Positions 1-40,300 are shown, numbered from the stretch's first letter. The stretch: 40,300 bases of DNA from an uncultured Oscillospiraceae bacterium (GCA_900552285.1 URYV01000001.1:1-40300), one strand, 5' to 3'. Translations and numbers: made by a program. Notes: generated by a model from the letters alone, not told the origin.

Positions 1-792
1 GGCAAGAGCGATTGCCGACTGCTGCATGGCGCGCATGACGAGCAGCTCGACATAAGGATTTTCGATTGCCTGCCAGATATAATCCACGCCCATAATGCTG
101 CCGAGATATGCGGTGAATGCGTGTCCCATGTTGTGAATAAAGAGCTTGCGCTCGATATAAAACTCAAAGGGAGTGAAGGGCACCATGTTCTTGATGGGGG
201 GAATTTCGCCCTTAAAGGCGGCCTTGTCGACGGGAAGAATTCCGTAGCTTTCGACGCAAACGCGGAGGGGATTGTCGCCCTTCATTTCGTCGGTCTGAAC
301 GGGAACCATACGTCCGATGGAAGCCTCAACAAAGCCGACCTTTTCGTCAAGCAGCTTCTTTTCGTCGTCGTTAAGAAGCTTGCCGATTTCCTCCTTGAGG
401 TATTTGTCGGCGCCGATAAGGTTTTCGCAGATGATGATGTTAAGGGGAGCCTTGTTCGGGTCCTGCCAACGCTTTCTCAGTCCTCCGGCGATGTTGCCGA
501 AGATGAATTTGAGGATGTTAACGCCCACGGCGGTGGCCATGACGTCGGCCTCGGCGATGGCGTCTGCAATGGCCTCGGGGTCCTTGCCGTCAACGCAGGA
601 AACGTTTTTGACCATGGACTCCTCATAGCCCTCTTTATAAAGAATACGCACGGGATATTCGTGCTGTGTGTTCAGCTGTTCGATAACTGCGGGAGCAACG
701 TCGATAAAGGCGGTCTCATAACCCGACTGTGAGAAAAGCTGACCGATAAAACCGCGGCCGATGTTGCCGGCGCCGTACATTACTGCTTTCAT
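1..792 (-). CDS. Mannitol dehydrogenase family protein (mannitol-1-phosphate 5-dehydrogenase-like). N-terminal 264 codons only; the C-terminus runs off the left edge.
   Basis: I translated the reverse strand from the ATG at 792..790, which has AAGGA 8-9 nt upstream. It reads MKAVMYGAGNIGRGFIGQLFSQSGYETAFIDV... and stays open to position 1. It has the GAGNIGRG Rossmann motif and a later NMGHA-type motif typical of MtlD-like polyol-phosphate dehydrogenases. It is absent from the ORF track because it has no in-window stop. Confidence 0.75.
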   Translation of the reverse strand, partial: MKAVMYGAGNIGRGFIGQLFSQSGYETAFIDVAPAVIEQLNTQHEYPVRILYKEGYEESMVKNVSCVDGKDPEAIADAIAEADVMATAVGVNILKFIFGNIAGGLRKRWQDPNKAPLNIIICENLIGADKYLKEEIGKLLNDDEKKLLDEKVGFVEASIGRMVPVQTDEMKGDNPLRVCVESYGILPVDKAAFKGEIPPIKNMVPFTPFEFYIERKLFIHNMGHAFTAYLGSIMGVDYIWQAIENPYVELLVMRAMQQSAIALA

Positions 793-842
793 ATTTGTCG
801 TCCTTTCATGCCCGCGGTCTTAAAGCGACTCGCGGAAAAATT

Positions 843-879
843 CACAAAAGGGGTTGCCGAAGAAGTTTTCAGCAACCCC
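843..879 (-). terminator. Rho-independent terminator downstream of the E1 gene
   Basis: The stem is GGGGTTGC (850-857) paired with GCAACCCC (872-879), with a 14-nt loop. On the minus strand it is followed by CTTTTGTGAATTTTT. It lies 24 nt after the E1 stop at 903. Confidence 0.6.
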
Positions 880-902
880 GGTTAGGGTCAAAAGACTATT
901 TA

Positions 903-3371
903 TTATACACCCTTTTCGGCTCTGCGGAGGAGCTCGGCGTCGGTGTAGCTGTGCTTTGCGGTGTAGCCGGCGATGGGCATCAGGCGCTCATGAATGGCGT
1001 CGATGATCCAAGAGGGCTGGGGATAGAACTGCTCCTTGTATTCCGAAGCGGGAGTGATCCAGTTTTCGGAACCGACGATAACGGGAGGTGCATCCAGATA
1101 ATCGAAGGCAAGGTTGGTGATGTTGGTGGCCATGTCGTTGAGGATGCTTCCGCGGCCTACCGCGTCGGAGGCAAGAACTATGCGGCCGGTCTTTTTAACC
1201 GACTCGACAACCTTCTCATAGTTGAAGGGAACGACCGAACGGGCGTCGATGACCTCGGCGGTGATGCCGTACTGCTCGCGGAGGATCTTCTCGGCTTCCA
1301 TGGCGGTGTAAAGGGTTGCGCCGATGGTGAGAATGGTAACGTCGTTACCCTCGGTGCGGATGGCGGGCTCGCCGAAGGGAATCTCATAGTATCCTTCCGG
1401 AACGCCTTCCTTAACGAATTCCTCGCCCTTATCGTAGAGCTGCTGGCTCTCGAAGAAGCAGACCGGATCGGTGCCGTTGAGGGCGGTGTTCATAAGACCC
1501 TTGGCGTCGTAAGGAGTTACGGGGTAAACAACCTTAAGTCCGGGAACATGAGCGCAGAGGGAGGTCCAATCCTGAGAGTGCTGTGCGCCGTATTTGAAGC
1601 CCACGGGAACACGGAGAACAACGGGCATCTGAAGGCCGCCGGCCGACATTGCCTGCCATTTTGCCATCTGGTTGAAAACCTCGTCGCCCGAGCAGACGAT
1701 AAAGTCGCAATACATGAGCTCGGCGATTACGCGGCCGCCGGCCATGGCATAACCTACTGCGGAGCCGACGATTGCCGACTCGGCAATGGGGGAGTTGAAG
1801 AGACGATGATAAGGCAGAGCCTCGGTCAGTCCGCGGTAAACTGCGAAAGCGCCGTTCCAGTCACGGACATCCTCACCGTAGGAAACCAGGGTGGGATCGG
1901 TGTAATATTTGTCCATAATGGCCTCGAAAAGACCGTCGCGGATGTTGTAAACCTTGGCCTTGGAGAAGGGCTTGCCGTTTGCGTCAAAGGCATAACGCTC
2001 GGAACGGGCAATCTTCTTAACGCGCTCGTTGTCTTCCTTCTTCTGGAGAACGTCGCAGGGACGGTCGTCCATCTTCTCTTTAACGCCGTTGGAGAACATT
2101 CTGCTCTCGATGTGATCGGGATGCTTGTCATAATCGGTGTAGGGAGAAATCTCAAGGTCGGAAGCAAGCTCGAACATTCTGTGGTTGCGGTCTACGACTG
2201 CGTCGTGAACGGCTTCCACTTCCTTCTTGGTGGCAACCTTGGCGTCGATGATCTGCTGGGGGAATACGGTCAGCGGATCGAGCTTTGCCCACTCTTCGAC
2301 CTCTTCCTTGGTGCGGTAGGACATGGCGTCGGAGGTGGAGTGACCGGACAGACGGTAGGTAACAACGTCGAGAAGAACGGGTCCCTTGCCCTCTTCGAGG
2401 GTCTTGCGGGCGCGGCGGTAAGCGTCGATCATGGCGAGGGGATTCCAGCCGTTGATGCGCTCGGCGTTCATCTGATTCTGAGCGATGCAGCCCAGTCTTG
2501 CAAGGTCGCCGTAGGCCATGGTCTCGCCCTTGGTCTGGCCGCCCATGCCGTAGTGGTTGTTGTTGAAGTTATAGATGATGGGAAGTCCGCCCTTATAGCC
2601 GTCCTCCCAAAGATCATTGTACTGATCCATGGCGGCAAAGTTCATGGCCTCGTAAACAGGGCCTCTTGCCGCGGCGCCGTCACCGGCGTTGGCAACAACG
2701 ATGCCGGGCTTCTTGTTGCACTTCTTGTAAAGGGCAACACCGGTAGCGATAGGACCGCTGCCGCCGACGATGGCGTTGTTGGGATAAATGCCGAAGGGGA
2801 GGAAGAAGGCGTGCATGGAGCCGCCGAGTCCTCTGGAGAAGCCGTTGTCCTTTGCGAACAGCTCGCAGGTCAGACCGTACATAAAGAAGTCGCGGGCAAG
2901 CTCTTTAACGTCGTCGGTGTCGTTGTGCTTTTTGACGATTTCATAGTTTTTGCCGTCGTTGAACTCCTTCATGATTTTGATGAGCTCTTCGTCGGAAAGC
3001 TTCTTTATGGCCGAAAGACCCTTTGCGATAACCTCATGGTGGCTTCTGTGGGTACCGAAGATGAAGTCGTCGACGTCGAGGGTGTAGGCCTGTCCTACTG
3101 CGGTTGCTTCCTCACCGATTGCAAGGTGGGAGGGGCCGGGATAGGTGAACTTTTTGCCGTTATATTCGCCCTGAAGCTTGATGCTCTGGAGCATGGTCTC
3201 AAACTCACGGATGGCGACCATGTCGGCATACATTCCGAGAAAATCTTCCTTGGAGAAATTCTTTTTCTCGTCCTTGACGGTCTTGTCGTATTCGCAAACG
3301 GGGATGTCTTTGAAGGTAATGGTACGTTTTGCGAATTTGTCTTCGGGTTTAACATACATTGACTTAGGCAT
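903..3371 (-). CDS. 2-oxoacid (pyruvate/acetoin-type) dehydrogenase E1 component, fused alpha and beta subunits, thiamine-diphosphate dependent
   Basis: This is an 822-aa ORF. The N-terminal half has E1-alpha features (GTHRSHHE, the GDGA...N TPP-binding region ANAGDGAAARGPVYEAMNFA, YRLSGHS). The C-terminal half looks like E1-beta/transketolase (pyrimidine-binding and C-terminal domains). It sits in an operon with E2 and E3. Confidence 0.88.
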   Translation of the reverse strand: MPKSMYVKPEDKFAKRTITFKDIPVCEYDKTVKDEKKNFSKEDFLGMYADMVAIREFETMLQSIKLQGEYNGKKFTYPGPSHLAIGEEATAVGQAYTLDVDDFIFGTHRSHHEVIAKGLSAIKKLSDEELIKIMKEFNDGKNYEIVKKHNDTDDVKELARDFFMYGLTCELFAKDNGFSRGLGGSMHAFFLPFGIYPNNAIVGGSGPIATGVALYKKCNKKPGIVVANAGDGAAARGPVYEAMNFAAMDQYNDLWEDGYKGGLPIIYNFNNNHYGMGGQTKGETMAYGDLARLGCIAQNQMNAERINGWNPLAMIDAYRRARKTLEEGKGPVLLDVVTYRLSGHSTSDAMSYRTKEEVEEWAKLDPLTVFPQQIIDAKVATKKEVEAVHDAVVDRNHRMFELASDLEISPYTDYDKHPDHIESRMFSNGVKEKMDDRPCDVLQKKEDNERVKKIARSERYAFDANGKPFSKAKVYNIRDGLFEAIMDKYYTDPTLVSYGEDVRDWNGAFAVYRGLTEALPYHRLFNSPIAESAIVGSAVGYAMAGGRVIAELMYCDFIVCSGDEVFNQMAKWQAMSAGGLQMPVVLRVPVGFKYGAQHSQDWTSLCAHVPGLKVVYPVTPYDAKGLMNTALNGTDPVCFFESQQLYDKGEEFVKEGVPEGYYEIPFGEPAIRTEGNDVTILTIGATLYTAMEAEKILREQYGITAEVIDARSVVPFNYEKVVESVKKTGRIVLASDAVGRGSILNDMATNITNLAFDYLDAPPVIVGSENWITPASEYKEQFYPQPSWIIDAIHERLMPIAGYTAKHSYTDAELLRRAEKGV

Positions 3372-3391
3372 ATTAAAACAACTCCTTATTA

Positions 3392-4762
3392 TTATTTAAT
3401 TTCAAACAGCGCTTCTCTGATGACCTCGCAGACGGTGGGATGGGGGAATACGATTTCCTTAAGGTTGTCCACGGTGATTTCGGTCTCTATCATCATAGCG
3501 GCGCCGTAAATTATTTCGGCGGCATAGTTTGCGATCATGTGAACGCCGAGAATTCTGCGGTATTTCTTGTCCACAATAACCTTGATTATTCCGTCTCTCT
3601 CCTCGTTCTCGGCGACATAGCGTCCGGAGAACATCATGGGGAGCTTAACGCACTCGACGTCATAGCCCTTGGCCTTGGCCGACTCTTCGGTCTCGCCCAC
3701 CGAGCCAACCTCGGGGTTGGTGTAGATGACCGAGGGAATGGCGTTATAGCGCATACGGTCCTTTTTGCCCAGCATATTGTTAACGGCGACCTCGCCCTCG
3801 CGATAGGCGGTGTGGGCAAGCATGATCTTGCCGTTGACGTCGCCGCAGGCATAAAGGCCGGCGATGTTGGTTTTCATGCACTCGTCGGTTTTAATGGCAC
3901 CGCGCTCAAGCTCGACATTAAGGGTCTCAAGTCCGTAGCCGGCGGTCACTGCGCGGCGGCCGATGGAGCAGAGCACCTTGTCGGCGGGAACCGAAGCCTC
4001 TTTACCGTTTTCGGTAAAGGTGACCTTTCCGTCGCCGACGGCGGTGACGGCGCAGCCGAGTTTAAATTCAACGCCTCTCTTGGCGTAGGTCTTTTTAAGA
4101 ATTTCGGAAATGTCGCGGTCGGTGTTGCCGGCGATGTGGTCGAGCATTTCAACAACCGTAACGTGGCTTCCCACCGAGCTGAAGTAGGCGGCCATTTCAA
4201 GGCCGATAACTCCGCCGCCGATAACTACGAGGTTTGCGGGGATCTCTTCAAGGTCGAGAATTTCGCGGTTGGTCATGACAAAGCCGTCGGAAAGACCTTC
4301 GCGAAGTCCGGGAATGGGGGGAACGACGGGAGCCGAACCGGTGGCAACAAGCAGCTTGTCGGAAATATAGGTCTCGCCCTCAGCCTCAAGCTTAAAGCCC
4401 TCGGCGTCGCGGCCGAGAATTTTGCCCTCGGCGTAGACGACCTTAACGCCCAGCTTTTTCATCTGTGCACCGATGCCCGAAACAAGGGTCTTTACAACCT
4501 TGTTTTTGCGCTCGATAACCTTTTTCTGGTCGATGGCGGCGCCGGTGGCGGTAACGCCGTAGTGGTCGCCGTTTACGACATAGTTGTAAACCTTGCCCGA
4601 ATAAAGGAGGGACTTGGAGGGAACGCAGCCTTCGTTAAGGCAAACGCCGCCCAGAGCTCTCTTTTCGATTACAAGGGTTTTAAGTCCGCCGGCAGCGGCC
4701 TTCTCTGCGGCATTGTATCCGCCGGGGCCTCCGCCGAGAACGATAAGATCATATTTTTCCAT
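3392..4762 (-). CDS. lpdA: Dihydrolipoyl dehydrogenase (E3)
   Basis: This is a 456-aa ORF with the GGGPGG FAD-binding motif, the redox-active disulfide motif CLNEGCVPSK, a second NAD dinucleotide fold (VVIGGGVIGLE) and a C-terminal dimerisation HPT motif. Confidence 0.93.
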   Translation of the reverse strand: MEKYDLIVLGGGPGGYNAAEKAAAGGLKTLVIEKRALGGVCLNEGCVPSKSLLYSGKVYNYVVNGDHYGVTATGAAIDQKKVIERKNKVVKTLVSGIGAQMKKLGVKVVYAEGKILGRDAEGFKLEAEGETYISDKLLVATGSAPVVPPIPGLREGLSDGFVMTNREILDLEEIPANLVVIGGGVIGLEMAAYFSSVGSHVTVVEMLDHIAGNTDRDISEILKKTYAKRGVEFKLGCAVTAVGDGKVTFTENGKEASVPADKVLCSIGRRAVTAGYGLETLNVELERGAIKTDECMKTNIAGLYACGDVNGKIMLAHTAYREGEVAVNNMLGKKDRMRYNAIPSVIYTNPEVGSVGETEESAKAKGYDVECVKLPMMFSGRYVAENEERDGIIKVIVDKKYRRILGVHMIANYAAEIIYGAAMMIETEITVDNLKEIVFPHPTVCEVIREALFEIK

Positions 4763-4774
4763 TTTAAATCCTCC

Positions 4775-6103
4775 TTATTTGGAAAGCAGGAGAGAGAAAT
4801 TCTCAAGTGCGTTTCTCAGGTCGACGAGGAATCTGGAAGCGGGGCTTCCGTCAAGAGCGCGGTGATCGTAGGTCAGAGACAGTCCCATGGCGGGATAGGT
4901 CTTGATTTCGCCGTTTACCTCGCGGATGCGGGTGGTGATGGTGTCAACACCGAGAATACCGGTTTGGGGAGTGTTGATAACGGGGGTGAAGCTCTCGATA
5001 CCGTAGGAGCCGACATTGGAGACGGTGAAGGATGCACCGGACAGCATGTCGGGGGTTGCTCCGCCGTTCTTGCAGGTTGTGGCAAGCTCCTTGGCCTTGG
5101 CCGAGATTTCGTTAAGGCTCATATTCTGAGCATTCTTAATGGTGGGAACCACAAGTCCTCTGTCGGTGTCCACGGCAACGCCCAGGTGAACGCCGTTAAA
5201 ATATCTCATGGTGTCGCCGTTAAGCAGATGAGCGTTGAGAGCCTTGTGCTCGGGCTTTGCAAGCACTCTCGATACGGCAAAGAGAATGATGTCGTTGAGG
5301 GTGATGTTGGCAAGACCGAGTTTCTCGCCGCTTTCCTTGACCTTCTTGCGGAACGCCATGATTTCGGTGGCGTCGAAGGAGGTGGTGTGGGTGAGCTGAG
5401 CGGCGGTGGAGAGAGAAGCCACCATCTGCTTTGCAATGACCTTGCGGATGTTGGGCATCTTCTCGTCGACATATTCGGGACCTGCCTCGGCGGGAGCGGC
5501 GGTTGCTGCGGGAGCTGCGCCGATGTCCGCAACCGAGAACTTTCCGCCGAGCCCCGTGCCTGCTGCACCGGCAAATTCGCCTGCGGCGGCATAGGTGGCG
5601 GTGGGTCCGTTTTCTATAAGGGTGCGCACGTCGCGCTCGATTATGCGGCCGTTGGGGCCGGTGGGAGCGGCAAAGTGAGGATCAATGCCGGTCTTTTCGG
5701 CAAGAGCCTTTGCGCGGGGAGAAATTTTGATGAATTCGCCAGCCTGAGCGGGAGCGGCTGCGGTGGGAACGGCGGGAGCCGCTGCGGGAGCTGCTGCGGG
5801 TGCGGCTGCGGGAGCCTCTTCGGCGTCGCCGTCAAGCTTTGGTGCAAACTCGGCGGTGCTTTCTCCCTCTTTACCTATGACGCAAACGTTGGTCATGGTA
5901 GGAATATCGTCATCCTCTTTAAAGAACTGTTCAAGCATGATTCCGTCAACCGGAGACTCTTCTTCAAGGGTCGATTTGTCGGTTTCATAGGTGAAAAGAA
6001 CGTCGCCTTTTTTTACAGCGTCGCCCTTTTTCTTGTGCCACTCGGTAAGAATACAGCTTTCGACCGAAATACCTACGTTGGGCATCATTACGGGTGTTGC
6101 CAT
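4775..6103 (-). CDS. Dihydrolipoamide acyltransferase (E2) with lipoyl domain, E3-binding domain and catalytic domain
   Basis: This is a 442-aa ORF. It has the lipoyl-lysine motif ETDKS near the N-terminus, an Ala/Pro-rich linker (APAAAPAAAPAAAPA), a PSBD-like segment (ISPRAKALAEKTGID) and the catalytic DHRALDG motif. Confidence 0.92.
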   Translation of the reverse strand: MATPVMMPNVGISVESCILTEWHKKKGDAVKKGDVLFTYETDKSTLEEESPVDGIMLEQFFKEDDDIPTMTNVCVIGKEGESTAEFAPKLDGDAEEAPAAAPAAAPAAAPAVPTAAAPAQAGEFIKISPRAKALAEKTGIDPHFAAPTGPNGRIIERDVRTLIENGPTATYAAAGEFAGAAGTGLGGKFSVADIGAAPAATAAPAEAGPEYVDEKMPNIRKVIAKQMVASLSTAAQLTHTTSFDATEIMAFRKKVKESGEKLGLANITLNDIILFAVSRVLAKPEHKALNAHLLNGDTMRYFNGVHLGVAVDTDRGLVVPTIKNAQNMSLNEISAKAKELATTCKNGGATPDMLSGASFTVSNVGSYGIESFTPVINTPQTGILGVDTITTRIREVNGEIKTYPAMGLSLTYDHRALDGSPASRFLVDLRNALENFSLLLSK

Positions 6104-6145
6104 TTATATTTCCTCCTAAAAAAGATTTTTGATTTTATATTAAAG

Positions 6146-6907
6146 TCATTCGTAAATGACCTTAACCTGCGCTTGTTCGGCAAGCTCCGTTATGTCGTCG
6201 GGGGGGCGCCTGTCGGTTATGAGAATGTCCACGTTTTCCATGTGGGCGAAGGTGAAGGGCATACTCTTTCCGAATTTGGAATTGTCGATAAGCATGATGC
6301 GCTTGTCGGCCTTGGCCATTATGCCGTTTTTGAGAACCCCTTCTTCATAATTTCCCACCGTGAAGCCGTTTTTGGCCGAAAAGGCCGAGCCGACGATGAG
6401 AGCCGTGTCGATGTTAAGGGAATTGATTATCTGGCTCGACTGATTTCCCGAGGCGGCCAGATTGTTGCGGTTTATAAGACCTCCGAGAATGGTGACCGAC
6501 GGCTTATACCGCTTGGACAGCTCCATGGCCACGTTTATACCCGAGGTAGCCACCGAAAAATTAAGGTCGGGAAGATTTCTCGCAAGAAACATTCCTGTCG
6601 AGCCGGCGTCGATAAAGACCGAGCGGCGAGGCTCGATAAATTTCAGGGCGAGATTTGCGATTTTCGTTTTGGCGTCCTGATTTTTGGTGGCGCGAAGGGC
6701 ATAAACGTCCTCCTGCTCGCCGATGGTTCGGATGTAGCGGGCGCCGCCGCGAATTCTCACGGCCTCACCCAGATTTTCGAAATATTCAAGGTCTCTTCGC
6801 AGGGTCATACTTGAAACTTCGGGAAAAAGCTTTTCCAGCTCCTTGAGCATGACGGTTCCGTTTTCGCGGAGCAGCGTCAAAACCTTTTCCCTGCGGGCAA
6901 TGCTCAT
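6146..6907 (-). CDS. DeoR/GlpR-family transcriptional regulator
   Basis: This is a 253-aa ORF with an N-terminal DeoR HTH (REKVLTLLRENGTVMLKELEKLFPEVSSMTLRRDLEYFE) and a C-terminal sugar-phosphate-sensor-like domain. It is the first gene of the E2-E3-E1 operon. Confidence 0.88.
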   Translation of the reverse strand: MSIARREKVLTLLRENGTVMLKELEKLFPEVSSMTLRRDLEYFENLGEAVRIRGGARYIRTIGEQEDVYALRATKNQDAKTKIANLALKFIEPRRSVFIDAGSTGMFLARNLPDLNFSVATSGINVAMELSKRYKPSVTILGGLINRNNLAASGNQSSQIINSLNIDTALIVGSAFSAKNGFTVGNYEEGVLKNGIMAKADKRIMLIDNSKFGKSMPFTFAHMENVDILITDRRPPDDITELAEQAQVKVIYE

Positions 6908-6958
6908 GCTTTCACCTCTGTCTGTTATTTTCTGTTACAAACTCACACTTATATGTTA

Positions 6959-6987
6959 ATTATAAAGGCTTGTCATCTTTTTGTCAA
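6959..6987 (-). promoter_or_regulatory. Consensus sigma-A-type promoter for the deoR-E2-E3-E1 operon
   Basis: On the minus strand the promoter reads TTGACA (6987-6982), a 17-nt spacer, then TATAAT (6964-6959). It lies about 50 nt upstream of the DeoR ATG. Confidence 0.7.
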
Positions 6988-7117
6988 TGGTTTTCGGGGG
7001 AAAAAAACAGGGTTTTTTCGTAAATATAAGGGAAATTTTCCAAACGAAAGCCAAAGTGTGAATTTTGCCCCTCAACAGAGCGGAAAACGGAGTTTTTTTC
7101 CCCTTTTAAGGGGCGGC

Positions 7118-7171
7118 TTTTAAAAACAAAAGCGGCCGATTTTCGGAAAGTTCCGAAAGCGTCGGCCGCTT
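7118..7171 (-). terminator. Rho-independent terminator after the HtrA-like gene
   Basis: A long hairpin pairs AAGCGGCCGA (7130-7139) with TCGGCCGCTT (7162-7171), with an inner TTCGG/CCGAA stem. On the minus strand it is followed by TTTGTTTTTAAAA. It lies about 40 nt after the stop at 7210. Confidence 0.65.
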
Positions 7172-7209
7172 AAAGTGGGCCGACGAAAGGACTGTGCCCC
7201 TTGCCGGCT

Positions 7210-8958
7210 TTATTTTTTGTTGTTGTTTTCGTCCCCGAAGAAATCATAGGGATTTTGGGTGTTGTAGGAGGCGGTGTCGTCCCCGGTGGTATAGCTCGAG
7301 CCGGAGGATGCCTTTATAAACTTCGCGGTCACGTCGAAATAAGCCCCCGTGGAGCCGTTGTATACGGTCAGCGTGACCTCGTCGCCCACAGCGGCGCTTT
7401 CCACAATGTTAAGCACCTGATCGGCCGAGACGATGTCGGTGTCGTCCACCTTGGTAATGACGTCGTTTTTGTTTATCTTGCCGTAGAGATTGCTGTCGCT
7501 GTCGACGCTTTTGACAAGCAGCCCGGTGGGCATGTTGTTCATCTCGGCGGTGACGGTATTTATATAGGTATAGGTTATGCCGAGCTTTGCCCTGTTGGTG
7601 ACGTCGCCGTATTTTTTAAGCTGGTCGATAACGCCGAGCGCACGGGTCATGGGAATGGCAAAGCAGACGTTGTCGATGTCGGTGCTTGCGTATTTTGACG
7701 AGCAAACACCTACGACCTGACCGCTCATGTTGACGAGAGCGCCGCCGGAAGCGCCGGGATTTATGGCGGCTGTGGTCTGAATGTATTTTTCCGAGGTGGT
7801 GCCGTTTGACACCCTGCGGTCGACGGCCGAGACTATACCCTGGGTAACGCTGCCCTCAAGACCTGCCGACGCGCCGATTGCAAGCACCTCTTCGCCGGTC
7901 TTGACCGCCTCGGTGGCAAAGGTGGCGGGGGTCAGGTCTCCGTGGCTTTCCATTTTGAGAATGGCCAAATCGTTTCTCGTGTCGCCCGACACAAAGGACG
8001 CCTTATAATTTGTTCCGTCGGCCATGGAAATGAGGAATGCGGCATTCGGAACCTCGGCATAGATGTGGTCGTTTGTGAGAATATAGCCGTCGGTGTCCAT
8101 GACAATGCCCGAGGCCTGCGCCGCGGCGCTGCCCGAAGCGTTATAGACGGTTATGCTGACCACGCTGTTCTGCACGGCGGTGATGACCTGCTCATAGGTC
8201 ATTGTACGGTCGCTCTGTCCTTCGGTTTTAATGTCGAAATCCGAAGGGGAGCCGTCCTTGCTGCCATCCTCGATAAGGCTCATGGAGCCGTTGTCTGCCG
8301 AGGGGTCGGACCTTGTTATGAGCATTCCAGCCGAAAGTCCCATAACGCCCACGGCGACGCAGCACACAATGCAGATAAAGGCGATAAGACCCTTGCTCAT
8401 GCCCTTTTTCGCGGGGGCGGGAGCGGGCTGACTGTTGTTGTAATACTGACCGTAGGGATAGCGGTTATAGCCGTAGGGGGGAGGGGGAGTGTTCGGACGG
8501 TAATATCCGCCGTATTGCCCGCGCTGACCGTAATAGGGGCCGCCGTAATAATTCTGTCTCGGTGGGGTATACTGCCCGTAGGCAGCGCCGCCCGCCGTGT
8601 TTTGTCCGTTGTTTTGAGCGGGATTTTGCCCGTTTCCGGGCTCGGCAGCCGACTGACCGCCGTACTGCCCCGCGTTTTGTCCGCTCCCGCCGAAATTTCC
8701 GCTGCTTTGAGCGTTTTCGGGGTGCTCGGCGGCGTTAAAGGCGGGCTGGCTTTCGGGAGGGCGTCCGTTTTGCGAATATTTTCCGAAGCTGTATGTGGTA
8801 GCGGGATTTTCGCCTTCTTCGGCCGGCTTTTGCTCGGCAGCGGAATGCTCGGCGGCGCTCCGCTCCTCTTTAAAACCGTCTGCGCAGTTTTGCGCGGCAT
8901 TTGCCTTTTCAGACGTGTCCTCAAAAGCTTCGGGAGTTTTCTTTTCAAAATCGTCCAT
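7210..8958 (-). CDS. htrA: Membrane-anchored HtrA/DegP-family serine protease with a C-terminal PDZ domain and a long low-complexity N-terminal extension
   Basis: This is a 582-aa ORF. The catalytic triad context is TNDHIY (His), NDLAILK (Asp) and NPGASGGALVN (Ser). A PDZ-like tail is present. A single TM segment (GLIAFICIVCCVAVGVMGLSAG) follows about 185 aa rich in G/Q/Y/P/N. Confidence 0.88.
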   Translation of the reverse strand: MDDFEKKTPEAFEDTSEKANAAQNCADGFKEERSAAEHSAAEQKPAEEGENPATTYSFGKYSQNGRPPESQPAFNAAEHPENAQSSGNFGGSGQNAGQYGGQSAAEPGNGQNPAQNNGQNTAGGAAYGQYTPPRQNYYGGPYYGQRGQYGGYYRPNTPPPPYGYNRYPYGQYYNNSQPAPAPAKKGMSKGLIAFICIVCCVAVGVMGLSAGMLITRSDPSADNGSMSLIEDGSKDGSPSDFDIKTEGQSDRTMTYEQVITAVQNSVVSITVYNASGSAAAQASGIVMDTDGYILTNDHIYAEVPNAAFLISMADGTNYKASFVSGDTRNDLAILKMESHGDLTPATFATEAVKTGEEVLAIGASAGLEGSVTQGIVSAVDRRVSNGTTSEKYIQTTAAINPGASGGALVNMSGQVVGVCSSKYASTDIDNVCFAIPMTRALGVIDQLKKYGDVTNRAKLGITYTYINTVTAEMNNMPTGLLVKSVDSDSNLYGKINKNDVITKVDDTDIVSADQVLNIVESAAVGDEVTLTVYNGSTGAYFDVTAKFIKASSGSSYTTGDDTASYNTQNPYDFFGDENNNKK

Positions 8959-8960
8959 GA

Positions 8961-10391
8961 TTATTCCTCCGTGTGATTGTTGTTGTCGGGCAGCGGCGCG
9001 CTTTGCATGAGCACGGTGAATTCGCAGTATTCACCTTCCTTGCTTTTGACGGTTATCTGGCCGTCCAGCATGGCGAGAATGGTTTTGACAAGGTAAAGAC
9101 CCAGCCCCGTACCCTTTTTGTCGGCGCCGCGGGATTTATCCACCTTATAAAATCTGTCGAAGACATAGGGGAGATCCTTTTCGGGAATACCCACCCCGGT
9201 GTTTGTTATGGTGAGGGAGGAAAGCCCCTCCTGAGAATTTTCGGTTTTGACTATGACGCGCCCGCCGGCGGGAGTGTATTTAATGGCGTTGTCCATAAGG
9301 TTGAAAACGACCTGATACATAAGGTCTCTGTCGGCCACGACGGCCGTCGGCTCGAGGGAATCAAGCCCCTCCATGGTGATGTCCTTGTCGGAAATTTGGT
9401 TCTCAAGCTGTATGGCGACGGACAGCACCGTTCGGGGAATGTTGACCGCCTGTTTCTTTATCTCAATCTCTCCCGCCTCGAGCTTTGAAAGATTGAGCAT
9501 TGAGGTGACAAGGCGGGAAAGCCGCTTTACCTCGGCCGAAACAATTTCGAGATATTCCTTTTGGCGGTCGCCGGTTATGGTGCCGTCGAGAATTCCGTCG
9601 ATAAAGCCGGAAATGGTGGTCATGGGGGTCTTTAGCTCATGGGAAACGTTGGCCACAAAGCCCCTGTGCTGCTGTTCGCTGACCGACAGCGAATGGGTCA
9701 TGTTGTTGAAGGCGACGGCAAGCTCGCCGATTTCGTCCTCGCGGTTTACACGAATGTACTTGGAAAAGTCGCCCTTCGACATTCTTCGCGCGGCGTCGGC
9801 CATGTCTCTAAGCGGACGTACCATGTTGGCCGTCAAAAGCGAGGTGACGAGAAGTATGATGGCAAGCACGCAAAGAGCCGACAGCACGAATATTTTAAGA
9901 ATGTTGGAAAGGAAAATTCCAAGCCCCGCATAGGGTATAAAGCTGAACACGGCGCCCGCCGTCTCCCCTCCCACCGTTATGGGAGCCGACACGATGACGC
10001 TCTTTTCCTTAAGCGCGCCGCCGAGGTCCCCGATGGCCGAATAGGTGCCGGTCAGGGCGGTCGCCGCAATGTCGGAGGAAATTTCGGTCACTCCGTCGTT
10101 GACGGTGGAGGCGTCGGAAATGGCCACCGTTCCGTCGTCGATAATGACAAGCACATGGCTTTCGGTGGCCGATGTGACAATTTCGGTTATCTGCATGATA
10201 TAGCGCAGATTTCCGCCCAGCACTCCCGCCTGCTGCGCGATGGCGTCGGCCTCGGCCGAGAGAGCCGACCGCTTGGTCTGAAGCCAGTAGCTGCCGGTGA
10301 AGGTGTAGATTATCGCGCCGAGAACCACAATGGCGATACAGGTGACCGAGGTGTAGGCGAGAAAAAATTTTCTGAAAAAGCTCTTTTTCAT
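8961..10391 (-). CDS. Two-component sensor histidine kinase (two TM segments, HAMP, HisKA, HATPase_c)
   Basis: This is a 476-aa ORF with the H-box VSHELKTPMTTI, N-box NLMDNAIKYT, G-boxes TGVGIP and GTGLGL, and a HAMP-like segment after the second TM segment. Confidence 0.9.
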   Translation of the reverse strand: MKKSFFRKFFLAYTSVTCIAIVVLGAIIYTFTGSYWLQTKRSALSAEADAIAQQAGVLGGNLRYIMQITEIVTSATESHVLVIIDDGTVAISDASTVNDGVTEISSDIAATALTGTYSAIGDLGGALKEKSVIVSAPITVGGETAGAVFSFIPYAGLGIFLSNILKIFVLSALCVLAIILLVTSLLTANMVRPLRDMADAARRMSKGDFSKYIRVNREDEIGELAVAFNNMTHSLSVSEQQHRGFVANVSHELKTPMTTISGFIDGILDGTITGDRQKEYLEIVSAEVKRLSRLVTSMLNLSKLEAGEIEIKKQAVNIPRTVLSVAIQLENQISDKDITMEGLDSLEPTAVVADRDLMYQVVFNLMDNAIKYTPAGGRVIVKTENSQEGLSSLTITNTGVGIPEKDLPYVFDRFYKVDKSRGADKKGTGLGLYLVKTILAMLDGQITVKSKEGEYCEFTVLMQSAPLPDNNNHTEE

Positions 10392-10395
10392 AAAG

Positions 10396-11079
10396 CTATC
10401 TCACTTCGAATTTATAACCCACGCCCCAAACCGTTTTGAGCGACCATTTGTCGGACACGCCCTCAAGCTTTTCGCGAAGGCGCTTGACGTGCACGTCGAC
10501 GGTGCGGGAATCGCCGTAATAATCAAAGCTCCAAACCTCGTCAAGCAGCTGATCTCTTGTGAAAACGCGGTTGGGGTTGGAGGCCAGATGATAAATAAGC
10601 TCAAGCTCCTTGGGCGGGGTGTCGATCTGCTTTCCGTCCACCCAAAGCTCGTAATTTGTCAGATTTATGACAAGCTTGTCGTATTTTACCACCTTGTCGC
10701 CGTTTTCTTCGGGCTTTGCGCCCCTGCGGAGAACCGCCTTTATGCGGGCGAGAACCTCCTTTGCGTCAAAGGGCTTGGTGATATAGTCGTCGGCCCCCAG
10801 CTCCAGCCCGAAAACCTTGTCAAAGGTTTCGCCCTTGGCCGTCAGCATGATGATGGGAACCTGAGAGCTTTTGCGTATTTCGCGGCAGACCTGCCAGCCG
10901 TCAAGCTTGGGGAGCATGACGTCGAGAAGAATGATGTCGGGCTTTTCGGCACCGAAGGTTTTAATGGCCTCGTCGCCGTCGTTGGCGATGACCGTTTCAT
11001 AACCGTCCTTCTCGATATAAAGCCGAAGCAGCTCGCATATATTTTTATCGTCGTCGACTATTAAAACTTTTGCAGACAT
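10396..11079 (-). CDS. OmpR/PhoB-family response regulator
   Basis: This is a 227-aa ORF. The receiver domain reads VLIVDDD...ILLDVMLPKLDG...LTAKG and the C-terminus is a winged-helix domain (RTVDVHVKRLREKL...VWGVGYKF). Confidence 0.92.
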   Translation of the reverse strand: MSAKVLIVDDDKNICELLRLYIEKDGYETVIANDGDEAIKTFGAEKPDIILLDVMLPKLDGWQVCREIRKSSQVPIIMLTAKGETFDKVFGLELGADDYITKPFDAKEVLARIKAVLRRGAKPEENGDKVVKYDKLVINLTNYELWVDGKQIDTPPKELELIYHLASNPNRVFTRDQLLDEVWSFDYYGDSRTVDVHVKRLREKLEGVSDKWSLKTVWGVGYKFEVR

Positions 11080-11161
11080 ATTACCCTCTCCTTAATCGTT
11101 TACAATTATTATAAATTCATTTTGTTAACAATTTATAAATCTCCTGTAACGGTTTTGTTGA

Positions 11162-12079
11162 TTATTCCAAATCTTCAAGATCATAGGGGGTGCGCTGGTA
11201 TACGAAATAGTTGAGCCAGTTGGAAAAGAGCAGATTTGCGTGGGCCCGCCAATTCATAAGGGGCAGGCGGTCGGGGTCGTTGTCGGGGAAATAGTGGAGG
11301 GGAAGCTCGGGATTAAGCCCCTTTTTAAGGTCTCTCTCGTATTCTCCCGCAAGGGTGCCCCTGTCATACTCCGAATGGCCGGAAATGAAAAATCTGCGGC
11401 AGTCGCGGCTTGCGGCAATGTGAACACCCGCCTCCTTGGAAACGCCGATTATGTCAAGGTCGCTCACCGCTTCGACCTCCTGAATGTCCACCCCCGTATA
11501 GCGTGAGTGGGGAGCGAAATAGCAGTCGTCGAAGCCCCTTATAAGGGGGTGGCTCGGCAGCAGAATTTCATGGGAAAAAACGCCGCACAGCTTTTTGTCT
11601 AAAAGGTGCTTTTTTATGCCGTAATAGTGATACATGGCGGCCTGGGAGCCCCAGCATATGAACATGGTGGAATAGACGTTTTTCTTGGCCCAGTCCATGA
11701 TCATGCAAAGCTCGTCCCAATAATCCACCTCTTCAAACTCCATAAGCTCCACCGGCGCTCCGGTGATTATCATGCCGTCATAGCGTCCGTCCTTTATTTC
11801 GTCAAAGGTTTTGTAAAATTTAAAAAGGTGCTCGGCGCTGACGTTTTTTGCCCTGTGGGTGACGGTCTGAAGCAGCTCGATGTCCACCTGAAGGGGGGAG
11901 TTGCTGAGCAGTCGGAGAATTTGGGTCTCGGTGGCCACCTTGGTGGGCATTAAATTCAGCAGAATTATTTTAAGAGGACGGATGTCCTGGTGGGCGGCGC
12001 GGTGCTCGGTCATGACAAATATGTTTTCGTCGTGCAGGGTTTTGGCCGCCGGCAGCTCGTCCTGTATTCGAATGGGCAT
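11162..12079 (-). CDS. metA: Homoserine O-acyltransferase (MetA family)
   Basis: This is a 305-aa ORF. MPIRIQDELPA...IRPLKIILLNLMPTKVATETQILRLLSNSPLQVDIELL is the characteristic MetA N-terminus, and the catalytic Cys context FICWGSQAA is present. Confidence 0.92.
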   Translation of the reverse strand: MPIRIQDELPAAKTLHDENIFVMTEHRAAHQDIRPLKIILLNLMPTKVATETQILRLLSNSPLQVDIELLQTVTHRAKNVSAEHLFKFYKTFDEIKDGRYDGMIITGAPVELMEFEEVDYWDELCMIMDWAKKNVYSTMFICWGSQAAMYHYYGIKKHLLDKKLCGVFSHEILLPSHPLIRGFDDCYFAPHSRYTGVDIQEVEAVSDLDIIGVSKEAGVHIAASRDCRRFFISGHSEYDRGTLAGEYERDLKKGLNPELPLHYFPDNDPDRLPLMNWRAHANLLFSNWLNYFVYQRTPYDLEDLE

Positions 12080-12120
12080 AAATAAAACCTCTTTTTCGGA
12101 AAAGTTTCTTATTCATTATT

Positions 12121-12149
12121 ATTGTAACACAAATTTCCTTTAAGCACAA
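12121..12149 (-). promoter_or_regulatory. Sigma-A-type promoter (extended -10) for metA
   Basis: On the minus strand the promoter reads TTGTGC (12149-12144), a 17-nt spacer, then TGtTACAAT (-10 at 12126-12121). The leader to the ATG at 12079 is about 35 nt. Confidence 0.55.
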
Positions 12150-12253
12150 GATAAAGGGCGGTATTTTTGCCCCTTGCGGCCAAAAGGGAGAGGGCAAAAG
12201 GGGAACTCTTTTCGGCGGAGGGTTACATTTTTGTATCATTCGGAGGGGCTATA

Positions 12254-12282
12254 TTGACTTTTTTATATATTTTAGATATAAT
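12254..12282 (+). promoter_or_regulatory. Sigma-A-type promoter for the flippase-like/GT4 fusion gene
   Basis: The promoter reads TTGACT (12254-12259), a 17-nt spacer, then TATAAT (12277-12282). It lies 69 nt upstream of the ATG at 12351, and GGAGAG lies just before the start. Confidence 0.65.
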
Positions 12283-12350
12283 AAGGCAGTACGACCATTT
12301 TGATTTTAACGTCATTTACATAAAACAAAAAACACAGGAGAGCAACACCG

Positions 12351-14594
12351 ATGAGTCAAATCGAAAAAAAGAGCGGTAAAACGCCCCCTAAAGGTAAGAG
12401 TAAGCTCAAAAAAGTGCTGATGTTCCTTGGCTTTGCACTTATAAATGTGGGCGTTATCGCATACATAGCCGTCAAAGAATTCGCAGGCGGCGAAAATAAG
12501 GCCGAGTCGGTCCCCGTGTCCCAGATTAACTTTTTCTTTATCCTTGCGGGAATCGGCTGCTTTGCCCTTTGCATACTTATGGAGACCTTTAAATACGAGG
12601 CCATGATAAGGGCCTCGGCCGGAAAAAGCGACAAAAGAACCGCCTTCGAGGTGGCGGTGCTGGGGAAATATTACGACAATATCACCCCCCTCGGCGCCGG
12701 AGGTCAGCCCTTTCAGATATTTCATCTGAAAAAGAGGGGATACACCGGCGGAACCGCGGCCTCCCTTCCCATTGCGGGCTTTGTTGTACTTCAGATGTCC
12801 TTTGTCTTTTTGGCGCTTATTATTTTCATCTTCAACGGCGGCGCGGCCGACGCCTATCCGGTCATTAAATATTCGGCATATGTCGGCCTGCTTTTCTATG
12901 CCTTTGTGCCCACCGTTATCGTGCTTTTTTCCCTCATGCCGAGAACCTTCGGCAAGATAATCAAGGGCTTTTTGTGGCTGTGTCACAGGCTGCACATTGT
13001 CAAGGATTTCGAAAAAACCAGCCAAAAGGTTTTTGTCTCCCTTGAGGAATACCGTTCCAGCCTTGTGCTCATTTCCAAGACCCCCATGCTCATTTCCAAG
13101 ACCTTTTTCTTCTCCCTTGTTTATGAGGCGTCGCTCATGTCCATGCCCTATTTTGTGCTGCGCGCCTTCGGGGTTCACGAAAGCTTTTTTCAGCTCTTTT
13201 CGCTGTGCGTATTTATATACGCCGCCATTTCCTTCATTCCCACCCCCGGAAATTCCGGCGCCGCCGAAAGCTCCTTTTACGCCATTTTTTCCTCGCTTGC
13301 GGGGGGAATGCTCTTTTGGGCGGTGCTTGTGTGGAGATTTCTTTGCTACTATGCCTTCCTCGCAATGGGAATTTTCGTTATTTTCACCAATTCGATGCGG
13401 GGAAAGAAAAACCGCAAAAACCGCAAGCTTTCCAGCACCGTTTCCTCCATTCAGTTTACCGACACCTTCTATCCCGTGGCCGACAAGGTGGCCGAAACGG
13501 TGGACAGTCTCGCCGTGCGCATGAACGAAACGGGAACCTGCTGCGTGGTCTGCCCAACGGCCGACTCCCCCTCAAAGGACGATTATCCCTATGAGGTCAT
13601 TCGGGTGCCGTCGGTGCGCCTGCCCTTTTTGGGAAGAAAGCTCCCGCTGCCCGTTTTCGACCGCAAGCTGAGAAATAAGCTCAAGGAGCGCAATTTCACC
13701 GCCTTTCATGCCCATTCGCCCTTCGGGGTGGGCAAGTTTGCCCTAAAGCTCGGAAAACGCTACCGAATTCCCGTCATCGCCTCCTTCCACAGGCAGTATT
13801 GCGACGAGCTTATCTCTCTTTCAAAAAATAAAATAATCGGAAAAATTCTTGCAAATTCCATAGTTAAATTTTATTGCCGCGCCGACGAGGTGTGGGCTCA
13901 GAGCCGAAGCACGGCCGACGTGCTGAGAAGCTACGGCTTTCGAGGCGACATAAAAATCGTGGGCAGGGGAACCGAGTTTATCGGCGAGTATGTTCCCGAG
14001 GAGCGGGTAGAGGCTCTGAGGGAAGAGCTGATAATACCCGAGGACAAACGGATTCTGCTTTATTTCGGCGCCCTGAGCCGCCAGAAAAACGTCCGCCTTG
14101 TGGTGGACACCTGCCTCGAGCTTAAGGAGACCGACGACCGCTATGTTCTGCTTTCGGTGGGCAGGGGGCCCGACGGAGACTATATAAAAACCGTGGCCGA
14201 AAAGCTGGGGCTGCGCGACAACATCATGTTTTTGGGTCACATTTCCGACCGTTCCAAGCTTTTGGCGGTAATTTCCCTGGCCGATCTGCTGATTTATCCG
14301 TCCCCCGACAACAGCTTTCCCTCGGTGGTGAGGGAGGCGGCCGCCCTTTCAACCCCCGCCCTTTTGGCCGAGGGGTGCGCCTCGGAATATATCAGCGACG
14401 GCGTTAACGGCTATTTTGCCGAAGCCGCGCCCGAGTCCATGGCCGAAAAAATAAAGGAAATCTTTGCTTCGGGAAAGCTTAAAGAGGTTGGGAATGTTGC
14501 CAAAAACACCCTCCCCGTAAGCTGGGACGAAATTGTCAGAGAGGTAAATACGAGATACAAAAAGGCGGCCAAGGAGCTTAGAAAGTGCAACTGA
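12351..14594 (+). CDS. Fusion protein: an N-terminal polytopic flippase-like domain (lysyl-PG-synthase TM region / UPF0104 type) and a C-terminal GT4-family (GT-B) glycosyltransferase
   Basis: This is a 747-aa ORF. About 340 aa form multiple TM helices carrying the signature YDNITPLGAGGQPFQIFHLKKRGY. The GT-B domain follows, with a HSPF...IPVIASFH N-subdomain and the C-terminal E-x7-E context FPSVVREAAALSTPAL. Confidence 0.8.
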   Translation: MSQIEKKSGKTPPKGKSKLKKVLMFLGFALINVGVIAYIAVKEFAGGENKAESVPVSQINFFFILAGIGCFALCILMETFKYEAMIRASAGKSDKRTAFEVAVLGKYYDNITPLGAGGQPFQIFHLKKRGYTGGTAASLPIAGFVVLQMSFVFLALIIFIFNGGAADAYPVIKYSAYVGLLFYAFVPTVIVLFSLMPRTFGKIIKGFLWLCHRLHIVKDFEKTSQKVFVSLEEYRSSLVLISKTPMLISKTFFFSLVYEASLMSMPYFVLRAFGVHESFFQLFSLCVFIYAAISFIPTPGNSGAAESSFYAIFSSLAGGMLFWAVLVWRFLCYYAFLAMGIFVIFTNSMRGKKNRKNRKLSSTVSSIQFTDTFYPVADKVAETVDSLAVRMNETGTCCVVCPTADSPSKDDYPYEVIRVPSVRLPFLGRKLPLPVFDRKLRNKLKERNFTAFHAHSPFGVGKFALKLGKRYRIPVIASFHRQYCDELISLSKNKIIGKILANSIVKFYCRADEVWAQSRSTADVLRSYGFRGDIKIVGRGTEFIGEYVPEERVEALREELIIPEDKRILLYFGALSRQKNVRLVVDTCLELKETDDRYVLLSVGRGPDGDYIKTVAEKLGLRDNIMFLGHISDRSKLLAVISLADLLIYPSPDNSFPSVVREAAALSTPALLAEGCASEYISDGVNGYFAEAAPESMAEKIKEIFASGKLKEVGNVAKNTLPVSWDEIVREVNTRYKKAAKELRKCN

Positions 14595-14633
14595 CCGCAG
14601 ATATTCGCCATTTAATTTCAGAGGTGTGTTTTT

Positions 14634-15824
14634 TTGTCTGACAGATTTTTCAGAAGAACCTGGGCGCAGGTCGACCTTGACGCCCTTATAAACAACTATA
14701 AAGTGTTGAGAGAGGCCGTCCCGAAAAGCGCGGGGATTATGGGAATAGTCAAGGCCGACGCCTACGGCCACGGGGTGGAGATGGTTTCCAAAACCCTGTC
14801 CGAGCTCGGAGTTTCCATGTTCGGCGTTTCATCTATTTCCGAGGCCGAGCAGCTCCGCGACTTCGGCATAACCGAGCCGATTCTCATTTTGGGCTACACC
14901 CCCTGCGAGCTTGCGGGGGAGCTTGCCTCAAACGACATAACCCAAACTGTTTACAGCCTTTCCTTTGCAAAGGCTCTTTCGAAAAGCGCCGTCAAACAGG
15001 GCGTTAAAATAAAGTGCCACATAAAGCTTGACGTGGGCATGGGTCGACTCGGCTTTCTTGCCAAAAACGACGGATGTATCGACGAAATTGCCGAAACGGC
15101 TGCCCTTGAGGGGCTTGAGATAACGGGAATTTTCACCCATTTCCCATCGGCCGACTTCGACGGCGACCGAAGCGGAGACATAACAAGGGCTCAGGCAAGG
15201 CTGTTTGTCGACCGCTGCACCGCCCTTGAAAAACGGGGCATACATTTTGAAACCAAGCATTGCTGCAATTCGGCGGGTTCGCTGACGGTGGGACGGGATT
15301 TTGCCGCCCTCGACTGCGTCCGCGAGGGCATAACTCTCTACGGACTGTGTCCCTCGGCCGCCCTTAAAAATGCGGCGGCGCTAAAACCCGTCATGTCGCT
15401 TAAAACCGTGGTTTCCATGGTCAAAACGGTGGAAAAGGGCGATACCGTGAGCTACGGAATGACCTTCACGGCGCAAAAAACCATGAGACTTGCCACCGTC
15501 TGTATCGGCTATGCCGACGGCTATCCCCGCCGCCTTTCCTCCAAGGGATATATGCTCATAAAGGGCAAAAAGGCTCCGATTGTCGGCAGGGTGTGCATGG
15601 ATCAGCTCATGCTCGACGTTTCGGACATAGATGACGTAAAGGTCGGCGATGAGGTGACCGTTTTCGGCAAAAGCGGAAATGCCGAGCTGTCGGTTGACGA
15701 GGTCGCCGCGGCCGCCGACACCATAAATTACGAGCTTGTGTGCATTTTGGGCAAGCGCGTACCGAGAGTTTTCATTCGCGACGGCAAGGTTTTGACCGTC
15801 ACCGACTATATTTGCAACCGCTGA
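14634..15824 (+). CDS. alr: Alanine racemase
   Basis: This is a 396-aa ORF with the PLP-lysine motif VKADAYGHG and overall Alr architecture (VCMDQLMLDV, INYELVC). It uses a TTG start 7 nt after GAGGTG. Confidence 0.92.
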   Translation: MSDRFFRRTWAQVDLDALINNYKVLREAVPKSAGIMGIVKADAYGHGVEMVSKTLSELGVSMFGVSSISEAEQLRDFGITEPILILGYTPCELAGELASNDITQTVYSLSFAKALSKSAVKQGVKIKCHIKLDVGMGRLGFLAKNDGCIDEIAETAALEGLEITGIFTHFPSADFDGDRSGDITRAQARLFVDRCTALEKRGIHFETKHCCNSAGSLTVGRDFAALDCVREGITLYGLCPSAALKNAAALKPVMSLKTVVSMVKTVEKGDTVSYGMTFTAQKTMRLATVCIGYADGYPRRLSSKGYMLIKGKKAPIVGRVCMDQLMLDVSDIDDVKVGDEVTVFGKSGNAELSVDEVAAAADTINYELVCILGKRVPRVFIRDGKVLTVTDYICNR

Positions 15825-15842
15825 AAACAGGGGGAAACAAAA

Positions 15843-18341
15843 ATGACTCAAGGATTTTTCGACATGGGATTTTCAACACTGTCCCGCGCGGCGGGGCGCT
15901 GCCGCTATCTTCCCAAAGGAAGCCCCGTCGATTTTGGTTCCGATATTAAAAGCCCGTCGCCGACCGAGGTTTCTTTGGCCGGAGAATGGGCTTTTTGCCT
16001 TTTTGAGGGGGAAAAGGCGGTGTCGGAAAAATATTTTGAGGAGGATTTCGACTGCTCCCGCCTTGAAAAGACCGAGCTTCCCCGCCTTTTTGAAAAGCGC
16101 CGCCAAACTCCCTTCTGCTTTCCCGACCTTCCCTCCGCCGAACCCTGCGCCCTCTTTTTAAAGGACGTGGAGCTCGACTTTTCCGGCCGGAAAACCTATC
16201 TTGCCTTTGAGGGCTTTTTGGGGGAAATGAGGGTCTTTATAAACGGCAGTCCCGCCGCCGTGTGCGACGGAACGGGTCATTTGACCGAGTTTGAGGTCAC
16301 GAGATTTTTAAAGCCGGGCAAAAACCGTGTGGCGATTTTGCTTTGCTCTTCGTCAAAAACGGGCTTTTTCCTGGAAAGAGGTGCCCAAAGCTTCGGAATT
16401 TTCGCCCCCTTTTATTTTCTTTCCCGCTCAAAGGGTCACATTTGTGATTTGACCCTTTCGGCCGAGCCTGACGACGGATTTTTTGAGGGCAGCCTTTCTG
16501 TCCGCGCCTTCGGGGAATTCATCGACGGCGGAAAATGCACCCTTTATGACACAAAGGGCGAGCGGGTGAGCGCCGCCGATTTCTCCGAGGATGGCACCGC
16601 CGATCTTAAGGTCGCCCGCCCCCGTATCTGGTCGGACGAACAGCCCGAGCTTTACATTCTCGAGGCCGAGATATGCGGCGAATATATATATAAATATGTG
16701 GGCTTTAAACGGCTTGACAGCGACATGACCGAGGGGCTCCGCCTTAACGGAAGAAGATTTCGCTTTTGCGGCGGAGTTTACGACCCCTTCGGCAAAACCG
16801 CCGAGCAGATAAAGGCCGATATTGTCACCTTAAAGCAAAATCACGTCAATTCTATTATTTTAAAGGGAAACGGCGACTGCGACAGGGTGCTGTCCCTTTG
16901 TGACAAATACGGTATTCTCGTCATTGCCGACGTCGGGGTGAGCGCCGACGCATTTAAGGCGGCGGGAGATTTTCGAATTTTTTCCGACGGAACCCTTTTC
17001 CCCCTTGTCGAAGGCATAATAACCGAGAGGGTAACCGCCCTTCGCAGCCACACCTGCCTTGCAGGCTTTGCCTTTTTAAGCTTTTGCGGCGAGGGCAAAA
17101 ATCTTTTCGACGCAATTTCCCTTGTCAAATCCCTTTGCCCCCTTCCGGTTTTCTATGCCGGCGACCCCGCCGACACGGTGCGCACTTCGGGATATGACAG
17201 CCGCCCCGACATCTTTGTCTGCCCGCCTTCGCTGTCGGTTTTCGACGACCCCTTCGCCGGCAAAAAGCCTGCCGTTGCGGCGGGAGGCCTTGTAAAAAGC
17301 GACGACATACGCCTTTTCGGCTGCTTTGTCGAAAACCCCTTTGATTGCCTTTTCGACATCAAAAATTTCCTGCCCTTCTTCAAGGTGGAGGAAATCGACG
17401 CCTCGTCGGGGGATTTTTACATAACGAATCTATTTTCCTTCAGCTTTCTTTCGCATCTCGAGTGCTCCTTTGAGGTCACATCGAGGGGAAAGGTGACGGC
17501 CGAGGGCTTTGTGGGGGCGCTGCCCCTTTCTCCCGGCAGGTGCGAGAAAATTCATCTGGATTTCGACCTGCCCGAGGGGGACGAAAATTTCATTCGCTTT
17601 GAGTTTAAAAGGCTCGGGGACTGCAAATGGGCGAAGGACGGTTTTTCCGAAGGCTCGGTGCAGTTTGCCCTGCCCTCCCGTCCCCGAAAAACGCCGCCCG
17701 AGACCGACGGCGACGGCCTTTCGGTGAAAAATGAGGACGGAAAAATCTTTATAAAGGGAAAACGCTTCAACTATGTCTTTTCCGAGGTTTTCGGCCGCTT
17801 TGAAAGCATGGAATTCGACCGAAAAAAGCTGACCGACGGCGCCGCCGAGCTTAAGTTTGAATGTGAAAAAGCTCTTTTCCCCGCCTTTTGCGGTTGTGAT
17901 TTTTCCATGGACGGGAAAACCGCCGTGCTTTGCTGCAAATATGTTTACATGGCCGAAAAATCGGCAAAAAAAGAGACCCTAACGGCGGTTTGGTGCGTTT
18001 TTCCCGACGGTCGGGTGACACTCGACTGCTCAATTCCCGCGGGGGACTTTGAAATTTCCCGTTTCGGCCTTGAAATCCCTCTTAAAAATACCGACTTTAC
18101 CTATTTCGGAATGGGAAAGAGGTCGGGCTATAACGGAATTTTCAAAACCGAGGGAAGCGCCGAGCGCAGCGTGCGAAGCTGTCTTTTCGACAAAAACGAC
18201 AGAGGGCTTTGCGCCTTTTGCGCCGACCGCATGACGGTTCAAACGAGCGAAAAAACCGCCTTTTTCCGCTGCGGAGACGGTCGGGGCGAGCTTTCGCTGA
18301 CCCTTTGCCCCGACAGGGAGCACAGGCTTATTTTTGAATAA
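15843..18341 (+). CDS. Glycoside hydrolase family 2 (LacZ-like) homologue, probably not catalytic
   Basis: This is an 832-aa ORF that can be aligned by eye to E. coli LacZ. Aligned pairs are YLAFEGFLGEMRVFINGS with IIFDGVNSAFHLWCNGR, SFGIFAPFYFLS with MSGIFRDVSLLH, PRIWSDEQPELY with PKLWSAEIPNLY, and LKQNHVNSI...LCDKYGILVIAD with MKQNNFNAV...LCDRYGLYVVDE. The NRHEHH, HYPNH and ETHG motifs are replaced, and the segment that should carry the nucleophile motif (ILCEYAHAMGN) is missing. Confidence 0.7.
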   Translation: MTQGFFDMGFSTLSRAAGRCRYLPKGSPVDFGSDIKSPSPTEVSLAGEWAFCLFEGEKAVSEKYFEEDFDCSRLEKTELPRLFEKRRQTPFCFPDLPSAEPCALFLKDVELDFSGRKTYLAFEGFLGEMRVFINGSPAAVCDGTGHLTEFEVTRFLKPGKNRVAILLCSSSKTGFFLERGAQSFGIFAPFYFLSRSKGHICDLTLSAEPDDGFFEGSLSVRAFGEFIDGGKCTLYDTKGERVSAADFSEDGTADLKVARPRIWSDEQPELYILEAEICGEYIYKYVGFKRLDSDMTEGLRLNGRRFRFCGGVYDPFGKTAEQIKADIVTLKQNHVNSIILKGNGDCDRVLSLCDKYGILVIADVGVSADAFKAAGDFRIFSDGTLFPLVEGIITERVTALRSHTCLAGFAFLSFCGEGKNLFDAISLVKSLCPLPVFYAGDPADTVRTSGYDSRPDIFVCPPSLSVFDDPFAGKKPAVAAGGLVKSDDIRLFGCFVENPFDCLFDIKNFLPFFKVEEIDASSGDFYITNLFSFSFLSHLECSFEVTSRGKVTAEGFVGALPLSPGRCEKIHLDFDLPEGDENFIRFEFKRLGDCKWAKDGFSEGSVQFALPSRPRKTPPETDGDGLSVKNEDGKIFIKGKRFNYVFSEVFGRFESMEFDRKKLTDGAAELKFECEKALFPAFCGCDFSMDGKTAVLCCKYVYMAEKSAKKETLTAVWCVFPDGRVTLDCSIPAGDFEISRFGLEIPLKNTDFTYFGMGKRSGYNGIFKTEGSAERSVRSCLFDKNDRGLCAFCADRMTVQTSEKTAFFRCGDGRGELSLTLCPDREHRLIFE

Positions 18342-18352
18342 AAGGTGATTAA

Positions 18353-18841
18353 ATGTTTAATATAGTTCTGGTCGAGCCGGAAATACCCCAAAACACCGGC
18401 AACATCGCCCGTACCTGCGCCGCGACAGGCTCTCGGCTTCATCTTGTCGAGCCCCTCGGCTTTAAAATCGACGATAAAAAATTAAAACGGGCGGGGCTTG
18501 ATTATTGGTGGCTGCTCGACATAAACTATTATAAGAATCTCGACGAATTTTTCGAAAAGAACAAGGGACGGTTTTTCTTCTTTTCCACCAAGGCGACGAA
18601 AAACCATTGCCAGGTCGAATATAAGGATGGGGACTATCTCGTTTTCGGCAAGGAAACAAAGGGCCTCCCCGAAAAGCTGCTTTTTGAGCACAAGGACAGC
18701 TGCGTTCGCCTTCCCATGGTGGACGACGCAAGAAGTCTCAACCTTTCGAATTCGGTGGCGGTGGGAGTTTACGAGGCGCTGCGCCAGACGGGCTTTGAGA
18801 GCCTTAAGCAGGCGGGCAGCCTTCGGGAATACGAGTGGTAA
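18353..18841 (+). CDS. trmL: tRNA (cytidine/uridine-2'-O-)-methyltransferase TrmL (SpoU/TrmH family)
   Basis: This is a 162-aa ORF. IVLVEPEIPQNTGNIARTCAATGSRLHLVEPLGF and the C-terminal LNLSNSVAVGVYEALRQ are typical of TrmL. Confidence 0.9.
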   Translation: MFNIVLVEPEIPQNTGNIARTCAATGSRLHLVEPLGFKIDDKKLKRAGLDYWWLLDINYYKNLDEFFEKNKGRFFFFSTKATKNHCQVEYKDGDYLVFGKETKGLPEKLLFEHKDSCVRLPMVDDARSLNLSNSVAVGVYEALRQTGFESLKQAGSLREYEW

Positions 18842-18888
18842 AGCCGTTTTCGCCGTTTAACCCTTTGCTTTGATTTTAGGGAGGAAGC

Positions 18889-19755
18889 ATGAAAAAATAT
18901 ATTTCAACCGAAAATCTTCTCAGTTTGCTTGCCTTTTTCTGCGGGAGCCTGCTTTATTCCCTGTCGGTCAATGTTTTCACCCTGCCCAACCGCATTGCCC
19001 CCGGCGGGCTGACAGGCGTTTCGACCCTTATAAATTATGTGACCGGCTTTCCTGTCGGTACGGCGGTCATTTTGATGAACTTGCCGCTATTTTTCTTCGG
19101 TGCCAAGGTGCTCGGGCGGGACTTTCTTTTAAAAACCGTCGCCGCCACACTCATTTCCTCGGCGGTTATAGACGTGCTTGCCCCCTTTGTGCCGAAATAC
19201 AGCGGCGACCCCATGCTTGCTGCCATATACGGCGGAGTGCTGTCGGGAGCGGGCATGGCGCTGATTTTCGTCCGCGGGGGAACCACGGGCGGCACCGACA
19301 TTCTCGCAAAGCTTATAAAGCACGCCTTTCCCCATATTTCGCTGGGGCATATAATTCTCGCTCTTGACGCCGTCATTCTCGCCGGGGCGGCGATCGTTTA
19401 CAAAAGCGTCGACAGCGCCCTTTATGCCATAATCGTCATTTTCGTTTCCACCACAATAATCGACCGCTCGCTCTACGGGGCGGGAAGCGGCAAGGTGGTC
19501 TACGTCTTTTCGAGAAAGGCCGACGAAATCGCAAAAAGCATAACCGTCGAGCTGTGCCGCGGCGCCACCCTCCTTAAAACCACCGGCGCCTATTCGGGTG
19601 ACGACCGCAGGGTGGTCATGTGCGCCGTTAGAAAGCATGAGGTTTTCCGTCTTAAAAAGATTATTATACAAATCGACCCCACCGCCTTTGTCATTGTGGG
19701 CGACGTGGGTCAGGTCATGGGCAACGGATTCAATTCGCTTAAAAACAGCGACTGA
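18889..19755 (+). CDS. YitT-family membrane protein (with C-terminal DUF2179-type domain)
   Basis: This is a 288-aa ORF with multiple TM helices, the motif NRIAPGGLTGVSTLINY, and the C-terminal soluble domain characteristic of YitT proteins. Confidence 0.85.
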   Translation: MKKYISTENLLSLLAFFCGSLLYSLSVNVFTLPNRIAPGGLTGVSTLINYVTGFPVGTAVILMNLPLFFFGAKVLGRDFLLKTVAATLISSAVIDVLAPFVPKYSGDPMLAAIYGGVLSGAGMALIFVRGGTTGGTDILAKLIKHAFPHISLGHIILALDAVILAGAAIVYKSVDSALYAIIVIFVSTTIIDRSLYGAGSGKVVYVFSRKADEIAKSITVELCRGATLLKTTGAYSGDDRRVVMCAVRKHEVFRLKKIIIQIDPTAFVIVGDVGQVMGNGFNSLKNSD

Positions 19756-19768
19756 ACAGGAGAAGAGT

Positions 19769-21295
19769 ATGAACGACAAAATTTTCGGCGCCGGCCTTTT
19801 CGGTATCGACGCCTTCGCCGCAGAGGTCGAGACCTACATTTCCGAGGGACTTCCCAAATTCGACATTGTGGGGCTTCCCGACTCGGCGGTCAGAGAATCG
19901 AGAGATCGGGTGCGCGCGGCGCTGACCAACTGCGGATTTTCCTTCCCGCCCTCCCGCATAACCGTCAATCTCGCTCCCGCCGACATAAAAAAGTCGGGAG
20001 TGCTTTACGATTTGCCGATACTTTTGTCGGTTCTTGCAAAAAGCGGTCAGCTTAACGCCGATTTCGACGGTCTTATGTTTGTGGGCGAGCTGTCGCTGTC
20101 GGGGGAGATACGCCCTGCGGCGGGTGTGCTTCCCATGGTCATAAAGGCGCGGGAGCTGGGCTTTAAAGGCATTTTCATTCCCGAAAAGAACGCTCCCGAG
20201 GGAGCCGTTGTGGAGGGAATAGAGGTTTATCCCGCGAAAAACGTGCTGAATGTCGTGGATCACCTCACCGGGTTTTCAAAAATCCCGCCCGCCTCTCCCG
20301 AGGACTATCCGCCGTCGGTTCCCGTTCATTTCCCCGATTTTTCCGAGGTCTGCGGCCAGGAGGCGGCCAAAAGAGCCCTCGAGGTGGCGGCGGCGGGGGG
20401 ACACAACGTGCTGCTTATCGGCCCTCCCGGCTCGGGCAAAAGTATGCTTGCAAAGAGACTTCCGGGAATTCTTCCCGACATGACCTTTGAGGAGTCGATA
20501 GAAACCACCAAAATCCATTCCATTGCCGGGGCTCTTCCCGACAATGTGGGTCTTATAAGAACCCGCCCCTTCCGCTCTCCCCACCACAATGTTTCGGCGG
20601 TGGCGCTTGCGGGGGGCGGCACCTTCCCGAAACCGGGAGAGGTCTCCCTTGCACACAACGGCGTGCTTTTTCTGGACGAGCTCCCCGAGTTTTCCCGCTC
20701 GGCGATGGAGGTGCTCCGTCAGCCCCTTGAGGATAAAAAGGTTGTGATTTCCCGTTCGGCGGCCTCGGTGGCCTACCCCTGCGAGATAATGCTTGTGGCG
20801 GCCATGAATCCCTGCCCCTGCGGCAATTTCGGCCACCCGAAAAAGAAATGCACCTGTTCGGCAAAATCGGTGTCGAAATACCTCGGGCGGGTGAGCGGAC
20901 CGCTGCTCGACCGTATAGACATACATATCGAGGTTCCTCCCGTGGAGTTCGACGAGCTGACCGACAGCCGCAAGGCCGAGCCCTCAAGCGCGATCAGAGA
21001 GCGGGTCAACGAGGCCAGAAAAATTCAGCAAAACCGCTTTAAGGGACTGCCCTTTTCCTGCAACGCCTCCATAACCCCCGACGTGCTGCCCGAGGCCTGC
21101 CAAATGACCGATCGGGCGAGAAATATGCTGGAGGTGGCCTTTAACCGCCTCGGCCTTTCGGCGAGAGCCTATGACCGCATACTCAAGGTGGCGAGAACGG
21201 TGGCCGATCTTCAGTCGTCTTCGGTTATCGACCAAAATCACATCATGGAGGCCATACAGTATCGCTCTCTTGACAGAAAGTATTGGAATTCCTGA
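19769..21295 (+). CDS. comM: YifB/ComM-family Mg-chelatase-like AAA+ ATPase
   Basis: The protein has a Lon-protease-like N-domain (GLPKFDIVGLPDSAVRESRDRV), Walker A GPPGSGKS, Walker B LFLDELPEF and a C-terminal Mg-chelatase domain. I prefer the ATG at 19769, preceded by AGGAGAAGAGT, over the track start at 19598, which overlaps the YitT gene by 158 nt. Confidence 0.9.
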   Translation: MNDKIFGAGLFGIDAFAAEVETYISEGLPKFDIVGLPDSAVRESRDRVRAALTNCGFSFPPSRITVNLAPADIKKSGVLYDLPILLSVLAKSGQLNADFDGLMFVGELSLSGEIRPAAGVLPMVIKARELGFKGIFIPEKNAPEGAVVEGIEVYPAKNVLNVVDHLTGFSKIPPASPEDYPPSVPVHFPDFSEVCGQEAAKRALEVAAAGGHNVLLIGPPGSGKSMLAKRLPGILPDMTFEESIETTKIHSIAGALPDNVGLIRTRPFRSPHHNVSAVALAGGGTFPKPGEVSLAHNGVLFLDELPEFSRSAMEVLRQPLEDKKVVISRSAASVAYPCEIMLVAAMNPCPCGNFGHPKKKCTCSAKSVSKYLGRVSGPLLDRIDIHIEVPPVEFDELTDSRKAEPSSAIRERVNEARKIQQNRFKGLPFSCNASITPDVLPEACQMTDRARNMLEVAFNRLGLSARAYDRILKVARTVADLQSSSVIDQNHIMEAIQYRSLDRKYWNS

Positions 21296-21316
21296 ACCGC
21301 TTTTTGCCACCGACCG

Positions 21317-21973
21317 TCATTTTGCTCCGAAAAGGCGGCAGACGGCGGATTTAAGCGATTCATAAATCTCCACCGCCTTGAATTTTACCTTATATCGGTC
21401 TCCTCCCGACACAAGCTCGGCGCCGCCGTCGCTTAAAATTTCCTCGACCCTTTCGCCGTCCGACGCAACCTCGCAGCCGGCCGAAACGCACATGGGCGGA
21501 AACATGACGCACCACCAATTTTTCCCCTCGCCCCGGCCGATAACCACCCGCAGCGCCTCATATTCCCCGGCGGGGAGGGTGATACCGTCGTATTTTCTTG
21601 TGGAAAAATCCGCCTGCCCGAGGGTGACGCAAACGCCGTCGCCGCAGCCGTTCTTTTCAAGCTCGTCCCGCGCCGCGTCGGTAAGATAGGGGAGATTTTC
21701 TCTTATGATTTGCTCGGCCTGCTCCTTGGTTTCCGCGTTCCCGAGAAAAAGCCGCCCCTCCTTAAGCAGTCGGTCGCGCACCTTGATTTTAAGCTGCTGG
21801 TCGGCGGGCGAATCGGAATTTGCCACAATGTGAAGCCGCAGCAGATTTTCCCTGATTTCCCCCGAAAGGGCGTTGAGAGAAAGGGCCTCAAAGGCCAGAG
21901 CGGCGCAAAGCCCAAGCAAAAGCGCGGCGGTAAAAAGCCGCCTTTTTCCCGAATTAAGTAAAAATTTTTTCAT
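21317..21973 (-). CDS. spoIIR: Stage II sporulation protein R
   Basis: The protein has a signal/TM segment and then LRLHIVANSDSPADQQLKIKVRDRLL, the SpoIIR signature. I prefer the ATG at 21973, which has GGAGG 8 nt upstream, over the GTG at 21982. Confidence 0.9.
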   Translation of the reverse strand: MKKFLLNSGKRRLFTAALLLGLCAALAFEALSLNALSGEIRENLLRLHIVANSDSPADQQLKIKVRDRLLKEGRLFLGNAETKEQAEQIIRENLPYLTDAARDELEKNGCGDGVCVTLGQADFSTRKYDGITLPAGEYEALRVVIGRGEGKNWWCVMFPPMCVSAGCEVASDGERVEEILSDGGAELVSGGDRYKVKFKAVEIYESLKSAVCRLFGAK

Positions 21974-22109
21974 GATAAACACCTCCGAAAGATTGCTCGG
22001 TCTTATCTTTGGAGGTCTTTTATGTTTTTATTCATTTTTCCCGATGCCGCAAAAAACCGCCGTTGACGGGAGTGGCGGCTTATACTATAATACCGAAAGA
22101 GGTGAGCTT

Positions 22110-22717
22110 ATGGCAAAGAAAAGCGGGCGCAACACAAAAAGCAAAATCGTATCGGCGGCATGGAAGCTCTTTTACGATCAGGGCTATGACGCCACGACGG
22201 TTGAGGAAATAATTTTCGAATCGGGCACGTCGAAAGGCTCGTTTTATCATTATTTCGACGGTAAGGACGCATTGCTCGGCACCCTCGCCGACCTTTTCGA
22301 CCAAAAATACGAAAGCCTTGAGCCGAGCCTCGACGTGAACGGCGATTGTGTGGAGCAGCTGCTTTTTTTAAACCGCGAGCTGTTCGATATGCTTGAAAAC
22401 ACGGTTGATCTCGAGCTTGTCAAGCGGCTTTATGCATTTTGATATTATATCGGAGCGCTAAGGCGAGCACCGCCAAGGGCGAAAAACAGCTTCTCGACCA
22501 CAACCGAGTTTACTACCGCCTGCTGCGAAAGCTGGTGCTTGCGGGGCAAAAGTCGGGTCAGCTGACCGATAAGCAAACGGTCAACGACATTGTGCGTTAC
22601 TATGCCTTTTGCGAGCGGTCGCTTATATACGATTGGGGGCTGTGCAACGGCGAATTTTCCCTTAAGGAATCGGCCGGCCGTCTTATGCCCTTTTTCATGG
22701 AAAGAATAAAAAAATAA
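22110..22717 (+). pseudogene. TetR/AcrR-family regulator split by a frameshift near 22440
   Basis: ORF part 1 (22110-22442) encodes the TetR HTH (KSKIVSAAWKLFYDQGYDATTVEEIIFESGTSKGSFYHYF) and ends ...VKRLYAF*. Part 2 (22439-22717) is in another frame and continues with a typical TetR C-terminal ligand domain (GEKQLLDHNRVYYRLLRKLVLAGQKSGQLTDKQ...). Together they give about 200 aa, the normal TetR length. Confidence 0.75.
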
Positions 22718-22812
22718 AAAAATAAAAAGTTTATTTTTTGTATCAAGTCGAGTATATTAAAAAGTATTGTCGCTTTTCCGCGAAATAAAGCGAAAAATAA
22801 CCAAAACATTAA

Positions 22813-22844
22813 AACAGAGTACAGAATTTGTTCTGTACTCTGTT
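22813..22844. repeat. Perfect 14-bp inverted repeat (AACAGAGTACAGAA-TTTG-TTCTGTACTCTGTT). It is either a terminator for the TetR gene or an operator upstream of putP.
   Basis: I read it directly from the sequence. It is followed by short CTGTA/GTAT direct repeats that run into the putP -35 region. Confidence 0.6.
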
Positions 22845-22849
22845 CTGTA

Positions 22850-22878
22850 TTGTATTCTGTGTTTCCGTATGGTATACT
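22850..22878 (+). promoter_or_regulatory. Sigma-A-type promoter with extended -10 for putP
   Basis: The promoter reads TTGTAT (22850-22855), a 17-nt spacer, then TGgTATACT (-10 at 22873-22878). It lies about 30-40 nt upstream of the putP start, which is preceded by the RBS AAGGAGAG. Confidence 0.5.
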
Positions 22879-22907
22879 TTGCCCGTTAACAAAAATTTAA
22901 GGAGAGT

Positions 22908-24470
22908 GTGACGGAAATGTTCACAACAAACGACTGGATAGTGCTGATCACCATACTGGCCTATATGGCGATTATGATAGCCATCGGTTTCGCGGTCAGC
23001 AAGAAAAACAAAACCTCCTCCGACTTCTTCCTCGGCGGACGTCAGCTCGGCCCCCTTGTGACGGCCATGAGCGCCGAAGCCTCCGACATGAGCGGCTGGC
23101 TGCTTATGGGAATGCCCGGCCTTGCCCTTATGACCGGCGTGCCCGAGGCCTTTTGGACGGCGGTGGGTCTTGCAATAGGAACCTATCTCAACTGGCTTTT
23201 CGTGGCCAAAAGACTTCGCGTTTACAGCCACCGCATCGACGCCTTCACCATTCCCGATTTCTTTGCCCGCCGTTTCGGCGACGGTAAAAAGGTGCTGACC
23301 TGCATTTCTGCGCTGATGATAGTGGTTTTCTTCATTCCCTACACCGCGTCGGGATTTTGCGCCTGCGGAAAACTCTTTTCCTCCCTTTTCGGAATGGATT
23401 ACATGACCGCCATGATAATAAGCGCCGCGGTTATCATTCTTTACTGCACGCTGGGCGGATTTTTCGCCGCCTCCTTCACCGATTTTGTACAGAGCATAAT
23501 CATGACGGTTGCCCTGCTTATCGTGCTCGGCCTCGGAGAGGGTCTCATCGGCGGGTTCGACAAGGTTTTCGCCAACGTTTCCGAGCTTTCGGGCTATCTC
23601 AATGTTTTTGAGGGCTACGACGTGGCCAAGGGCGTGACCGGAAATTACAATGCCCTGACGGTTGCCTCCACCCTTGCCTGGGGACTCGGTTATTTCGGAA
23701 TGCCCCACATTCTTCTCCGCTTTATGGCAATCGGAGACGAGAAAAAGCTTAAGCTTTCCCGCCGCGTCGCCTCGGTTTGGGTGACCATTGCCATGGGAGT
23801 TGCCATTCTTATCGGAATTATCGGATTTTCTCTCATGAAAAACGGAATCGTGCCAAGCTATGCCGACAATGCCGCCGCCGAAAGCGTCATTGTGGACATC
23901 GCCAAATTCCTGAGTAAATACGGCTATGTTGCGGCCTTTGCGGGCGGAATAGTCCTTGCGGGTATTCTCGCCTCCACCATGTCCACCGCCGATTCCCAAC
24001 TCCTTGCCGCCGCCTCGAGCATTTCCGAAAACCTTGTTCAGGAAAGCTTCGGCGTCAAGCTGTCGGTTAAAAAGTCCATGCTGCTTGCGCGAATTTCGGT
24101 TGTGGTCATTTCGATAATCGCCATCTTCCTTGCGAGAAATCCCGACAGCTCGGTTTTCCGTATCGTTTCCTTTGCGTGGGCGGGCTTCGGAGCCGCCTTC
24201 GGCCCGGTGGTGCTCTGCGCCCTCTTCTGGAGACGCGCCAACAAATACGGAGCCGTCGCCGGAATGGTTTCGGGAGGAGCCATGGTCTTTATCTGGAAAT
24301 TCCTCGTCCGTCCCGCCTTTGCCGGCACAATTCTCGACATATACGAGCTGCTGCCCGCCTTCCTTCTCAACCTTGCCGTGATTATCGTCGTCAGCCTGCT
24401 GACCAAGGCTCCCGACAAGGAGCTTACCGACAAGTTCGACGAAATAAAGGCCGAGTGCAAAAGCATATAA
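22908..24470 (+). CDS. putP: Sodium:proline symporter (SSF family)
   Basis: This is a 520-aa polytopic ORF with the PutP-type N-terminus FFLGGRQLGPLVTAMSAEASDMSGWLLMGMPGLA. The true start may be the ATG at 22917 rather than the GTG at 22908. Confidence 0.9.
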   Translation: MTEMFTTNDWIVLITILAYMAIMIAIGFAVSKKNKTSSDFFLGGRQLGPLVTAMSAEASDMSGWLLMGMPGLALMTGVPEAFWTAVGLAIGTYLNWLFVAKRLRVYSHRIDAFTIPDFFARRFGDGKKVLTCISALMIVVFFIPYTASGFCACGKLFSSLFGMDYMTAMIISAAVIILYCTLGGFFAASFTDFVQSIIMTVALLIVLGLGEGLIGGFDKVFANVSELSGYLNVFEGYDVAKGVTGNYNALTVASTLAWGLGYFGMPHILLRFMAIGDEKKLKLSRRVASVWVTIAMGVAILIGIIGFSLMKNGIVPSYADNAAAESVIVDIAKFLSKYGYVAAFAGGIVLAGILASTMSTADSQLLAAASSISENLVQESFGVKLSVKKSMLLARISVVVISIIAIFLARNPDSSVFRIVSFAWAGFGAAFGPVVLCALFWRRANKYGAVAGMVSGGAMVFIWKFLVRPAFAGTILDIYELLPAFLLNLAVIIVVSLLTKAPDKELTDKFDEIKAECKSI

Positions 24471-24483
24471 ACAAATCAAAGCA

Positions 24484-24517
24484 AAATCCCCGTTCCGTGT
24501 ATTCGGAGCGGGGATTT
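24484..24517. terminator. Bidirectional hairpin terminator between the convergent putP gene and the phage-derived module
   Basis: AAATCCCCGTTCCG (24484-24497) pairs with CGGAGCGGGGATTT (24504-24517). That gives 14 bp including one G-U pair, with a 6-nt loop. There are A/T runs on both sides. Confidence 0.6.
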
Positions 24518-24535
24518 CGTTATGGAGGCGAAAAT

Positions 24536-24958
24536 TTATTTTTTGAAATCTTTTTTTATGTCTATATAGGCGTTGAGCACAAAGGCGCCTTCGTCCCGTT
24601 CATATTGAACCGTGCCGCAGCCCGACCCCGCAAAGGCGAATTCGTCCGACAGCGACTCGACATAGTTTGAAATACGCATGAACATTTTATAGCACTCGAT
24701 GCCGTTTGAGGTTTCGGGCACGAAAATGTCAAGGGAAAGCCGCGCCGAAAATTGCCGATTGTAAAGAAGGGTTGAGGGTTCGGTGTCGGAATATATCTCC
24801 TTTACCTGCTCATAGGCGTCTTTAATGCCTATGGCGACATATTCCCCCGTGAGGGGGGCGGGCTTGACCTCTCCCGTAAAACCGCAAATAAAGTTGATGT
24901 CGGAAAGGTTTTCCTTGGCTTCCAGCTTTGTTTTTGTGTTGAGAATGATGTTGCTCAG
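24536..24958 (-). CDS. Putative head-tail joining / tail-completion-like protein (about 140 aa) with no canonical start codon
   Basis: The track reports only 24536-24721 (GTG start, 61 aa). The same frame stays open and coding-like up to 24958: LSNIILNTKTKLEAKENLSDINFICGFTGEVKPAPLTGEYVAIGIKDAYEQVKEIYSDTEPSTLLYNRQFSARLSLDIFV.... That stretch contains no in-frame ATG, GTG or TTG. A CTG at 24958 lies 1 nt after the upstream stop. Gene position and size fit a neck protein. Confidence 0.5.
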   Translation of the reverse strand: MSNIILNTKTKLEAKENLSDINFICGFTGEVKPAPLTGEYVAIGIKDAYEQVKEIYSDTEPSTLLYNRQFSARLSLDIFVPETSNGIECYKMFMRISNYVESLSDEFAFAGSGCGTVQYERDEGAFVLNAYIDIKKDFKK

Positions 24959-24959
24959 A

Positions 24960-25325
24960 CTAACCGTTTTGCCCGGCCTCCTCTCCTATAACCGTCCGAA
25001 TGACCGCCCAGTTGTAAAAGGGCTTGTCCCCGTTCCACACCGTTTCGGCCTTGACGATGTAATATTTGTCGGTTCCGCATTTTATTCGTGAGTCCGCCGA
25101 AATATCCGTAAGACTCACCTCGCAGGGGCCGATATAGAGAAAATGAGATTGGTCGATACGGCCTATTTTGGAGCGTATGCCCATAAGATACATCTTGTTT
25201 TTATACCGCAGAGGCTGTATAAAGGCGCGGTAGGGAGCCGAGTAGGTTTTGCCGTCTGCCGACAGCGTCACCGTGCGGCCGTAATTTGCAATGTATTTTG
25301 AAAGGGCTTTGGCGGGATTTTTCAT
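24960..25325 (-). CDS. Phage head-closure / head-tail adaptor protein (SPP1 gp16-like pattern)
   Basis: This is a 121-aa protein from the ATG at 25325, preceded by GGAGGAG and overlapping the upstream stop as ATGA. Its sequence (TVTLSADGKTYSAPYRAFIQPLRYK...YYIVKAETVWNGDKPFYNWAVIR) fits the head-tail joining family pattern. I rejected the Arg-rich extension to 25496 shown in the track. Confidence 0.6.
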   Translation of the reverse strand: MKNPAKALSKYIANYGRTVTLSADGKTYSAPYRAFIQPLRYKNKMYLMGIRSKIGRIDQSHFLYIGPCEVSLTDISADSRIKCGTDKYYIVKAETVWNGDKPFYNWAVIRTVIGEEAGQNG

Positions 25326-25696
25326 TGCTCCTCCTCCGTTTTGGCAAAATAGAAGTTTCGGTCGCAAAGCAGCGGGCTGATTTCGGCAAAGGCCGAATTT
25401 TTGAGCTGAGTCGCCGCTGTTATTTTTTCGGCGGCCGATTGTTTTACCGTAACGTCGCCGGCCGAGAAATCGGTGTCGCCCTCGGTTGCGGCGCACACCA
25501 AAACATAGTTAAGAAAGGCGTCGGCGGCCGCGGCCGAACAAAGTGCAACGCGGTTCTTTTCGCAAAGCGCCTCGGGCTTTACCTTTTTTGAAAGGTCCTC
25601 GCAGTCCGCGTCGCAAAGGGTATACCACCCCACCGCCTCGTCACGGGGAAGCCCCGTGAGAGTGCGGAAGGTCTCAAAAATCAGCAGTATATCCAT
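25322..25696 (-). CDS. Phage head-tail connector (gp6/gp15-like) protein
   Basis: This is a 124-aa acidic helical protein encoded immediately after the capsid gene, the conserved position for this function. Its ATG lies 1 nt after the capsid gene stop. Confidence 0.55.
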   Translation of the reverse strand: MDILLIFETFRTLTGLPRDEAVGWYTLCDADCEDLSKKVKPEALCEKNRVALCSAAAADAFLNYVLVCAATEGDTDFSAGDVTVKQSAAEKITAATQLKNSAFAEISPLLCDRNFYFAKTEEEQ

Positions 25697-25697
25697 A

Positions 25698-26705
25698 TTA
25701 AGCGCCCGTGTTCTGGGTGACGGTGAAGTTAAGGGTCTTTACGGCGTCGCCGATGATTTTGGAGAAGCCGGAAATGGTGGTGATGGCGGTGCGCTCCAGC
25801 TGCTTGTCGATAAGACGGTCGCTGTCGACGGCGATGTCCTGTGCAACCACCATTTCGAGAGCATAGTTTTTGTCAAAGCCCACGGCCAGCTTCTGCTGAT
25901 CCTTTGCGATGATGATGTCAAATCCGAGACCCGTCTTAAAGCCGTCGGGAGAGCCTATCTTCATGCCGAAATCGGAATTGGAGAAATAGGTGTTGGACAT
26001 CATTTTGGTGATGTTGTCGGGGCTGACGATGAGGGTGTTGAGCTCATAGGGGAGAAGAGCCTGCCAAAGCTTCATGACGTCGGGAAGACCGAACTTGTCC
26101 TTGTCGGCGGGGTCGGAGGCGGCGGCGCCGGTGGTCAGAGCGGTGATTGCGTCGTTGAACTGCTGCTTTGCGATGTGGGCGCCGATCTGCTTTAATGTGA
26201 CGGTGAAAAGGTCAAGGCGCTGGAATTTAAGAGCCTCGTAGGAGGCGGTGAGCATACGTCCGTGCTTTTTAAGCTCCACAAGGGAGGAGCTGACCGAAAC
26301 GTTGGTCTCGGGAATGGCGGCGCCTTCGGCGACCTCCTTAAGCTCAAGAGCCGAGTCGGCGGGGTTGCTGACAATGCTGCGATAGTCCATGCCGTTTATG
26401 TGGGTGGTGGCGGCGACTATCTTGCTGAGCAGGTTTTTCTCCTGCATACCCGTCTTGACCGAACGGCAGAGATATTCGGGGAAAAGTGCGGCTGCCGACG
26501 AGGAGGAGTAGAATTTTTCCACCGTGTCGGAGCAGGGCCCCGCCACCTTGATGTCAAAACGCTTGAGCTGGCGCTGGAAGGCGTCCAGTCCCTCAAGGTC
26601 GGTGCCTTTATAGTTTTCCGAGGGGTCGATGGATTCCAGGGCGGCGGTAATTCCGCCTCTGACGTTGTACATTCCTTTTTCGAGAGTGATATTTTCGTAT
26701 GACAT
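25698..26705 (-). CDS. Phage major capsid protein (HK97-fold)
   Basis: This is a 335-aa ORF located after the protease/scaffold gene. Its composition and length are typical of HK97-fold capsid proteins that lack a delta domain. An RBS (AAGGA) lies 9 nt upstream. Confidence 0.8.
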   Translation of the reverse strand: MSYENITLEKGMYNVRGGITAALESIDPSENYKGTDLEGLDAFQRQLKRFDIKVAGPCSDTVEKFYSSSSAAALFPEYLCRSVKTGMQEKNLLSKIVAATTHINGMDYRSIVSNPADSALELKEVAEGAAIPETNVSVSSSLVELKKHGRMLTASYEALKFQRLDLFTVTLKQIGAHIAKQQFNDAITALTTGAAASDPADKDKFGLPDVMKLWQALLPYELNTLIVSPDNITKMMSNTYFSNSDFGMKIGSPDGFKTGLGFDIIIAKDQQKLAVGFDKNYALEMVVAQDIAVDSDRLIDKQLERTAITTISGFSKIIGDAVKTLNFTVTQNTGA

Positions 26706-26723
26706 AATTTTTTGTCCTTTCTT

Positions 26724-27071
26724 TTATATAATAAATTTGTCGTTTTGGGGCTTTTCGCGGTTGCTTTGGGGATTTACCTGGCGGGGAAGGGGATAATCCT
26801 TGCCGATTTCGTCCTCAAAAAGCTTTTTAAGGGTGAAAAGCTTTTCGGGCTCGAGATTTTCGCAGAATTTCTCAAAGTTTTTGGCTCCGATGTCGGGGTT
26901 TGTGATACCGCCGAGACGGGAAACCTCCTTTCTGAGATTTTCCAGCTGGCATTTGCCGAAGGAGGCAAGCTTTTTAAGCTCGGAAAGTTCTTCTCGAAAC
27001 AGTTTGCATTGCTCTTCGGTAAAGGTGACCGAACCCTTTTTAAGTTCCTTTTCGATTTGGTCGAAATTCAT
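26724..27071 (-). CDS. Possible nested in-frame scaffold protein (115 aa) translated from an internal start within the protease gene
   Basis: An in-frame ATG at 27071 (Met216) is preceded by a strong SD, AAGGAAGGGAGGTGAACAA-ATG. The arrangement is analogous to lambda C/Nu3 and P2 gpO. Confidence 0.4.
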   Translation of the reverse strand: MNFDQIEKELKKGSVTFTEEQCKLFREELSELKKLASFGKCQLENLRKEVSRLGGITNPDIGAKNFEKFCENLEPEKLFTLKKLFEDEIGKDYPLPRQVNPQSNREKPQNDKFII

Positions 27072-27716
27072 TTGTTCACCTCCCTTCCTTTGGGAAAAGC
27101 CCTTTGTGACGCCGGCCTTTGGCTGCGCCGGGACGGCCACAAAGCTCCATTCATAGGCATCGGTGGGCTGCTCGAGATTGTAATAGCAAAGTGTCCTGTC
27201 CGCCCCCGAGCCGTAAAAACGGCCCTTTCTGTGGCTGCATGGGCTTTCCCGCTGATCCTTGCCGCACACCGAGCAAACCGCCTTTGCGACGGCACATCCC
27301 ACGCTGACCTCTTTTTTGATTCCGGCGTCGATTTCGGCAATCATGTCGGCGTTTTTCGCGGTGTTCGGCATATAGGCTCTGGCCTTTAAACGGCAGTAGC
27401 GCTCTCCTGTTTTGGTCTGCTGTCCGTCGGGATATTCCACCTGCGTATCGAAGATACGGGCGACCTGATCCCGTCCCTTGCACGAATGGTCGAATATTCC
27501 TGTTTTTCCGATATAGAGAGCGGCAAGAGTCTTAAGAGACTGCTCGCTGAACCGTTCAAAGTCCCTGTCCACGTCGTTGTCGCAAAGCACCACCGAGAAA
27601 ACAAATACCTCGTCGGCTTTGAGTATTCTGCGGGAGAGCCGATTTATCTTTTCAAGCTCGGCCTCGGTGGGCGCCCCGCTTTTTTCGGTTATAAAACCTT
27701 CCTTCAAAAAAATCAT
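26724..27716 (-). CDS. Prohead serine protease fused to a C-terminal coiled-coil scaffold-like domain
   Basis: This is a 330-aa ORF. The HK97-type protease features are GIFDHS (His), KKEVSVGC (Ser) and YEWSFVAVPAQP. The C-terminal 115 aa are charged and helical (ELKKGSVTFTEEQCKLFREELSELKKLASF...). Its ATG overlaps the portal stop as ATGA. Confidence 0.75.
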   Translation of the reverse strand: MIFLKEGFITEKSGAPTEAELEKINRLSRRILKADEVFVFSVVLCDNDVDRDFERFSEQSLKTLAALYIGKTGIFDHSCKGRDQVARIFDTQVEYPDGQQTKTGERYCRLKARAYMPNTAKNADMIAEIDAGIKKEVSVGCAVAKAVCSVCGKDQRESPCSHRKGRFYGSGADRTLCYYNLEQPTDAYEWSFVAVPAQPKAGVTKGFSQRKGGEQMNFDQIEKELKKGSVTFTEEQCKLFREELSELKKLASFGKCQLENLRKEVSRLGGITNPDIGAKNFEKFCENLEPEKLFTLKKLFEDEIGKDYPLPRQVNPQSNREKPQNDKFII

Positions 27717-28879
27717 CCTTTCTCGTTTTCGATTTTATGTCTGATTTGCTCGGCCTGCATACGGTAAAGCTCGGCCTTGGCAAGCTCGACCTCGTCCTTG
27801 AGCGAAATGTCCTCGAAATCGATTTTGACGCCTGTGTCAAAGCCGCCGAGGGCAAGCCACATTCGGCATATCTTTTCGATTGCCGGGGTGATTATGCGGC
27901 GGTATCCCCAAATCTCGCTTGTCAGCATATCCGACTGCTCCGAGGACATTCGTTCGGTGGAGCTCCACGAAAGCCCCAGCATAAAGGGCGGAATTCCCAG
28001 TCTCGAAACTATCTGCTCGGTCATCTGCCGCGCGGGAATTTCACAGTCGAGGGTTTTTGCGTCGGCGCCGATGACCTTGATGTCCACATCGCCCACCGCC
28101 ACAAAATCGCTGACCCGTCCGTCCTTGTTTTCCCGCATGGCCTTGCTCCAGGCGTCGGCCATCTGTTTGGCTCTGTCCTTCGCAAAGGCCTTGTCCGACG
28201 GGTCGGAGGAGGGCTTGTAGGTCACGGCAAACCGCAGGTTTCCCATGCGTTCGAAATTGACCTTCTCGGTTTCATAGATTTTGGTAAGCACACCCGCCAC
28301 AAAGGGAAGGCTGCGAAGCAGGGAATTCCCGCAAAGCTCGCCGGCCTTGGGACCGAGTACGCTGACGGTGAAAAGCTCGGGATATTTCACCTTTTTGAAT
28401 TCGGTGCCGCAGAGCGCCGCAATGTCGACTCCGCCGCCCTTTTTTCTCAAAAGCTCGATGCTTTGAAGGGGGCAGCAATAAAGAGCCGCCACCGTGTCAA
28501 AATCGGCCGAGGGCACGATTTCGGCCACCGCCGTGCCGTACATGAGAAGTCCGTCGAGATATTGGGCGATAAAGGCTTCTATACCGTTCATGCAGTCGCC
28601 CACGGGCACTCGGGACAGAAAATCCTCAAGTCCCTCCTGCGCCCGCTCGTCGGCACAGGTCACCTTAAGTCCCCCCGACAGGCTCACGAGCTTTGACAGC
28701 GCCGCGTCGACAATGGGTATGCCCTCGCGAACCGAGTCGTAAAGTCCGAATTCCGGCTTGCCCAGCGGCACATATCGGTCAAAGGCCGAAAAACAGCAGC
28801 CCGATTTCGCCACGGCCGGCACAAAGGCGGGAATTTCTTCCTTTTGAGACCGTGCCTTAAAAAAATCAAATGGTTTCAT
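27713..28879 (-). CDS. Phage portal protein
   Basis: This is a protein of about 388 aa encoded directly after the large terminase. Its size and order are typical of HK97-family portals. I prefer the ATG at 28879, which has AAGGAG 6 nt upstream, over the TTG at 28882. Confidence 0.8.
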   Translation of the reverse strand: MKPFDFFKARSQKEEIPAFVPAVAKSGCCFSAFDRYVPLGKPEFGLYDSVREGIPIVDAALSKLVSLSGGLKVTCADERAQEGLEDFLSRVPVGDCMNGIEAFIAQYLDGLLMYGTAVAEIVPSADFDTVAALYCCPLQSIELLRKKGGGVDIAALCGTEFKKVKYPELFTVSVLGPKAGELCGNSLLRSLPFVAGVLTKIYETEKVNFERMGNLRFAVTYKPSSDPSDKAFAKDRAKQMADAWSKAMRENKDGRVSDFVAVGDVDIKVIGADAKTLDCEIPARQMTEQIVSRLGIPPFMLGLSWSSTERMSSEQSDMLTSEIWGYRRIITPAIEKICRMWLALGGFDTGVKIDFEDISLKDEVELAKAELYRMQAEQIRHKIENEKG

Positions 28880-28930
28880 CAAATTCTCCTTTTCTTAATT
28901 TTTGTATGTAAAATGAAGCTTCATGTTTGA

Positions 28931-30178
28931 CTATCTGTCCACCGAAATAACGGCAAAGCAGTCCTCCTCTTTTGAAAGCACGGTGGAAACAAAATACCGT
29001 ATGTCGTCCATGGCGTGGTCGTTTTCCTTGACGGGACAGTCCTTAACGCTGTTTTCGTCCCAGCGGTAGAGAGAAAATTCCCTGAATGTGTCGGCGCAGC
29101 TCTTTGAAAAGGACAGCCGCCCCTCTCTGAGCGCTTCGGCCACAAGGTTTATGCCCTCTCTCACCGAGTTTTTTGCCGGAATGACATTGAATTTTCCGTG
29201 ACGGCGTATGCAGGTCATGAATGAGGCGGCCGACGGGTCGCAAATAACGGCCGAAATGTTTCTGCCCTTCGCAAGCCTTTCCAGCTCGGCATAATATTCC
29301 TCGTCGGTTTTTTGCTCGCCTCTTTGCTTTCCCGAATAGTAATATTCGGCCATGCGGTGGGCCTTTTTGCCCTTTACCCCCCAAAGCCCCATGGACATGG
29401 GATTAAGGGTGCCGTAGTCGCAGGAAATGTAGTATTCGTCAAAGCGGTCCTCGGTCTCCCGCGCAAATTTTTCTTCCGAAAACATGGGATAAACAAGCCC
29501 GTCGGCCGCCACCCAAAGGCCCTTAACGAATCGGTCGTAAAAAGCCCCCGAATAGAGCGTTTCGTATCTCTTTCGAATGTCTTCCGAAAGTGCGGGATTG
29601 TCATCCATGGTGAAATGAAGATACAGGGCGTTTTTTTGCTCGGCCTTTAATATCCATTCCCGATAAAACCAATGCCGCGGGTGCTCGGGATTGCAGTTGA
29701 ACCAAAATTTCGAGCCGCTCACCGAGCATCTTGCCACCGTCTGCTCCACAAAGGAGCGGGGCATGAGGGCAACCTCGTCAAGCAGCGCTCCCGAAAGGGT
29801 CATGCCCTGAATAAGCGCCGCCGAGGACTCGTCCCGCCCTCCGAAAAAGTAAAATCGGTTGAACCGCGCCCCCTTTGACACGATCATGTGGTTTTGAGAG
29901 GCCTTGATTTCACAGTGAAAGCCCAGCTCCCCAAGCTGTTCGCACAGCGGAACGATTATGTTGCGCTTGAGGGCGGTCACCGTTTTGCCGCAAAGGGCAA
30001 AGGAGGCGCCGCTGAAGGCCGAAAAGGCCCAAAGCACAAAGGAAATGGACATACAAAGCGTCTTTCCCGACCGCACGGCGCCGTCGCAAATACAGGCGTC
30101 GCGGTCTTTATAGGGGCTCTGCTCGGTCCACCAGCAAAGCAGCTCAAGCTGTTTTCTCGAAAAGGGCTTAAAGTTCAT
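28931..30178 (-). CDS. terL: Terminase large subunit (PBSX/Terminase_3-like)
   Basis: This is a 415-aa ORF with Walker A DGAVRSGKT, Walker-B-like LLDEV and a C-terminal nuclease domain (HAMDDIRY). It overlaps the terS stop by 11 nt. Confidence 0.88.
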   Translation of the reverse strand: MNFKPFSRKQLELLCWWTEQSPYKDRDACICDGAVRSGKTLCMSISFVLWAFSAFSGASFALCGKTVTALKRNIIVPLCEQLGELGFHCEIKASQNHMIVSKGARFNRFYFFGGRDESSAALIQGMTLSGALLDEVALMPRSFVEQTVARCSVSGSKFWFNCNPEHPRHWFYREWILKAEQKNALYLHFTMDDNPALSEDIRKRYETLYSGAFYDRFVKGLWVAADGLVYPMFSEEKFARETEDRFDEYYISCDYGTLNPMSMGLWGVKGKKAHRMAEYYYSGKQRGEQKTDEEYYAELERLAKGRNISAVICDPSAASFMTCIRRHGKFNVIPAKNSVREGINLVAEALREGRLSFSKSCADTFREFSLYRWDENSVKDCPVKENDHAMDDIRYFVSTVLSKEEDCFAVISVDR

Positions 30179-30644
30179 CGCGTTCTCCCTCTTTCAGGGC
30201 TTCGGCTCCCTTTTTGAGAGCCTCGTAAAAGGGCGGGAGGACAGCGGATTCTGAACTTTGTTCCAGCTGTGAAAGCTTTTCGAGAGCCTTGAGACGGTCG
30301 AAAAATTTAATTTCCATGCCGCCTCCCTTTTGCCGCTTTATTTCGGATATTCCGAAAAGGTCGAGTCCTTCGATTTCCCGGTCGGTAATGCTGTCGGCGA
30401 GCATAAGCTTCACTGCGTCGGCAATCGAGCCGAAAGCTATGCGCCTCAGACCGGCTTTAAAATCGTCTTTTTCCGAAAAGCGTTTCTCTCTTATCTGTCT
30501 GATGCGGCTTTGTATTTCCTCCGATTCAAGCAGCGCCAAGGCCTTCTTTTCGGGGAAGAGCTTATACCCCGCCCGAAAGGCGGCCTCCCTCGGATTTGCC
30601 GTCTGACAAAAAAGCTCACAGAATTCTTTTTCTTTCGGTTTCAT
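30168..30644 (-). CDS. terS: Terminase small subunit
   Basis: This is a 158-aa protein from the ATG at 30644, which has AGGAGG 8 nt upstream. The N-terminal HTH-like segment KEKEFCELFCQTANPREAAFRAGY is typical of P27-family small terminases. Confidence 0.75.
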   Translation of the reverse strand: MKPKEKEFCELFCQTANPREAAFRAGYKLFPEKKALALLESEEIQSRIRQIREKRFSEKDDFKAGLRRIAFGSIADAVKLMLADSITDREIEGLDLFGISEIKRQKGGGMEIKFFDRLKALEKLSQLEQSSESAVLPPFYEALKKGAEALKEGERDEL

Positions 30645-30858
30645 ATCGCTGTCCTCCTTGAGCACCTGTTACATATGCAAGCCGTCGTGCGGCTTACAAT
30701 AACGGTCCCGAAAAGGGCCGTCGGTTGCATAAAACCATGCAACAAAGTAATAAAAAAATATTTTTTTCATAAAAATTAAAAAAAGCCCCGATAAGGGAGA
30801 GCCTTTCGCAGGTCTTGCGAAAAGCAGCCCTTCGGGGGAGGAAATAAGGAGGAAGAAG

Positions 30859-32097
30859 ATGAAAAAAACAAGGGTCTTTGCCGCCGTTTTGCTTGCCCTT
30901 TTGCTTGTTCAAACGGGGGTCTGCGCCGATGAAAACGCTTTCGCAGGGGAGCCGAGGGTGGTCACCGAATATATGAACGATACCCTCTATGAAAGCTTTG
31001 AGGAGCCGCCCGTGCTTCCCGCCTCGGGAAATGTCATGCCCGACATTCCGGCCTCGTCGGCGCTGCTTTGCGAGGTGTCAACCGGCACGGTGCTTTTTGA
31101 AAAGGACGCCGACAGTCGCCGCCCGCCCGCCTCCATAACCAAAATAATGACCATGCTGCTGACGGTGGAGGCCGTCGAGTCGGGAAAAATATCCTTTAAT
31201 GACACCGTCACCGCCTCAAAACACGCCTGCTCCATGGGCGGCTCTCAGATATGGCTTGAGGAAGGGGAGACCATGGTGCTTTCCGACCTTTTGAAGGCGG
31301 TGGCCGTGGGTTCTGCCAACGACGCGGCGGTCGCCGTTGCCGAGCACATCGCAGGCAGCGAGGAGGCCTTTGCCGTTCTCATGAACAAGCGGGCGGCAGA
31401 GCTCGGCATGAAGGATACCCATTTTGTCAACGCAAGCGGCCTTGACGCCGACGGCCACATTAGCACGGCGGCCGACGTGGCAAAAATGGCCTGCGAGCTT
31501 TTAAAGCACGATGTCATAAAAAATTACACCACAATTTGGACCGACACCCTTCGAAACGGCAAAACGCAGCTTGTCAACACCAACAAGCTCATAAGATTTT
31601 ACGAGGGAGCCACCGGCCTCAAAACCGGAACCACCGACAAGGCGGGCTACTGCGTTACCGCCTCGGCAAAAAAGAACGGCACCGAGCTTGTGGCGGTTAT
31701 TCTCGACGGCCAGACAAGCGATTTGCGATTCACCGCCGCAAAGGCGCTGCTCAATTACGGCTTTGCGAATTTTGAGACCGCCTTTCCCCAAATCGGGGAG
31801 GAGGCGCTGCTTGAGGTGCCGGTAAGGGGCGGGCAAAAGTCCTATGTTAAGCTCGAGGGGGCAAAAAATAACCGCCTGCTGACCGAAAAGGGCAGAGGCG
31901 GCGATATTGAGGTAAAAATAGAGCTTGAACCGTCCGTCGACGCTCCCGTCGCAAAGGGTCGGATATTGGGACACGCGGTATTTTCCCTTGACGGCGAGAC
32001 GCTTATGACAAAAGAGCTTTATGCCTGCGAGGAGGTAAAGCAAAAGACCTTCGGCTTTTCCCTCGGGGCCTTCGGACGGCGCTTTTTCGCCATTTAG
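30859..32097 (+). CDS. D-alanyl-D-alanine carboxypeptidase (S11, PBP5/DacB/DacF-like)
   Basis: This is a 412-aa ORF with a signal peptide, the SxxK motif ASITKIM, an SxN-type motif (GSAND), KTGTT and a C-terminal PBP5 beta-sandwich domain. An RBS (AAGGAGG) is present. Confidence 0.9.
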   Translation: MKKTRVFAAVLLALLLVQTGVCADENAFAGEPRVVTEYMNDTLYESFEEPPVLPASGNVMPDIPASSALLCEVSTGTVLFEKDADSRRPPASITKIMTMLLTVEAVESGKISFNDTVTASKHACSMGGSQIWLEEGETMVLSDLLKAVAVGSANDAAVAVAEHIAGSEEAFAVLMNKRAAELGMKDTHFVNASGLDADGHISTAADVAKMACELLKHDVIKNYTTIWTDTLRNGKTQLVNTNKLIRFYEGATGLKTGTTDKAGYCVTASAKKNGTELVAVILDGQTSDLRFTAAKALLNYGFANFETAFPQIGEEALLEVPVRGGQKSYVKLEGAKNNRLLTEKGRGGDIEVKIELEPSVDAPVAKGRILGHAVFSLDGETLMTKELYACEEVKQKTFGFSLGAFGRRFFAI

Positions 32098-32125
32098 TTT
32101 TCGAAAAACAGGATTGTCGGCAAAA

Positions 32126-32160
32126 AAATACTCCCTTCGGTTTGACCGAAGGGAGTATTT
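32126..32160. terminator. Bidirectional rho-independent terminator between the convergent dac gene and rny
   Basis: A perfect 15-bp stem pairs AAATACTCCCTTCGG (32126-32140) with CCGAAGGGAGTATTT (32146-32160). The loop is TTTGA. An A7 run lies upstream and TTTG downstream. Confidence 0.85.
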
Positions 32161-32175
32161 GCATTTGATTAAATT

Positions 32176-33729
32176 TTATTTGGCATAGTCGACGGCGCGG
32201 CTTTCGCGGATGACGTTGACCTTTACCTGGCCGGGATAATCAAGCTCGCTCTCGATCTTTTTGACGATGTCGTGAGCCGTGATGACCATCTGATCGTCGG
32301 AAATGACCTCGGGCTTGACCATTATGCGGACCTCGCGGCCGGCCTGAATGGCATAGGAGGACTCCACTCCGTTAAAGGAGATGGCGATTTCCTCAAGCTT
32401 TTCAAGGCGCTTGATATAGTTTTCGATGTTTTCGCGTCTTGCGCCGGGGCGTGCGGCCGAAATGGCGTCGGCAGCCTGAACAAGACAGGCAATGACCGTC
32501 TTGGCCTCCACGTCGCCGTGATGGGCGTGGATTGCGTGAACAACGGCTTCGCTTTCGTGATATTTCTTGGCCACCTCAACGCCCAGCTGAATGTGGGAGC
32601 CTTCCATTTCGTGGTCAAGCGCCTTGCCGATGTCGTGAAGAAGTCCCGCGCGGCGGGCAAGAGTTTCGTCCTCACCCAGCTCTGCCGCAAGAAGTCCCGA
32701 AAGATAGGAGACCTCAAGGGAGTGGTTAAGCACATTCTGACCGTAGCTTGTACGGTAGTGGAGCTTTCCGAGCAGCTTAACAAGCTCGGGATGTATGTTG
32801 TGAATACCAACCTCAAGAACGGCGCGTTCGCCCTCTTTTTTGATGGTGTGCTCCACCTCGCGTCTGGCCTTTTCCACCATGTCCTCAATGCGGGCGGGGT
32901 GAATACGTCCGTCGGCAATAAGCTTTTCAAGGGTCAGTCGGGCAATTTCGCGGCGAACCGGTTCGAAGCAGGAAAGGGTGATTGCCTCGGGAGTGTCGTC
33001 GATAATAAGGTCGACGCCGGTGGCGGTCTCTATGGCACGGATGTTCCGTCCCTCGCGGCCGATTATGCGGCCTTTCATATCATCGTTGGGCAGCGGCACC
33101 ACCGAAACGGTAGCCTCGGAGGAATGGTCGGCTGCACAGCGTTGTATGCATTGGGATAAAATGTGACGGCTCTTTTCGTCCGCCTCGTCTTTAAGACGCT
33201 GTTCATACTCTCGGATAAGCAGGGCCTTGTCGTGGTCAAGCTCGCCCTCAAGATTTTTGAGCAGATAATCCTTTGCCTGCTCGGTGGTCAGACCGGAAAT
33301 ACGTTCCAGCATTTCAAACTGGCGCTTTTTAAGCTCTTCGGCCTCATTCAAGCGGCTTTCGATTTCCTTTTGACGGGCGCGGAGGGCGTCCTCTTTTTTC
33401 TCGATGTTGTCGGTTTTCTTGTCGAGAGACTCCTCCTTTTGCTGGAGCCTGCGCTCCTGACGCTGCAGCTCGCTGCGGCGCTCGCGGTTTTCCTTGTCGG
33501 ATTCGGTTCGCAAACGATGAATTTCATCCTTTGCCTCAAGAATGGTTTCCTTTTTCTTGGCTTCGGCGTTTTTGAGAGCGTCATTGAGTATCCGCTTGGA
33601 CTCTTCCTCTGCGGACCCAAGGATACCCTCGGCTTTTTTCTTGCGGTGGCTTATTCCGGCGAAGAAACATGCGATTCCGAAAACAAGCCCGCCGACCGCA
33701 AAGCCGATCAGTAGCGATACGATGTCCAT
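32176..33729 (-). CDS. rny: Ribonuclease Y
   Basis: This is a 517-aa ORF with an N-terminal TM helix, a long charged coiled coil, a KH domain ([15 protein letters not shown]) and an HD domain (LLHDIGKA...HH). Confidence 0.95.
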
Positions 33730-33897
33730 GGGTGTTTACACCTCCTATATATTAACCGCAATTTTTCGGCAAAATTCGTCAAGATGTGTAATGCCGCAAA
33801 CGGGCCTGCGGTCGAAGCCCGGTCAAAGGGTACCGCGGAAGAGTGGTGTATCGCCGAATACAATTACCGACACTACCGCAATGTACATATATAATAT

Positions 33898-33926
33898 AAT
33901 ATAATATATACACAAAAAAAAGTCAA
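33898..33926 (-). promoter_or_regulatory. Candidate sigma-A promoter for rny
   Basis: On the minus strand the promoter reads TTGACT (33926-33921), a 17-nt spacer, then TATATT (33903-33898), inside an (ATAAT)n AT-rich tract. This implies a leader of about 160 nt. Confidence 0.4.
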
Positions 33927-33994
33927 GAAAAATCATGCTGAAAGACTCGTCCCGTGTATTAACCGAAAACAGGGCATTTTCTTTCGAAAAAACC

Positions 33995-34043
33995 TATAAA
34001 AAAACAAAACCGACTCCGCTTGAAAAACGAAATCGGTTTGTTT
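33995..34043 (-). terminator. Rho-independent terminator downstream of clpC
   Basis: On the minus strand the element reads AAACAAACCGA, a 19-nt loop, TCGGTTTTGTTT, then TTTTTATAGG. A second, weaker hairpin at 34136-34161 (AAACGGC/GCCGTTT) lies 25 nt after the clpC stop. Confidence 0.5.
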
Positions 34044-34186
34044 CTTAAAATTTAATTTGCTGCATCAGGCAGGCTTTTTTGCACCGTCTGTGCAGCTTGG
34101 GGCAATTCGCCTTTTGCGGCTGCTCTCGGTTTTATAAACGGCGGTCGGTCGACGGCCGTTTTTATTTGGCAAAGTGCGCTGTTCCT

Positions 34187-36670
34187 TTATTTTTCTCCGC
34201 TCTTTTCGGCGTCGCCGGTCGGTTTTGCCGAGGCGGCGGGAGTGAAGGAATAGCCTTCGTCGGTTGCGTCGCAAAGGACGGTGTCGCCTCTCTTTATCTT
34301 GCCGGACAGAATTTCCTCCGACAGCGAATCCTCAATGGCGTTTTGAATGGCTCGGCGGAGAGGACGTGCGCCGTAAACCTTGTCAAAGCCCGCGTCGGCA
34401 AGCTTTTCCACCGCCTTTTCGGTAAAGGACAGGGTGATCTCCATGTTGTCGAAGATACGGTCGGACAACACCTTGAGAAGTCGGCGGGCGATTTCGGTGA
34501 TGTCGTCCTTTTCAAGCTGCTTAAAGACGATGATGTCGTCGATTCGGTTGAGGAATTCGGGGCGGAACTGAGCCTTAAGGGCGGTCATAACCTCGTCCTT
34601 AATGGTTTTGTCGTCCTTTGCCGCCGTGTCCTTGTCGCCGAATCCGAGGCTTTTCTGCTCGCTGATGGCCCGCGCGCCGACGTTGGAGGTCATGATTATG
34701 ACGGTGTTTTTGAAGTTGACCTTGCGACCCTGGGAATCGGTGAGCACGCCGTCGTCGAGAATTTGCAGCAGGATGTTGAAAATGTCGGGATGAGCCTTCT
34801 CGATCTCGTCAAAGAGCACCACGCTGTAAGGCTTTCTGCGGACGGCCTCGGTAAGCTGACCGCCCTCGTCATATCCCACATATCCGGGAGGCGAACCCAC
34901 AAGACGGGACACCGTGTGCTTTTCCATATATTCCGACATATCAAAGCGTATGACGGCGTTTTCGCTGCCGAACATTGTCTCGGCAAGGGTCTTGCACAGC
35001 TCGGTTTTACCGACGCCGGTAGGCCCGAGGAAAAGGAATGAGCCGGTGGGGCGCTTGGGGTCTTTAAGACCGACCCTGCCGCGGCGGATTGCTCTCGACA
35101 CGGCGCTGACGGCCTCGTCCTGTCCCACAAGACGTTTGTGGAGGGTGTCCTCAAGACGGAGCAGCTTCTGCCCCTCCTCCTCGGTAAGGGTGGTGGCGGG
35201 AATTCCCGTCCAGCCCGATACGATTTCGGCGATTTCCTCGGCAGTCACTTCGCCGCCCGCATGGCGGTTGCTTTCGTGCCACTGTTCCTTAAGCTTTTTA
35301 AGCTGTTCGGTTTTTTCCTTTTCTCTGTCGCGCAGCTTTGCGGCGCCCTCAAAATCCTGAGCGTTGACGCTGGCGGTCTTTTCGGCCGAAATTGTCTTTA
35401 TCTCGTCCTCAAGAAGTCGGATGTTTTCGGGGGGAGTCATGCTTTGCAGCTTGACCCTCGAGCCGGCCTCGTCGATAAGGTCAATGGCCTTGTCGGGGAG
35501 ATAACGGTCGGAAATATAGCGAGAGGAAAGCTTTACGGCGGCGTTTATGGCCTCGTCGGTGATTTTAACGTGGTGATGAGCCTCGTATTTGTCCCTGAGT
35601 CCCTTAAGAATTTCCACGGCCTCCTCCTCGGTGGGTTCGCCCACCGTGACGGGCTGGAAACGGCGCTCGAGTGCGGCGTCCTTCTCGATGTATTTGCGGT
35701 ATTCGTTAAGGGTGGTTGCGCCGATGACCTGAAGCTCGCCGCGGGCAAGAGAGGGCTTTAAGATGTTTGCGGCGTCGGTGGAGCCTTCGGCCGAGCCCGC
35801 TCCCACAATGGTGTGCAGCTCGTCGATGAAAAGAATGACGTCGCCGCTCTTTTTGACCTCGTCAAGTGCGGTTTTTATGCGCTCCTCAAAGTCGCCTCTG
35901 TATTTGGTGCCGGCCACCATGCCGGTAAGGTCGAGGGAGACCACCCGCTTGTTTTCGAGAATTTCCGGCACCTCGCCGTCGGCGATTTTAAGGGCAAGAC
36001 CCTCGGCAATTGCCGTTTTACCGACGCCGGGCTCGCCGATAAGGCAGGGATTGTTTTTGGTGCGGCGGGTGAGAATTTGTATAACACGCTGAATTTCCTC
36101 GCCTCTGCCGATGACGGGGTCGATTTTTCCGGCCTTTGCCTCGGCGGTGAGATCTCTGCCGAATTTGTCAAGGGTGGGGCATTTCCCGTCCGACTTTTTG
36201 CCTGCGGACGCACTCTTTCCGGCGCCCGAAAAGCCCTCCGAGGCCGAGAGAATTTTGGAGGAAAGCTCCTCGGGGTTTACGCCGAGCTCTTTAAGGAATG
36301 CGACGGCATAGCTCTGGCCCTCCTCGATAATGGCGAGCAGTATGTGCTCGGTGCCCACATATCCTCCCGAAATCGAGCGGGCGGCGGCAATGGACATTTC
36401 GAGAATTCGTTTGGAGCGGGGTGTGAAGTCGTCGGGGGAAAGACTTGTGGGAAGTCCCTCTCCGACCTTTTCGGCAAGCAGCTCGGCAACCTTCTCCTCG
36501 GTTATTCCCTCGGAGGCCAAAAGGGTTGCGGCCGCGCCGGTGCCCTCGGCAAGAATACCGAGCAGCAGGTGCTCGCTGCCGATGTAGGTGTGACCCATGG
36601 TTTCGGCCTTTTCTATTGCAAGGTTTAAGGCTCTGTTGGCCTTTTCGGTAAATCCGTTGAATTTATACAT
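34187..36670 (-). CDS. clpC: ATP-dependent Clp protease ATP-binding subunit ClpC
   Basis: The protein has Clp_N repeats ([34 protein letters not shown]), two AAA+ modules (GEPGVGKT and GPTGVGKT) and a UVR motif in the linker. I prefer the ATG at 36670, which has AAGGAG 9 nt upstream. Confidence 0.95.
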
Positions 36671-36703
36671 ACAAATCAACTCCTTTAAAAGGATGAAAAA
36701 TAA

Positions 36704-37711
36704 TTATTTCAGTTTTTCCCGAACGGCGGCGGCACGGATTTTGTCCCGCTTTTCGGGGGTGTTGCAGTCCTTGTTTTTTGCGGCAATTTCGCCGGAGCAA
36801 AGCTCGTTTTCAAGGGTGTTGAGAATTTCGGGGGAGGGGATGTCCTCCATGCCCATTGCGCCTCCGAGACGGAGGTTTGACAGGTGCTTCGAAAGCTCGG
36901 CTCCCGACAGCATCCGTGCGCTTTTAAGCAGTCCCAGCGAGCGGTAAACGGTGTCCTCAAGGGAGTCTCTGTTCACCGTTTTGCGGGCGGCAAGCTCCTT
37001 TTCGGTAACCTGCTTTGTGACGGCCGAAAGATTTTCGATTGCCGATTTTTCGTCGATACCGAGGGTTATCTGGTTTGACAGCTGATAAAGCGAGCCGTCG
37101 GCTCCCGAGCCCTCTCCGTAGGTTCCGCGCAGCGTCAGACCGATTTTGCCGACCGCGCGGCTCAATGCCTCAATACCGTTTGCCGCCTCAAGAGCGGGCA
37201 GGTGAATCATGACCGACGCTCTCATGCCGGTGCCGAGATTTGTGGGGCATTCGGTGAGATAGCCTAAATCCTTGTCAAAGGCAAAGTGCAGCTTCTTTTC
37301 GAGTGCCGACTCGATTTTTTCGGCGGCTCCGTAGGCCTCTTTAAGGTCAAATCCGGCGCACAGCACCTGAATACGGACATGATCCTCCTCGCAAAGCATT
37401 ATGCAAATCGAGCGGTCTTTATTCATTATGACTGCGCGGCCGTCGTTCTTTTCGGCAAATTCGGGGCTTATGAGGTGCTGCTGACAAAGAGCCAACCGCT
37501 CGGCCGACGAAAGAGAGGAAAGCTCGACAAAATCATAGTTTTCCTTGTCGGGAACGGCGTCCCAAACCGCCTTGTTAACGCAGTTTATCTGGTCGGCGGT
37601 CATTCTTGAGGGGAAGGGATAATCCTTAAGGTTTCTTGCGAGACGGACGCGTGTGCTGACGATGATGTCGCCCTCGGGTCCGCTTTTTTCATACCATTTA
37701 TTTCTGCTCAT
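36704..37711 (-). CDS. mcsB: Protein arginine kinase McsB
   Basis: This is a 335-aa ORF with an ATP:guanido phosphotransferase domain (STRVRLARNLKDYPFP, CPTNLGTGMRASV). Confidence 0.93.
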   Translation of the reverse strand: MSRNKWYEKSGPEGDIIVSTRVRLARNLKDYPFPSRMTADQINCVNKAVWDAVPDKENYDFVELSSLSSAERLALCQQHLISPEFAEKNDGRAVIMNKDRSICIMLCEEDHVRIQVLCAGFDLKEAYGAAEKIESALEKKLHFAFDKDLGYLTECPTNLGTGMRASVMIHLPALEAANGIEALSRAVGKIGLTLRGTYGEGSGADGSLYQLSNQITLGIDEKSAIENLSAVTKQVTEKELAARKTVNRDSLEDTVYRSLGLLKSARMLSGAELSKHLSNLRLGGAMGMEDIPSPEILNTLENELCSGEIAAKNKDCNTPEKRDKIRAAAVREKLK

Positions 37712-38219
37712 TTTGTTCGCCCTCCATTTCCTTTATTTCGTCGCGGTATTTTGCCGCCTGCTCGTATTCCTGAGCCTCAACTGCGGCGTTCAGCTTGTTT
37801 TTAAGCTCGGAAAGCTTCATTTCCCGTTTGTCCTCTTCGGTGAGCTCGGTTTCGGGAGCCTTGCCCACATGGGTGGCTCTGCCGTGAATCCTCTCGACGG
37901 TGGGGAGCAGCTGCTTTCTGAAGGTGTCATAGCATTTCGCGCAGCCCACTCTGCCGCTTTGGGATATTTCGGCAAAGGAGGTTCCGCAGGAGGGGCAGCG
38001 TACCGCGTCGGAGGCCGATCGCTGAGCGGGTGCCGAGAAGGGCAGACCCAGCAGCGAGGAAAACAGTCCGTTTTCTCCGAAGGCGCCGAAGGAGGGGAAG
38101 CTTTCCACTCCGTTTTCGGCGGCGCATTTACTGCAATAATGATGTTCTTCGTAAACTCCGTTTATGGATTTTTTGATGTGTGTGGTTGCCTGTCTTTTTC
38201 CGCATTTTTCACAAAGCAT
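37698..38219 (-). CDS. mcsA: McsA (UvrB/UvrC-motif protein, activator of McsB)
   Basis: From the ATG at 38219 (AAAGGAAG upstream) the protein reads MLCEKCGKRQATTH..., with paired CxxC zinc-finger motifs and a C-terminal UVR motif (EAQEYEQAAKYRDEIKEME). I rejected the track extension to 38312, which overlaps ctsR. Confidence 0.88.
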   Translation of the reverse strand: MLCEKCGKRQATTHIKKSINGVYEEHHYCSKCAAENGVESFPSFGAFGENGLFSSLLGLPFSAPAQRSASDAVRCPSCGTSFAEISQSGRVGCAKCYDTFRKQLLPTVERIHGRATHVGKAPETELTEEDKREMKLSELKNKLNAAVEAQEYEQAAKYRDEIKEMEGEQNEQK

Positions 38220-38236
38220 ATATATCTTCCTTTCAT

Positions 38237-38692
38237 TCAGCTTATGAGCATTTGTTTTAAGATGTTGGCGCGAAGGGCGTTTCGCACCTGCGGGGGAAGC
38301 CCCCGATAGCAATGATCGTTCATTGCCGCCAGCATGACCGACGCGCTGTCGCGGGAGATAAATCCCTGTTCGGAAAGATTTCCCACAACCGCCTTTGCGG
38401 TGGCAAAGTCAATGCTGTCGCCGATGGAGTTGACAAGATGCATGACGGCGGTGGAGCGGTCGACCTTGACTCGGGTTATGCGGATATATCCGCCGCCGCC
38501 TCTGCGGCTTTCGACGGTGTATCCGTGCTCGGGCGTGAACCGCGAGGTCAGCACATAATTTATCTGACTGGGCACGCACCCGAGGTCCTCGGCAAGCTCG
38601 CCTCTTTTTATTTCGGCAAAGCCGTCCTGCTCCTTAAGCAGCTCCAAAATTCTTTGTGCCACCATATCGCTCATTCTCATTTTTCCGTTCAA
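38237..38692 (-). CDS. ctsR: Class III stress-gene repressor CtsR
   Basis: VPSQINYVLTSRFTPEHGYTVESRRGGGGYIRI is the CtsR signature, including the glycine-rich loop. The start is uncertain: TTG at 38692, or ATG at 38680 or 38674. Confidence 0.92.
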   Translation of the reverse strand: MNGKMRMSDMVAQRILELLKEQDGFAEIKRGELAEDLGCVPSQINYVLTSRFTPEHGYTVESRRGGGGYIRITRVKVDRSTAVMHLVNSIGDSIDFATAKAVVGNLSEQGFISRDSASVMLAAMNDHCYRGLPPQVRNALRANILKQMLIS

Positions 38693-38835
38693 CTCTTTTC
38701 AATATTTTGAGAGGAATTCAAGGCCGGGCTTTCGGCTCTTTCGCTCCCTTTCGGTCGGCACCTCTTTGTGCCCGAAGGGAACTTTCAAAGCCTTTCCCGA
38801 AGCCCTCAAGCTCCTTTTTTCTCTTTCTGTTACAC

Positions 38836-38864
38836 AGTATACAGCAAAGGTCAAAGAATGTCAA
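38836..38864 (-). promoter_or_regulatory. Sigma-A promoter of the ctsR-mcsA-mcsB-clpC operon
   Basis: On the minus strand the promoter reads TTGACA (38864-38859), a 17-nt spacer, then TATACT (38841-38836). Confidence 0.7.
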
Positions 38865-38881
38865 GGTCAAATATAGTCAAA
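38849..38881. promoter_or_regulatory. CtsR operator (tandem heptad repeats) overlapping the -35 region
   Basis: The plus strand reads GGTCAAA-gaatgtcaa-GGTCAAA-TAT-AGTCAAA. Positions 38865-38881 match the published CtsR box RGTCAAA-NAN-RGTCAAA exactly. An extra GGTCAAA lies at 38849-38855. Confidence 0.85.
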
Positions 38882-39001
38882 TTTACAAATTGTTCACAAA
38901 TTGCGGCGAGCGACAAAATTCCGACGCGCCGAAACCCGCATAAATACTGGGAAAACAAAGATTTTCGGCAATCGGGGATTTAAAAAATTTTTTCGAAAGA
39001 A

Positions 39002-39019
39002 TTTGACCTTTGTCTGACC
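39002..39019. promoter_or_regulatory. Second CtsR-box-like element (non-canonical 4-nt spacer)
   Basis: The minus strand reads GGTCAGA-CAAA-GGTCAAA. It has one mismatch to the heptad consensus and a spacer of 4 nt instead of 3. It lies about 140 nt upstream of the main operator. Confidence 0.4.
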
Positions 39020-39060
39020 TTTTCGCACATATAATGGGTAAAAAGCCGTGATAATAATCA

Positions 39061-39092
39061 AAAACCGCCCCCAAAGCTTACTTTGGGAGCGG
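39061..39092 (-). terminator. Rho-independent terminator after the ftsH 3' remnant
   Basis: On the minus strand the element reads CCGCTCCCAAAG-TAAG-CTTTGGGGGCGG followed by TTTTTGATT. It lies 16 nt after the stop at 39108. Confidence 0.8.
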
Positions 39093-39107
39093 AAAACGAG
39101 TTTTGAT

Positions 39108-39335
39108 TTATTTGCCGAGAATGTTCATGAATTCGGCGCCGGTGATGGTTTCCTTTTCATAAAGATAGTTTGCAAGCTCGTCAAGCTTTGCGCGGTTTGC
39201 CTCGAGGAGGGCCTTGGCCTTTTTGTGCTCGGCTTTTACCGTTTCAACCACCTTTTTGTCTATTTCCTTTTGTGTGTCGGCCGAGCAGGCAAGGGTTGCA
39301 TCGCCGCCGAGATACTGATTTGTCACCGTCTCCAT
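39108..39335 (-). pseudogene. ftsH: 3'-terminal remnant (last ~75 codons) of an FtsH-type AAA metalloprotease gene
   Basis: The translation ...QYLGGDATLACSADTQKEIDKKVVETVKAEHKKAKALLEANRAKLDELANYLYEKETITGAEFMNILGK matches the conserved FtsH C-terminus (FLG...SE.TA.EID.EV...A..IL..NR..L..LA..LLEKETL...E). The upstream AAA and peptidase M41 parts are absent and replaced by unrelated sequence. Confidence 0.75.
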
Positions 39336-40213
39336 GGCGGGCCGAGCACGCCGACCGTGTCGGTTACCTTCTTCATCTTTGCTACAACCTTGTCAGCGAT
39401 GAAGTGCGGCTTGTTCTCGTTGCGCTCGCGTGCCGCAAGGATAACCTTTGCCTCCGCCGGGAACTGCTCGTAGATAAACCACGGGTCAACTGCGATGCAG
39501 TGGCCGCCAACGCCGACACCCGGGGTCAGGATGTTAACGCGCGGATGGCAGTTTGCCAGCTTGATCAGCTCAAAAACGTCAATGCCCATCTTGTCGCAGA
39601 TGACGGACAGCTCGTTTGCGTAAGCGATATTGACATCACGGAAGGTGTTCTCGGTCAGCTTGCACATTTCGGCGGTCAGGTCGTCGGTCTTGTGAACGAC
39701 ACCCTTTTCAAGCACCTTCTCATAGATGGATGCCGCCATTTCAGCAGCCTCCGGCGTGCGGGCGCCGACGATACGGTCATTGTTCTTCAGCTCGTACATC
39801 ATGTTGCCCGGGATAACGCGCTCCGGACAATGTGCAACGTGAATCTCATTCATCGGGATGCCGGATTCCTCGCTCAGTACACGTGCGAGCATCTCGGAGG
39901 TGTGCGGCGGCACGGTGGACTCCAGAATGACCAGATTGGACGGCTCGAGCACCTTGCCTGCCATACGGCCTGCAGACTCTACAAAGCGCAGATCGGCCTT
40001 GTGGCTGCCGTTCTCGTCCTTGAAGAACGGCGTCGGCACCGAAATATAAAATACATCGGACTTGCCAAGCTCTTCGGAAAAATGCAGATGACCGTGTGCA
40101 ACAGCCTTTTCAAATGCTTCCTGCAGACCCGGCTCTACAATATGGATATGACCGCCCTGCAGGGTTTCGATAGTCTTTTTGTTTAGCCAATCCACTACCA
40201 ACGATATACGCAT
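39323..40213 (-). pseudogene. Internal fragment of a UDP-N-acetyl-D-mannosamine / UDP-sugar 6-dehydrogenase (WecC/Cap5O-like) gene. It lacks the N-terminal Rossmann GxGxxG segment and the C-terminal domain.
   Basis: Homology runs from ...[17 protein letters not shown] through VPTPF, ILESTVPP, CPERVIPG, MCKLTENTFRDVNIAYANEL and PGVGVGGHCIAVDPWF to VGVLG. It then breaks into PPWRR-stop where LAFKP is expected. Pro is almost always CCG and Leu mostly CTG here, whereas neighbouring genes prefer CCC and CTT/CTC. Confidence 0.75.
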
Positions 40214-40300
40214 TCTTATTATCTACACCAGCTGGTTTTTCTGGTCGAGCAAAAGCTTCGTAGTTTCCGTTTGTGTAGTAAATACCTTTTGAATTTTTTT
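40185..40300 (-). pseudogene. ohyA: 5' fragment of an oleate hydratase (MCRA-family fatty-acid hydratase) gene, truncated after the FAD GSGLA motif
   Basis: Minus-strand frame 3 reads [38 protein letters not shown]. This is the highly conserved N-terminus of oleate hydratases ([27 protein letters not shown]). After 40185 the frame degenerates, and codon usage is AT-rich and unlike the host. The start codon lies beyond the window edge. Confidence 0.7.

Follow-up and report, generated by a model that had tools for sequence, protein, structure and literature searches.

The question raised by this locus was what a phage-type head-assembly and DNA-packaging gene set, standing alone among housekeeping genes, does in its host, an uncultured spore-forming human-gut Clostridia bacterium of the order Oscillospirales. 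In gut Ruminococcaceae/Oscillospiraceae, long-read VLP sequencing has shown that host DNA fragments of 4-10 kb are commonly packaged in a GTA-like manner, and the responsible cluster has been identified only in Faecalibacterium (the two-locus FpGTA), with none in four MAGs examined (PMC12946183). The reading preferred here, to which somewhat better than even chances were given, was a domesticated, vertically inherited, phage-derived GTA-like (viriform) head/packaging locus with delivery and lysis functions elsewhere or absent; capsid production, host-DNA content, and delivery route were inferred only.

Gene organization of the locus

The window (the whole 40.3-kb stretch of DNA that was analysed) contained eight co-directional ORFs on the minus strand at 24536-30644. 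This 6.1-kb locus displayed the gene order terS, terL, portal, protease/scaffold fusion, MCP (major capsid protein), g6, g7, and g8 (gpU-like tail terminator), with the following features:

Left flank: 2-oxoacid dehydrogenase complex, DeoR, HtrA, two-component system, MetA, MprF-like/GT, Alr, GH2, SpoU, YitT, ComM, SpoIIR, TetR, PutP
24475..24518, minus strand: intrinsic terminator hairpin with U-run, common to convergent g8 and putP; dG -26.4 kcal/mol, z -4.85 versus shuffles
24536..24967, minus strand: g8, lambda gpU-like tail terminator; about 142-143 codons, aligning with 143-146-aa homologues
24960..25325, minus strand: g7, 121 aa, coupled to g6 through ATGA; taken for a head-closure/stopper protein from its position alone
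25322..25696, minus strand: g6, 124 aa; taken for a head-tail adaptor from its position alone
25698..26705, minus strand: MCP, 335 aa, HK97-type family PF25209 (E 8e-15); phrog_3922 (E 8e-67)
26724..27716, minus strand: g4, predicted prohead protease/scaffold fusion, 330 aa; phrog_16951 (E 2e-102, function unannotated)
27713..28879, minus strand: portal, 388 aa from ATG; phrog_30703 (E 1.5e-125)
28931..30178, minus strand: TerL, 415 aa; PF03237, PF04466, PF17289; phrog_2 (E 4e-51)
30168..30644, minus strand: TerS, 158 aa from ATG; PF03592 (E 5e-14, profile positions 2-127 of 141); phrog_51
30645..30858, minus strand: intergenic/regulatory region between divergent dac and terS, AT-rich in part, with a GGAGG Shine-Dalgarno sequence at its end, ahead of the terS ATG
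30724..30743, no strand assigned: perfect palindrome GTTGCAT-N6-ATGCAAC; candidate operator, or possibly packaging signal
Right flank: Dac, RNase Y, ClpC, McsB, McsA, CtsR, UDP-glucose dehydrogenase

A preliminary description of this DNA had reported an eight-gene co-directional head/packaging set with ATGA and 11-nt overlaps, a hairpin terminator after the last gene, and flanks without integrase, replication, tail, or lysis genes, and all of this was recovered: the overlaps were 11 nt for terS/terL and ATGA for portal/g4 and g6/g7, RNA folding bore out the terminator, every ORF of the dac-putP interval was a structural or packaging gene, and gene-by-gene annotation gave housekeeping genes throughout the window outside the module. 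No integrase/recombinase, replication, tail, baseplate, or lysis genes were found in the 40.3-kb window, and no regulation module (alpA/repressor) or pri-rep was found among the dac-putP ORFs or the housekeeping flanks; the HNH gene was absent from the locus, and no cargo or defence genes adjoined the module. tRNAs, Rfam matches, and flanking direct (att) repeats were likewise not found in the window. Since the locus had no excision, replication, lysis, or tail genes, release and delivery would depend on other genes or phages. The terS start had to be moved: the ORF was open back to the GTG at 30665, previously taken as the start, but the ATG at 30644 was the most likely one (good Shine-Dalgarno sequence, 158 aa).

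Identities of the module proteins

Pfam/PHROG profile searches agreed with the identities first given to terS, terL, portal, and MCP. The N-terminal part of the Terminase_2 profile was still present in TerS; the TerL translation showed a Walker A (GAVRSGKT) and a Walker B (LLDE) motif as well as the acidic motifs of the nuclease; the portal protein matched PF04860, but below the curated cut-off; and an identical MCP was indexed in 327 blocks of a metagenome/assembly collection. The g4 product had no Pfam match and no PDB match. In its AlphaFold (AF2) model (pLDDT 84), residues 10-195 formed a globular N-domain and residues 218-307 long C-terminal helices; among BFVD entries it matched viral proteins predicted as prohead serine protease / XkdF-like (best E 2e-21), and its N-domain had invariant His77 and Ser138 plus a Cys/His cluster in a 42-sequence alignment; g4 was accordingly predicted, from a model, to combine an XkdF-like prohead protease N-domain with a helical scaffold-like C-terminus, and the first label of protease-scaffold fusion was favoured by fold and BFVD matches while lacking Pfam support.

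The labels of connector and head-closure protein for g6 and g7 were left with position alone: both genes were present and conserved, but neither had family support (g6: no Pfam, PHROG, or PDB match; g7: no family match). The g6 gene was conserved in the module family, and g7 was homologous to the equivalent gene of type-B relatives (see below; hhalign 99.9%). The last gene, g8, once called neck-like, was identified more specifically as a lambda-gpU-type tail terminator: its AF2 model (pLDDT 84, pTM 0.75) matched lambda gpU in a Foldseek search against PDB (E 1e-6), together with T1 terminator, pyocin R2 collar, SaPI1 neck, and RcGTA 6tba, and a weak PF23961 match was also present. The count of seven intact ORFs out of eight held only in part: the g8 frame was open over its full length, but its canonical start was lost, being ACG in 11/11 genomes of the species and ATG in relatives. 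Because of this ACG start, one particle component, the g8 product, may be scarce or even missing in this species.

Selection and fixed chromosomal site

The module was compared with its syntenic counterpart, bearing the same flanks, in sister species L015. All eight genes had dN/dS of 0.07-0.23 (MCP 0.07, portal 0.105, terL 0.13, g6 0.13, g8 0.22, terS 0.23, and g4 0.23) with dS of 0.8-1.4, versus dN/dS of 0.04-0.135 and dS of 0.57-1.13 for the flanking dac, rny, clpC, and putP; the fastest-evolving module genes were g8, g7, and g6 (60-76% identity, versus 90% for MCP). Across 11 genomes of the species, the segregating codons of the module numbered 79 synonymous and 24 non-synonymous, versus 199 and 53 in the flanks; g7 had 8 and 6, respectively, while g8 had 11 and 4 and no stops. 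No stops and no indels/frameshifts were found in the module in these 11 genomes, the only lesion being the g8 ATG to ACG change. Codon usage was host-like (GC3 0.653 for the module versus 0.662 for the host; RSCU r = 0.95), which put figures on what had been judged by eye. The same genomic context was present in 10/10 conspecific contigs listed (source samples/assemblies included Hadza gut), and variable presence among strains was not seen, given this shared site and the sister species with host-like dS. By these sequence comparisons, the module is under purifying selection and is vertically inherited at a fixed chromosomal site. The interspecies dN/dS comparison, proposed beforehand as a check, thus found no relaxed selection and a retained site, and the option of a domesticated or undescribed variant gained support from selection, synteny, and membership in a conserved Oscillospirales family (see below).

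These data bear on two other explanations. A recently inactivated, functionless prophage remnant preserved by chance would agree with the phage derivation, the lack of most phage functions, and the lost canonical start codon of g8; it was considered very improbable in view of low dN/dS in all eight genes at near-saturated dS, the absence of stops/indels in 11 genomes, the conservation of the unit between divergent species in different contexts, and the predominance of synonymous segregating codons even in the ACG-start g8. Passive remnant status was ruled out by purifying selection like that on neighbouring housekeeping genes and by synteny across species. Scant credence was also given to a capsid repurposed for a non-genetic role, namely an encapsulin-like compartment or a defence decoy against infecting-phage packaging: satellites and some defence islands interfere with phage packaging, and the module is fixed and conserved like a host gene, but the terminase subunits and portal were under purifying selection with readable TerL motifs, which points to active DNA packaging, and cargo or defence genes did not adjoin it.

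Relatives in Oscillospirales

At least 584 GTDB species had a relative of the capsid gene, and module architecture was looked at in 80; the eight-gene core belongs to a large, conserved Oscillospirales family. Two architectures were distinguished: (i) type A, the eight-gene core alone as in the window, which kept a single syntenic position in at least 10 Ca. Fimenecus species, and (ii) type B, the g1-g8 core followed by a compact baseplate module with an XkdP/Q/S/T/U-like set (LysM protein, hub, gp25-like, Baseplate_J, and gpI-like). The eight-gene unit with its boundary after g8 was also present in unrelated housekeeping contexts of other species, and the module was conserved between species up to about 40-50% apart in MCP sequence. 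No Faecalibacterium loci were found among the best 80 GTDB matches.

The head-only architecture in many species, ending exactly after g8, would suit a tail-less DNA-export device, in which capsids are the final product and protect chromosomal fragments released on lysis (e.g., sporulation or stationary phase), with DNA uptake by natural competence or another population-level role. We considered this quite doubtful: to our knowledge, no known system works in this way, the only competence evidence in the organism was a ComM homologue (a widespread protein), and the gpU-type terminator kept under selection argues for docking to something. On its side, FpGTA particles have no tails visible by electron microscopy (PMC12946183).

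Upstream palindrome and proposed mode of action

A simple scan of 30645..30858 revealed no sigma-70 consensus promoter. The palindrome in this region was the single site in the window, and its family motif was GTTGC-N10-GCAAC (also given as GTTGCA-N8-TGCAAC). It was located upstream of terS in 24/91 related loci, of both type A and type B, versus 0.06 expected from shuffles; in 2.33 Mb of fetched loci, 30 sites were found versus about 2.2 by chance, ~25 of them directly upstream of terS, and close relatives kept the layout palindrome, 22 nt, TATTGTAAG. The palindrome was the sole support for host-regulated production, with no regulator gene adjoining, and it remains a candidate.

For the preferred GTA-like locus, the following steps are proposed. 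The operon would be switched on, probably via a trans-acting factor binding GTTGCA-N8-TGCAAC upstream of terS; procapsids would be assembled on the portal by MCP and the protease-scaffold fusion and filled with DNA by TerS/TerL; the portal would be closed by g6 and g7, with the gpU-like g8 ring as the docking face of the neck; and release/delivery would proceed via a second locus elsewhere (as in RcGTA and FpGTA) or via tails from co-resident phages, the particles otherwise being tail-less.

A more speculative possibility, rated as improbable, was that the eight-gene unit acts as a minimal, autonomous 'capsid replicator-by-recombination': a recognition site for TerS would lie at the locus's 5' end (the palindrome being a candidate), a small capsid would take up in its first headful the 6.1-kb module plus a little flanking host DNA, and tail-less or borrowed-tail particles would reach relatives, with rescue by homologous recombination via the flanks. 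If true, it would be a new element class between GTA and satellite that can do without an integrase or a replicon, and it would drive the neighbouring chromosome's directional transfer as well.

Comparison with known systems

The locus met the GTA/viriform criterion of a phage-derived structural cluster without replication/integration genes, vertically inherited and under purifying selection. It was compared with four known systems. FpGTA of Faecalibacterium prausnitzii (Borodovich et al., Nat Commun 2026) has capsids of ~40 nm with ~8.5 kb of host DNA, and its head locus (TerS, TerL, portal, scaffold, MCP, and hypothetical proteins) lies apart from a baseplate/lysis locus (PMC12946183). Both are phage-derived clusters without integration or replication genes in gut bacteria assigned to Ruminococcaceae, here by way of close relatives (order Oscillospirales in GTDB usage), but FpGTA locus I has ten ORFs in 10.5 kb, versus eight in 6.1 kb here, and FpGTA has an N4-gp56 family MCP and a Prp-type protease according to its proteomics table, while the module had a PF25209/phrog_3922 MCP and an XkdF-like protease plus scaffold. 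The module was accordingly assigned to a structural lineage distinct from FpGTA, on annotation comparison without direct sequence comparison. The locus is a concrete, widespread, and strongly conserved candidate for host-DNA packaging in the gut, from a structural lineage other than FpGTA; it comes in head-only and head plus baseplate versions with a recognisable regulatory signature, and it makes testable which genes make gut particles, whether a tail is needed, how production is controlled, and what share of gene flow this has in major gut commensals.

RcGTA of Alphaproteobacteria, a multi-locus viriform with accessory functions at other loci, resembled the locus as a structural cluster that begins with the head genes, has been domesticated and passed on vertically, and is under purifying selection, and the g8 fold matched the RcGTA virion structure 6tba. 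The main RcGTA cluster also encodes tube, tape measure, and baseplate, all absent from the locus; its host phylum is unrelated, and there was no sequence-level relationship beyond shared folds. The RcGTA TerS lacks a DNA-binding domain, while the N-terminal Terminase_2 region was retained here, so that packaging may be initiated at a pac site, in a site-specific rather than random manner. PBSX-like defective prophages of Bacillus (xkd genes) shared the XkdF-like protease and, in type-B relatives, the XkdP/Q/S/T/U-like set; in PBSX, a single ~28-kb cluster carries genes for sheath, tube, tape measure, lysis, and regulation, and all of these were absent here.

Mobile islands of 10-18 kb, the cf-PICIs carry integrase, alpA/other regulation, replication, and, in those described, HNH genes, and divergence of their adaptor/connector tracks tail specificity (Alqurainy et al. 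2022/2023; He et al. 2025); the capsids that they release are filled with DNA but tail-less, and phage tails are bound afterwards (bioRxiv 10.1101/2025.02.11.637232). The locus shared own capsid, protease, portal, adaptor/connector (here by position only), TerS, and TerL, and the lack of tail/lysis genes, but it differed in its size of 6.1 kb, in lacking integrase, att, regulation, replication, and HNH, in its chromosomal fixation through speciation, and in its own tail terminator. cf-PICI membership was rejected on size and on the missing integrase, replication module, regulator, HNH, and att. An immobilised cf-PICI-like satellite, which would make its own small capsids upon helper-phage growth, begin packaging at a pac site located at terS or close by, and add helper tails, remains possible but unlikely; the module itself would stay in the chromosome, and adjacent chromosome would be transduced, much as in lateral transduction. 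This would agree with a gene content equal to the cf-PICI packaging module minus HNH, the tail-binding capsids of cf-PICIs, the N-terminal Terminase_2 part kept in TerS, and the rapid evolution of g8, g7, and g6, given the adaptor/connector divergence of cf-PICIs. It is opposed by the absence of integrase, replication, and regulation genes and att repeats, by the same site held through speciation with host-like dS, by the encoded tail terminator (supplied with the tail in long-tailed phages), and by sister loci of type B carrying their own baseplate.

Occurrence in phage and virome records

Among 50,697 GenBank phage records, no MCP relatives were found except in five unverified faecal-VLP scaffolds. 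One of the five, MT835508.1, was plainly bacterial chromosome with a type-A module; it is only circumstantial as to host-DNA packaging, and VLP-derived scaffolds with module relatives could be contamination. The exact MCP and TerL proteins of the locus were deposited as viral ('Caudoviricetes sp.' and 'Bacteriophage sp.'), although the locus is chromosomally fixed, and a 46.7-kb relative-carrying scaffold was deposited as viral as well, although it is bacterial chromosome.

Gene content of the module

ORF analysis of the window revealed eight tightly packed minus-strand ORFs between putP and the DD-carboxypeptidase gene dac, with the following features:

22908–24470, plus strand, putP, the gene bordering the module on one side
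24536–30644, minus strand, the eight-gene module terS, terL, portal, g4, MCP (major capsid protein), g6, g7, and g8
24965–24967, minus strand, ACG start codon of g8, at the g7/g8 junction
25698–26705, minus strand, MCP gene
28931–30178, minus strand, terL
30724–30743, perfect palindrome GTTGCATGGTTTTATGCAAC, 78 nt upstream of the terS ATG
30859–32097, plus strand, dac, the gene bordering the module on the other side

Pfam and PHROGs scans identified TerS (PF03592), TerL (Terminase_6N/3/6C; phrog_2), and an HK97-type MCP (PF25209, phrog_3922), and the PHROGs scan assigned the portal to phrog_30703 (E 1.5e-125); gene callers started the portal at an ATG located one codon after a TTG. Profile searches against PDB sequences gave no meaningful match for MCP, g4, g6, g7, g8, or the 130-aa protein of type-B relatives (those carrying a baseplate module after the core); RecA matches to the MCP profile were rejected as spurious, having no matched stretch.

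g4 (330 aa, filling the portal–MCP interval) belonged to a very large family of at least 7,986 clusters at 90% identity, none with a Pfam domain and those with names called hypothetical. A 42-sequence alignment displayed invariant His77, Ser138, and a Cys/His cluster, and the AlphaFold model (pLDDT 84) had a compact N-domain plus long C-terminal helices. Foldseek gave no significant match against PDB, but against predicted viral structures it matched 'prohead serine protease', XkdF, and 'capsid maturation protease' (best E 2e-21). Given this helical model and these matches, the 'protease-scaffold fusion' proposed in the preliminary description is a reasonable prediction; of the libraries searched, only that of predicted viral structures identified g4.

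g6 and g7 (small proteins, presumed to be neck components by position only) had no detectable relatives of known function in family and PDB profile searches, and Pfam scans of about 40 of their homologues gave only scattered chance-level matches. The g8 model (pLDDT 84, pTM 0.75) matched gpU (E 1e-6), T1 terminator, pyocin R2 collar, monocin cap, SaPI1 neck, and RcGTA virion structures, and its predicted fold identified g8 as a lambda-gpU-type tail terminator. A strong hairpin with a U-run was located 3′ of g8.

Genomic surroundings and composition

In the annotation of the 40.3-kb window, all other substantial ORFs were ordinary cellular genes, among them (i) genes for a 2-oxoacid dehydrogenase complex, DeoR, HtrA, a two-component system, MetA, Alr, GH2, SpoU, YitT, ComM, SpoIIR, TetR, and PutP on one side and (ii) those for Dac, RNase Y, ClpC, McsB, McsA, CtsR, and UDP-glucose dehydrogenase on the other. 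Genes for an integrase, a repressor, replication, tail, holin, or endolysin were absent from the window, as had been noticed for the flanks on first reading, and no tRNA, Rfam match, or direct repeat bracketing the module was found there. GC content showed no step at the module, GC3 was 0.653 in the module versus 0.662 in the flanks, and the RSCU correlation between module and flanks (0.95) was above that between the two halves of the flanks (0.90), so the host-like codon usage previously judged by eye was borne out.

Long 'shadow' ORFs were found antisense to putP (22809–24479, minus strand, 556 aa) and to the dehydrogenase genes (3440–6814, plus strand, 1124 aa; 795–3362, plus strand, 855 aa). 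Scanning the 855-aa ORF gave no family match; all of them look like composition artefacts, each lying opposite a gene with strong Pfam matches.

Conservation and selection

The identical MCP was indexed in 327 blocks of a metagenome/assembly collection, Hadza gut samples included, and gene order around it was identical in 10/10 contigs shown. Across the window and ten conspecific contigs, segregating codons were 79 synonymous and 24 non-synonymous in the module, without stops or indels, and 199 and 53, respectively, in the flanks.

The preliminary description had proposed comparing the putP–dac interval across related genomes and computing dN/dS. In the syntenic sister species L015 (MCP 90% identical), the module occupied the same site between the same neighbours, with clpC–rny–dac and putP–tetR on its two sides; the eight module genes displayed dN/dS of 0.07–0.23 at dS 0.8–1.4, and flanking dac, rny, clpC, and putP displayed 0.04–0.135 at dS 0.57–1.13. 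On these values, the module has evolved in step with the chromosome and has stayed under constraint.

The g8 start codon was ACG in the window and the ten conspecific contigs (11/11 genomes), and gene callers consequently annotated only a 49-aa fragment. The g8 relatives examined all began with a canonical codon, most of them with ATG and two with GTG or TTG, and a Shine-Dalgarno sequence usually preceded it (GGAGG before ATG). The 142-codon frame aligned end to end with 143–146-aa homologues, and it displayed 11 synonymous versus 4 non-synonymous segregating codons among conspecific genomes and a dN/dS of 0.22 against L015. Seven of the eight ORFs had earlier been called intact; the eighth, g8, indeed lacked a canonical start, but its full frame was intact and constrained. 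To judge from this frame, g8 is probably still translated, perhaps weakly or through coupling to g7.

Two architectures in the module family

An MCP-profile scan of GTDB (one genome per species) detected MCP relatives in at least 584 species; the best 80 matches were all from Clostridia by record titles, with Ruminococcus, Acutalibacteraceae, Ca. Fimenecus, Flavonifractor, and Acetanaerobacterium among them. IMG/VR contained 559 further relatives, mostly 10–13-kb predicted 'proviruses'. Gene-order analysis showed a common g1–g8 core. Since both architectures, type A and type B, shared this core, the conserved module is the 'TerS to tail terminator' unit, of which the window carries the bare form.

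Type A (the bare core) accounted for 24 of the 80 species loci, each having at least 5.5 kb of downstream sequence and no recognisable baseplate gene; in many, opposite-strand host genes began right after g8. Its contexts varied by lineage: (i) the S10 ribosomal operon with alr in L013, (ii) dac with nrdR in L011, and (iii), for Ca. Fimenecus, a MarR–ABC operon accompanied by a 492-aa gene. The Fimenecus group included at least 10 species with orthologous flanks (56–97% identity; MCP identity 78–95%), and this synteny is an independent-lineage repeat of the vertical pattern in the window.

Type B (34 of the 80 species loci) carried, after the core, genes for a ~130-aa protein, a LysM protein, a baseplate hub, a gp25-like protein, Baseplate_J, and a gpI/Mu-gp48-like protein. 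Neither a sheath nor a tape-measure gene could be recognised in it, and the ~130-aa protein remained functionally unidentified (scattered chance-level matches only in the Pfam scan). True g7 and g8 homologues were present (hhalign probability 99.9% and 98.6%, respectively). At ~11–12 kb in all, type B has a myovirus-style baseplate that is unusually compact and lacks a long tail.

One example of type B was L048 (11000–16300; Ruminococcus sp. JL13D9, NZ_CP162392.1), with ~70 further loci alike. Besides JL13D9, cultured carriers of type B were Ruminococcus sp. JE7B6 and Acetanaerobacterium elongatum CGMCC 1.5012. Genes upstream of one type-B locus were considered as a mobile-element early region, but they proved to be an adjacent prophage end (BppU, CHAP endolysin, Dam) plus unrelated genes, and no integrase or replication module was found in that region.

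Gene content also varied within the core. Many relatives (L017, L024, L025, L030, L054, and most type-B loci) had one more gene between g4 and MCP, of ~111 aa (phrog_4588, 'virion structural protein'), which was absent from the window and most of its clade (L011–L016, L018–L021). One sub-lineage (L061, 7909–8754; L066, L055, L076, L086, L090, and L169) had a g8 homologue of ~280 aa, twice the usual length, and thus with an additional domain at the C-terminus. In L086, L090, and L169–L173, the g8 homologue was followed by several co-directional 180–630-aa ORFs, which were neither matches to the baseplate set nor obvious host genes.

Palindrome upstream of terS

The palindrome GTTGCATGGTTTTATGCAAC was the sole such site in the window. 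GTTGC-N10-GCAAC occurred upstream of terS in 24/91 related loci of both types (0.06 in shuffled sequences), with TerS identity among the palindrome-bearing loci down to ~31%. The 2.33 Mb of fetched DNA contained 30 sites (chance ~2.2), ~25 of them directly upstream of terS, and none of the loci had a second site within ±10 kb. A spacing of exactly 22 nt separated the palindrome from a following TATTGTAAG in the three closest lineages.

The conserved stem sequence, together with the absence of a following T-run in the window's own lineage, favoured a protein-binding site over a mere terminator. The palindrome is read as a putative operator for an unlinked regulator, and a role as packaging site cannot be excluded. 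No LexA, Spo0A, CtsR, or CIRCE box fitted it in a by-eye comparison with their consensus sequences. An IMG/VR scan for GTTGCAT-N6-ATGCAAC, aimed at a co-regulated second locus, gave mostly chance matches (a module in only 1/120). A possible regulator was the small divergent gene that many type-A loci have upstream; in L095, a faecal scaffold with a type-A module, this gene encoded MarR and was followed in the same direction by two ABC-transporter genes, an arrangement that looks like a host operon.

The Ca. Fimenecus lineage (L043; also L028, L033, L061, and L066) had no GTTGCA palindrome; it carried two or three direct repeats TTGTGAAC/TTGTTAAC with an 11-bp period, then a conserved ACTATATATGGAGGG, the repeats lying ~130 nt upstream of terS in L043. 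On the other strand (TTCACA/TTAACA), these repeats are reminiscent of Firmicute PhoP boxes.

Comparison with cf-PICIs and GTAs

cf-PICIs are 10–18-kb mobile islands with integrase, regulation, replication, and HNH genes (Alqurainy et al. 2022/2023; He et al. 2025), and they release tail-less capsids that are later bound to phage tails (bioRxiv 10.1101/2025.02.11.637232). The window module had the same capsid and packaging gene set, but integrase, regulation, replication, and HNH genes were looked for in the window and all missing, and the locus has kept its site through speciation. In its workings it may partly resemble a cf-PICI, yet it does not belong to that class. The genomic hallmarks of GTAs (no mobility genes, vertical inheritance, and purifying selection) were met, whereas the functional ones (random small-fragment packaging and host control) remain inferred. 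We rate the module as GTA/viriform-like, with a gene content that resembles that of a cf-PICI.

As a precedent, FpGTA of Faecalibacterium is the most relevant; it is composed of a head locus plus a separate baseplate/lysis locus ~125 kb away, with 40-nm particles that have no visible tails and contain ~8.5 kb of host DNA (PMC12946183). GTA-like packaging of 4–10-kb fragments was reported in the same work for CAG-115, Onthomonas, Gemmiger, Ruminococcus_C callidus, and other uncultured Oscillospirales, with a candidate cluster found in only 1/4 MAGs examined (PMC12946183). Ruminococcus_C callidus and CAG-115 were also among the carriers of type-A or type-B modules. FpGTA differs in that its MCP is annotated as N4-gp56 family, in an operon with a Prp-type protease (PMC12946183), and the window family is thus a different lineage. 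The high interest of the module lies in its being a testable genetic basis for this newly observed, widespread DNA mobilisation mode in major gut commensals.

The gene set, isolation, selection, synteny, family, and cis element are solid genomic facts, and the most economical reading of them is a domesticated GTA-like head/packaging locus, the functional steps of which are inferred and none shown. Such a locus would be induced through the palindrome; procapsids would be made and then matured by the fused protease-scaffold, filled with DNA through TerS/TerL, and sealed by g6, g7, and the gpU-like ring. TerS retained the N-terminal part of its family profile (PF03592), so packaging may start at a defined site, and the module, being only 6.1 kb long, could itself lie within the first headful (if packaging occurs). 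The retained terminator g8 implies a neck built to dock onto something, and by analogy the partner could be (i) a baseplate or tail whose genes lie elsewhere, a possibility suggested by type-B relatives and FpGTA, or (ii) tails taken from phages in the manner of cf-PICIs. Particles that never acquire a tail are also still possible.

Records in phage databases

Full-text literature searches found no paper describing this module family, and megablast of the module against GenBank phages gave no match. Among 50,697 GenBank phage records, MCP and portal matched only five unverified 'Bacteriophage sp.' faecal scaffolds, plus one 28%-identical cyanophage for the portal; the faecal samples behind the five scaffolds were presumably VLP preparations, of Mexican origin for MT835508.1. 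The longest, MT835508.1 (L095; 46.7 kb, 'UNVERIFIED: Bacteriophage sp.'), was bacterial chromosome with a type-A module and host genes for NrdD, fucosidase, MarR–ABC transporters, oleate hydratase, SecY, Adk, and RpoA, and it represents either VLP-preparation contamination or packaged host DNA. The window MCP was identical to DAE61937.1 ('capsid protein [Caudoviricetes sp.]'), and DAE61938.1 ('large terminase [Caudoviricetes sp.]') was a near-identical TerL in the same 90%-identity cluster; with these two deposits, a locus that is fixed in the chromosome has been recorded as viral.
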